64,000 bases of DNA. Source: Entomortierella parvispora E1425 (lineage: Eukaryota > Fungi > Mortierellomycota). Location: positions 1-64,000 of the forward strand of contig BQFW01000009.1 of the NCBI GenBank assembly GCA_020891255.1, written 5' to 3'. The notes below the pieces were generated by a model. It worked only from the letters and a program-made list of their open reading frames with translations. It made no database searches and was not told the DNA's origin. Of the stretch, positions 1-64,000 are shown piece by piece. A program made the translations under genes and the position numbers. Within the stretch, counting starts at the first letter, position 1. Every line of letters starts with the position of its first letter.

Positions 1-140
1 CTAAAAACCCTAAAAACCCTAAAAAACCCTAAAAAACCCTAAAACCCTAAAAACCCTAAAAAACCCTAAAAAACCCTAAAAAAACCCTAAAAAAACCCTA
101 AAAAACCCTAAAAAACCCTAAAAACCCTAAAAAACCCTAA
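1..140 (-). repeat. Telomeric repeat array, (CCCTA4-7)n on + strand = (T4-7AGGG)n; left chromosome end
   Basis: About 15 consecutive CCCT+A-run units from base 1, with A-runs of 4 to 7 (mostly 5-6). The C-rich strand at the 5' end is the orientation expected for a left telomere. Confidence 0.95.
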
Positions 141-284
141 TTTTAGGGTTTATACGCCCTAAACTCGCGTATTTGAACAGTTTAACGACGTCCTGGAGCG
201 TCTTTGCATCGTTTGCACCATTCAGATCGACTGTAAGATGCGTTTTTCTGTTATTTCCTAAAAAGGAAATGTGTCGATGTTCGG

Positions 285-370
285 TGGCTTAGGCTTCCTG
301 GACTATTAGGTGTTCCTTTTGTTTGCTTTTGCTCCCGGGTTCGAATCCGGGCTCGGCCTCGCTTTTCTGA
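285..370 (+). promoter_or_regulatory. Pol III B-box with weak A-box (degenerate tRNA-like / TFIIIC site)
   Basis: Perfect GGTTCGAATCC at 338-348 in a T-arm-like hairpin, TGGCTTAGG at 285, and TTTT shortly after. Acceptor and anticodon stems are poor, so this is not called a functional tRNA. Confidence 0.35.
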
Positions 371-1522
371 AGATATAAAAACAAGGTGTTTTTTTTCTCT
401 CGTAGAGATATAAGATACGGTGCATTAGAGAGCTCTCACCATAAGTATTCCACCTGGCCAAAAACATCGTCAATCCATAAGGTGGATCTTGAGCAATTGC
501 ATTTTTGAATCTCTTTTTTTGTGAAAATCGAACGCCTGTTTCTTGATATCTACGTTGACGACCAAGGTGATTTTCATATGGGGAGGTGCTAGTTTATCAG
601 AGGTCTATATTCATAAAGAAAAGTAGGCGAGTGACAAGGTGGTTCATGTGTAATTGCTGTTCTTATATTTCGTTTTTTTTTGGAAAAAAAATCTCTCTTA
701 AGATGGAGGAGTGAAGTGGTGACAGGAGCCGAGAGCTAGCCACTTAGACACTTCGTAGCTGCATTTCACGAAGTATGAGAAGGGGAAAGAGCGAAGTCTG
801 CAGTTTGGGGTGAGAGATCGACTGTTGGGCGCTTGAAAGGACAATCCACTAGCAACAGGAGACCGAGTGTGAACCGTGCACATGCTTGCTCTCTCGAGAC
901 TTCAGCGAGGAACTTGCAGCTCTCTCAAACAGTTTTTACTCTCCTCATCGTGCATGTAGACAAGAACATCAGCTCGTGCAGTTGTCACGTAGTTTTTTTA
1001 TACGCTAGACAAAAGTAGGAACAAGAGGGCAGAGACGAGGGCGCAAAACAAAAGAGACTGTGGTGACTTTGCCCTGGAACCGTCTCGTTCCTCGCTACTG
1101 CATGCTCTGCCTGAGGGCCAGAGAAATCTAGCAGTTGATGGTGGAGATGACTTACCTGAGAAGTGCGCGCCCCTGAATTAAGGACTTCATGTTTCCTGCA
1201 TGCCTCCCGTTTGTCGCATGTCCACTCTGGTTCATGGCTAGAATGAATGAGCTTTCTCCGTATGATTAGATGTAAAAGAAGTTGTTGACGACAAAGGGAA
1301 GGAGTAGCGAGCAACGCGTGAGAACGGAAGGAGAAAGCGAGAGGAAACGCCCAAGCTTGCGTCAACACGAAAAGAAGAGAGCGAAAACGAAGACAGGGGC
1401 ACAAAAGACCCGCTGATGTTTGATGTAAGAGTCGAGTTGGATGCATTGGGTCGGTTGAGACGGCGGCCGCAAAAGGTGAAAGATGTGAGCTCGATTCATT
1501 GGAGGAGAAGGATGCACGAGAT

Positions 1523-1918
1523 GAGATGCAACAGAGAAAAGAGATGCAGCAAAGAAGAGAGATGCAACAGAGAAGAGAGATGCAACAGAGAAGAGAGATG
1601 CAACAGAGAAGAGAGATGCAACAGAGAAGAGAGATGCAACAGAGAAGAGAGATGCAACAGAGAAGAGAGATGCAACAGAGAAGAGAGATGCAACAGAGAA
1701 GAGAGATGCAACAGAGAAGAGAGATGCAGCAAAGAAGAGAGATGCAACAGAGAAGAGAGATGCAACAGAGAAGAGAGATGCAACAGAGAAGAGAGATGCA
1801 ACAGAGAAGAGAGATGCAACAGAGAAGAGAGATGCAACAGAGAAGAGAGATGCAACAGAGAAGAGAGATGCAACAGAGAAGAGAGATGCAACAGAGAAGA
1901 GAGATGCAACAGAGAAGA
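1523..1918 (+). repeat. 18-bp minisatellite (GAGATGCAACAGAGAAGA) x22
   Basis: Near-perfect tandem copies. The variant GAGATGCAGCAAAGAAGA occurs at copies 2 and 12. Confidence 0.97.
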
Positions 1919-3075
1919 GAGAAGAGAGATACAAAAAGAAAAAGGGATGCAGGAGACGAGAGATGCAAGAGAGGAGAAAGATTCAAAAAAGAAGACGGAT
2001 GCAAGAGGCGCGAGGACAGAGGAAGGATGCAAGAGTCTAGGAGAACAGGAATCGAGACGAGAGAGACGAGAGAGACGAAAGGAAAGGGATGCAAAAGTCG
2101 AGACGAACAGGGATGCAGCAGACGAGACGGAGGGATGCAAGAAATGTGGAATGCAGGAGACGAGAAGGTCGAAGGATGCAAGAGACGAGATGGATGCAAG
2201 AGACGAGATGGATTCAAGAGACGATGTGGATGCTAGAGACGAGATGGATGCGAAGGACGAGATAGATGCAAGGGACAAGATGAAATGCAAGAGACACGAT
2301 GAATGCAAGAGATGAGATGGATGCAAGGGACGAGATGGATGCAAGGGACACGATGAATGCAAGAGATGAGATTGATGCAAGGGACGAGAGGGATGCAAGG
2401 GACGAGAGGGATGCAAGGAGCAAGACGGATGCAAGGGGCAAGATGGATGCAAGGGACGAGAGGGATGCAAGAGACGAGAGGCATGCAAGGGACGAGAGGG
2501 AGAGGACGAGATGAATGCAAGAGATGAGATGAATGCAAGAGACGAGATGGATGTAAGAGACGAGAAGGAGAGGACGAGATGAATGCAAGAGACCTGAGGG
2601 ATGCAAGAAGGATGGGTTGAGATGGTAAGAGAAGGGAGGGAGACAGAAGGGAGAAGAAGACACAAGTTCCATCCAACAAGCAAGGCAACAAACAAAAACC
2701 GCTCCCTCACCCTTCGGCCTTTTTTTTTTCGGACAAATGGAGGCTGCACTGGCCCCATCCAAAAGAACAATGGTCTTGGGAAGGAAGAGGACAGGAGGAA
2801 AGAGAGAAGAGGAGGAACAAGAGGAAAGAGAAGAGGAGGGACAAATGCGAGGAGAAGAGAGGGACAAGAGGGAAGAGAAGAGACGGACAAAAGGGGAGAG
2901 ACGAAGAGGGACAAGAGGGAGGAGAAGAGAGGGACAACAGGGAAGAGAAGAGACGGACAAAAGGGAGACGGACAAGAGGGAAGACAAGAGGAAAGAGAAG
3001 AGGAGGGACAAGAGGCAAGAAGAGAGGGAGGAGGAGACGGACAAGAGGGGAGAGAAGAGACGGACAAGAACAACA
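1919..3075 (+). repeat. Degenerate GGATGCAAGAGACGAGAT repeats followed by purine-rich GA repeats
   Basis: Diverged ~18-bp units continue to ~2600, then GAGGGACAAGAGGGAAGAGAAG-like units run 2780-3070. Confidence 0.85.
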
Positions 3076-4131
3076 GTGGATCCGAGACGAACGACCCGGG
3101 ACATGCACATGGGCGTCTTTCCGTCTGGCGTGGCCCGTCCCCGCAACAGCGAATCCAACAACAAGCGAGACAAAAAAAAAGACAAAGTTCAGGCACGATC
3201 GATCAGTCCATGCGGGGACTCATCCAAACGGGGACTCATCCACGCGGAGGATCCCTGATTTTTAGTTTTTTTTTTTTTTGGGTTGGCTCCAGCAGCAGCG
3301 TCTTCATCCCAAGACTGCATATCATTCAACTCTTGGGCGGTCATGCACAACTCGTGGGGATGCAAACGGGGTTGTCACAATCTCAGAGACGAAGAGCTTG
3401 AAGGGCAAGAGGGGATAGATCAAACAGATAAGTGCGAGAGGAAGAAAAACAGGGGAGAAAGAAAAGAAACGATCAGTCCATGCGACAACAAACGAAAGTA
3501 AGGGGCAGGGTCTTGGTTTTTTTTTTCCTCGCCAGCAGCTGTAAACTGCTCCTCCAAGAATTACTCCTCCCTTAGATGGACATGTCCACTCTGATGCGGA
3601 AATAGGTTGTCACGGTCGGCAGCGCAACAGGTCTCTTCGTTTGTTGCGGCACAGGGAGAGAGCTGGATCAACCCGTCAGAACATGAGAACATTGGTCGAC
3701 GTGATTTTTTTCTGAGGTTTCCTCTGCTGGTCGAGTTCAAAGGCATTTGTTTCCAACAAGTCAAGGTCGAGTTAGCACCCTCAGTCCGGCCACGAGCGAA
3801 TGCCGTAAATGGAAGAGAAAAGAAGAATGGAAGAGACAAGAGGGAAAGACGAGATGGCAAGCCCAAGAAGGTTGGAGGTAAAGAGAGTAGAGGGAAAGGA
3901 GAGAAAAAGTGACCAGTTCAGGGACGATCAGTCGAGAAGGAAGGGAAGAGAAGAGAGGGGGCAAGAGAAAGAGAGTTCAGGAACCAAAACACGGTTCAGA
4001 GTCGCTGACTTTTGGTACCAGCGGCTACTCTACATCCCAATGTAGGCACGAGCGAGAGTTGCGATGGTTTGTGATCCAGCGGAGAGGACTAATTCAGCGC
4101 GTCAGGACGCGATTTTTTTTTTTTTTGGTTC

Positions 4132-4282
4132 CAAGTCAAGGACAATCAATCGGGTCTCCATTAATCCGACCATGAACGAATGCTGTGGGTCTACCTCCAT
4201 GGCCTCTTCTTACGCGCTCACCCATCAATCGCACCCTACCACTGGGCATGTATCTGTGCTTCTTCTCTCAGCGATCCAGGGG
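4132..4282 (+). repeat. Dispersed non-coding repeat, copy A (copy B ~10650-11150, copy C ~34240-34600)
   Basis: Shared blocks such as CATTAATCCGACCATGAACGAATGCTG (A, B) and ATGTAT(C/T)TGTGCT (A, B, C). B and C also share ACATTTGGGTTAGGCAG. Confidence 0.8.
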
Positions 4283-4808
4283 TGAATCCGCGCTCCTGGG
4301 ACAAAGAGAAATCAATTATCTAATCTCTGACATGGCGTACTTGCATTTCTTACATGGCGTACCCGGCATGGTGTGCTCTCTCGTGCTGCCAACTGCGACC
4401 AGTTGCCACAGACAATATCACGCCTCTGAGGACCCTTTCTTTGTCCCCTTCATCTCTTCTATCAACAATCAACAGACACATTCATCGCTATTTGGACTTC
4501 ATGGATAACATTTTTGTGGCCAGGTTCACTTATCGACATTAGAAAAGATGGGGGAGATCCATTTTTTGTGACATTTTACTCTTCTTTATTACACGGTGAC
4601 GAGCCGCGGCATTTGCTGTAGATAGTTTGGTCTCGCACTTCACTTCTTTGGCTCAACGTAGCAAATAAAATGTTGCCAAAAAAAAAAAAAAAAAAAGGAG
4701 AGAGAGGGATAAAAGGGAAGACAAGAGAAGAGACAGAAGAGTACGGACAACCTATTTGTGCCAAACTCCACAATTGCAACACCATAAACATACGGCGACT
4801 TTATTTTA

Positions 4809-7384
4809 TCATGCAGCTGTGACCAAATCGCCAAATAGCTTGTTTTGAAGCTCTTCAAGGCTAACATGCAGTACGTCCGGAAAGTCCTTGATTTTGCCAG
4901 TGTGATTGGGCTTGCCGGGTTTCCCATGGATATAGACAATCTGGAAGTCTTCCACAGCCCGAATATCCTCCACTAGTTGACCATCCTTGGATATTAGTTC
5001 CTTCCTACGGACGACGAACTTCCTCGTTACAGGGTTGATATCAGCCTCATGTTGGCCACCAAACGCACTGTCAAGATGCTTTTCAATCTGGTTTCTATGA
5101 TCAGACGTGCGAGTATTTGGGATAGTGGGACGTTCGAAAGCCTTCTCAATATTGGCGGAGTCGACATTGTGCGTGGCGAAGTCAGACAGGGATACTTGAA
5201 TAAACGTATGGCCACTTATGTAGTCAAATCGCGGATACCCTTTGAAACATCGTAGCAGTACGTTCTCACTGACGATGAAAGGAGGATCCTCAAGAAACTT
5301 GACCGAATTGGACCTTATGACGACAGGTACTTTTTGCTTGCCGGCAAGATCAGTTGCATCCAGAATTACTTTCGAATGTCGCACTAGGAAGGAGAAGAGA
5401 GCGTCCTCAAATTGTTCGCCTGTCGGATTACCGTCCGTGATAGCCTTCATCGTATCTCGAGGGAGTGGCATGGACCTGTAGATGTCGAGGAGAGCATCCT
5501 TGGCAGCCGGGCATAGGGTGCGGTATTCCGTACGAGCCGCTACTCGCATCCGATACACCAGCCCGAGGTCCATGAATTGATAGTCGAAGCCCCTGTTCTC
5601 AAAATCGAATTCGCCTTCTTTTCGAGGAAGAAAGATAGCTGCGAGAGCATGCCGATGCGAATGTTGCTGAACTTTATCGAGACCCCTGAAATATGTGTAC
5701 GCCTCCTGATAAAATGCCTGATGCCGTTGCTCTTGGAATTCTATCATTCGGGACAAAAGGTCGCTTTCGGTGAAGGTGACTGGATCGATTGCGGGTGATT
5801 GTTGTGAGTCCAATTGTTGTTCAGCGGTAGTCAAGCCTTTGCGGACATATACCGCCATGTTGACCAGCTCACGTGGGACGCGGTTTGTGATCTCCTTGAC
5901 TTTGTCCTTGATCGCTGGTCTTGATAGCATTGGGTCCATATGTAACAGCTTGTCGAAGACGGTATCGGACAGAGGGGTGACAAATTCCAGCCATTGCCAC
6001 ATGTCACTTCTGACGTATTGTCTTTCAAATTTTGCATGTGCCGTGCCAGTCAAGACCACCCGTGCCCCTCTACTGGTTTCGCGCCAAGCGGCAAGCTGCA
6101 TCAGTTGGTTGAGAATCACGTGCTTCTTGGGTATGGGCGGGTCTTGTTCAAAGAGTGCGCCATGCTCGTCAATAACCAAGAGAGTCTTTGTTTCCGGTTG
6201 TTGCAGTAGCTCGTGGAGGATGCTGTTAGCCGCACGGTTGAAGACTTCCTCTGGTTTCGGTCTCAATAATGTCATCTCGGCGAAGTTGGCGGAAGTCAAT
6301 ATGTCTTTGTTGAGTGGTAGAAATCGTGCACAGATAGCCTTGGCTATTCCCTGCGAGTCGTCCAAGGCCAACTCGTTTGCATCTGATACGTAGAGTAATA
6401 ACCATCCCTCAGCATATGCTTTGGCTGCAAGAAAGAGCGCAAGGTACGATTTGCCGACACCCATTGGACCTGACAGGATCCTTCTGATCGGCCGATCGCT
6501 ATTGCTGGAAAGCAGGCGCCACATTTCCACCATCTGCTCGGTGATAAAGAACGACAGTTTCTGGTAGCCTTCTCCGTAATGCTTGGGTCTTTGACCTATC
6601 GATGGTAACGTGATTTCCTGGCCGACTTCCAAATTGTTCAACGCCTGCTTGAAATCTTTGCGCGGCGCAGGTGCGAACTTTTCTTCTTTGAGCATGTGGA
6701 CCAACTCAGGCGGCAATTCCACAGATTGATCCTTGGCATCGTAATTCTTCCACTCACTAATCCTTGGCCGCTTTTGTGGATCCTCATGTTCGTGTTCGAT
6801 TCCCCTTTTGAGTTCTAGAATAGGAGAGGGTAATAGGGGTGAGTGAATGAATGCAGTAAACTGATGGCACTGAGACGTAATCATCAGACTCAGGCTCTAC
6901 GTGGGCTACTTCATGATTGACATACCTGACTGCGGCGAGCTAGGACGAGTTTTATCTAGGACATGGTGAAAAGGAAAGGTTAGAACAATAAGCTTACAAG
7001 GAAACAACTGAAATGACAAACAATCGTCACATGATGACCACAGCACGAGCAACAACTAGAGAAAGGCAAAGCTGCATTACCTGGTGGTTTTTGGACGAGG
7101 ATATAGGTACCATCTGCATCAAGTGCAAGACTGGAGACAAATTCCCGTGGATCAAGCTTCACTTTTTCGGGTAGCTTCTCGACATCAAGTATGCTCTTCT
7201 TGTCAACGTCATGGGGCTTGGTCCATTTGTAAAGGATGAGATCAATCGAGCGTGTTTCAAGAAGCAAAATCTTGTTGATGGCCCTCTTGAGGTCATCAAC
7301 GGTGGGATGAGGTTCGGTAGGAATGACCGAGAAGGATTCATCAAGGGCTCTTCCATCGTCGATGCACCAGTATGTTCGTTCCAT
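4809..7384 (-). CDS. CRN1: Crinkler-family effector (Ubl header + P-loop NTPase + REase-like), join(7384..7081,6955..6926,6814..4809), ~779 aa
   Basis: Header motifs YWCIDDG..TVDDLKRAI..LILYK..YILVQKPP. Two GT-AG phase-1 introns join the exons in frame. Walker A GPMGVGKS, Walker B LLVIDEH, and PRFDYI..FIQVS nuclease-like motif. Confidence 0.88.
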
Positions 7385-7564
7385 CGTAACGAGAGGTGAT
7401 GAAAGTGGAAAGTGGTGAAGAGTCCGCAGTCAGAAAAGCGCGACGTGCATGGTCAGTATGATGCACGCAGACCATGCGATTCTCATCGCTGTAATTTACT
7501 TCGGTGATATCATTCACGCGCCCATTGTGTGAAGGTCGGGCGCATGCAAAATGGAAAAAAAAAA

Positions 7565-10058
7565 CGAAAAATATATACGTAGCCACAGGAAGTCTGTCCG
7601 TCGCCACATCACACAAATGGTGGCTTAGCTGAAGTAATGTTTTCATTTGACCATCTCGTCTCGCTGGACACATGGCAACCCTGATGAACCACTTTGCTCA
7701 TTGAACTATCGAAACTAAGGAGATCCATTCACCAACCATCTGTCCATCTATGACAAGCTACTACTCTATGCATCTACTGCACGGAAGCGTTTGACATGCA
7801 CCCCCCGCATTCGGCTGCCAGCCTCAGGGTCAACCGTAATAGGCTCGTTGCTTCTAGCCTTGTGGAGGATAGTATGTGCACATGGAATTCCCATTACTCT
7901 AGTGAAGACATCGGTGCATGCAGGCAGAGTTGTATCTCTAGTTCGTTTAACCTGGGAATGGAATTCCTTCAGAGCAAACAAGGAAATCTTTTTGCGTATC
8001 AGAGCAAAGGCAAGGGATTCCCCGTAGGAAGGTGCGCATGTCATATCGTCCCTGGTTTTGAGCTCGATCTGCTTTGTCTGGTTGTTGATATAGTCCTCGT
8101 AGCATGTCAATGCATGAGTCATTGTGCCTCCACGCTGACCTATAAACTTTTTGTAGACTCCATGAGCGCCCTCGTTAATAGAAGTCGAGGAGTGCTTGAA
8201 GTGACGATGTTTGTTGGTCCATGCTTTAACAAAGCGGTGTTTGTGTTCGATCCATTGAGTGTTGATATAAATAAGCATGACCTTCAGCTTATTCTCCGGC
8301 AGGCCAGCATCCACCCCCAGACAAGCAAGATTTGCCTCAAATTCTTCCTCCGTCTCTGAGCAAATAAGAGCTTCGAAGGATGTCATAAACTTATCACGGA
8401 TTACGTCGTCGTTGGAAACCTGGCTAACCATCTTTTCGACGTTTTTCCTTACGTGCCATCCACAGAGGAGATTCATCGCATCTGGAAGCAGTTCGCTGAG
8501 TGCGTTCATCAGGGCCTTTTCCGTATCTGTGAGAATAATCTTGGTGTTGCGAACCTCTGGCGCGTAGTCAATGAGCCGCTGTATCGCCCACTCATAGTCA
8601 GATCCTGTTTCACTAGAAATGAACGCGCCTGCGACAGAAAATGTCTGGTTTGTCGCTGTAAATCCTACTACATGGAGAAAAGGCAGTCGCGCCGAATTGG
8701 TCTTGTACGTGCAGTCCATAGACAGAACTCTGGAGAATTGACGCAAGAGAGCTAGGGACGCAGGATGCATGATAAATAAGGCTTTGAGCGTTCCGTCGCC
8801 GTTGGATTTGATGTCGAATTTTATACCCTTCGACACCAAATCTTGGAGAGAGCTCTGTAGCGGGTTGAGTCCACCTCTGTGCTTCGCCTGATGACTGTGG
8901 ACAATATTCTGGACTTTCTTTGCTGACAAAATCCTTCCACCTCCTTGTGCCTGGAACATGGAGGCAACCTTCGTAGGGGAGTGAGTTTTGTGATACCAGT
9001 CCAGTATCGTCTTTTCGTCGTCTTCAGTAACCGTGTAGCCTTGGGGCATTGTATGCAAATCTCCGAGCGGATGGTTATGTATAAAGCGGCCTCCAGTGAC
9101 ACTGTACTGGCACACGTCCCTGTTGGCCTTGTCGCGAGACATATACAGGACAAATTTGCAATCCGTTAGGCGTGTGGTGTTGTGCTCGCGACTTACGATC
9201 TTGTTCCCATTCGCGTTGACCGAGTTGGCTCCTTCGGCTGGTGCTTTCTGGTTTGGGCGGTATTTACCAGCACGAGCACATCCGACACTAATTGTCTCAC
9301 CCCGGCTTTTACGGATTTTCTTGAGTGCAAACCCTTTGGAACGACAGAATTCCTGGTAATGATCAAAAGCATCCTTGAGGCTAGGGAACTTTCTCTCTTG
9401 CACAGAAGCGAAGTCGCTAGACACGTCCACTTCTACTTCATCGCTGTGGTGCAAAGGTAAGCAGGTAAGAGATATGGTTATGAAAATCCGTTCGATGTTT
9501 AATTAAGGTAGCACATACGGTTCCAGGACTGAATCTCTTCGCTGTGCAACTGGTTCGAGGGTTTGGGGTGAAGACAGCGAAGCGATGGACATTGAATTTG
9601 GAGGGCCACAAGATACAGCGGCAGTTTGAGGAGAGGGAGTGATGGGAGTGAGCAAAAGAGGAGTGCTATGGACGAAGTGGTCTTTTCTTCTGAACACATC
9701 CCTAGACCTCGGCAGCTTGTTTCGGAATCCAGTCCAAAACCCAACCCGGCAAAAAAGAGAAACGAAAAGGGGGCGGCGAAAGAGAACGGTTGACCCTGAG
9801 GCTGGCAGCCGAATGCGGGGGGTGCATGTCAAACGCTTCCGTGCAGTAGATGCATAGAGTAGTAGCTTGTCATAGATGGACAGATGGTTGGTGAATGGAT
9901 CTCCTTAGTTTCGATAGTTCAATGAGCAAAGTGGTTCATCAGGGTTGCCATGTGTCCAGCGAGACGAGATGGTCAAATGAAAACATTACTTCAGCTAAGC
10001 CACCATTTGTGTGATGTGGCGACGGACAGACTTCCTGTGGCTACGTATATATTTTTCG
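7565..10058 (-). mobile_element. Autonomous MULE/Mutator DNA transposon with 273-bp TIRs
   Basis: 7565-7837 is the reverse complement of 9786-10058 (no mismatch seen). A-runs flank both sides (A10 left, A9 right), compatible with a 9-bp TSD. Encloses an intact transposase. Confidence 0.93.
7766..9592 (-). CDS. MULE transposase (FAR1-like N-terminus, DDE core, SWIM-like), join(9592..9519,9443..7766), ~583 aa
   Basis: MDCTYKTN, ILTDTEKAL, LCGWHVRKN, STSINEGAH and GIPCAH motifs. A 75-nt GTATGT..CACAG intron restores an ATG-initiated frame. Confidence 0.9.
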
Positions 10059-10407
10059 AAAAAAAAAGTCAGTGTGGGTTGTCGTGAATTCGTGATCCCA
10101 TGCATCACGTGACTCCTACATGTTGAACCTCAGCTCTTCGACCTCTAGGTTCCTAGGCCGGCTCCCGGCCCATAGGCTCCCTTGGATGGCCCTCCGGCTC
10201 ATCAGATCCCTTGAAGCCGGCACCGCCAACGCAAACCTTCAGGATACTCCGGATCCAATGAATAAGTCCCTCATTATTACCTATAGAACATAGCAACATC
10301 TTTGTCCCGCGCTGAGTGCTCGCGCCTATAAAAGAGAGGCTTTCAGCCTCTCTGAATAAATCAGTTTTATCTTTCTTTTTATACAACTCATCTTCCTTCC
10401 CCTTTGC

Positions 10408-10641
10408 ATGCCAAGCTCTCCCATATCCTGGGCGTTCCTTTACATTGCTGTCCTGTTCCTTGCCTTCTTGCCTCAGATGCCAAATGTTGCTCTTCCAGTG
10501 ACTACTTCTTGCCCCAAGGCCAAGCCACACCGCTTGTCTCGCCCTTATTCTTACAGGGTCTGTGTCCAGCAGGACAAGTCAGCTTGGACATTTGTCAACG
10601 TGTTTTGTTTTTTTGTTCTTTTTGTTCCCCTCTGCTGCTGA
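10408..10641 (+). CDS. Possible small secreted peptide (3' structure uncertain)
   Basis: TATAAAA at 10327, ATG at 10408, and a hydrophobic signal-like N-terminus WAFLYIAVLFLAFL..VA/LPV. Confidence 0.3.
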   Translation: MPSSPISWAFLYIAVLFLAFLPQMPNVALPVTTSCPKAKPHRLSRPYSYRVCVQQDKSAWTFVNVFCFFVLFVPLCC

Positions 10642-11559
10642 AGCTGAAGGCAAGTCGAGGACAAGCGGGTTTCCATTAAATCATTAATCCGACCATGAAC
10701 GAATGCTGAATTTACCTCAATAGCCTCTTCCTGCGCGCTCAACCATCGATCGCACCCTACCATTAGACATGTATCTGTGCTGCTTCCCTCAGTGATCCAG
10801 GGATTGAAGAGAAGGATACACACGACAAGGATTACTGAGCAGGCTATCCTCTCATTAGGCAAGAAAGATAGAGGCTACGACTGAGAGGTGCATCAAGAGA
10901 ACAACAATTATTTCTTTCGAGTTTCGTGGAACTTCCTAACTCCGGCGCCTTCCAAGTTTTTCGAAAATATAACCGCAAAACAGGATCGTGTATTTTCCCT
11001 TCCTCGCTGTCCTTGCCCTACTTGTGGCACTCGCCTGCCTCAATATGAAACGATCTTGATTTAGGCAGTGGTGCTCCAACAGAGAAAGAGGCCACGAAAT
11101 CTAGAAGAGGACAAAATAGAGGAACATTTGGGTTAGGCAGTCTATCAACAGAAGACTCTAGTCAGTCAGCCAGGCGGGATGGTCTATCGATTGATATCTA
11201 TCGCGGTAGTCCATGAAGCGGGATTCAAGTATGTAGAGGGGAGCGAGGAAGACAAAGGTCGATGCTGAACCCACAAAAAAAAAAGCGTGCAGGTCCAGGC
11301 AGGCATGGTCTCTTTATTTCCCTGCAGAGTAGGAAATAACGACAGCAGCTCGCACCAAGCTGATGCTTCTGATGCCTCTTTCCGTCTCCCTCCAACACGC
11401 ATCGGAGGCCCACACATCGTCCTCTTGGTCCTCCTTCTTCCACGCCATTCCCGTCTCGACGCTGTTTCCTAGCTCCTACTTTTCTCGTCTCGAGCCTCCA
11501 TTCCAATTTCCCCCTTGCGGCGCTTGCGTTGTTTCTTCATCTCAAGAGACGCGCGCAAC

Positions 11560-13620
11560 TTGTTGCTTTGTTTCGTGGAAAGCCAGCCATCCCTGTCGAA
11601 ACGCACTCTGCCATTACAATTGGACCCTCAATGTTTCAATCATTTTGTCAAGAAAATCAACAGACTTGCAAGCCTCGAACACATATACCCACATATGCCC
11701 TTGCTCTGGTACCTCTCCAATCCTGATGCCAATCAGGGCTCAATCAATCAAAAAAAAAAAAAAAAAAAAACAACGCCCTTGGAGTGAAGACCAAGCTGAG
11801 CAAACAGACGAATGTTTCCCGAGAATCTCGACTCCATTGCCCAAGGACCACCATCAGGTAATGTCTGCATTTTTCGTTAATACTGCGAAAACTCTTGTAC
11901 ATGCGCTCATATATACTACTCTTGCTTCTAGGCGTAATGGTTGGGTATCAGTGCGTCAACGTAACCGTGGCAGCAGCGCTCAGTCCAATGTCCGTACTCC
12001 AGTATCTGCCCTTCTCTCTCCAAGGTCTCCCAGCTTCCCCTTCTATATACTCAGATGTATCTGGTAAGACAATTGCGCGTGTCCTTCTTAGGTGCACCTA
12101 TTACCGTTTACTCATCTCTTCAAAATAGTTGCATATTGACTACCATAGCAACAGGAGTTATTGCGTGGGGCGGGATCTCTGGGGCAGGATCTCTGAAGCA
12201 GGGAAGCGCGGACAAGTGATGGCTCAAGAGGCTCCATCGCCACTGTTTTAGGCTTGCCAAACTCTGCACATTCTAGAACTCAAGAAGAGGTGCGGATGAC
12301 ATCCTGACCAACTCTCTGTGGGACCATCAACGTCCCGAGATGCAGCCGAAAATATGAGGCCTTTACGTCAAAGCCAGTAAGAAGGATCCCGGATTGAACG
12401 ACATGCTCGCCGTTATACGTGCCTTGAAAGATACCCCAAACATCTGTTCAAAGAAGAACAGACAACAAATCGCAGACCGCGTGCGAGATTGGACTTTCGT
12501 ATTTGCGGGTTTTGATTCTGCAGTGCAGAGTGCGCATTCACCGGACTCTCGTGCGGAAGGCGGACATTCCTGCGCAGCACCAGCCTTCCTGTATGTGTTT
12601 GAGGGCCTTTTCAAGGATGTCAGACTGGCGGCTCACGATTTCCGATTCGTGGATGGAACCTCAATATCACCAACCCTGTGCGTGGACTTGCATGAAAGAG
12701 ACACTAGGCGACTTCCTAAATATGCACCACGGGCTGGCCCCGTTTATTTTGATTATGGATGATGTTCAAGTGCTGGGAAGGCTCCCGATGGACTGCCTCT
12801 CAACTTTGACCATACAGCCGTTCAGCCCATATTGGTTGAACTCCACCATTCCAGCTCGCGAGAAGGACCTAATGGCTCTTCATTAGGTACCAAATTTTCA
12901 GAAAATGAACTTGAGACTGCAAAGACCGCCAGTATGGTTTGCTGACTTTCTGGATGCACGAATAGCAAAATATGTCAGATCAGGATCGACCACAGGACTT
13001 TGGAGCAAGGGCTCGGCTCGCCAGTCTTCTTCATCAGAATGTGGTCGAAAGGCTCTATTGCGACTTGCGTCGCCTATTCCGCCAGTCGTATACATTTTGA
13101 AAACTTGCCTTGAAACAACGATCCGACAACGTGGATGAAGCGAGCGCCTCAACAACTTTGTAAGTTTGTATATCGAATGATAGCCATACATGACAAGGAA
13201 CTCATCCACGATGACCTCTGTGCCAAACTCGTCGGTCTCCCTCGACCGATTCCAATGTATGAAGGACATATTAGCTTTTATCATTCAGGGCGGGCTCTGG
13301 ACGTATAAGTAAGGGCTCCTGGAGTAGGTGGCGGTTGCATTTGACCTGATTCGAGGATGCATGGACTCAGGCTACTCAGTAAGTGATCCATGGGTGGTCA
13401 TACTCATGGTAGCAGACCTTTTTTTTTTTTTTTTTTGGAGAACGGATCCTGAGTACTTTCGGTTTGGCACCAGCGTTACATACAAGCAACATATCCTCAG
13501 GAAGCTGCTCGTAGGAGGAATCGGGAATTCATTGTACCTGCAAACTTGAAAGGGATACTCCGTGACAAGGTCGTCTAAAAGGACATTTCCAACGGCGCGA
13601 TGCATCTACAAGAGATGCCC
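11560..13620 (+). pseudogene. Degraded Crinkler gene (Ubl header remnant + NTPase remnant resembling CRN3)
   Basis: Header-like LLCFVESQ..LPLQLDP..LLWYLSNP..SIAQGPPSG ends at a CAG|GTAATG donor (11858). Downstream fragments FILIMDDVQVLG, SDPWVVILMVADLF..DP and NREFIVPANLK match CRN3 segments LLVVDEAQNLG, DEPFALRAAVNYF..DP and HQWEMAVQPSL. Multiple stops and frameshifts. Confidence 0.55.
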
Positions 13621-13779
13621 CTACGCCAATCAGACATCATTGGATATGGAAGCACAATACGGGACCCCAGGCACTAAGTCGTGAGCTTGGGACAGCTTCT
13701 GGATATTCATTTTTTCTGTCATGATTTCGGGAAAAATGGAGCTATTGCGCAGTTGCTCTCTCCTAAGGTATGTAGGTCT

Positions 13780-14810
13780 CATCACACGCGCGTCCCTGCT
13801 GGGTGAGCTGATTCTGAGTTAAGCAGCGGTACCATAATCATCAAAGGAAGGGATGGAGGTACGTTTGGGTGTTCGGTAGCAGCGATTCAGTAGAGGGAAC
13901 CTGCTGAAGGTGGATGAGTGCTGGGGCCATGTCTGCCTTGCCACCTTGCCCTTCCGCGGCCAGAAGACTATTCCACCAAATGTGCCAGCATTGCTCCACC
14001 AAGGTGCCTTGTGGACTTGAGTTGAGCTTTTGACTGCCAGGATCCTTTTTGGTGTGATCCGTCTTGCCGCCAAAAAAAATCTGTCAAGCCGAGCCGCTGC
14101 ATGTCGTTGCATGTTGTTGCATCTCGACTTCATCCCAGCCCTTCCGTTCAAGCTGATTCTCTTTGGTCGGCCCCCTCTCGCTCGCTCAGCCTAAAACCCA
14201 CTTGTGGATAGTGGTCCTTAGGCGTGGGGTGGACTTTGTTACCGTTGTTCCAGTCGTCTCCCATGGTTGCTGGCTGCATCCCATCCAGGAAGCCCACGCC
14301 TTGGCACTTCAGTTCCATTCTGGAACCCTGCGTCAAGTTGAACTGCTCGATCCCCTCCAATTCGTTCCAGGACTAGGGAGGGAGTCTCTTGCAACTCGCC
14401 CTCCTGTGGGTCTTGAGTCCAGGAGGCGAGCGGTGGCCCTGTTGCTACCTGCGTCCTATTCCGCCAAGCTCTTTTGCATGTCGCTTCCTGTCAACTTCCT
14501 GTTCCTGGGTTGGCCCACTATTAATTAGGCCTGTTGCAGGTGTGTGATGTATCCGAGATGAAGCCAATGTTGAATCGGATAGAAGTCGAATGGAATAAAA
14601 GTCGATGCCAGTCGACATATTATTATTTGAATATTTGAGGACACCTGCTGCTGTGGACTCAAGCTACAGGGCGTGAAAGCCATATTTTTTACATGCGCTT
14701 GAACCAATCTGTAGAAAACAACCGCTGTGGGAAATCCTCGACATGCGCTAAGAGCCAATAATCTGCAGAAAAGACCGCTGTGGGAGACCCTGGATGCACG
14801 GTGTGAAAGA
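13780..14810 (+). repeat. ~1-kb dispersed duplication, copy 1 (copy 2 at ~38746-39671)
   Basis: Long near-identical stretches, e.g. GGGTGAGCTGATTCTGAGTTAAGCAGCGGTACC, differing by substitutions and indels. No TSD or convincing protein found. Confidence 0.92.
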
Positions 14811-16221
14811 CAATTTTTTACATGCGCTAGAACCAATCTCTGGGTTCCTGATGGCATCAACAGATAGCTGCAACTGAGGACTATTATGAGCCAAGGTACC
14901 AGGGTCCCAGGACCTGACCTTGCCACCGAAAAAGTGCTCCAAATGACCCTAAAAACATCAGTCGACCCCACGCCACCACCTTTGCAGGGGTTTAGCACAG
15001 GGGCCCCCCTTTGATGTCATGACCGGATTGGGTTCCGGCTCAGTGTGGAGCAGGAGCAAAAGCTAAGGCCGGCTATATTTATCTGGGCTATATTTTGTCA
15101 CGGGCGCAGCTCGCACAGGAAAGTCGGAGTGTTGAAGGAGCTGTGTCGTCAATCCTCGTGCACAACAGACAAGGGACAAGTGACAGCGGCTGAGACCGAC
15201 AACATTTGCGACAAAAAGATGACAGATCCTTTTTTTTTTGGCGGTAGCCGCTGCAAAGTGCGCATCCCAAGATCAGATCACCCCTCCCCTGGAAGTGGAC
15301 ATGCACAACCTGTGGTGAAGCAGGCAGGGCTGCTACGAAGGGAGGAGAGGGAAGAGAGAGAAGAGGAGCACGGACAAAATCAGGACTCAGGGCAATCTGC
15401 AGCAGGAGGGAAAACAAGGACAGAGACATGGGCAAGGCCTGTTCTTTTTTCTTCTTCCTCGACCGTTCCATCTCATCTCCTGCCTCGCTCTTCCATCTCC
15501 TGCCTCGCTCTTCCATCTTGCAACCTGCATCCATGCCATGCGCTTGCCTTCCATTGCCCTTGCGCCGTTCATCTTGTCGTCTCCATCTTTCTCGACTCTT
15601 ACATCCTCTCCGTCGTAAAATATCTGTTTTTTTGCCCTTGTTCAATTTCATGGGCTGGTTCATCGGGCCAATAATGGACTGCAGGCGCGACGACGATTGG
15701 CCGACTTGGTCACGTGACTTTATCTCAATAAGTTAGTCTATTATTATTGTGACTACCAGGTAGAAATGACCAAGAGAAAATTTATTAATATGGCGCTCAG
15801 TTGTTTTTGACAAGGCAGGAAGCAGATTTGACCTGAGAATACTTACATAGTAAAACTGATTTAATAATTTTCAAGTTCCTCTGCATGGGGCGTACGAACT
15901 CAATGTTATTCATAGTAGACTTATATTCTTTGAGCCCGATGTTTGTGTGAGCCTCAAAATGTTTTTCAACTGCAAAATAAATGAGAAACCTGCAGTGGAG
16001 CCATATAAAATTGGAAATCGCTCTGTAACATTACAAAAAATGATCAAATCCTGGCACAAAATCGTTTTTCTCGTATAAAAAGAGGCAAATCTGCCTATGA
16101 ACTATACCCTCTTTTTTGCCCCATTCTTGCTCCAAACTACCCCTTACACCTGTCCAACTGCCTTAAACCCCCCCCCCCCCCCCCTTCCCCCTTACTGATC
16201 AGTGTGTGACCAGTTACTTCA

Positions 16222-18236
16222 ATGGCCACTGGATCTCCTCCATCAGATGATGAGGATGCAGTTGTCCGCCAATTTGCGACAGAGCAAGCGCTGGCCAAGG
16301 CAGACGAAATCACCGAGAAGTACCGCTTTGCTTCCCGTACCTCTACCAATTACAAGGGTCACATCAAACGAGGCAAGAAGTACTTGATTGAGAAATCCCT
16401 GGAGCACAAGAAGGAATACGATGGAGCCTTTGACAAGATAGGAGAGAATACCCCTAAAGCGCTCCTAGCCTTCACGATCTATCAATGCGACGTCAAGGGG
16501 TTTGGATACGCCACGGCGGAGGGTATTAGAAGTGCTTTTAAGGACTACTTCCAGCGGGAGCTCCAGTGCCAGGGTGAATTCTGGCGAGAGGAGGGGAATC
16601 GTTGGTTTGGCAATCCAGTCTATGAACAGCGTTTCTCCGATTTTATGAAGGCGCGAAAGAAAAAGGGAGGCCGTGAAGGAACAGTCAGGCAGTCAGTCCC
16701 CATGCTTTACGATGACATTTCCGTGTTGATGGCTCACCTGCGAAAGCCTGAGACGATCAGCAAACATGGAGAAGGCCTGTGCTTGTTCTTCGAAGCATTT
16801 GCAGCAACGGCTTTTACTCTATGGACAAGGTACTCATTCTTGATCGCGTTTGACGCGTTCGACGCGTTCGACGCCTTATTTCGCAAGGTGTCTCCATGGT
16901 GGATATTACTTACATACTGACTACTTCTCCCAATAGGAACGAGGAACTAGTGAGACTCCGGATGGAGCATGTTCAAAGGTTGCCTACACATACAAAAATA
17001 ACTTTGCTCTACCGCAAAACAAACCAGGATGATCAGGACAAGGGTACAACTTCGAACTGCATGTATCTCTCTCTTAGCATGCCAGCCCATTTATTTACTG
17101 ACATCTCCCTGAACTATTTGCTATCTAGCTCACGTCTATGATATCTATCCTCAACCTAGCGAGCCTGATGGCTGCTGTTTCACCAAGTTGAATGCCTGGC
17201 TTGACTGGGTCGCGAAGAGTGGAGGCAGTATTAAGGATGGTGATGATTTGGTTTTCCCATCCATCTCAACCGACGGGCGCATAGCGATCAAGGGCACCGT
17301 CATCAGTCAGCCAACCATTCAAAAGATGTTGGAAGTATTTACTAGAGAAGCGAACGTTCTAAGGGGTAGAAGCGGGAAGTTTACGACTCATTGCTTCAGA
17401 AGAGGAGGTGCGCAACACCGATTCATGTTCGCCAAGGAGAAGTGGTCGCTCAAGGCAGTTAAGTGGTGGGGCGGTTGGGGCGAAAGCGATAGAACAGGAA
17501 CTATTATACGATATCTTCTTGATGAAGCCTCCAGATATGAGGCTGGATTCGGTGACATGCTTGCTCCAACTAGAGACGACACCAGGCACACCCTGTTCTT
17601 GGGTGCTGAGGGATCTGGAGCAAAGGAATCGATCTCTCGCCATTCTATGCACATGGATCTATCCGCTTTGGAGGTGAAGCTCAACAGAAGCATCGACCAG
17701 AAGAATGACTTGATAGTTAGGAAACTCAAGGCGGAACTTGATCAAATGAGAGGGGCATTCCAAGATCTAGCGGGATTCATCGTGCAAGAACTTGGCAAGA
17801 CTATCATCAATCTCCACGGTTCAGGATCCATACCAACATACCAGATCCAATCAGTTCCTTCGACCCAGCCTTCAGTGACCGCTACCACTACCCCTCCCTC
17901 TGCTTCTATCGCGCCCAAGATACCCAAGATCAAGACCTGGAAAGAAGCTGTCATCCAGTGGGAGCACGGTGATCCCAGACGAGGTCTTGTAAAGCCATTG
18001 AGCGAGTGGGACATGGAGATGCGGAACGCTAGCAGAGATGCATCTCTCTATTCACAGCGTAAGCTGATAGCAATGGAGTACATCTATCAGAACAGGAACG
18101 ATGCTAACATGACCAGGGCACACGGTAATGAATCCATCAAGAGTGTTATCAAGTCCATCCGTTCCGCCGAGAAGATTCGAAAGCAAAAGAAGAGAGAGTT
18201 ATTGAAAACCAAAGTAGATACGGTAGATCTGGGCAT

Positions 18237-18269
<33 letters not shown>

Positions 18270-18399
18270 GGAGGAGGAGGAAGAGGAAGAGGAGGAAGAG
18301 GAGGAAGAGGAGGAGGAGGAGGAGGAGGAGGAGGAACACGAGAAACACAAGAACAACGAGGTTCCCATGGTCCCACAGCGGAAGAGAAGGCGCCTCTAG
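16222..18399 (+). CDS. Crypton-like tyrosine recombinase, join(16222..16829,16937..17043,17129..18399), ~661 aa
   Basis: Catalytic pattern R (WTR|NEE, split by intron 1), K (RKTNQ), HxxR (HCFRRGGA), W (WWGGW), Y (IRYL). GNPV motif. C-terminal segment resembling GCR1_C (KTWKEAVIQWEHG..KPLSEW..YSQRKLI), a 33-Glu tract and PQRKRRRL NLS. Both introns are GT-AG and frame-preserving. Confidence 0.85.
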
Positions 18400-19416
18400 T
18401 AGGTATGATACTCGAGTCATAGTGTGCAAAAAAAAAAAAAAAAAAAAAGGTGCCACCGAAATAATTTTTGCTGAATTTCTTGTCAATCTGTGCTTACTTT
18501 CTCTCAGCAATTGTCCGATATGTTGAGGAGTCTCGAGATTCATATTGCTACACCAGATAGCATGGTCAATCGTTCATCGAGGGATGCCAACTAGAAGCGT
18601 CTACGGCCCAAGTTGGTCCTACAAGAGACGATATAAAACGTGATACAAAATTATGATATTTTTTTTTGAAAAGACAAGCGCACTTCATCTTGTTACTGAA
18701 CACGCAAAAAGGATACAAGGGTATCGATGTCGACATTTAATGATACAGTATTGGTTTATGTAGAGTATCCTTCAAGGAATTGGGGGTATCGTTGACTCTG
18801 GTCCCTCCACGGGCATCAAAAGTTGTGTGAAAACATGCTGTGATCTTCAGCAAAATCGAAATTTTTCGAATTTTCTTCAGTGACGGCCCAAAAAAAAAAA
18901 TCACAAGGCCGCGTCTTGGTGGCCTTCCTCCACGCTGTACGTCAACACCATGCACTTCAAACTTCAGGGTCATTTCCAAAAAGTACTTTCTGAACGATAA
19001 CTATAGAAAAAGTGTGCCTTTGTTTGAGAAAAAATGTAATGAAAGTGAGGAACTGCCAAAAAAAAAATTTAAAAAAAAATGAAAATTGTGAGGCATCTTC
19101 ACAGACTTATTCTTCAGTCATCAGGGGGTTTCTGAAAGCCTGACTACTGCGAGGGTTAGTATGGAGTATTCTGCGTATGATAGTGGGGTTCGGAATGGAT
19201 TACAGTGTGTAGTAGCTGTATTATGAAAGGAGTAAGCTATCACACCAATGTCAATGTTGATCAATTTTGGTTTTTTACTTTTCGATGGTCGATTGTTGGA
19301 TGCTTGCCTACCCGTTACATGGGAATTGTGCGTCAAAAAAAATTTGTGCGGGCTCTAATTATTTGTGCGGCATCTTTGATCACCGCAAGAAAAGGCCTAC
19401 ATAGTTGAGAGAGAAC

Positions 19417-19527
19417 TGCAATAGGAGTATCGAGGGTGGAGTGGAGACAAGAAGTGAGTTTTATTATATTGCAAGTTTCTAGCTTTTGTAGGTACACATC
19501 GCGTGATGTCACCGTATTCCTGTTACA
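19417..19527 (-). mobile_element. 111-bp LTR in inverted orientation
   Basis: Reverse complement of 21937-22047 with 1 mismatch; TG...CA termini. Confidence 0.9.
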
Positions 19528-22047
19528 TAACGCTCCTGCTTCGTTCTCCAATATGATGTTGCGAGTGCTCGATCCAGTCTTGGACAAATGGGTTGTCGTG
19601 TATCTCGACGATCTGTTGATCTACTCCAAGACAAAGAAAGAACACCTGCAGCATCTCCGAAGCGTCCTGGCTCTCCTCCGCAAGAATGGTCTGTACGCGA
19701 AATTGAGCAAGTGCTCCTTCATGCAAGACGAAACTGAATTTTTGGGCCACACCATCACCAAGGACGGGATCAAAACATCGGCCGGGCTCAGCAAAGCCAT
19801 CAGTGACTGGCCCACCCCCAAGAGCACAAAGGACGTCCAGCAATTTTTGGGGCTTGCGCAATTTTATCAACAGTACGTATCGGGCTTTGCAGGGATTGCC
19901 CTCCCTCTCTCTTCCCTCCTCGCCAACAACACTCCCTTCAAATGGACCGACGAACAACAATCTGCATTCCTTCAGCTCAAACGCGCCATCTGCTCCGCCC
20001 CCGTCCTCCGCATCTTCGACCCTGATCTCTCACCTTTGTCGAAACAGATGCATCCGGTTTCGCCATCGGTGCAGTGCTGCTGCAGACTGACCGGGAAGGG
20101 AATACCCATCCCATCGCATTCACTTCCAGGAAAAATGCAGTCAGCTGAGCGGAACTACCCTGTCCATGAGCAGGAACTGTTGGCTGTCATCCATGCGCTC
20201 CGCACTTGGCGCTACTACCTCGATGGAACCAAGTTCAGCGTCCACACCGACCACGCCACCCTCCGCCACTTCCCCCACACAGCCCAAACTCACTCGTCGA
20301 CAGGCTCGCTGGATGGAGTTGCTTCAGGAATACGACTTTGACTTCAAGTACAAGCGAGGAGTTGACAACATCGTCCCAGACGCTCTCTCCCGACGACCGG
20401 ACTACCGCGAGCCTGACCCTGTTGAGCTATACAACCTCAGCGTCTCCCTGTCCCCGGACGTCCGTGACCAGCTTGTCCAGGACTACAACGACGATCCTCG
20501 ACTTGGACCCATCTACAAGGATTGCCTGGATGGGAAGGTTGCCAATGGATATTCATTCCAGAACAACCTCCTCTACTTTACCCGACGTGGAGCAACCACC
20601 CTGGCCATCCCTCGGCACTCCCCGATCCGCCTCACTCTCTTGCACGACGCTCACGACTCTGCCACTGCTGGACACTTTGGTTTTCAAAAGACTTACGACA
20701 ACCTGCGCCGTTTCGTATATTGGCCCCACATCGCCAAGGATACCCAGCAGTATGTAGCAACCTGCGAGAAGTGTCAAAGGAACAAGGACTCACAGGATCG
20801 ACCAGCTGGACTCTTGCAACCGCTACCCATTCCTTCGCAACGTTGGGAGGTAGTCACCATGGACTTCATCGGCCCTCTTCCGCCCACAGCTAGAAATTTT
20901 GACGCCATCACAGTGTTTGTCGACAAGCTGACCAAGCAAGCTCACTTCGTCCCCAGTACTACCTCTGCCACAGCCGTCGACGTCGCCCACCAGTTTTTTG
21001 ACAACATCTTCAAGCTGCATGGCACACCAACATCCATCATCTCGGACCGCGACACTCGATTCACTAGTAGATTCTGGCAAGAGTTGCACAGGCTAATGGA
21101 TGTCAAACTTGCACTGTCAACCGCCTACCACCCACAGACGGATGGGCAGACAGAGGTTATGAACAAGACGCTGAAGACTATGTTGAGAGCGTTTATTGAC
21201 AACAAGCAGTCTAACTGGGACCAGCTCCTTCCGTCACTGGAATTCGCCTATAACAACGCTGTCAATGCATCCACGGGATACTCGCCGTTCTTCCTCAACT
21301 CTGGCCAGCACCCTCGTCTCCCCACCGCTCTCCTCGGTAAACCCAGCAGCTCAGTCCCCACTGTCGATACCTTCCTGACTGAGCAGGCGACCACCCTTGC
21401 CCTGGCCCAGGATGCTCTGCAGCGTGCTCAGGATCATCAGGAGCAACAGGCAAACAAGCGACGACGGGATCACAAGTACAAGGTTGGCGATAAGGTCCTG
21501 CTGCGTGCCACCAATATCACCATCCCTGCCGACAGTATCAGACCAGCCGATAAACTTCGACCTCAATTCCTTGGCCCGTTCACACTTTTGGAGCAACACT
21601 CACCTGTCACCTTCCGCGTCGAGCTGCCACCATTCTACAAAATCCATGACGTCTTCCACGTTGATACCTTTCGACCCTATTTGCCGTCCCCGGAGTCACT
21701 CGGCATTCGAGCTCCTGCCCCCGTGGATCCCACTGTAATTGACGGCGAAGAGGAGTATGAAGTGGACGAAATTTTAAAGTACCGCTTCTACCGCAGACAA
21801 CACCAGTTCCTAGTGTCATTCAAAGGCTACGGCAGAGAAGCTGACGAATGGCTCCCAGTAAGCAACTTGGACAACTGCATGGACTTGGTCACAACCTTCA
21901 AAGAGCAGCACGGTATCATTTTTTAAAAGGGGAAGGTGTAACAGGAATACGGTGACATCACGCGATGTGTACCTACAAAAGCTAGAAACTTGCAATATAA
22001 TAAAACTCACTTCTTATCTCCACTCCACCCTCGATACTCCTATTGCA
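19528..22047 (+). mobile_element. 3' half of a Ty3/Gypsy chromovirus: RT (from NAPASF), RNase H, integrase, chromodomain, PPT and 3' LTR
   Basis: YLDDLLIYS, ETDASGFAIGAVL, ELLAVIHAL, HDAHDS..GH..CEKC, MDFIGPL, SDRDTRF, DGQTEVMN, LGPF and EYEVDEIL chromodomain. PPT AAAAGGGGAAGG at 21925-21936, then LTR TGTAAC..TTGCA. Three apparent single-base frameshifts (~20026, ~20130, ~20275). Confidence 0.95.
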
Positions 22048-24099
22048 CTGGCTGGCATTGGTGGAAGGCCGTTGGCGCTTGGTGCCTGCCGATAACGATG
22101 GCTTTGTTAGAGTGCTAGGACCAGATTCGCACACGTCGTGGTCATCTTCCTCAGCATCTTGGTCAGATACTTCGGCGTCGCTACCATCTGAACCAAAGTC
22201 TTCGTTATCACTACCAGGCTTCTGTTTTTTTTTTGATTTGCCTTTTTCGGAGACTTCTTGTACGAGCCGTGCTGCGATATACACGATACAATCGTGATTG
22301 AACAGGTCCTTGCTGTCCCTTTCGAATGGTGACCTCCGAGCGTCCTCGTTACAATATCTCTTTAGGTTCAGCTGGAAATCGTCTGCAACCAGGGGGACTT
22401 TGATAGAAGGACTCTCCATGAGATCGGTATCGCGGATTTTAAAAGCCTCAGGGAGAATTTGACGAATATCGAATTCATTGGTGGAGCCTTGCTCGGAATG
22501 AAACCGTCCTTGCAGCACCTACAAACCATAAAAGGATCACATACGGTCAATTGCCAGCTCATTTTGCTCCACCAGTGCATGTCCATTCGTTCACTAACCT
22601 CTAGTTGGGCCATGGCGAGTGCCGACTGGAGCTCCTCCATATGAGATGACATTGCTTCCTGTTTTTGAGTCAGCAATTCTTTGATGGCCGTTTTATCGGC
22701 ATCTTGAAAGTCTTTTCGCAGAACCTTCTCTAATGGTACGGAGATGGTTCGCAGCTGGACCTCAGGTTCCTTCTCCTTTGGCACAGAGTCCGTCTGTGAC
22801 CGGTTCTTGTTCACAGCTTTTTGCCATAGCTCATCAAAGTTATCCCGAACTGTCTGGAGGTATTCGTGATGCGGAGCCCAGTCCTCTCCCTCTTCCATTT
22901 GGTCGGCGATGTCTTTTTTCTCGTTCTTCATTTGTCTGGCGACATCAGCTGCATTCCAACTGCCCGGTGCCATATGGTGATCGGGCTCTATGACAGACGT
23001 TGTTTTCGCTAGGACTGTTTGAGGCGTCCTGACTCGGCCTAGTTCCTTAGCCTTCACGGTGTCGCGTTTAGTTCGCAGAGATTGGTCATCGACACTCTTG
23101 ACTTTGAGTGCCTTTTTAACTTGCAGGTCGATCTCGTTTGTCAAAAAGCGACGGCTAGTTGAAGAGATATTATTGTAAAGACGATTTTAGAACAAAACAA
23201 AAAAACAAAAAAAGACGGATATAAATATTAATGAGCTTACCACTCAACTGTAAGTGCTGGCATGGCCACATCCATCTGAATTTTCGGAAAATTCCTCCCC
23301 TGAATCTTCTTCTTGAAGGATCTAAATTCCGCAAGCCCGGGGCGACACAGATCCAGCGGTCGATCTTGCGGCGGGTTTCGAAGGAGCGGCCGGGGAAGAC
23401 TTTGTGAAACGAGAGAGCAGGAGAGAGGCGAGTATGTCGAGACTTGTTCGAAGGAGTTGCCCACGTGCAAAATACCGACATACAAACAAGGCGGTCCTGT
23501 TGGTTTGTAAACTTGGGTGTGTAGCCGTGTGGATGGAATAACAATGGCGACATTGAGGAGTTCGGCCAGGCGTCGTAGTAATAGCCTTGTAGGGGGTAGG
23601 TCCAAAAATTCGCTATTGGTGTCCTCCATGTTCCCGATGCTTATCCTGAAGTTTGTTGTCAGTACTTTGTTCAAGACGCCAGCAATTATTCCCGCAAGAC
23701 TCTCTGCTCCATCATCAACGACAAGACCGTACGCGTCTTGTAGGACCTTTAAAGTTCCGCCAATTTTTTCGTTGCGAGGCAAAGGCTCGGGCTCATCACA
23801 GACGCGCATCAGTTGACGCTCAAGCGGGAGGTCTTGTGGTTCAAGTCTTAAGCATGCGTGGGCTCGTTTCAAGAATTCGTCATCGTCTTGAAACATAATG
23901 GATACCTGCAAATGAAGAAGGGCATTAGCATTCCAAGCATTTCCAAAGTCTGTTGTTGTCTAGCTGTGGAGTCAATGAGGGTTGACCGTCATCGTAGTAA
24001 ACATACCGAATTGTCCGTGGATTCCAGGACTTCAAGTTGTTCCACGAAGGACTCGCCGGGATCGTCGTCTAATATTGTGTCGTAATCGTTTCCCTCCAT
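22048..24099 (-). CDS. Unknown multi-exon protein (gene X) interrupted by the Ty3 LTR, join(24099..24007,23905..23241,23154..22599,22518..22048), 595 codons
   Basis: Four exons join in frame through GT-AG introns. The frame runs directly into the LTR at 22047 and stops inside it (21982). Confidence 0.7.
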
Positions 24100-24530
24100 T
24101 GTTCGGGAATGGCGGTGAAGAGGGCAAGGTGCAGGAAAAAGTCCGCGCACAGAGCGCGTTCATCAGAGCACCTTCAAACTTAAGGGGTGTATTTTTTGTG
24201 ATCTTTCAGTAGGCTCGACCCAGCCCTCTCTCCTCACCACGTGACCGCCGCAGGTGGTCATGTCCTCGTAGAGGGGCTGGCGGCAAATGTGGCCCTTTAC
24301 ATAGGATGAATATAAAAGGAAGGTGCTTAAGGGTTGTCATTAAGGGTTTGTCGATCTGGGTCACATCGCTGTCGGTTGTCGAATCACAACGCCTCCCAAC
24401 GATTCACCTTGTCACATTCCTTCCCCACATGCCATCCCATTCCTGACATGCCTTCCGTTTTCTTCTGTCTTTCCTTTGTCATGTGTCAAAATTTAGTCAG
24501 AATATATTACTTGATGTGAAAACCCTCCTT

Positions 24531-25412
24531 CTAGTTGTTTTTGTTCCTCTTCCCGAATTGCAGCCCACACTCGGTCGGCCTGTAGTACTTCTGGTCGAGG
24601 CGTGCTCGTCTCAATATCTGCGAAGCTGGGGGGCCACTAGAGCCGCTGGAGCCAACAGAGGGCCTAGAAGGACTTCGTGCTTGATGATAGGGACTGGTCT
24701 CCCTAGGGCTGGGCCCCCTTGGATCAGATTTCATTTTCGAATTGTACTGGTGCTGTGCAAGAGAACTGGAAGTAGAGCTTGAAATCCACCTCTCGGTTTT
24801 CTCATGAATGCTAACAAAACCTGATAACCTCTCGTGCATTTGATAGGTCATGTTGTCCAAAGATTGCAGTCGACGCGAAAAATCCGCAGTATTTGAATCC
24901 ACTTTCTCGTTGAGCTTCCTGAAGAGATCCACGACTAGATGTTGTGTCTTTGATTCTTGATCCGTAGGTGGTCTGTACTGCTCACTAGTGCCAAGTGTGG
25001 CGGAAGTAGAAGGGGGCGATGAAACAGCCAGAGTTGAAGTAGGTGACTACAAATGCCACAGGAGACAAAAATAAAAGACATGGCGTTAAAATCTACATTA
25101 CAGTATATGATGCGAACTCGCATTAATCCATTTGTCATCAACACGACGTACCGGTTCTGAAGCTGGCTTGGGCAACAGTGTGGCGGAGTAAAACTTTGGT
25201 ACCACATGGATATTTTTCTCCGATAACTCTTGTATCAACAGGGGCTTGATGAGAGTACATGCCTTTTGGAGCTTGCGCCCTTCAATGTGGTCCTGTAGAG
25301 TTTGAGATCTCGAGAAATCCCTCCCGCAGACGCATACGTGTGCGAAGAATTGAATCTTAACATCACCCTTGGGAATGGTGATAGTAACACTGAATTCAAT
25401 GGGCTTGGGCAT
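24531..25412 (-). CDS. Third gene inside the Academ element: zinc-finger-like + coiled-coil protein, join(25412..25152,25046..24531), ~258 aa
   Basis: CVCGRDFSRSQTLQDHIEGRKLQKAC motif. A phase-0 GTACGT..GTAG intron joins it in frame to the helical exon DLFRKLNEKVDSNTADFSRRLQSLD. Confidence 0.55.
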
Positions 25413-25679
25413 GATGTTTTTGCGCTTGATGAAAGATGGAGGTGAAGTGATGCTGTCTGCGGTGTGGAGAAGAGAATTGATGAGGAAAATAGAGAAAAAT
25501 GAGAGCGTATCATCCCCTTTAAGTATGTTTTTGCAATTGGGAATGCGATCAAGTATCGAAGGCACACAAAGCGGTCCACGGCGCATTGTTGGGCTTGATG
25601 TCAGTGCGCGAACGAGAATAGTGCTGGCGCGTATGCAAAGAGTGCGTGATCAAAGAGGCACTGACACATGAACAATTGT

Positions 25680-25985
25680 CGCGTATGCAAACAGTACGCA
25701 ACAAAAATCGCATGGGAATAAAGGGGGGCCAGTGAGTCCTGGCGCGTATGCAAACAGTACGCAACAAAATCGCATGGGAATAAAGGGGGGCCAGTGAGTC
25801 CTGGCGCGTATGCAAACAGTACGCAACAAAATCACATGGGAACAAAGGGAGGACAGTGAGTCCTGGCGCGTATGCAAACAGTACGCAACAAAAATCACAT
25901 GGGAACAAAGGGGGGACAGTGAGTCCTGGCGCGTATGCAAACAGTACGCAACAAAATCATATGGGAACAAAGGGGGACAGTGCGT
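25680..25985 (+). repeat. Tandem array of five ~62-bp units inside the Academ element
   Basis: Unit GGCGCGTATGCAAACAGTACGCAACAAAATCRCATGGGAAYAAAGGGGGRCAGTGAGTCCT, with a partial sixth copy at ~25625. Confidence 0.95.
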
Positions 25986-26554
25986 GTGAAAACAGTGCCC
26001 GATCAAAGGGGTGCTGGACAGAGCTGATTTCATTCATTCAGAATGAAGGTTGAGACGAGGAACAATGCGAACACCAAGGCGAAGAACAAGGTGAAGGACA
26101 AAGCGAAGGACGAAGCGAAGAACAAGGCGAAGAACAGGGCGAAGAACAAAACGAGGACAAAGCGAAGAGGATATGAAAGGAAGAGGTGGGCGGCGCCCGA
26201 GACGAAAAAGAGAAGTCCCTGGACACGGAGTGCAGGCCGCACGACTCAACTTCTTGTCGATGGTCGCACGTCCACTCGAACACGAACCTTTCTCCCTCCC
26301 ATGTCGTCCCTTGTCTTCCTATGCCGTCCCTTGTCTTTCTATGCCGTCTCTTGTCTTCCTATGCCGTCCCTTGTCTTCCCAGGCCGTCCTGTGCCATACG
26401 CTATCTTCCCATGCCTTCCCGTAACGTCCGCTCTCATTTCATGTCTTCCATGAAGCGCTCTCCTCCTTTCATCGTTTTCTCAAGCTTCGAACTTCACTCC
26501 ATCGACATTCTGCCTTACGCAAACACCTGTTGTTGAGCCCTCGTCTTTCGCAAA

Positions 26555-28914
26555 ATGAATCCTTCACCAACGAAGCGACCATTCCAGTTCGTTGAAAGCC
26601 TGTCTGTTCAAGAGATTGTTTTCGAATTCATCGGACAACTGGAGAGGCATCAGGTCCCATTATTAGCTGCCTTGCGAACTTTGTTCAATTCTGACTCATC
26701 CAGGCACTGAAAAGGTGTTGACCTATTTCTATCGGGACGGCGGGGCAGCAGAGGTTGTCGGCATTTGGGCAGCAACGAACAAGGATAAATCATTCAACAA
26801 GGCTGTCACGGCCATCGTCGTCAAAAATGGAGGTGCAGAACTCAACCGTTTGTCCAAAGTTGAGGAACTTCGACATCCAGCAAACGCGATCGACCTCGAC
26901 AAACTCCAAACATTCGAGCTTGACTTCATTCAACAACACATCGAGGCCTGCGCTCCAACTGTTCTTGAAGTTATAAAAGGACTTGCCTCTGTCAACAGCG
27001 TCAAGAAATCGGCTTCCACGATTGTGATGATATGTAGCGTTCTCCTCTTTCTTCGGAGCCAGAAGTCGAATCATTTCCAAATGATGATGGGCCTCTACCT
27101 TTACAGCTGTGGAAGTCCAAGTGCCGTGGTTCACCTTCTGTCCAAGGCTTCAATCTCTGTGTCGCACACCTCAGTTTTGCGTGCTCTCAAGGGTAGGTGT
27201 TTCTGAACCTCCCATGAATCGTACTTGAAAGCGCCTGTGCCATTGATATTTTCGTAATCTTAACGATCGCTATAACGCTGCACGCACCATAGGAATGACG
27301 GATGCCGCGCTGGAGAAGATTCGTAAGGCTGTGGTTGACAAGCCTTGGTATCTTGTCTATGACAACATCAACTTTGCGAGTCGAAAATCGGACCAGCGGA
27401 TCGACAATTCTGACTCATTTGAGAGTGGCACCATGGCTACAGTTGTGATGATGGATGAGACGATTAGCCGTGATGATATCCGGCTATCATACCACCGACT
27501 TTGCCTCTCAGACCTCATACCTGGCGCTGACAGCTACGGGCACATGCAGGCTGTCACGGAGAACGCTCTACTAAAGGTTCTTGCTCGGTCATCCAAGGGC
27601 TATGATTGCTGCCGCAAGTCAGATCCAGCACGAGACAAACTAGCCACAGTGAAAACCGTCGCTCACCCATTGCCTTCAATGCATATTGATCAGTCAAGCG
27701 TCGCCGGAAACCTGGAGGTGCTCAATACCATTATGGAGAAGACGCTTCGACTACCTCAGGCGTGGTTCGACGACAATCGAAAAATCCTAGTTGCAGGCGA
27801 CCAGCTTACCATCAGCAGGATCTCGACGGCAATGGAGTACAAGGCAGTCGATGTCTCACCATTTCATCGATTACAGTTCGCAATGCCTTGGTTACAGCTT
27901 TTTCATCTGGAGATGGCGTTCTGTGGCCTCATTCTCCAAACTCATTGGGGTTTAGCAATTCAGCCAGGGTCGTTACATTTCAACACAGTTTTTCTGAAGC
28001 GGAAGCGGGTCAGCCTGAAAGATTTTGATTTCCACGCTGCGCACGAACTCCTGGAACACACATTTGAGGCGATCGTCATACGAGTTTGGGAAGTCTATCT
28101 CGTAGATCTACCAGTGGCTGCTGAAGGGATGAGCAGTGATCAGCTGCAGGAGATTGTAGCAGAGAAGGTCGGACACATTGTGAACGATCTCATATCGCCA
28201 GATCAAGATGAACTGCTTTATCACAGCCGTACAAACAGGAACATGGCCCTCCTTCTTCGACACCTGCTTTACTACTTCGAGCTCCGCGCAGCAATCAGAG
28301 CCGGCGACGTTGGCAGGATTGAGGAGTCGCTGAGATGGATCACGATCATGTTTCAAAATGGCATCAACAATAACTATGCCCTGGAGCTGTTGCGTGTTCA
28401 TTGTGCCATCCGATATACATTGACCCCCGAAATGAAGAGAAGATTCATGGCAACTTGGTTAGTTAACACTAAGGGCAAAGAAAATGGATGGATTCCGACC
28501 GACATGTATCAGGAACACAACAACAAAATAATGAAGGCTACCTTTGAGTTGAAAGGGAGCAACTCAAAGTGGGATACGCGAGAGTCATCGATATCGGTCA
28601 ACATCCGCACCTTTGAGGCAATTAGGAAACAGTTTGACGAATGCTTCAATCGGACCCACAACTCAAGTTACCATTCAGCTGTCTCAGCAGAGAAGGATAT
28701 AAATCAGCTCGTGTTGAAATTTCGCCAGTGCAATATTCTGAGCGAAGATTTTAGTGCCGGGGACCCTGATTTCGAGATAGCTTTGGACAAGGATCTGTAT
28801 GCCTGTGGCCTGGCACTCTTGGTTGAATCGAGAATTGATAATTTTAAAAAAACAGGGACATTAGATGACAACGAGGATGAGGATGAAGATGCTCCAGATG
28901 ATCCTTTTCAATAA
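26555..28914 (+). CDS. Academ-type transposase, join(26555..27192,27293..28914), with one apparent +1 frameshift at ~26696
   Basis: LVYDNINF, VAGDQLT, LFHLEM and DMYQEHNN motifs (D, D, H, E). Phase-1 GTAGGT..CATAG intron. The N-terminal frame MNPSP..LFNSD continues as HPGTEKVLTYF only if one base is removed. Confidence 0.8.
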
Positions 28915-29098
28915 ACTTACTGCTCTTGCCTCCGAGTAGAGGAGCAGGAAACTAATTAATGTTTATTGCGGGATTGCAGTGCTGAAGAGCTCTTCATACG
29001 AGGGCATAGTCAGTATGAACCGTGGGTCAGGGTACATTATGTTGGTTATGGTACGTTGGTATCATGGGCTGACTACCCCATCTAATTGCTGATCTATG

Positions 29099-30706
29099 TC
29101 AGTGGTCCCAGCTTTCAGACATAAGCCGAGCCACCTCGGAACGAGTTTTCCGTACTGTATCCTGAACGAGATCAGAAAGCTCCTTGAAGTGGCTTGGTTT
29201 CCAAGGAGACCAACCGACGAGGGTTTCCTTCACGTCTTCTGCCCGTAAAATTCTGGGAGCTCTCTTGATAAGCTTCATAATGCAATCGTCGGATAGCAAC
29301 ACCTCGGGTTTGAACTGCAAGAAGGTGGTAAGAACAATCTCATCGTAAATCCCTTTACGCCATTTCTTTAGCGCCTTTCCTAGAGCAGCCCTCTCCTCGT
29401 AGTCAAGTAACTCGCCCTTGCGGATGGGTGGAAGAGGCTTGTTTCGGCGAGAGGTAAATGGTGGTAGTCCAGCAGCGTGATAATCCTTTTTACAAATATC
29501 GCAGCAGTTTTCGGCAATAACTCGGGGAGCATTGCGAAATATGTTGTTAAGAACCTGTCGACGACATGTCTTTGTCGCCAGGAATTCATTAAGCTGTACG
29601 TCCTCGTGCTTGGCATATTGTTGCTTGAGTGTACAGTATACAATGCCATATCCTTGCATATCGGGGCTTCGCGCCGCACGTCCAAGTCGCTGAACAAGCG
29701 ATAAGACAGAATCCGGAACTCCAAACTGTATAACACAATCAACATCACTGATATCACAGCCCATTCCGACCGCGTCGGAAGCGAAAAGGACTCGAACTTC
29801 ACCCCTCCTGAACTTCTCCATAGTGTCAGACTTGTATTCGTCAGACAAGATGGCAAAGTAACTTGCAAACTGGCCATTTGGTCCGGAGAGGTTGAGCAGG
29901 TGCTTATGTGCTTTGTGTAGATCCCGAATCAACTCAAAATAGACAATGGTTTTCCTCTGGTCCGTCAGGAGAAATTCGAGAGTGATGGCCTGTGGTGAAT
30001 GAGTCCGCATCACCATGAGCTTCACATTGGGCCTGTCATTGCCGGTATTAATGACTGGGACATTGAGTGCAAGGTTGAGGGATGCCTTGACTGTATGAAG
30101 AACGTGTGGGGGCAGAGTGGCAGACATTGCTACGAAAGCAACATGAGGTGGGAGCCGAGGGCGTAATAGTCCGAGCTTTGAGTAGTTTTTCCTGAATTTT
30201 GCCCAGGTGTGGATGCAGTGGGCCTCATCAAGGACAACTGCACGTAGCTGATAGTGCCACCGTGGACTGGACCAGAGTTCCTCCACCAAGTCGTTCTCGA
30301 AAATGACTTCTGGTGTCATGAAAACTGCTCGGAAGACACCAGCGGCAAGCTTGGCAATTTCACCGGGATTGATTGACTGGTCTCCACCGCCTAAGAGGCA
30401 TAGACTTCTAATACCAAGGCTTTCCAGTTTTCCATGCTGCTCCTTCATGACAGCTCGCAACGGAGACACAATAACAATAACACCTCGGTCCCAGAACAAC
30501 AACGGCAAGAAGAACACCAGCGACTTGCCCCAGCCGCATGCAGCAATGAGAACAATGTCCTTTCCATGACCAATGGATTTCGTTACTTGCAACTGCTCGC
30601 TCTTTAGTCGGAACCCGAATTGATTCCAGCAAAGCTCCATTGCATTGTTGGGGATCTCCTGAATGTTGAAGGAGGGATTAACGTCGGAGGGATTTAATGT
30701 GTCCAT
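29099..30706 (-). CDS. RecQ-like SF2 DEAH helicase of the Academ element, ~535 aa
   Basis: AACGWGKS, IVSPLRAVM, VLDEAHC, MSATL, FASDAVGMGCDI, QRLGRAAR and CRR..NCCDIC zinc site. Intronless ORF. Confidence 0.92.
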   Translation of the reverse strand: MDTLNPSDVNPSFNIQEIPNNAMELCWNQFGFRLKSEQLQVTKSIGHGKDIVLIAACGWGKSLVFFLPLLFWDRGVIVIVSPLRAVMKEQHGKLESLGIRSLCLLGGGDQSINPGEIAKLAAGVFRAVFMTPEVIFENDLVEELWSSPRWHYQLRAVVLDEAHCIHTWAKFRKNYSKLGLLRPRLPPHVAFVAMSATLPPHVLHTVKASLNLALNVPVINTGNDRPNVKLMVMRTHSPQAITLEFLLTDQRKTIVYFELIRDLHKAHKHLLNLSGPNGQFASYFAILSDEYKSDTMEKFRRGEVRVLFASDAVGMGCDISDVDCVIQFGVPDSVLSLVQRLGRAARSPDMQGYGIVYCTLKQQYAKHEDVQLNEFLATKTCRRQVLNNIFRNAPRVIAENCCDICKKDYHAAGLPPFTSRRNKPLPPIRKGELLDYEERAALGKALKKWRKGIYDEIVLTTFLQFKPEVLLSDDCIMKLIKRAPRILRAEDVKETLVGWSPWKPSHFKELSDLVQDTVRKTRSEVARLMSESWDH

Positions 30707-31329
30707 TTGTCGCCTGGTCAATTGGTGCTACTTTTGTAAGAATTTAATAAAAGAGGCTGATGGAAAATAATACTGTGAAAGACATGGAAGACAACGGATG
30801 GTATGGGAAGGAAAGAAAGGGAGGGAAAGAAAGGGAACATAAGAAAACGGAAGGCATGTCAGGAATGGGATGACATGTGGGGAAGGAATGTGACAAGGTG
30901 AATCGTTGGGAGGCGTTGTGATTCGACAACCGACAGCGATGTGACCCAGATCGACAAACCCTTAATGACAACCCTTAAGCACCTTCCTTTTATATTCATC
31001 CTATGTAAAGGGCCACATTTGCCGCCAGCCCCTCTACGAGGACATGACCACCTGCGGCGGTCACGTGGTGAGGAGAGAGGGCTGGGTCGAGCCTAATCTT
31101 TCAGCTTTATTTTTACGAATGGGATCAGTTTCATTGATCGCAGTAGATATGATCACGTGGTGTTGTCTTTAGATGACTTCAACCGTATTTTTTGAACGCA
31201 TTCGAGCGCATCCGCATCCTTCCCTCTCTCGTTCTCTCCATCGCAACCAATCATCAAGCCGGCTTATTCACGCACTCATTTATCAATCAGCCATAACACT
31301 TACGCGAACCATCCAGTACTGTCTCCGCG

Positions 31330-33936
31330 ATGCCAAAGGTCGTCTCCGCCATGTCAAAAAGCAAAGGGAAAGTGAAAGCGACCTCAAATAGCACGCGCGG
31401 ACAGGGTTCAACAGAGAGCCCAATGAGCCAACCACAAAGTTCATCAGGCCGTTCTGTCGAAGTTGACAACACCATGGCCAACAATGCCATGGCCAGCAAC
31501 ACCGAAACCAACGATTACTGGTGGGTCTTGAACGGAGAAACCACTAGGAATTCTGTCAAGGTCAGCCTTCCTCTGACAGCCGACGTTAGTGACCTCAAGA
31601 ACAAACTCAAAGAGGAGAATTCAAAGACTTTCGACGGTTTTGATGCACCAGATATCATTCTTTGGAAATGGCCCATCCTCCCCGCAGCCGATGATGGGAA
31701 AACACCTGTCACGGTCAAAGGCTTAGCTGAAGAAGCGATACTTCACCCGAAGGCACTCCTTGCTAGCCAATCGATCATCAACAACAAGTCCATTTCCACG
31801 TACATCATTGTCCAGCGACTTAAATCAGGTAATGCAATAGGCTTCGTTTTCTCTTTTGCAAGAGCTTGTCTGTGAGAATGTATTGTATTATCCTTGCGTC
31901 TTATTTACCGCGCTCCTTTTTGCTTCCAACAGACCTCAAACGAGATCACGAAGACGACGAAGGTGAGTCTATTTTTATACGCACTTTGCTGCAATTGTTA
32001 TCATTTATCCAACCACATGTTACAAGGATATTTATTAGATTACTGATATTACGTTTCGTTTCCTTTCTCCTGATAGGGTCCCTGTCCAAAAAAAGCCGTC
32101 TTGATCTGGATGACGCGGTGGTGAAAGCAATCAAAGCTGCTGGTTTTGAAAACATAGGCCTGGTGGAGGGCGAAGCGGCTCTCTCTGAACTCAACAACGA
32201 ACAAAGACGCAAGGTGGTTGAATTCATGGGCAAGAGGGTTGGCAGGAGGGATCCTTTTCGCTCGTTGACAACTGCTGCTCTCAAGTTACGAGGTGCCGAC
32301 TTCAAAGCCATGGACAAGATGTCAGCCCCCGACTTTGCCCCGCTTCCAGTTGTCAAGACAAACGATCTCTACATCAGACAGACATACCGAGATCTTTACA
32401 ACATAATCCTCGAAAAATTCGGAAGTATCGATCCAGAAGACCCCGACCCTCGGAATCATATCGTCGCTGCAGGAACATCTGGGATCGGCAAATCAGCTTT
32501 TTTGGTCTACTTCGCAGTCCGACTTCTTGCTGAGAGTTACGACAACGACCCTCCTATCATCATCTTCCAAACCAAACAGAGCACCGAGTGTTATGTATTT
32601 GGAGGGTGCAATACTGTCCGATCAGGAAATATTGCGGACTTCTTGACTTTTCTCCAAGAACCCGACACATGGTATCTGGTGGATAGCTCTCTTGATCCAA
32701 GACTTGAGGTAGCCAGGACTATTATATCAGCTTCTCCGAAAACACTGCAGTTGAATGCTGACTATGACGACATCGATAAAAGGGTGGATGAGCCTTACTA
32801 CATGGCGCCATGGAGTCTGGAGGAATTACAGACCTGTCGTGAGAGGGTCAAAGGCTTTCAAGTGGTTCCTTCGGCACTGGTGGCAGAACTCTATTCACAG
32901 ATAGGCGGTGTGCCTAGATATGTGCTGGAAAGACCGATGTCGGTATGTTATGCACAGAACTCACAACTTTTTTCTTGAGCATAGCTGTCCTCTTGAAGAC
33001 AATGAATACCCGGGCAAGTTTTTACATTCACTAACGGCTCTTATAATTTATCACAACATTTTGCATTGATAGAAATTGAAAGGAGGGGCCAAGGATCTTA
33101 GGAAAGCCAAAGAGAGCGCATGTAAACGTGTCAATGCTGCTCTTGATGCTGTTAAGGATTCAACAGTGCTGTTAAAGTACTTCCAAGAAGGAAGAGACTC
33201 GCTGGAGTTCAGCAGCCGTTTGATCCACCGCTGGCCCTTGGATGAGGACCATAGCAAGTATACATCGGAATGGGCGTCGGAGTTCATCAGAGACAAGGTT
33301 GCTAGTCAACTGGAGGATGACGCTTTAAGAAACATACTGAAAGCCCTCATGAATAATCCAGGTGGAAGTGGGAGTGGGCTTATGTTTGAAGCATTCGTCC
33401 TCCGTGCATTCCGAGAAGGAGGCCACACCTTTGAACTCAAGGAACTCGAAACTGGAGAACCCGCAGAACTCACTCACCTGAAGATTCCTCTGAAGCCGGT
33501 GGTCAACACCTTCCTTACGATTACTGGCACAAAGCCGGATCAACTCTGGATTCCGAAGATTTGCAACTTTGCCTGCGTTGATTTTTTGTTCTCGTGCGAA
33601 AACCTGTTCCAAGTCACGGTATCCGGTACCCACCCCATCAAAGGGCAGCTGTTCTCGGAGCTTATCGACAGTCTCAAACAACGTCGATGGATTAAATCAC
33701 CCGCAGAAGCTCGGCTTATTTTTGTTGTTCCCGAACACATCTTTGATGGTTTTCCGAAGCAGAAATACCACACAACAAAAGGGCATAATTACAAGGATAT
33801 CAGGAGTATGCCTGGTAATATCCGCTCAGTGAAGCAGTTTGTGATGAAGATAAGTGTGGCATCAGCTGCGGCTGGTAAGTCACCTGGGTTGGATCTGGTG
33901 CCCACCAAAACAAAGGGGCGACTACAGAAGAAATAA
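31330..33936 (+). CDS. CRN2: Crinkler-family effector (basic leader + Ubl + NTPase + REase), join(31330..31828,31933..31962,32077..32942,33073..33936), ~752 aa
   Basis: YWWVLNGE..DVSDLKNKLK..IILWK..YIIVQ header, AGTSGIGKS Walker A, and FEAFV..NFACVDF..LFQVTVS nuclease motif. Three GT-AG introns give one open frame. Confidence 0.9.
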
Positions 33937-36876
33937 AATGTGCTTTGCACCTGAAAAATAATAAACTTGCAGATATCGTCATGATGATTTTTTATTGTGC
34001 CAGCAGCAGCAAAGTGCGCCTCCAAGCTACTTCCTTGGATGGACATGTGCAACCTGACGTAGGCACGCGGAGATCGTTGCCACACCAGGTGGAGTAACGT
34101 CTTCCTCCAAGCCCCTTCGTCCTGTTACGCTTTGGAAAGGACTGGATTCAAGCGCGTCAAAACATGAGGACGCACATTTTTTTTTCTTTGGTAGAGCTCC
34201 GCGCACCAGTTCCTGTGCAGTCAGCAGGAATTTGTTTCCAACAAGCGGGTCTCCACTGACCGTGAAAGAATGCTGAGAATCCACCTCTATAGCCTCTTCT
34301 TGCGAGCTCACCCATCAGTCGCATCCTTACATGTATTTGTGCTGATTGCCCCTGTGATCAGGGGATTAAGAATCGCACGACGAAGACTATTAGATTCTTA
34401 CCAGGCAAGAAGGATGAACGTCAAGAGCAGATCAACGCAACATAGGATCATGCACCTTTCCTCTCCTGTTTTTCCTTACCTGTGGCACACGCATGCCCCA
34501 AGATGAAATGGTCTTGATTCAGAAAGTGGTGCTCCATTAGAGAAAGCCGAGGAGAGGATAAAATAAAGGTACATTTGGGTTAGGCAGCCCATCAACAGCA
34601 GAGATGGGTTTCACATGAAAGGCGGTACATCAACAACCAAGACTGTAAACCAAAGATAAGCGGCCGAACATGGTTGAAATCGATGGGTATGTAGAATAAA
34701 AAATGGTCGCACAACCCGCACATTGACCCACACTTGGACTCGCACTATGGCACGCACTGTACCTTAATTGCAGACGTGAGCGAGTGTTGCCGATCAATGC
34801 ATGCTGTTGATGGCGATTGCTCCTGCAACATTCTCCAGCCGATGATGTTGGTTTGGTTCCAGCTGGAAAGAAGTGCATCCTTTTCGTGTTTTCATTGGTT
34901 GTTGACATGCTCTGTATTGACTCGCTCTTTGTCCATTTGCTTTAGAGAGGCGCTTGTCTTTGGTGGTCTTTGCTTCACGTTCAGAGAGAAAAAAAAAGCT
35001 CTTAGTTTGAACGATGGGCACAGGTTGTCTCCGGTATCTATTTTTCAATTCACTTATAAAAGTGCCTTCATGTCGGCACAGACTCTCTGGATTCAATCGC
35101 TCCTTCAGACACATCGGCGAGGCTGTTGTGATCATAGTCTCCATCGAAATCATGTAGCAGCATGGCCATGGTACTATCAAATATAAGTGGGAGGTGGATG
35201 ATTGAGTAACAGTTCCTGGATATCATATTTTTGCTTCCTGCAGCTGGTCCGGATATTGCCGATGGCCGTCCTCATCATTGCTGACTCCAAGCTTTGCCAA
35301 AGATCTTGAATTGCTGTCTTATCGAAGGTCTAGAGCTTACATGCTCAACTTACGTCGAACCGAACCATCCCAAACTGTATGTCGTCGTCCATTTCTTGAG
35401 CGCTGAGGGGAGACAGGAAAGCAATCTAGAGATGGTGGAGCAAGCGCCAACGTTGATGGTGGCAGTTCTTCCACTTTGAAAGCGCCTCCTACCTTTTTTC
35501 CATTCCTACTCCGCCTTTCTTCGGTCGAACTATTGAAGTTGCTTCCGCCTCATATGTGAAATGAATGGACCCGGGATGCAAGGAGTGATTCATGAAAGAC
35601 AAGGAAATATCGAAACCAAACGAGAGGTGATCCTTGCAGACATCCTGTCATGTAATTACTCCATCAGATTCTCCTCGGATTGCCCCAATTGTTGAACTAG
35701 GACGAGAAACCCACGTTCATTAATTGCTCCTGTTTTACCAACACGCCTCTCCTGCTGGGGGTGCGTCTGGTTGAGATGATTCCGTTTGATTGACGAAAGC
35801 CAGCCACATTTCCTCTGAAAACAGCAACTCAAGCATCCTGTCGGTCGTTGGTGATGGTAGCGATTCCTCGAACCGGATGAAGAGGAGAAGGAGATGAGGA
35901 AAAAGGAAATGCTGCCACGCGATTTCGACACGAGCACCACGCGGCCGAGATGCTGCCAAGCCACCAGGGACCATGGGCGTTTTTTTTTTGTCTTTTTTGC
36001 ATTTCGTTCTCCCCACTGCAAATCCACCCTCCTGCCTCCTCTCATCCTGCCCTCTTACTCGTTTTCTTTCCTGTCTGCCATAGCTTTGAGCCCTTCTCCC
36101 AACTTGAATCTGCATTGATGTTGTCCCTTCCTCAATTGTACGGCAACCCGTCGGACATCTGAGGGCTTCATGTCAGGACCATTCGAAGGAAGCAAGTCTT
36201 TAATAAATGTCCACAGAATGACCCGCCGGTCTATCTGCACGTAGTGAAGATACCTCCTCTTGATAAAAGGCTGGTGTAGGTAACCTACTCCGACAGAGAG
36301 GGTCATGCTGAGGAAGTAGGCAGAAAAACATAAAACTCAACTTCTCCGTTTTCTTTAGAGAAAGACTGGCGAAGGGCGAGCAGGACTCTGTCTGACATGG
36401 ATCTCAGGAAGACTGCTATCAGAGAAGCATGGATTCTTTAGAAGCAGGCATCAACAACTACATCTGAACAGAAATGTGTAGGAACTTGGACTTTGAGCCC
36501 GGCGTGAGGAAAAAAGCGTTTTGGTCTTCATCTCTTCAGCATCTTTGCATTCCTTCGGTTTTCGTTTCTCTGTGCCCCCCCCCCCCCCCCTCCCCCCCAC
36601 TTCCTCAATTGCACCAGCCCTACGACGAAGACCTGGGTCAAAGACTCTATGAGAGGAAATCATAAACAAGCTTGTTTTATTGCCACTCTTAATCACGATA
36701 AACAAGGGTGATTTTCTCCGAGTATGGTGAAGTTTTATATGAAGAATTGAAAAATTTGTAGTTTCGTTGTAGAAGGCTGATAGAAATACAGAAGATGACA
36801 ACTATATGCGTTTTTAGAGGGGTATATGAAACTCGCCCACCGCCGAAAGAAAAAGGTCAGAACTATCCTTTTCCCT

Positions 36877-38203
36877 TTAAGCCCACTTTCCAACAACAGC
36901 CATCGCAGCAGCTCCCAGCCACAAGGCAACGAACTGTGTGACCTGGTCTTTAGTGGACATGTCTCTGAAATTCTTGTTACCATTCATCTCCGAGGCAATC
37001 AATTGCACCAAGGCCGTGTACAACAAGATGCCCGCGGAGCAGGAATCAAATGTTCCCTGAACGATCAAAGCTGTGACAGAACCACCGTTGTAGGATTCAC
37101 GAATACCGATTCCGAGGGCGACACCCAAGGGGGTCGAGAATGTAAACCACATGGCCAAAAGCCAAGGCATCACTTCGCGGGGAGAGAACTTGAGCGCGGC
37201 AATTCGACCACCAAGAGCGACACCCTCAAAGAACTGGTGGAAGATCAAGGCAATGACCAAGGAGATAAATGCGGAGCCGACGGTTGTAGCGAGGGAGATA
37301 CCAATAATGACAGAGTGCATGGCAATACCAAGCTCGAGAATGTAGGTTGCAATCACCCGCGACGGACGATCGGAATCAGTCTTGGATACAACGACAACGT
37401 CCTCGTCCAGGGAAGCCATGCCGGATTCCATGACCTTTTCGTTAGCGGCAGTCTGCTTGCGAGTAGCCTCTTCACCAAGAGAATCTCGCCACCGTGAACA
37501 TGTCCGACATGCAAACAGTTATCATCAGGCACGGTGTTAGGCTTATGGCGCTCCTCCTCCAAACTCCCACTGTCACCCTTATTATCATGATGATCTCCGT
37601 GAGAGTGTCCTTGACCAAACCTGGCGTTTCTTTCCTCTGCCACCTCACGTTCACGGTTGTAGACACGTTGGGTAGCACAGAATTCCAACAGGTGCAAGAA
37701 TAGAGCGGCCGTCATGGCAATGAAGCCAGGCCAATTGTTCGAGTAGCCCGCATCTTGAAACTCCCATGGCAGAGAAGGGTCAGTGAGGGCTTGGAAGGCA
37801 TCGGGCAACATGTGGATGAAGGCAGTAGCGAGGATGACACCGGAACCGAAGGTGCGGGCGATTGAAATGACATAGGCGATGCGTTTGGTGGTCTCTTCTT
37901 TGAAGTTGGTCAGACTGAAGAGGAGAGGGAGGAGGACTGAGATAGAGCGAGAATAGAAGAGATAAGTGTCAGAGAGGGGAGAGAATCGATAAAGATAAAA
38001 GAGAGGGGACAGGGGAGAGAACAGAGAGGACGTTAGACTAGGAGGCACAGAGGAGGTCATGGTTTAGTCGAATATGAAAAGGTCAGGTCGAGTAACATAC
38101 CTCCGGCTCCAGAAGCAGCCATGTTGATGAACAAGGCACCGATGTGCATTGGCATATCATATTGCGCATTAAAGTCGCTTGTGGAGGTGGCATTGGAAGA
38201 CAT
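36877..38203 (-). CDS. ZIP-family Zn/Fe transporter, join(38203..38101,37936..36877), with an apparent 1-bp frameshift at ~37480
   Basis: TFGSGVILATAFIHMLP, His-rich loop, LELGIAMHSVIIG and FHQFFEGVALG signatures. TATAAAA ~170 bp upstream. The reading frame shifts near GGCGAGATTCTCTTGGT. Confidence 0.88.
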
Positions 38204-38745
38204 GATGACGAGGACGATGACAAGGAAAGAGAGCTAAAACGTTTATATTGAAGGTGTGGAGTGATGCCCTATGGGTCCTTTTTTTGATTGCAGAGTGACA
38301 AAAGCAATAAAGAAGGGGTGGGGAGGGAGGGAGGACCTTGGTGGGGATGTAAACAAAGGGGATTCCGTCTCTTTTTATACTTGTGGGCAATAAGGTACTC
38401 TTTATTTTATTTTGCGCTCCGATTTTGCGGCCAACAGGATGTGTGAAAGAGCGAACAGACCAATGCGAACAAAAAGACCCCTTCTATTGTGAGCAACGGA
38501 CGGAACCCGCAACGGACCGCCCTAGAGTCCGTTGACTTGCATTCCATTTTGAAAGTTCTAAGGAAGTCATGTACAGAGTCGTGCGCTTGTGGAGATTCAC
38601 TGATCTTTATTCCGGAGATTTACAAAACGTGCAAGGCAAGATGTGGTGTAACGACGGGGGAATGCAGAAAGGGTTGTCTCAACTCTCAAGCACTCGAGAT
38701 CATGACCAGAGTATTTGTCAACGCGACAGTTTTTTGCCCCGAATG

Positions 38746-39671
38746 CATCACACATCCGTCCTTGCTGGGTGAGCTGATTCTGAGTTAAGCAGCGGTACCT
38801 TAATCATCAAAGGGGGGGATGGAGGTACGTTTGGGTGTTCGGTAGCAGCGATCCAGTAGAGGGAACCTGCGGAAGGTGGATGAGTGCTGGGGCCATGTCT
38901 GCCTTGCAACCTTGCCCTTTCGCGGCCAGAAGACTATTCCACCAAATGTGCCAGCATTGCTCCACCAAGGTGCCTTGTGGACTTGAGTTGAGCTTTTGAC
39001 TGCCGGGATCCTTTTTGGTGTGATCCGTCCTATTCCAAAAAAAAATCTGTCAAGCCGAGCCGCTGCATGTCGGTGCATGTCGTTGCATCTCGACTTCATC
39101 CCAGTCCCTCCGTTCAAGCTGATTCTAAAACCCACTTGTGGATCGTGGTCCTTAGGCGTGGGGTGGACTTTGTTACCGCTATTCCATTCTGGAACCCTGC
39201 GTCAAGTTGAACTGCTCGATCCCCTCCAATTCGTTCCAGGACTAGGGAGGGAGCCTCTTGCAACTCGCCCTCCTGTGGGTCTTGAGTCGAGGAGGCGAGT
39301 AGTGACCCTGTTGCTACCTGCGTCCTATTCCGCCAAGCTCTTTGCATGTCGCTTCCTGTCAACTTCCTGTTCCTGGGGTTGGCCCACTGTTAATTGGGCC
39401 TGTTGCAGGCGTGTGATGTATCCGAGATGAGCCCAATGTTGAATAGGATAGAAGTCGAATGGAATAAAAGTCGTTGCCAGTCGACATATTATTACTGAAT
39501 GCGAGGCCGATTCTGGATACCCATCCCGGATCGAATCTCAAATCTCGAATATTTGAGGACAGCTGCTGCAGTGGACTCAAGCTACACGGCGTGAAAGCCA
39601 TATTATTTGCATGCGCTAGAGCCAATCTGTAGAAAAGACCGCTGTGGGAGACCCTGGATGCAAGGTGTGAA
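38746..39671 (+). repeat. ~1-kb dispersed duplication, copy 2 (of 13780-14810)
   Basis: Colinear match to copy 1, with a deletion and an insertion relative to it. Confidence 0.92.
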
Positions 39672-39710
39672 ACCCAAATTTTATTCACATTTCCCTCCTT
39701 CAGTCTCTTG

Positions 39711-40068
39711 CCTGCCCTCCTTTGCCTTCTGGCTTCCTTTGGTGCATAGCCAAACGAAGGGCCTCAGATCTGCTCTGCTTGGGTTAGTTTTCGTGGTCTT
39801 TGCCCGCCCTATGGCACTCTCTTCATTGGAGACTTCTATTTGGCCGCCACTGATCCTGTTGTGAGTGCATTTGCACTTCGCAGTTGCGACTGGTATTGAA
39901 GGAATGTTTTTTGTTCTTGCCCTGCCTGCCCTCCTTTGCCTTCTGACTTCCTTTGGTTCATAACCAAATGAAGGGCCTCAGATCTGCTCTGCTTGGGTCA
40001 GTTTTCGCGGTATTTTCCCGCCCTACAGCACTCTCTTTATTGGAGACTCCTGTTTGGCCGCCACTGAT
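39711..40068 (+). repeat. Local ~145-bp direct duplication (39711-39854 and 39925-40068)
   Basis: Both copies contain GAAGGGCCTCAGATCTGCTCTGCTTGGGT and TTTGGCCGCCACTGAT. Confidence 0.9.
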
Positions 40069-40879
40069 TGCGACTGGCCATGGGAGAACACGCGTCTGCC
40101 TCAATGCAGGTGTTTTTTTTACTCTGCTCGTTATTTCTTTTCTTCTTTGGAACCAATCTAAGCCATTTATTTGTGTTATTGTTATAGCGATTGAACCTCC
40201 CACCCCAGGAAACTGGCGCGATGAAATAAACGAATGAAGGAAGGGTGAAGGGAACTTTTTCTTATTGGCAGGATGACTGCAATTGAAGCCAGTTGACTAC
40301 CTGAAATAGCGGGCGCTTGAGTAGGATCAGTCCATAACGAGGTTTCTTGGAATGAACCGGATGTTTGTTTCTGTTTCCAGATGTCTGTTGGGCAGGTTTA
40401 AGCAGTTTGGGTTCCTCGTGCTGAACCAAACGTGCCTGCGCCTTGTAATACAAGGAAATGCCCCTGCCTGGACCTCTGAGCTTCGTGGATTCATAGGTCG
40501 ACGATCTGTGGTAAGGACATGCAGTTACAGACCTAGATGTAGGAGATGTGAGGTACCTCCTGTTTCAAGACCATTCGGTTGCTGATGTCCAGCTAACCCT
40601 GCTATAGTCAGGCGAGGCATCCATGCAATGGCTCAGTTCCTAATAATGGGCAGCAGAGGTCCAAGACTAGGGTCTGATTGCTCCTACCACCGGCCTGGAT
40701 CTTTGACGCTGAAATAAAAAAAACCCTCCGCCTCTGAATAGCGGTCCCGTAGTCGTATGAATAACCTACTCATTTGACATTGGAGTCTTTGCTCTCTTCT
40801 TGATAGCCTGCTGCACCGTCTCGAGGGCTCTACCATATCCTTCAGAGCTGTAAACACGAGCACCTTCATAATGTGATCG

Positions 40880-41670
40880 TCGCTGTAAAGACTGGAGTAG
40901 ATACATATACCTTTATGACTGATATATGGATGATCCAGCGATACAACCATATCCCCCAAAGTTGGGGAGGAGTCTTCCGCCGAAGTTACAGTCCTTGTCC
41001 TTGAATGAAGCCCCGACACAGATCCAGAGTCGGGAGCTGGTATAGAATGACTATCTCTCCAAGCCCAAGGCCAAAGTATAATGCCTACTGAAAGCTGGGC
41101 CCATCCGATCATGAGGTGGAATGATCCTCCTAGAGAGGGTTGCTGAAACGTTGGCGAGAAGTCGAGATTTGCAGCAGGTGCTCCATCGTCCTGTCGCACC
41201 CTTTTGTTTTATCCGTATCCTCCACGGATGCAGGAAGCACTGAGGGACTGTAATAAAGAGCCAAAGGTTAGTGGCAGTCGAAGACTCGCGTGCAGTAGTT
41301 TGTAGTTCAGATAATGAAGAGGAGAGCTGTCAAGTAGAGCTACCATGGTGCGACAGGAGCGACTGATCTTTGCTCCCATGATGCACCATGGATGCATTGC
41401 TGCATCTTTTGTGTTGCAGATCAGGTTGAGGTCATGACGAGAATGAGTAGACTGTGATGATGGCCAAGAGAAAGAGAGGGGCTGGCGATGCAAGAGACGA
41501 GTCGAACGGAAGCAATGCGACGAAAGAGGGATGCAGCAGGAACGAAGGGAACGAAGGGAAGGAAGGAAGGAAGGAAGGAAGGAAGACAAGAGAGAGGACG
41601 CGCCCCTGCATCCGATCCTGATCGCACCCTTCCTTCCGTCCGTCTTGATCGCAAGTGCTACGTTTCCACA
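40880..41670 (+). repeat. Dispersed GATGCA/(GGAA)n module (other copies ~53521-54030 on +, and ~61640-62420 inverted)
   Basis: Shared GGATGCAGGAAGCACTGAGGGACT, CAAAGGTTAGTGG and TTGCAGATCAGGTTGAGGTCATGACGAGAATGAGT blocks, plus a (GGAA)n tract. Confidence 0.88.
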
Positions 41671-42205
41671 GCACCTTCTTGATCGTTGACCCACTGCAGG
41701 ATCAAAAAAAGACAAAGATTCTGCGCCTTCCTCGACCGTTCCGTTGACAGGGGCCATTGACGCGTTGTCTTTGGAGTCCACTATGTCAGACTCTTTGACG
41801 AACTGAAAGGAACATGGGTTCCCAAGGAACATTGAAGGGCCATTGGGTGAATAGTATGGCGCCTGGGGGTGCCTGGAGGCTGGGGGATATGCACATGCAT
41901 GGTCATCTCCATTCTCTTCATGTCCTGCCAAGCAACATTCCCTCAGGAGACTCCTCCTCCGCGCCACACCATGACTTAAATGAGGTAGTGCCACCTCATC
42001 ATTCGCGGCTCTGCCTACGCCCTTTATTCTAGCTAACGTCCTTTATGATTGCATTGACCTGGCGTCTCCACAATGATCGAGCCTGCGCTCATTCCTTCTC
42101 TCAACAACCGAAGCATGAGGAAAACCTAGAGTATCACAGCAACCTTGTAAATTGTAGATAATAAAAAAGAGTCGTTTTATTAACGAGCCCTCTCAGCCAG
42201 AGTTT

Positions 42206-43186
42206 CTATGGACGCGTGTACATGTATCCTGACTGGGCCAGCTCAATAGCACGCTTGGTGGCCTCGTCCAGATCCTCCTTTGGCAGCCCGAGAAGGTCAT
42301 TGTTGAGCTTGGCCTCATAGTCTCCACAACCCTCTGGGTAGAACATGCGAGCGTACAACAGCTTTCCAAAGCCCGCGCGGTTACCAGACGCAAACTCCTT
42401 CTGTCCTTCGGCATAGCGCTGCTTGGGATCTTCGTAGCTGATCGTCCAGTCTTTCTCAGTCGTACCCGTGACGCGCAAGAGAGAGGCAAACATGTCCTTT
42501 TGACTGACAAAGAAGCTCGAAATGTACGCTGACTTGTTCTTGAACTGCTGCAACGTCAAGCTCTTGTCATTCTCGTTCTCTGGCTGTATGGGAAGGCTGA
42601 ACAAGGCGGAAACGGCGCGTCCACATTGGTTCCAAGTCGAGGTGTTGATCTTGACAGTGCCGTCTCCGTAAAAAGTAGCCTGACGCTTCTCTGCGTCAAA
42701 GCCAAACATGACGGGAGAAGAGCACAGACTGTGCTCGTACCAAAAGTTGCAAGTGAGAACAAGGCGGTTGAAACAACCCTTGGCATCAATGTAGTTGCGC
42801 ACCTTCTCCTGGCCTGCTCCGAGGTAAGTGTCGCGTTGGTACTCCTTCTGATCATTATCCGAACCCCACTCGTTGGGCATGATCCAAGGGATGCCAGCAG
42901 CGGCAGCGGCGTCAATGATTTGCGTCTGGGTCTCTGGTGGGGCCGTGACAGACATAGTGATGATGAGGGCATCGTGTCCTTTGAGGGCTTCGATGAGGGT
43001 CTCTTGTTTGGAGTAGTCGACCTTGGCAATGGCCACGCCAGCGATGGGGACGTTTGCAGAGTCGTGACGGGTGATGGCGGTCACGCTGTGTTTACCGGTC
43101 GCGAGCAAGGAAGCGGTAAGGTGCTTGCCGAGGTTACCGCCTGCACCGACGATGGCGACTTTCTCAATATAGTTGTTTCGGGTCAT
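42206..43186 (-). CDS. NmrA/isoflavone-reductase-like NAD(P)-binding oxidoreductase, 326 aa
   Basis: VAIVGAGGNLG Rossmann motif and WIMPNEWG motif; intact single exon with an upstream TATA-like element. Confidence 0.92.
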   Translation of the reverse strand: MTRNNYIEKVAIVGAGGNLGKHLTASLLATGKHSVTAITRHDSANVPIAGVAIAKVDYSKQETLIEALKGHDALIITMSVTAPPETQTQIIDAAAAAGIPWIMPNEWGSDNDQKEYQRDTYLGAGQEKVRNYIDAKGCFNRLVLTCNFWYEHSLCSSPVMFGFDAEKRQATFYGDGTVKINTSTWNQCGRAVSALFSLPIQPENENDKSLTLQQFKNKSAYISSFFVSQKDMFASLLRVTGTTEKDWTISYEDPKQRYAEGQKEFASGNRAGFGKLLYARMFYPEGCGDYEAKLNNDLLGLPKEDLDEATKRAIELAQSGYMYTRP

Positions 43187-43504
43187 TGTTGAGCGTAGTA
43201 AAGTTACAGAGTGGGAGAGAGTAAAGATTGAAGGGGAGAGAAGCAGGAGTGGAGAAGAACGTCTGGAAAAAAAGCCCGTTTGCCTTTGTGTTTTATACGA
43301 CGCTTATCCCCCCTAGCCCACGCACGGTCGTCATGATTTGCGCAGCCAGTTGTCTTCCGTTTATGGCTATTTCTTGGCCAGAAGCATTCGTCCCCTGAGA
43401 TGTTGGGATCGTCAAGATGTTCCGCAGCAATTCAAAAGAGCGCAGCCAAGAATTAGGATATACCAAACAGCCAAAACCTTTGACCGAGAATAAAATCAAG
43501 GCGT

Positions 43505-45040
43505 ATGGAAAGAGAGATATGGAAAGAGAGAAAGTGGCCGATCACGGATGATGCGACAAGGATGAAGAGACTCCACAAGGCTGCGGACAAAGATGTCTTA
43601 GGAGAATACCAAGGAAAGCGCGTGCTGAATGTCATGGAAAGAACAGGGGGAGTTAAGTACTTCTTGGAAAAGGATCTAAGAAACTAGTGACGAACGAGCA
43701 TGAGAGGCCACAGAGGGGACTGGGCCTGGCCTTGCTGTAGCAAGCCAGAAGCTCCCGCTCTTTGGTCGCGAAGAACGCCAACAAATCATGACAGCACAGC
43801 AATTACGGCTAGGCACCGCATCACAGCAGGCGGGCAAGCTGGATACACAGAGACAGCTTGGCGCCATAGCCCAACAAGAACTCAACGAATTGCGTGCCTA
43901 CAAGCGTCAGGCGGCAAAGGATCTGCAACGGGCGAAGGCGGGAATGGAGAATGCTTTCCAACGCCAGGCACAGCTCCATGCTGCTGCACTGGAGGCCGTC
44001 GCAGCAGAGAGCCGGGTACTCAGAGCACAGTTCGCACAGTTCGTTGCCACCCACTCATCTACACCACCCCAAGGCCAGGTCCTCGTTCCGAGCACCCAGC
44101 TTCCCCCAATCCCCTCCCAGGCCAGTGCGGATCTTGGTACCCCACAGACGGCCACCCCGAAATCGTTTGTTTTCCCATCTGTTATCACACACACGTCGGC
44201 ATCACAGTCGTCTGGCTTCTTGACCACCCCAGAATGGCCTAACAGTAACCCATATAACTATCCAGACAGCACCCCCACCCCTTGGCCCGACAGCAACCAA
44301 TCCGGTTACCCAGACAGCACCCCTACTACTTCTTCCAATGTCTAGCGCACCCACATCACCCTCGGCCTCACCCTCAGCCTTACCCTCTACTGCACCTTCA
44401 CCTTTGCCACACTACAGTATATCACTGATATCCTCATCCCACGCAACACTCTTACCCTCGGCTCCATCAATGTCCAAGGGGGTCTATCCTCATGATTTTT
44501 TTAATTCGCAGTGTGAGCTGGCTGCTCTTCATGACATTGGCATTTTTGGCGTCCAGGAGAAAAACGCCCCTTCGAACAGAACCAATTCTTTATTTTTTCG
44601 CGACCCTTACTCACTACGATTTCGTGCTCTGTGGAGCTGTTCGCCCACAAAGCCGAGAGTCAGTGGGGTAGGCCTTTTCATTCACGACCCTTGGTACACA
44701 TACCTGATAGACACTGTTACTGAAGAACACGCACGGCCGCGCAATTGCGGCTCGGTTTGGCTTCAAGTCAGCAGCACCTTTTGCTATTATCAATTGATAC
44801 CTTTCTGGCACTGGCAGCGCCCACCACGACACATATGCCCCCACGGTCGATTGGCTCCAAACGCAAATCGACAATTTCACTATGGCAGGGTGCCATGTCA
44901 TCCTCTTGGGGGATTTCAATGGAGTCGTCAAATCCTCTATTGACCGCGCAGCGGACCAGCACACATCCACGATGCCAGAGCTACCATTCTTCTCCTGGCT
45001 CGATAACAACTCCTTCATGGACACATACCGTTGGTAGTAG
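43505..45040 (+). mobile_element. 5' part of a decayed LINE: coiled-coil ORF1 and AP-endonuclease start of ORF2
   Basis: ORF1-like coiled coil 43788-44345 overlaps the ATG at 44338. APE motifs LGSINVQG, DIGIFGVQE, SGVGL, ILLGDFNG and FMDTYR are broken by stops and frameshifts. No RT follows. Confidence 0.75.
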
Positions 45041-45979
45041 TTTTGTAGTTCCTCGCCGTATTCAAACGAGAAGGTCCTCGCCTGTTGTTCACGTTATCGT
45101 CAAGAGCACTGCCAAGCCTTGATTCTCCAAGACGTGTCATCCAATTGGCATGGTTGTTTGCCTCGTCAACTAGAAGGGGAAGCGGCCTCTATGTGGTTTT
45201 TGTAAAGGTGCCTTCGCTTATCTTCACAGCGGTGTCGGGCGACATCCAGAGACGAACAGACACCGTTTCATTTCACTTCAATAAAGAATTTAGAATATAA
45301 TAAACCTTACTCGTCGCAAAGTATGCCCACTCGTCTAGCAGACGTGTATGGACGAGTCGACTAATTTGTTGACTGTTGTTGACTACTGGATCTTAAGTGA
45401 CAGTTGCGTGAGAAGAGAAAGAGCTCAAGAAATGGCGTTGGGAATATCTGGCTTGTCATGAGAACTATAACTCAAGGCGGTGTTATTGTGCTGCTGCATG
45501 AAGCGAAGGGTAGGAAAGGAGCAGGGGGTGTCCACGCACATGCTTCTTCCATTTCGGATCGCATTTCCGAAAGATTAGCTTTTGATGCAAATAAGTCGAC
45601 TCTTTCAGTCAGGGAAGTGTCTATTTGTCGTCTGGATTTCTGTACATGTGCATCGCAAAATACCTCGTTTGGGGAAGTGTACTGCATTTGAAAGTGTCTA
45701 TTTGTGATCCTATCTGACAGTTCCTTCCTTGTCGTCCAATGCTCTTATTTGTCTTCTCTTATTTGTCGTTTGGATTTCTGCACCGCGCCCTGGTCATGCA
45801 CCGCGCCCTGGTCATGCACCGCGCGCCCTGGCCATCCACTGCAAAATGCCTCGATTTGGGAAGTATATGTATGATCATGGATCAATTATCGACTGAGTTT
45901 GGTCATAAGACCACTCCTGGGAACGCCTTTCATCTCTCTCAGAAGTTCCATGTGACCGTCGGTCAATATCGTTTTATCC

Positions 45980-47111
45980 GGAAGTGTCTATTTGTCGTCC
46001 GATCCGACAATTTTTATTTGTCGGCTCATTGAATTGCTTGTCGTCCGATTCTGTTATTTGTCGTCCGATGTGGGCTCACTGTCGTCCGATTACTTACCTT
46101 AACTTCCTCTTCCCATTTTCGCAACCTCCACACTCAACTTCCTTACATCTATTTTTTTGGCTGCTAGGCGCCTAGATGAGACCATCCTGCATTCATTTTT
46201 CATATTAAAAACATGCCCCCTCCCCCCCAGCCCTTCTCTAACACAACCTAGCTAGAGGCAATTTTCCTCTGTCTTCCCGTTTACTTGCCTGTCTGCCTCC
46301 CTCTGACTACCCGTCTACTTGTCTGTCTGTCTATCTGCCAAAGGTGAAGAGCGAGTGTCAAGGCATTAAAGAAGAAAAGAATAGAAAAAAAAATTGGAGA
46401 TCTCCATCTTCCTTTAGACATGTCCCACTCTTCACGTCCCACTCTTCGCTTCACATGCTATAGCAGATACTCCCGAGACACTGTGCGTGCAGTTTGGTAT
46501 TGGTGCCTGAGATATTTGGTGCCCAATTTCTTTAATCGTCGCATGCCATCTTTTCTTCGAAGATAAAAATCTTCGTGCTTCGTTCTTAAACAACGACCTC
46601 TTGTCCTATAGATGTCGCCCTTTGTCGAGGATGGGAGTATATCGATCTTTCCAACGATAAACGAAATGTTACTGAGAGTTATTATCATTGAACCCAAGTC
46701 GACTCCACAGGAACATCAAAAACATGATGTGGCCATTTTGCCATTTTGCAAAAAGAAAAAGCGTCTTGTTTTTACTTCATTGATCGAGACCTTTTCAACC
46801 ACATATGACAGAACTCACCTGAATATGTGTGGAACATGAGTGTGTGAGATTGTACCACCAAAAAAAAAAAAAAAAAAAAAAAGTCGTGTTGGATGGACAA
46901 AGATCAAGCCGGACGAGCTTCGCCAACGCAAAGTTGAGAGGAGGGTTGCGAAAATGGGAAGAGGAAGTTAAGGTAAGTAATCGGACGACAGTGAGCCCAC
47001 ATCGGACGACAAATAACGAAATCGGACGACAAATAACAGAATCGGACGACAAGCAATTCAATGAGCCGACAAATAAAAGAGTGTCGGATTGGACGACAAA
47101 TAGACATTTCC
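45980..47111. mobile_element. Non-autonomous MULE-like element (1132 bp) with ~150-170-bp TIRs and a 10-bp TSD
   Basis: Ends GGAAGTGTCTATTTGTCGTCC / GGACGACAAATAGACATTTCC. TSD CGTTTTATCC at 45970-45979 and 47112-47121. TIRs are built from repeated TTGTCGTCCGAT motifs. Confidence 0.88.
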
Positions 47112-47637
47112 CGTTTTATCCACCGACGCATTTGCATTTCTGATGTCGAACTTCCTGAGCTTGATCGTTTTGTGCGCCTTTACGGATTGAGGCTCTGCAT
47201 GAGATCACCCCTTTGATATATGAGAACCGTGAGGGGAGGGCAGAATTCCGAGGTTCGCTCAGGCAAGGAGGTAGAACAATTTCGACTGGGAATCCTGTTC
47301 CTGCAGCTGCTGAATCGTGAACTCGGACAAGGTTTGGTCCACACGCTTGGTGGGAATAAATCACGCTGTTGAAAACACTTGTCTTGCATATAAACACAAG
47401 CCAGGTAAACCATGCGCAGTGGCAGCTGGAGACGACAACAGTGGGGTTGATGTGCCATCATTTCGATCTCAATTGGTCAGTTCGAGTGATAATACATCCT
47501 TTTTGTTTTGCCATTTGCCTTACATCGGACGACAAATAGATGCTTTCCTGTACAGAAATCCAGACGACAAATAAGAGAATCGGACGACAAGGAAGGGGCT
47601 GTCGGACCGGACGAATTCAATGGTTACCTTTGTGGCC

Positions 47638-47671
<34 letters not shown>

Positions 47672-47721
47672 TTTGACAAATATCAAAAAGTTGGCCACAA
47701 AGGTCACCATTGAATTGATTT

Positions 47722-48770
47722 TCGAGGAACTGGCGAGCGACATCGACAGCTGTGGCGGAAGTGGCACTGGGGACCAAGTGTGCGAGCTTGAGCTTGTCGA
47801 CAAAGACCGTGATGGCATGAGGTTGCAGGCTGTGGGCGAGGCGGACAGATGAAGTCCATGATGACGACGTGACGACGTCCAGCGCCGAGAAGGGATGGGA
47901 AGGGGCTGCAGCAACCGTGCCGGTCGCTCCTGAGATCCTTTGTTCCTCTGACACGCTTCGCAGGTGGTAACGTCGAGCTTGGTGTCCTTGACGGTGTGTG
48001 GCCAACACACAAAGCAGCACAGGCTGTCGTAAGTCTTCTGAAAGCCAAAGCGTCCAGAGGTGGTGGAGTCGTGGGCGTTGCACGGGACGGTGAAGCGGAT
48101 GGAAGCGTGCCGAAGTATGGCCAGTGAGTCAGGTTCTCGTCAGTGCAAGCAGAGGGTGTTGTTCAGGAACTGATGTCCATTGGCAACCCTTCCTTTCAAG
48201 CAGTTCTCATAGATGGGTCCGAGGCAAGGGTCGCTCTCGTAGTCTTGCACAAGCTGGTCGCGGATGTCAGAGGAGAGGGGCAGACTGAGGTTGTGGGGCT
48301 CGACGGTGTCAAGGTCGCGGTAGTCCGGTCGGCGAGAGAGGTCGTCGGGCACGATATTGTCAACTCCTCGCTTGTACTTGAATTCAAAGTCTTGTGCCTG
48401 CAGCAGCTCCAACCAGTGGGCTTGTCGACGAGTGAGTTTGGGGTGGGAGGGGAAGTGGCGGAGATTGACATGGTCGGCGTCGAGAATGAGCTTGGTGCCC
48501 TCAAGGTAGTAGTAGCGCGTAACTCCCGCTCATGGGTGGATCAGTTCAGCTTGTTGCATCTTTCTGGAAGGGGATGAGCGTTGTCATGTTGGTCCAGCTG
48601 GAGCAGCACTGCATCCATGGCGAAACCAGATGCATCCGTGTCAACGATGGTAATGAGGCCAGGGTCGAATATGCGCGAGGGCGGAGCAGAGGTCGCGCTT
48701 GATCTTGATGAATGATGAATAGAATCCTGCTGATGGTCGGTCCATGTGAGTGTTGTTGGCGAGGAGGGGA
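47722..48770 (-). mobile_element. Degenerate Ty3 remnant (RT end, RNase H, integrase start) related to the 19.5-22 kb element
   Basis: IVDTDASGFAMDAVLLQ, MELLQAQDFEFKYKRGVDNIVPDDLSRRPDY and MDFICP..ITVFVDKL, with many short deletions. Confidence 0.88.
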
Positions 48771-49997
48771 AAAAAGTCAAAAAAAACGGAGCTGAAAAAC
48801 AGGCCAAAAAAGGAAACTGCATCGCACACGATTGTTTTCCCTGATGTTTTTTCGGGATCCTGCGCCTGCTTCTTTTGTCGGCTCTCTTTCTCCTTGCATG
48901 CACACCCTCGCCCTTGCTCCGTCTTCGTCTGGTCTACCCTCGCTGCCATTTATCGTCCTTTTGCAACACGACGCAACAAAGAACGTACACAGGACGCCCT
49001 TGGGCCAGTGATGTCATTCAATTGAAGTTTGCTCGTGTTGTTATTGTTAATGATGGCCAATGCCTTCATTCGATGCCTGTGGACATTTCGAAAAGGACTG
49101 CAAGCGACCACGACAATGAGGACATTTCGGGGTTACATTTTAAGCCGGGTCGATTGTCACAGAGTCGCACAGTTGGTCATGGGTTCATTTTGGCTCGAGG
49201 TCGTTTGCATCGCTCCAGGGGTAGGTTGACTGGCTTTAAGATTGACTCGAGAGGGATGCTGCCATCAACTAACAACTAACATATTCTTGTTTTGCATACA
49301 GATCCTCCACTGCTGAAAGATGCCCTGGACATTAGCCTGCCTCCTTTCTTCGAGTCCAAGAGAATCACTTTCTTGATTCTTCGAGTTGAGTGGCCCTTGA
49401 TTCTCGCTGGAAAGCAGAAAAAAGCAGATTTTCAGAAAGAATCAAAAAGTGATTCTCTTGGGCACACAGGAAAGGAGGGCGGCATTCATGCTGCTGTTCT
49501 TCCCGGGTGGCAAGAGATTGGACAAATCATGTCGGTGTACCCGATGTTCAAGTGTGGCAATCTGTACCTTATGGTCCACGCACGCCATGTCACTATCCCC
49601 GACAACCTTGCAGAGCTTGGAACGATCGGTGCCCAGACAAAGATACGGAATGATCTAAGAGCCACCAATGAGCAGGGACTGGCTCCGGTCTGTAAGGCCA
49701 TATCATCAGAAAAAAGAGATCGGCATTGTTCATCTTCTTGTCTTCGCACTCACAAGGGTCGAAACGACTCTGAACTCCCAAGTTTAAGACCTTTTTGAGG
49801 AAGGCTTAAGTGCTCTCCACTGCTACCACCTGCACACAAGGATGCACCTTAACGCTGTCTCATCCTGCACAATGTTTCACTGTACATGTACATCGTGCCT
49901 TCAAGCGGTGCCCGTTCCTTTTTTAACCATTGCACATCTTTGGTTCGGTTATAAAACACGAGTTTAGTTGATAGTAAGCCTAAAATAAAGTCACTCC

Positions 49998-50823
49998 TTA
50001 AATGCCCATTCCATCGTCAATCACAGTTCCGTTGAGATCCATGATGGAAAAGTACTCAGCGATGAACTCCAATGGGTTGGCAAGAGTCAGAGCGCTTGCG
50101 TCCTTGATGATTATCTTCCGAGTGCCATCACGCTTGATAGAGGTTTCGAACATGGCGCACGGCTCCGTAGTGTCCTCGTCGCAAATTTTATACTTTGTTT
50201 TGGTGGACATGTCGCAGAATACCCCCTCCTGGACGCTGTAAAACGAAGATCCCCAAGAGGTAGGACTGTCGCACAAGTCTATAGCGCTGTAGGACCTGTG
50301 GATGCGAGCACGGTTGCCAAAAGCCTTCTTGTGCTCGGCCGCAAGCCCTTCAATGGCTCTTTTTCTTGCGTGAACTCCACCCGAAGCAACACCAACACCA
50401 AGCCCGCAGAGGTTCACTCCTTGCTGGTATTTGATGCCCTCCTTCCCCATAACTCCGGCGTTGATGTTAATGAAGTACGGGGTATTAGAAGCTGTATTAT
50501 CAGCGTCCAACCATCCGCAGCGTAAATCTCTGCCTCCATACTGCTGACCAGAGTAATTCCACGCGTAGCCGCAGAGATAAAGGATGTCGCCAGGAACAAC
50601 ACCCTCGTTGGAATAATTCGGCGGAGGGAAGTTGCTGCTGGCCTGTCAGGACACAGTCGCCATGCAGATGGCATCCGAAAGGTATCGCCGCCCGCGCGTG
50701 AGTAACCAGATGTTTCCAATCTGCGAGTTTCTTGTCAAAGCAATGTTGGCAAGGGCTTCTTTTTTCTCTGGGACAACGAAGGTTATTTGCCTGACTGAAG
50801 ATATTAGAATTGCGGCCATTTAA
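49998..50823 (-). pseudogene. Probable pseudogene of a Cys-containing fungal secreted-type protein
   Basis: One frame reads SDAICMATVS*QAS..LCGYAWNYSG..CGWLDADNT..SVQEGVFCDMSTK..ICD, with an internal TGA where Trp is plausible. The EGxFCDMxTK motif is recalled from uncharacterised fungal proteins. Confidence 0.45.
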
Positions 50824-52029
50824 GAAAAGAAACTCTTCGACAGGTGTGGTCTACATGTGGCTGTAGATGATTGAGTACGACAGTGCTCAACTTCAGCTGC
50901 GTTCTTGAGCTGATTTTTTCGGGTAAATTGGCGAACTCGCGGTGTTTCTCTGATCCAGTGCCGTCGCCCCTCTGTAGTCTCCTCTTTAATCGTTACTTTC
51001 TAGTTTTCTGTCGCACACAGTCCTTCTAGACATCGCTTCTACATTCCAGCAAGTACTTTTGGAGCAAAGCTCGACACTTCTAAGAATTCGGAGAGGGATG
51101 ACCTGGAGCTGCACATCTTTGAAGAAGAAATGTCGCGCATGGGATATGGATGGGTGCATCGTGTGTAACGTGAAGACTTTCCTAGAATTCTGACTGGTAA
51201 ATATCAGCTGTGCGACCCTCTTTCACTCGGGATTCTGTTGTTGAGAAGTTTTGGCCAAGGCGGACAGGCTTTTGTCCTTTCCTGTTCGTCGCTATTGCCA
51301 TAGTAGTCTCCGGCATATTTCCCAACAGCGCAGAAATCTTCGTGCAGGAAGCAATAATGCTATATTTTTTTTTCCTGCGTTTTGGAAATAGAACGGCGAG
51401 AACATCTACTTTTCCAATCCTCTCTCCAACTTCGACTGATAAATAGCAATGCTTTCTTTACACTTCTTGGATCTCTCACCAATTCTGATTCCTGTACCAT
51501 TCTCCCATCTTCTTTTCCTCTATTGTTGCATTTCTGTCTTTTCTTTCACTCCCGTCATTGTCCTGTGGCTGTATCAAGCAATCACAAGCTAGCCCGCAAG
51601 ACCCTTTTACGCCATCCTGCCAGATCAACTTGGCCATCTACGGGAAGTTCTTGACAGTTCGATTTTGATAGCCCTTCGAGGTAAGAAATACCAAGAGATC
51701 CCTTTCTATTGTCATGACAGACTCGCAATTGACCCTTATAATCACTTTCTCTAGAAGACGGAAATGTCAAAGAAAGTGTTGCTGGGGAATGTTGGAGACG
51801 TCATGGCCGGTGAAGTTCATGCTTGTGACAACTGTTGCTACCGGACTAATGGAGAATGGACGACGTCTTTGTGCTCCCCCTTCTTGTGCTGGCATTCATG
51901 ATACGCGACAAGACTTTATTTTGAAAGTTTGGGCAAAAGAGGCGTTCAGACTACCGGAGGACAAAAATGATCCAAATAAACTGAGTCTCAACACCAAGTG
52001 TTTCTGTTGTGTAAGTCAAAAACAACCAG

Positions 52030-52280
52030 GATGGAGGCTGTGACCTCTAGTCCACTCACACCTCTTTGACAACGGAACCGTGAACAAGACCAGTAGAAGG
52101 GTCAGTCAGGCCTGCAGTTGGGGATGTAGATATTCGATGATGAATCGGACAACTGTTTGAATTTATGATCTTTTTTCTGAGGCCGTCGACATTGTCAACT
52201 GTTGTATTGTTGGGGTTGATTGTGAAAACACCCCTCACTCTCTCCTGATAAACAAAACAACTTTCGATATGAAGAGACGA
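52030..52280 (-). pseudogene. Possible Crinkler Ubl-header remnant
   Basis: SCFVYQERVRGVFTINPNNTTVDNVDGLRKKI..VVKEV*..SQPPS loosely follows the CRN header pattern. Confidence 0.3.
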
Positions 52281-54418
52281 CGGGGGAACTTTACACGTGG
52301 ATTTATTCGAATGTACAAGTTGGTGAGTGATCTGAAGAAAAGTTCGGACCAAGCATGCATTCTGCTGGGTAACGATGGTGGCGATCTGGTGCATGGTGGT
52401 CTGGATGATTATGAGAGAAGTAAAGATCCTCTGCCTGGTGAGCGCCAATATCATATGGAAGGCTGCAAGGTCCAAATTGAATGCCGAAAACGTCATAATA
52501 TGTCAACCATCTAAAAAGATTTCCTTCATGCCGCAGTCCTTGCTTCCATGCTATGGGATCTCTATGAGTGTCGCATCCTTCTTATTCCAGAGTTGGGAGG
52601 AACTCTCCCGAGATTACAGCACCCACGTCCTCGTCCTTGTAGTTAGATCCTGACACAGATCCAGAAGCAGGGCTGGGTGTAGAATCGGATCTCCCCCATC
52701 GCCAAAGTGTCTCCCGTGGACAGGGTACTAAAAGAAGCCTGTGTGGATGCCAGTTTGCTATCCTTCGACTTTGGCCTAGTTCCTGAAAGTTTCAGAAAGC
52801 GGCAAGAGCCTTGGGACCTGAATCACAGCACTACTCGCTGGGAACCAAGACCATGGAGCGCATTACTGAATACAAGACCGGGTCCAATCCGATGATGGTC
52901 CTATTCTTTAGAATCGAATCCGAGGGCGATAAATCCCCCAAATTATTTCCAGACCAGAGGCCCCAAGAAGGGCTGAAAGCGAGTCGTCATTGACTGTTGG
53001 GGGATGCCTCCAAGACCTTTCGAGAAGGGTGGGTGGGTGGTGGCTGCTGATGTTGCCTCTTTTGGTGAAGATGACTCTAGGGCTGCAGTGGATGCCCCAT
53101 CATCTTGACGCGTCCTTGTGCCTTGTCCATATCCTCCAGTACTTCAGAAAGCGCAGTGGGACCACACCGAGTCAAAGGATAGTGGCTGTTGAAGACTTGC
53201 GTAGATCGTACCTCAGATACTTACTGAAATAGAAAAGGGGACAGGTTTGCCTGGAGAGCAATAGGAGAGCAGTGAGGATGGTGCGACTGGTGCGAATCTG
53301 CACGATTCTTCGCTCCCGATTAGGTCCTCCACGAATTAATGCCATGTTCTCCCTCACATGCGATGAACAGAGGTGATGGATGGATCCAGGATCTTTCTGA
53401 TTGACCAATGTGATTGACTCCAGGTGCTCATGCCTTGATCCATGACCTGAGGAAAGTGATGCAAGGAGGTGGAATGATCTTCCAAGAGAGGGGAGTCAAC
53501 AGTGGTTGTCCTGTCGGGCCCTTTTGTTTCGTCCGTGTCCTCTGCGGATGCAGGAAGCACTGAGGGACTATAACCATGGGTCAAAGGTTAGTGGTCGTTG
53601 ACGACTCGCGAGCAGTAGTTATCATAGTAGTTCATTTATTGAATCAGGAAAAGAAGCATCCTTGCCTGGAAAATAACTGGAGAGCAGCCAAGGAGAACTA
53701 CCATGGTGCGACTGGGGAGACTGATCATTGCTCCCGATGAGCACTATGGATGCATCGCATCTTTTGTGTTGCAGATCAGGTTGAGGTCATGACGAGAATG
53801 AGTGGACAGTGATGATGGTATGATGGCCAAGAGAAAGAGAGGGGATGGCGACGCAAGGGACGAGTCGACTGGAAGCAAGGCGACGAAAGGGGATGCAGGA
53901 ACGAAGGAAACGAAGGGAAGGAAGGAAGGAAGGAAGGAAGACAAAGAGAGAGGACGCGTCCCTGCATCCGACCCTGATTGCACCCTTCCTTCCCGTCCGT
54001 TTGTCTTGCTTGATCGCCAGCGCTACTGTTCTGCTGCCATATTCGTCTCTTCGGATCGAGCATGGCCTCTTCTCTTCACTCGCACTCGATCTTACTCTCA
54101 CCCATGTATAGTACAGTACCTACATAGACTACTTACTTGCTCATCGTCAACCCACCCACCGGCAGGTCGATCTCCTCCCTCCCTGTCTTCCCTGTCTGGA
54201 GAGCTGAATTCGGCACCTGAAAGAGAGAAGCAGAAGGGCGCAATTCGATTCAAATTGCTCACAAGACGCTCCAAATACTTTGTACTTTTTGCCGTCTTGT
54301 GCATCTCTCTCTCTCTCTCTCTCTCTCTTCTTTCTTTCGTTTGTTCTTTACCTTTCCTCATCCTTCTTTTCCGATTCTCTTCTTGCTTTAAACCACCCAG
54401 TCTATATTATCCCGTACG

Positions 54419-56378
54419 ATGACCTCGCTTTCTACAGCCGGGCCCCTGGTGATCATCGCAGGAGCGGGGATCGGTGGTCTTTTGCTCGCCCAGCTTCTCG
54501 AGCGAGCCGGCATCTCTTATCATGTGTTTGAGCGTGCAGCAAAGGTCAAACCTCTTGGTAAGAAGAAAGAGAGGGCAGCCAGGGTTAGCTGTCCAATGAA
54601 TCAATAAGGTCGACCAATAATACTAATCCTCCATCTTGTCGCTGGATGAACGCAGGCGCGGCTACGACGCTCCGCCCCACAGTTCTCCCCATCTTTGAAC
54701 AACTGGGAATGATGGAAGAGCTCGAGCGAATTTCTGTAGAACTGGAGACCGCGCAAGTCCGTGACGAGAAATTGCGTGTCATTGGAACCGTTGGGATGAA
54801 AAGGCAGAGGGAGATGTAAGCCCTCTTTGATATATGAGCGACCAAGAAAGAGTCCAATCAAAGCGATTCATATTTTCGCTCCACCAGTAATCTCGACTGA
54901 TCTGAACATCCATGGTTCAATTTATTAGAAGCGGTTACCAGAGTCTACTCTTTGTTCGCCCCGATTTTTACGACTTGCTGCTTTCTCGGGTGACAGTGGC
55001 CAAGATCAGCTTTGGGAAAAAAATCTTGAAAGTAGAGGAAAACGAGGAAACAGGAAAGGTTGTCATCCATTGCTCCGACAACTCTGCTTATGAAGGCGAT
55101 ATCCTTGTGGGAGCCGATGGTGCCTACAGCGCTGTGCGCCAAAATATCTATAAGAAAGCCAAGGAGCAAGGAGTATTGCCGAAATCAGATTCTGAAGACC
55201 TTATCGCAGGGTTCACCACGATGGTCGGGGTGACCGCTCCTTTGGACCTTGATAATTATCCGGACCTCAAGGATGGAAAATGCCACAGTGAATTCGTTAT
55301 TGGGGGCATGTCGCACAGTGTACGTTGGTACTCGGACAATGAAAGGGAGGCCAAAGCTTGTACTCACTTGTCATTTTGAGTTCTGACTGTTCACTTCACT
55401 TTATTATTTTTTTTTGCTCCAAAGTGGGCGCTCATGCAAGTTCCTGGAGCTCGCGTAGCATGGGCATGCAGTCTTCAGTACCAAGATCCTGAGGATGCGA
55501 AGCGTCACATGTTTAAGAGCTCCGAGTGGGGCAGCGAGTCTATAGGTCCCATGTTGAACGAGTTTCGTCAACAACCTAGTCCCTATGGAGGTATTCTGGG
55601 GGACATCTTTGATGCCACTCCTCAGGATACCATCTCCAAGGTGTACCTTGAGCACAAAATGTTTGAAACTTGGTTCTACAAGAGATCCGTCCTCATTGGT
55701 GATGGTAAATCGAAACTGCTTGGGAAAAAAAAAGAGTCTCTCCATTAGCTACTTGCCATGTTTATCGTCCTTGTCGTAATGTCAAGTCAACAACAAACAA
55801 CTCATTCATACCCGTCTTTCATTCCTTCACGTTCTCAATAGCATGCCACAAGGTACAGAGTGCACTTTAATTTCGTAGATGGAGTTCCAAAGTGTCAGCT
55901 CGGATATTTACAATCTCGTTCTTCTTTCTCAAAACAAACAAAAAAAAAATAGATGCTTCCAGCTGCAGGCCAAGGTGCTGTCAACGCTCTTCAAGATGCC
56001 GTCATCCTTGCAAACTGCCTCTACGATCTCAAGGACAATTCTCAGAAGAGTATCACTGATGCATTCAAGAGCTACTATGACCAGAGATACGGATATGCCA
56101 AGGCTCATTATGAGTCGAGCAAAATGTACATGAAACTCATCGGAGGCTCGAACTGGACGGATAAACTGGCACGAACCATTGTGCTGAAGTACTTGCCGGA
56201 ATCCATCCTGCAAAGGCAACTTGCCAAGGCTGCGAGCTATCGTCCCCAGGTGAATTTCTTGCCACAAGTTGAACCCCGCGGTTCAGGGCCTGTCCTAGCT
56301 CAATTTCCTTCAAAGAGATATACTCGAGAACAGCAAGAAAAGGACAAAAATGAGAAAAAGGACCCGGTCGTTGTCTGA
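54419..56378 (+). CDS. FAD-dependent monooxygenase, join(54419..54557,54656..54815,54929..55319,55425..55704,55842..55852,55953..56378), ~468 aa
   Basis: IIAGAGIGGL, LVGADGAYS and LIGDACHKMLPAAGQG motifs; the last is assembled across an 11-nt micro-exon. All introns are GT-AG. Confidence 0.93.
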
Positions 56379-57827
56379 TGAATCATAGAGCTTTATTCTT
56401 GTTAGACAACGAAAACTAAAATCAATTTTCCATTCAAAGGCTATCACAACACCTCATGCTTGAATGGTGCACCTACATTTGAAAACACGAAAAACTGCAA
56501 TGCACAGACACGTTCCAGAGATGGGGGTTAGAGATCTAGATATAAGCCTGAATTGCCCCTTCCACCTGTCGAATCCAATGTTCCTGATGTTGATGACCCA
56601 AGCGCCATTGTCGAGGGAAAGGGCTGACTCTGATGACAACCACTGCCTGCCGCAGGTTGTCCGCTCGTCTTTAGCAATTCCAGCTTCATCGTTGAGCTAG
56701 GTTAACGCTGACGTTGGCTCTACGACCCTCTGCCAGCCAGATACGCAGCAAGATCTCGATGTCCTGGATCAAAAACAATGAAGACTGAGGTCCAATCGTC
56801 CACCCGTTTTTCCTAGTTTCAATGAGACCATGGAAGCTGTCAAAGATAGCCTCGAAGGTAAGCGAGTTTCGTGCAAGATCCGAACAAGCCATCCGGGAGA
56901 AGCCCAGTAGCGAACCGTCTGATTCAGATAAGGAGAGGGCTCCAAGGTCTGAACCAAGCCTGGCCTTGCTCATGCTGCTCTGTACAAACGCGTCGGAGGA
57001 ATTTGAAGATATATAAAGATCGGTCCTGACCAAACTGCAGTCGTCTGTCGTGAATTGCAGTCCATCGCAGTCCTATAGTCAAAATGAAGGCAGCAACCTT
57101 TGAGTGGACATACATCCCTGTACTCTGTCGTAGGAACTACATGGTTGTTGACAATTTCAAAAGTGCTCCCGTCCATGGTTCCGTGGAGGCTCTTTTGTTT
57201 TCTTTCAGCAAAAAACGCTACTGGCCTTCAATGTGCCACGCCACGGAAGATTTCCTGATAGCCCTACGACCTACAAAACAAAGAGGGATCAGATGCCGCA
57301 GACTTGGGACAAGTATCAAACCATCGGTCCTTTCTTTGCTCTTTACCTCGACATCTGATTTCTCCGTGAGACTGTACATGTACATGGCCTGTCCCGATGG
57401 GTCGAATATAAATACAATGCATTCGCGATAGAGCATCGCAATGCTATGGATTGCTGAACATGAGCAGGGTGCAAAGCACATTGGATGAATGGCGCCAAGC
57501 AACCCTTGCTTTGAACTGTATCATGGGACAGAGAGACAATGAAGATGCAGAGAGGCAAGGGAGTGGATGAATAATGAATGAATGAATGAATGAATAGACG
57601 TTTGACGACCACCGGCCTTGTGGGGAACTGCGGCGGACTTTGAAGGGGTCAAGAATACAGTAAGTCACGTTCCGAGCCATAAAAGTCCCCGTGCACCGTG
57701 CACCTTCCTCCATCACTCTTTCTGTCACGCACTCTGCCTCTCTCAACCACAACTAAACAATCAACCTGTTGCTCGAAGATTCATTTATTCGCCACTTGCA
57801 ACACTCGCTCGAACCATTCTCTCCACA

Positions 57828-60800
57828 ATGATAAAGAACAAAGGCAAAGCGAAAGCGAAATCAAGCAGCAACCTCCCACAGAGATTTTCAGGAAGCTCGA
57901 CGAACCAACGACAGAGTTCTACAAGCTGGTCCTCCGCAGTGGACTCGTCCTCACAACCAGCCTCCTCTCTATCCGCCATGTTCGACAGCACCATGGCCAG
58001 CAAGAAGCTGCGCCTGAACTGTATCGTGGATGGTGAATCGAGCTCATTCCCTGTTGATATTGAATCTTCAGAATCTGTCAGCAAGCTCAAGGAAAAAATC
58101 AAGAAAGAAAAAGACCCCGAATTCAACAAGATCGCCGCTGACAAGCTCACTCTCTTTCATATCGACGGTGGAGCCACCAAGGGACAGCTTTCTACTGCAT
58201 CTCGCAAAGAGCTTGCTAACGAACTCGAGAATCTTGAGACTCACTTTCGAAATGGCGCAGACAGAAGCCTCATTTACATTGTCGTCCAACCACCCTCTCA
58301 AGGTAATGCAACAGGCTTCATTCTCACTCGCATTATCTTGTTTGTGAAAGGCTGTATGCAGCTCTGCCTTTCTCCAATTGCAGTTGTTGCTCGTGATGTG
58401 GTCATCATGTGACGATTGTTTGTCATTTCAGTTGTTTCCTTGTAAGCCTTGCTGATCTATCCTTGCCTTTTCACGTTCAAGCCTCGACTCCTAGCACGGC
58501 GCAGTCAGGTGTGTCTATCATGCAGTAGCCCACGTAGAGCCCTGTGTCTGATGATCACATCTAAATCCCTGAAAAGTGGCGCTATGCTGACTGCATTCTT
58601 TTTCATTTCAAATAGAGGAATGGCAACAATGTGTTGAACAGATTGAGGACAGATTCTTTGCATCTGAGTTGGACAATTACAATTACACAAACCTCATTCA
58701 GTTCGTCAAAGGTGGTGCGAACATTACAATAACAGGAGGAACCCTGGGCGGTCTACCCTCTGTTCTTCCCCGTGCTGGCGGGGAAACGAACCAGCCCAGT
58801 CTCTTGTTTCTGAACCTACCAGAATCGGTCAAGATACAGGATCCCCCCAGTACAGCTGATAAAGCGCTCAAAAAGATTCGTGGTCGAGCGATTCCCCTGC
58901 TGCCGGTCTTCGGTGTGTCTGGATGCGGGAAAACGAGGACGATGATGGAGATGCTCTGCAAAAACTGGGGCTTTTATTTCAACGGAAGCGGCACGGATTA
59001 CGGCTCCGGTGACCTCCTCCGATTTCTCAGGCTTGTCCATCGAGAGCAGCGATACCGAAATCAAGACGAAGAGAGCAATACTCATGTTCACATATTGACT
59101 CTGGCTCTTGTTCTTACTCGTGTCATGATTTTGCACCGGTGTCTTGACATTGCGGAGCGCGAAGGGACGACATTTACTTGCAAACAGTGGATGCTATTGC
59201 AGATTGGTTTCCGCACGATGGGTGTTGAGGACCTGTTTTCGAACTTGTTTTCGTTGGTTGCGAATGTAATCCACGCTCGTTCTATAACCATCTTGACCAT
59301 GGGAGTCTTCGTTGAAGCACGATTCTCCGCTCTTCGCAAACGTCTTCTGGAACTCACCTTTGACACGCCGTCCCAGCACTTGGGCTACAAGATCCTTTTA
59401 GTGGTTGACGAAGCTCAAAATCTCGGCAAGGTGGAATTTGGAACTTTTCCTTCACAACAAATGCCCTCGGAAGCCCAGAGACGAGCTGGAGCTGCCCCTC
59501 TTGTCAACAATATGCGACCGATCCTCTCCCCCTTGGTTCACGGGTTCTACCAAATCTCTACCGACGATAACACTTTTTGCGTAGTACCCTGTGGGACTGG
59601 CCTCAGCATTTTCGATTTGACATGGCTCGAAGACTCGGCTCCTGTCCCCAAAGGTTATCAAAAGCAGCTTGGGCCATTCACCGATTTCCAAGGCTGGGAA
59701 TCAGACGAACAAGTCCAGCAGTACCGAGACCTTGTGTATTCCTCACTACACGATGCCGACGCAAGAGATAATTTCAATGCGCATGTGCCACGCGAATCGA
59801 TTCCAATGCTCTTTAAACGCTTGCGTGGGCGTTTTAGGCCCATTGTTTCCGCCATCGGTGAGTAATGTCAAATGTTTACTGTTGTCCCAAGCTAGAAAGA
59901 AAGGAAGAGAAAGAAGCGGAAGATGACGGAAGACAGTTGCACTAACCACCTATTCAATATCTAATGATAGAGCGCATGATCATGCCTAGCAATGCCGGGC
60001 TTGATTGGAGACTAGCGATCCAGGAAACAGAGAATTCGTTGTCATCAACAGATTCCCTGTATTATGGCAAGGGAAACATCGCTTTCGACATATCACGAAT
60101 GGTTCAAACAGTTCACAGTTCGCCGTCGCGATACAGAAACTATCGAAACATAGAAAACACCCTCAGGGCTTTTGTGTTGGGATACTACCTTCACGGGCGT
60201 GGTTTGCTTCTCAATAAGAAGGAGGCGCCGCTGGTGGAGGCATCTGTCGGGAGGATCCTTAATTTCGGCAAAGATACCGTGACAGTCCTTGATGAACCCT
60301 TTGCATTGCGCGCGGCTGTGAACTATTTTCGTCAGCATGACCCAGGCTTTCATAGTGCGATCTGTTCGTTGTTTGGTTTGGGATTCAATGCGTCAGTGCA
60401 TGGACACCAATGGGAAATGGCAGTGCAGCCGAGCCTAGCATGCGCTTTCCACGACAAAATCTTGTCGAAAACAGAGCTCATTCCGAAGGGGACGAAGTCT
60501 TACGATCCGGTCATGAATGGCAGGGCTGAGATTGCTGGATACAACGACAATCACGTCACCCTTGGGACCGACTCTGGAAGTATGACACTTGATGCGTTTC
60601 GGGATGCTCACGTTCATCACGGTTCATTCAAGGATGGTGAGCCAGTTTCGCCATTTTACCATCCTGCCGAGATACCGTCAGGACCCGATATTGTGTTTGT
60701 TCTTCATCTCGACAATCATGGCTACTGTCCCGTTTTCGTTCAGTTGAAGATGCGACGCAAGATGACAATGGAAGATACTCTTGGTGCGTTCTCTACGGTC

Positions 60801-61196
60801 AAGTCTGAAGCAGTCCAAGGTCATCTTGAAGAGACAATGCTTGAGAAGTATTGTACTGGCCATCCTAAGCGGTTCTTTGGAATTGTTATTGCTTATCCAG
60901 CAGAGCTTGCAGGTGTCGATGGTATATTTCCGGTGATCAGACGAAGTGAACGAATTCGTGACCGTGCGGCACAAGGAGGCAGACCCGAGTGCATTTCGCT
61001 GAGGATTGACAAGAACAATATACACGACCTCTTTCCCGAAAATCATATGCAGGCGCTGGATCTACTGAAAGGAGTCAAGCGACAGCTGGACCGGACTGAT
61101 GGGGGCCAAGGCAGCGATTATCCAATGGATGAACCTGTGACAAAGCATCGTCAGCACAAGGATGAAGACGAAGACTCTCATATGGACTCGAACTAA
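57828..61196 (+). CDS. CRN3: Crinkler-family effector (basic leader + Ubl + NTPase + REase), join(57828..58302,58482..58508,58616..59857,59971..61196), ~989 aa
   Basis: LNCIVDGE..FPVDI..SVSKLKEKIK..AADKLTLF..IYIVVQPP header, GVSGCGKT, LLVVDEAQ, and GPDIVF..VFVQLK nuclease motif. In-frame GT-AG splicing; ACTAAC branch point at 59941. Confidence 0.9.
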
Positions 61197-63529
61197 GTTG
61201 CTCTTGTCATGCCATGATATTTTCTGTTGCACAGATGTGCCCCATCCTCCATTCCTTTCTAGTCTTTCTTTGCACAACAGACTTGGAAAAATAAAATGCA
61301 TGGCCTTGATCAATTCCTGTGGACAAAAAACCAAGGACCCCCCTGTTTTGGTCGCATGGACTGATCGTTCTTTCTTCTCTTCTTTCCTCTTCCCTTTTAA
61401 CGATCGTCTCTTCTCTTATCTTTCCTCTTGTTCATCTCCTCTTTTCTCTTCTGGTTACCTCTCTTTTCGAAACTTCCTCTCTTCCTCTCTTATTTATGTT
61501 GCTTCTCTGTTTTTTCCTTCTTGTTCGTAATATTCAAGAGAGACAGGAAGTTCCATTTCACCGCCACAGTAAAAGCTGGTGTGGGGCGGGGCGGGAGAGG
61601 GACAGCGTGTGCCACGTGGACAGTTTGATTGTGTCTTGTTGCTGCATCCATCCATCCGCTCTTTCCGATCAGGATCAGGGATCGGACGCGTTTCCTTCCC
61701 TCCTTTCCTCTTCCGTCGCTTTGCTTTTTGCGTTCGACTCGCTTGTTGAATCATCTTTGCATCACTCTGCGTGCAATCATCACAGGCAGGATAGGACACT
61801 CATTCATGTCATGGCCATAAGTCGTTCTGCGATAAAAGAGAGCCATGCTACGGTGTCTATAACAGAGAGCCATGCTACAGTGTCTATAATCATGAATACG
61901 GCCTGGTCACTTTGCAGAGTCAATCACATTGGACAAGCAGCTCATGGAACCATCCCGTGTACATCACATGTCATGGAGAACACGGCATCTGACGGTGGAG
62001 AATGTAATTGGGACAAAGATCAGTGCAGACTCACTCTCCTTGACCGCTCTCTTGTTGCTCTCCAGGCAAGATTATCTATTTTTCGTTTCAATAACTCATT
62101 AAAACTGAACTACAAGCTACTTCACGCGAGTCGTCAACTGTCACTGACCTTTGATTCTTTGCTATAGTCCTCTCAGTGTTTCCTGAATTCAAGGAAGCTG
62201 TGGACAAAACTGAACTTGGTGAGATATAATGAATCTACACCTGTCTCCCGACTCTGGATCTGTGTCAGGCCTAATACAATGATGACGCTGAGGTCGACGA
62301 TGCTGTAATCTCTGGAGACTCCTCCCCGACTTTGGGGATATGGTAGCATCGCTGGATCCTCTGTATATCAGTCAAGATGGTATATCTACGCTAATCAGTG
62401 ACTGTGGAGGACATGGCATAGCCCTACAGCACGCTATCGACAAAAACTATTTTGCGGCCACTGGCTGTCAGTATCAGCATAACCCAAAGGCTGGATCAAA
62501 TACCATAAAATGTCCAAGTTGAATAAACTTGTGCTAGATTACTAGCTGCATTACAGAAAGGAGCGGACAATATACAAGACAGGGGCAATAAATGGAGTGT
62601 CCTACCCTGCTGCTCTGAGGAGTTGGGGGGCCGTCAATTGGCGAGAGAGATTGTCTGCCACGCGGCTCGCAGGTCAGAGTGAGGGGCTCACTCTTGGAAT
62701 GACCTTAACCAAGCCTGGAGGATCTCCCTTGCATGCTAAAGCCCGCCTTATACAATGTCGTGATCATGGCTCAGTTCCAAAGCGAGGTTCAAGTGAGGAC
62801 AGACGAGGATGAGGTGGTCCAAGCACTGCGAAGCTCACCTTTCAACCGTTAATGCTTCATTCGATCCTCTCTCCACATTGCCCAAATGAATGAAAGACCA
62901 TCCCAACAATAATGCACAGTCGCATGACACGGTGGACCACACATACCCTGAAGTCGAGGCAATCCCACGCGTCGCTCTCTCTCTTTCTTTGCTTCCATTC
63001 ACTCGTTCAATCACTCACCCCGAGCATAATGCACCCACCCAATGCATTCATCCCATCACAATGACAACCGCTGTGTCTCCGGGTGAACCTCCTATGGACG
63101 TTACTGTAGTCACTCTGCGAGGTATGTGGGATGTGCAGTAAGGAAACACATCCTCCTTTTCTACAGCAAAAAGGAGTGGGAATGAAAATGGCGACGTTTG
63201 ATGTTTGTTGTGCTGTACCCTTGGCCCCTTTCCCTCCATTTTTCCACAAACAAAAGAAAGAAAGGAGTGAGAAAATGAATACCCTGTTGCCCCAAACAAG
63301 CCGACAAAACGACGAACATGTTCATTGACCTTGGGCAGCTGCACTGCAGTGCCCTCGGGGAAGGATACTACCCCTCGAAAGGACCCCTTTGATCGAAACA
63401 CAAAAGGCTTTGCTTCCCACTGACCATTTTACCTTCTGCTTCTTCTTTGTCCTTTGTCGAAACACCCTACCCCCACTGCAGCATTTCAAGTTCGACAGGC
63501 AACCCAGCCGTTGCTAGGATCTATCAACC

Positions 63530-63854
63530 ATGCAGATCCTTCGAACCCGCCTTGCCTCCCTCCTATTGGTTGCATGCGCTAGCTCAATTGCAATTCTTCA
63601 GACAGCATCAGGACTTACAGAAGTATCGGAGACAAACGCCCACGCTGAGGCTCAGAGTCTTGACCACCGTGATCATGGCGCTGGACATCTCAAGCACCAT
63701 CAACATCTTGGCCACCTCGGCCATCCCAACCGTCCTCACCACTTCCACGATAAAGAAGGGAAAGGCAAGCAGGATGGTCCTCGCCACAGATCAAAGGACA
63801 AGCACCATCACCTCCATCACAACAGTCGTCACAAGAAGCCAAATGTGTCCACCT
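63530..63854 (+). CDS. First coding exon of a His-rich secreted protein (continues past a GTAAGT donor, probably beyond the window)
   Basis: CAACCATG context, signal-like LASLLLVACASSIAIL, His/Lys-rich tract, donor at 63855. Confidence 0.65.
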
Positions 63855-64000
63855 GTAAGTTAGCTACAGCAATATTTTTTTTGTTGGTCATCCTTGAGAG
63901 AAAGACAATGGCGGAAGAAAAGAGAATGAGAGAATTGAGAGCAGGCCGCGATCTTATAAGAGATCCATGTAGACTCTGAAAGACAGCCTTTCTCTTGCCA

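Follow-up and report, generated by a model that had tools for sequence, protein, structure and literature searches.

Recombination behind the header is the described behaviour of the Crinkler (CRN) effectors of Phytophthora infestans and P. sojae, in which exchange occurs after the HVLVxxP header motif and "fragment recombination" is described as well (PMC3726527). In P. sojae, fragments of 40-303 bp are shared by otherwise unrelated CRN genes, and the breakpoint is set at the coding motif, introns not being mentioned in that paper (PMC3726527). The genes described here belong to Entomortierella parvispora, a soil fungus carrying an endobacterium (PMC8759367). As in the oomycetes, a Crinkler header (PF20147) is followed by variable C-terminal modules, the breakpoint lies just past the header-end motif, short fragments are shared by unrelated genes, and similar headers occur with unrelated C-termini, as well as the converse. 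Unlike the oomycete genes, the junction in Mortierellaceae contains a phase-1 intron, often with a phase 1-1 linker exon, the mapped breakpoints are intronic, and the organism is a soil saprotroph of the Mortierellaceae and not a plant pathogen.

Exon shuffling of symmetric phase 1-1 modules (Gilbert; Patthy) is known mainly from animal extracellular proteins and, to our knowledge, is generally considered rare in fungi. The present case shares with it the same-phase introns that bound the modules, the in-frame chimeras produced by intronic recombination, and a small symmetric exon that may be present or absent between modules; it differs in that the events are recent (82-97% identity), have breakpoints mapped within a few bases, and took place within one fungal gene family, partly at chromosome ends. 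Subtelomeric contingency families with ectopic recombination, such as Plasmodium var, trypanosome VSG and the yeast subtelomeric families, offer a further parallel, since near-telomere paralogs there also exchange segments and yield mosaic genes. Here, by contrast, exchange takes place at intronic points and involves whole domains, not segments of genes, and we know of no role of it in antigenic or host-related variation.

We consider it probable that the likeness among three E. parvispora genes, namely CRN1, CRN3 and EMPS_09986, was left by Crinkler paralogs recombining ectopically, more than once, at breakpoints in the junction introns.

Crinkler genes of the window and their junctions

The window (the whole stretch of DNA analysed, 64,000 nucleotides) contains CRN1, CRN2 and CRN3, whose parts are as follows.

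4809-6814 (-): CRN1 exon 3, C-terminal P-loop NTPase domain, "T1" toxin (Pfam DAP3, AAA_22, AAA)
6815-6925 (-): CRN1 intron 2, 111 nt, phase 1; 6879-6925 common with EMPS_09986 and, to about 6873, with CRN3; 6815-6872 private
6926-6955 (-): CRN1 micro-exon, 30 nt, phase 1-1, included in annotated P0001; remnant of the 3' end of the Mortierellaceae linker exon
6956-7080 (-): CRN1 intron 1, 125 nt, phase 1; 7024-7080 is the H1-linked core and 6992-7057 the 66-nt block
7081-7384 (-): CRN1 exon 1, divergent Crinkler header "H1", ending in phase 1; its translation is P0001 residues 1-101
31330-32978 (+): CRN2 whole, with header exon 31330-31828, phase-1 intron, micro-exon 31934-31963 and C-terminal exon from 32077
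57978-58302 (+): CRN3 exon 1, classical Crinkler header "H3", ending in phase 1 (PF20147, E 3.6e-18)
58303-58355 (+): CRN3 intron 1, 5' part, native H3-type intron, 83-85% identical to L053 6479-6530 and 11879-11930
58356-58481 (+): CRN3 intron 1, 3' part, H1-type intron from 3 nt past the donor site, then the cassette block
58482-58508 (+): CRN3 micro-exon, 27 nt, phase 1-1, predicted from frame arithmetic; linker-exon remnant
58509-58615 (+): CRN3 intron 2; 58509 to about 58562 common with CRN1 and EMPS_09986, about 58547 to 58615 with Podila CRN3-type genes
58616-59865 (+): CRN3 exon 3, toxin "T3", ending at the first in-frame stop, with weak P-loop signals

CRN1 corresponds to EMPS_06684 of E. 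parvispora, whose annotated product P0001 (779 aa) is exactly the sum of exon 1 (7384-7081), micro-exon (6955-6926) and exon 3 (6814-4809). Its header matches Pfam Crinkler weakly (E 3e-3), and a profile of four H1 headers aligns over its full length with classical Podila headers (hhalign probability 97.2%, E 2.9e-11); the CRN2 header matches PF20147 with E 6e-7. In CRN1-3 and 60-odd relatives the header ends in the motif [HY]-[IV]-[ILV]-V-x-x-P, followed by unrelated C-terminal domains. The toxin exon of CRN1 is 73% identical to Podila verticillata P0002, a protein with another header type, and that of CRN3 shows 73% identity with P. verticillata P0102 across 411 residues. The initial annotation had described these exons as NTPase-REase toxins; Pfam recovered the P-loop NTPase signals and gave no confirmation of the nuclease. 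CRN3 stays in frame under the same predicted model of header, micro-exon and toxin as CRN1, and its splicing, including the 27-nt micro-exon, is proposed from the reading frame and from resemblance to annotated paralogs. Two open reading frames, 59964-61196 and 61319-62167, lie downstream of CRN3 exon 3.

A phase-1 intron was found at the same header-end position in every one of the 11 E. parvispora Crinkler genes examined, and the junction intron was in phase 1 at 20 of the 24 header ends scored in genomes and metagenomes, the two counts overlapping by six E. parvispora genes. In addition to the phase, these introns have a conserved start. At eight loci, drawn from genomes and metagenomes, an 84-nt phase 1-1 linker exon separates the header from toxins of two families, and in protein P0012 a linker-like stretch is joined to a third toxin family. 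Parts of this linker exon can be aligned with the CRN1 and CRN3 micro-exons, the latter showing an internal deletion relative to the Podila linker exons (L005 and L006), and all three exons (84, 30 and 27 nt) are symmetric, of phase 1-1. The linker exon is old and widespread across Mortierellaceae, and the micro-exon of the tract is its remnant. The 30-nt micro-exon of CRN2 is unrelated to those of CRN1 and CRN3.

The tract shared by CRN1, CRN3 and EMPS_09986

CRN1 and CRN3 have in common a tract of about 205 nt (6873-7077, minus strand, and 58356-58562, plus strand), aligned by gapped BLAST at 83% over 215 columns. The coordinates and similarities given by the initial annotation were as described: its 66-nt block (6992-7057, minus, and 58382-58447, plus) differs by one base, and the exons that flank the tract do not align. 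A second block (6893-6945, minus, and 58489-58541, plus; 53 nt, 91%) is joined with the first by the gapped alignment. The 66-nt block has two matches in the window and none in 100 shuffles, and 62 of its 63 aligned bases are identical in the CRN1-CRN3 alignment.

A third copy, 93% identical, was found in EMPS_09986 (locus L051), fused to a third toxin domain. Our survey covered the window and the fetched loci, including 11 E. parvispora Crinkler genes, and the copy number given refers to these. All three copies are inside junction introns of Crinkler genes, and the genes concerned have headers of two types and three C-terminal domains unrelated to one another. The tract was not present in 8 of the 11 E. 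parvispora Crinkler genes, CRN2 among those without it, nor in the Podila counterparts of either toxin type; further copies were found neither in the remaining 60 kb of the window nor in the fetched loci, and an exact 24-mer of the tract had no match in the metagenome collection. A 25-mer of the block likewise had no exact match in a collection of bacterial and archaeal genomes, a comparison that carries no information for a fungal sequence.

Introner-like elements occur in fungi and algae, and also leave near-identical intron sequence in different genes. A small introner-like or MITE-like mobile insertion that lands in introns would fit a window rich in transposons and the arrangement in EMPS_09986, where about 40 nt of H1 intron are directly duplicated on either side of a core of about 165 nt. 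However, only one of the three copies has that duplication, whose length far exceeds that of ordinary target-site duplications, terminal inverted repeats are absent, and no copies turned up elsewhere in the window, the fetched loci or, by exact 24-mer, the metagenome collection. Unlike introner-like elements, the introns occupy ancestral, family-wide positions, no more than three copies came to light, and a degenerate exon makes up part of the tract; indeed the tract is partly homologous to the Podila linker exon and intron 2 at the same position. Within the window and the loci covered, we regard a mobile insertion as very improbable.

The tract does not stand as an element of its own. Its first 57 nt or so come from an intron that four genes with H1 headers have in common. 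The opening 57 nt of CRN1 intron 1 show 98% identity with the one junction intron of EMPS_10695 (L050), and the intron start is 87% identical over 48 nt to the single junction intron of EMPS_10660 (L052); similarity to both ceases after the H1 core. This core is found in the four genes and again within intron 2 of EMPS_09986, each copy with another 3' tail and another toxin. Further on, positions 114-166 of the cassette are 74% identical to Podila minutissima L006 1238-1290, where the linker exon gives way to intron 2, and the 3' part of the tract resembles intron 2 of Podila CRN3-type genes. In CRN3, intron 2 is 79% identical to L005 6521-6589 over 70 nt (E 1.7e-8), and in CRN1 there is a weak likeness (about 12 of 15 bases) between the last 15 nt or so of intron 2 and the 3' terminus of the lone intron in Podila CRN1-type genes. 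The tract itself is pieced together from header-linked intron, degenerate linker exon and toxin-linked intron.

CRN3 intron 1 had been called a mosaic, which we found to be the case: its first 45-53 nt match CRN2 (77%, 47 columns), the CRN2 intron resembling CRN3 in the first 45 nt or so only, and better the two L053 paralogs (83-85%). In CRN3, 53 nt of its own header-type intron are thus fused ahead of CRN1-type intron sequence. CRN1 intron 1, which had been read as a CRN3 intron with a deletion, is rather the regular intron of its header type, as seen in four genes. We also considered, on the basis of Podila, that the tract was native to CRN3 and copied into CRN1, and rejected it because three more H1 genes show the 5' part to be H1-linked.

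Breakpoints in the junction introns

Five tracts of homology between paralogs end inside junction introns (at 7024, 6879, 58355/58356, about 6873 and about 58555-58562), and additional joints of H1 core and tail are present in the introns of L050, L051 and L052. Counted from the intron start, the homology ends come after 53-57 nt in intron 1 or after 47 nt in intron 2, and not within the coding header-end motif. CRN1 and EMPS_10695 have about 5 kb of upstream sequence, the header and 57 nt of intron in common at 96-97% (96.5% over 7563-7024), with nothing beyond. With EMPS_09986, CRN1 shares the rest of the junction at about 94%; the overall identity is 88% over 7529-6879, after which the toxin exons are unrelated within colinear chromosome ends. 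The CRN1 toxin exon is common to neither gene. Homology of CRN1 to CRN3 ends at 6873, and to EMPS_09986 at 6879. At informative sites CRN1 sides with EMPS_10695 alone in 62 cases and with EMPS_09986 alone in 8. No such site falls between 7131 and 7024, an interval made up of the final 51 nt of the exon plus the 57 nt that open the intron, and it is here that the switch to the EMPS_09986-like junction must lie.

CRN3 is made of three parts. The first comprises its own promoter, header and 53 nt of intron: 57810-58355 (168 nt upstream, exon 1 and 53 nt of intron) is 87% identical to the two tandem paralogs of L053. The second is a segment of intron and micro-exon from a gene with a CRN1-type header; the homology to L053, which runs to 58355, abuts the homology to CRN1 and EMPS_09986, which starts exactly at 58356. 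The third is its own toxin-linked intron end and toxin exon. The tract is composite, with transfer in both directions; the direction and order of events are read from three to five sequences.

Across 63 Mortierellaceae proteins, header similarity and toxin similarity also disagree strongly: in 30 pairs the headers reach 60% identity or more and the toxins are unrelated, and the reverse was found in 72 pairs. The earlier proposal that headers and toxins are swapped at the junction, with breakpoints in the junction introns and the frame kept, is supported by these data.

The second half of that proposal, a conserved homology cassette maintained by selection as crossover substrate and acting as a built-in diversification device, fared worse. 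In its favour are the location of all three copies at the header-toxin junction with differing partners, the age and wide distribution of the linker exon and its flanks, and the phase 1 and conserved start that the junction introns have in common. Against this, the tract is itself composite and is missing from most E. parvispora Crinkler genes (8 of 11) and from the Podila counterparts, whereas genes without it recombined equally well in the plain H1 intron. Moreover, the joints at the tract edges sit where homology ends; at several of them, by reading, only 2-5 nt are in common, which argues for illegitimate joining rather than crossover within a homology block. Selection for evolvability is also unneeded, as a survivor effect suffices: only in-frame intron joints give working genes. 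We therefore think it unlikely that a dedicated cassette is kept at these junctions.

Ectopic recombination, the reading we prefer, is best described as exon shuffling among paralogs at chromosome ends, with a short gene conversion later on. Repair of a break on a paralogous template, or unequal exchange involving two chromosome ends, would join any header to any toxin exon, and the chimeras would stay in frame because the junction introns share phase 1. Homology for some events may have been supplied by the last part of the header exon together with the GTAATGCA start of the intron, by the header-linked intron core and by linker-exon remnants, while the remaining joints would have formed with only a few bases in common. 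Break-induced replication, gene conversion, unequal crossover and template switching are alike candidate routes.

The uneven conservation of the tract deserves separate consideration. Between CRN1 and CRN3, mismatches amount to 1 of 63 in the block and 19 of 108 in the rest of the tract (Fisher p = 0.001), whereas between CRN1 and EMPS_09986 they are uniform along it (p = 0.71). The near identity of the block is best accounted for by a more recent short gene conversion, in which some 90 nt of intron 1 would have passed between a CRN1-like gene and CRN3. Alternatively, selection on the 66-nt block could yield the same pattern, if the block were constrained by a function of its own, as a splicing enhancer of the micro-exon or as an intron-borne RNA. 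The block is 95-98% identical in all three pairs, with 73% in the next 50 nt or so when CRN3 is compared with the other two; the block is T- and G-rich and is placed 36-50 nt upstream of the micro-exon, and RNAalifold can pair it with a block in intron 2, looping out the micro-exon. Nevertheless, the block is missing from Podila genes that splice the linker exon at the same site, its first half is present in genes without a micro-exon (L050 and L052), and constraint leaves the H1-type intron sequence in an H3-header gene unexplained. The intronic RNA that the initial annotation had offered as an alternative received no backing either: an Rfam search with permissive thresholds returned chance-level hits only (best E 1.2, far below thresholds), folding of single sequences and of the alignment gave no significant signal against shuffled sequence (z = +1.65 and +0.60 with the tract taken whole, and between +0.58 and -2.1 with parts of it), and none of the 49 pairs predicted by RNAalifold was compensatory, with an unfavourable covariation term, in an alignment of three near-identical sequences that has little power. 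By eye, we rejected the block as a C/D-box snoRNA, for which the box-like motif differs between copies, and as extra tiny exons, where the alternative model of 10 + 14-nt exons lacked support. Overall, we give little credence to constraint on the block. Near-identical intron blocks in divergent paralogs, in this sense, need not mean a functional RNA.

Chromosome ends and the wider setting

Modular recombination of Crinklers was known in oomycetes at a coding motif; in this early-diverging fungus the same junction is intronic. Ectopic recombination in introns explains how headers recombine in frame with enzymatic domains, and constitutes a rare, datable case of fungal exon shuffling, with several exchanges mapped within a few bases, all of them intronic. 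More speculatively, and we hold this to be unlikely, the Mortierellaceae junction may have become a standing shuffling interface, built of a family-wide phase-1 intron with its conserved start, an optional symmetric linker exon and a placement at chromosome ends with paralogous repair templates, with turnover of headers and toxins between strains far above ordinary gene evolution. If true, it would be a eukaryotic, intron-based counterpart of the cassette exchange of bacterial polymorphic toxins. Equally speculative is an RNA-templated or splicing-linked step in the transfer into CRN3, conceivable in view of the H1-derived segment beginning 3 nt after the H1 donor site. The shuffling can be tested with existing data: a 19-contig assembly, an RNA-seq library (DRA013164) and dozens of Mortierellaceae genomes.

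The chromosome-end setting of CRN1 includes the following features.

1-140 (no strand): telomere repeat
7565-10058 (no strand): Mutator-like transposon with perfect 273-nt inverted ends and a MULE transposase domain (E 2.6e-22)
10556-15029 (no strand): upstream part of a recent duplication of the CRN1 and EMPS_10695 loci, which together with 7024-7563 is 94-97% identical to L050 1419-6364

CRN1 is the terminal gene, ends 4.7 kb from the telomere repeat and is transcribed towards the telomere. The chromosome end that carries EMPS_09986 is colinear with that of CRN1, and of the three genes with the cassette, two occupy the terminal position on colinear chromosome ends. The duplication shared by CRN1 and EMPS_10695 stops at nt 57 of intron 1; the stretch 7564-10555 is missing from L050. 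The Mutator-like transposon is inserted 180 nt upstream of the CRN1 start codon and splits this duplication.

Gene models and the shared tract

The annotated product of the Crinkler gene CRN1 (EMPS_06684; P0001, 779 aa) is an exact match to a three-exon model. Gene calls of GCA_020891255.1 came from AUGUSTUS and RNA-seq-derived transcript sequences, and the E. parvispora genome was obtained by Nanopore and Illumina sequencing in 19 contigs (PMC8759367).

Exons of CRN1 in the annotated product
7384-7081, minus strand, exon 1
6955-6926, minus strand, micro-exon
6814-4809, minus strand, exon 3

The header exons of CRN1, CRN2 and CRN3 all end in phase 1, and the exon after each micro-exon starts in phase 1; the micro-exon is of 30 nt in CRN1 and CRN2 and of 27 nt in the predicted splice model of CRN3. 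By Pfam, the C-terminal exons give P-loop NTPase signals, and the Crinkler header scores E 3.6e-18 in CRN3 and E 6e-7 in CRN2, with a weak hit in CRN1 (E 3e-3). CRN1 carries a divergent form of this header (CRN1-type, H1): a profile from four such headers matches the classical Podila ones along their whole length (hhalign 97.2%, E 2.9e-11).

As stated in the initial annotation, a 66-nt block of CRN1 (6992-7057, minus) recurs in CRN3 (58382-58447, plus) with 1 mismatch in 66, and the exons flanking the tract cannot be aligned between both genes. The block pattern has two sites in the window and none in 100 shuffles. A second block (6893-6945 and 58489-58541) shows 91% identity over 53 nt, and gapped BLAST joins both into one tract, 7077-6873 against 58356-58562, with 83% identity over 215 columns. 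Using the P0001 H1 header region as query, we found three further E. parvispora H1-header genes, whose C-terminal P-loop domains all differ.

Further H1-header genes, with header-region identity to CRN1
EMPS_10695 (L050), 870 aa, 84%
EMPS_09986 (L051), 695 aa, 75%
EMPS_10660 (L052), 464 aa, 69%

EMPS_09986 contains the complete tract (93% identity to CRN1 over 207 columns) and its annotated product includes the tract micro-exon. The paralogs CRN1, CRN3 and EMPS_09986, with unrelated toxin exons, carry the tract, hence at least three copies, a lower bound from the window and the fetched loci. It is missing from the E. parvispora Crinkler genes EMPS_10587 (L003, with a CRN3-type toxin, T3) and EMPS_09804 (L004, related to the CRN1-type toxin, T1), and it is not a general feature of Crinkler junctions. 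An exact-word scan for the block gave no matches in the metagenome collection; the prokaryote genome collection, also with no matches, is uninformative for fungal sequence.

EMPS_10695 and EMPS_10660 have one junction intron each, whose first 57 nt (98%) and 48 nt (87%), respectively, match CRN1 intron 1, and in both a private tail begins past the branch-site motif CGACTAATG. In intron 2 of EMPS_09986 the tract ends at GTCTGATGAT, followed by a second copy of the H1 intron core and its own tail. Intron sequence accompanying the H1 header thus makes up the first half of the 66-nt block. Podila genes with a CRN1-type toxin (L001, L002) have a single plain intron and no micro-exon. Those with a CRN3-type toxin (L005, L006) follow the order header, intron, linker exon, intron, toxin; CRN3 aligns with their linker exon and with intron 2 in its 3' half, and the 66-nt block has no counterpart anywhere in these two loci.

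Such a tract could be an RNA gene, and an intronic ncRNA had been proposed earlier as an alternative. The evidence argues against it: Rfam matches are at chance level, shuffled sequence folds at least as well as the tract (whole-tract z = +1.65 and +0.60; z for parts, +0.58 to -2.1), and the alignment fold, a comparison of little power, has no compensatory pair. Moreover, Podila genes splice the linker exon at the same position without the block, and the block's first half is present in genes lacking the micro-exon. A mobile element would be another explanation, against which it counts that inverted ends are absent, that neither the window nor the fetched loci hold a further copy, and that a flanking duplication of ~40 nt occurs in one copy only.

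Breakpoints within junction introns

Ends of homology were mapped by BLAST, locus against locus. CRN1 and EMPS_10695 share 96.5% identity over 7563-7024, a stretch that starts 180 nt 5' of the start codon and reaches intron 1 nt 57, and are unrelated beyond 7024. The duplication extends upstream to ~15029 at 94-97%, broken only by a ~3-kb insertion (7564-10555) that holds a Mutator-like transposon. With EMPS_09986, CRN1 shares 88% over 7529-6879 and nothing thereafter, toxin exon included. Each of these two is the terminal gene, ~5 kb from the telomere and transcribed toward it, and their chromosome ends are colinear (window 4-1657 against L051 13526-11846, 87%, and more blocks in the same order); therefore, the toxin exon was replaced inside a common frame. 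Where L050 and L051 can be told apart, CRN1 has the L050 state at 62 sites and the L051 state at 8. The interval 7131-7024 holds none of these sites, and CRN1 therefore passes from L050-like to L051-like sequence where all three are identical, which fits a homologous exchange within this interval.

CRN3 matches two tandem genes with CRN3-type headers (H3) in L053 (87% over 57810-58355, up to intron nt 53). At 58356 begins an H1 intron, entered 3 nt past its donor site, and with it the tract shared with CRN1 and EMPS_09986, which reaches ~58555-58562; the rest of the intron is similar to those of Podila CRN3-type genes (79% over 70 nt). Thus CRN3 is a three-part mosaic with both joints intronic. 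These matches bear out the mosaic intron first proposed for CRN3, and what had been taken for a deletion in CRN1 between two ATGCA copies is really a fusion of H3 and H1 introns in CRN3. By our reading of the alignments, only 2-5 common bases are found at the other joints, namely H3-to-H1 intron in CRN3 and tract-to-H1 core in EMPS_09986. The order and direction of the exchanges are deduced from few sequences.

Likeness between CRN1 and EMPS_09986 is even along the tract (93-98%; Fisher p = 0.71), whereas that of CRN3 to both is uneven.

Identity of CRN3 to CRN1 and EMPS_09986 along the tract
H1 core, 93-95%
Block after the H1 core, 94-100%
Acceptor site region and first half of the micro-exon, 73%
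End of the micro-exon and start of intron 2, 89%

CRN1 and CRN3 differ at 1/63 positions in the 66-nt block and at 19/108 elsewhere in the tract (Fisher p = 0.001). We read this as an old common junction, ~90 nt of which a recent conversion would have overwritten; the uneven likeness could alternatively reflect selection on the 66-nt block. The tract might also be a dedicated recombination cassette, but most of the paralogs read lack it, the tract is itself composite, and plain H1 introns recombined too. Of the proposal that an intronic cassette shuffles headers and toxins, the joints within junction introns (the CRN3 mosaic and CRN1) are borne out and the dedicated cassette is not supported.

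Intron phase and linker exon across the family

A metagenome scan with Podila-type headers gave 43 loci. Among 24 scored header ends from genomes, metagenomes and the window (L004 read by hand), 20 have a phase-1 intron, which starts nine codons past the first residue of the header-end motif, usually with GTAATG followed by C or T. Reading by hand places six more E. parvispora genes in phase 1 as well, bringing this species to 11/11, a count that shares some genes with the 24. A widespread Mortierellaceae linker exon, which encodes a Ser/Thr/Pro-rich stretch with repeated S/T-P sites, separates header from toxin in L005, L006, L008, L010, L012/L015, L019 and L021, joined to two toxin families; protein P0012 has a linker-like stretch before a third. 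The exon is always phase 1-1, measures 84 nt in three loci (e.g. L006 1196-1279), and its presence varies inside one toxin family. To our knowledge, no linker exon has been described in Mortierellaceae Crinklers.

The CRN1 micro-exon matches the last 30 nt of the linker and the start of the next intron (74% over 53 nt), that of CRN3 combines a middle piece and the end with an internal deletion, and by reading, other E. parvispora Crinkler genes retain different remnants. The 30-nt micro-exon of CRN2 (31934-31963) encodes an acidic/basic stretch similar to the residues with which the T1-type toxin exon opens, as does the 33-nt micro-exon of EMPS_09804; therefore, junction micro-exons have at least two separate origins. 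Header and toxin similarities are incongruent, as had been anticipated: by pairwise identity among 63 two-part proteins, headers of at least 60% identity go with unrelated toxins in 30 pairs, and toxins of at least 60% identity with headers below 40% in 72.

In Phytophthora sojae, the header-end motif is where CRN breakpoints are described, and CRN genes that are otherwise unrelated have 78 short fragments of 40-303 bp in common (PMC3726527); the word 'intron' is absent from that paper. We found no work pairing Crinkler with intron phase; the two that pair it with exon shuffling deal, by their titles, with subjects other than CRN gene structure. The E. parvispora junctions reflect the same process in a fungal branch of the family, where it works by way of introns of one phase and a linker exon that is symmetric.

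Chromosome-end repeats, transposons and neighbouring loci

The window opens with a telomere repeat of CCCTAAAAA(A) type (1-140) and contains a long array of 18-nt tandem repeats (1415-2515); its telomere-adjacent sequence also ends contig BQFW01000013.1 (L051). Direct repeats of ~1 kb (13780-14818 and 38746-39682; 90-97% identity), also present 5' of EMPS_10695 (L050 1665-2695), form one dispersed chromosome-end family with 4192-4281, 10713-10802 and 34282-34371. Repeats of telomere-adjacent type lie 3' of EMPS_10695 (L050 11628-13915; 82% to window 112-739), ~55 kb from the contig end, and may be an internalised former chromosome end.

The Mutator-like transposon (7565-10058), whose 273-nt inverted ends match perfectly and whose MULE transposase ORF (562 aa; 7766-9454, minus) looks intact, lies 180 nt 5' of the CRN1 start codon and is missing from the 97%-identical paralogous L050. 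A 6.9-kb segment between 259-nt inverted repeats (24210-31095; 99%), ending 235 nt 5' of the CRN2 start codon, holds DUF6589 (27295-28914) and DEAD/Helicase_C (29099-30721) ORFs and may be a large DNA transposon. An ORF with Ty3-type integrase and chromodomain (20166-21926) is flanked by 111-nt inverted repeats (19417-22047), and an inverted partial copy, given as 75-80% diverged, lies at 47879-48512.

The tandem H3-header genes of L053 (6001-7523 and 11401-13139) are near-identical, with a C-terminal domain resembling a restriction-endonuclease fold by motif only and a 9-nt micro-exon that is the counterpart of the linker exon's first codons. Directly 5' of EMPS_10587, L003 carries a 1313-aa gene (4893-9457) with a Cas12f1-like TNB domain (Fanzor/TnpB-like).
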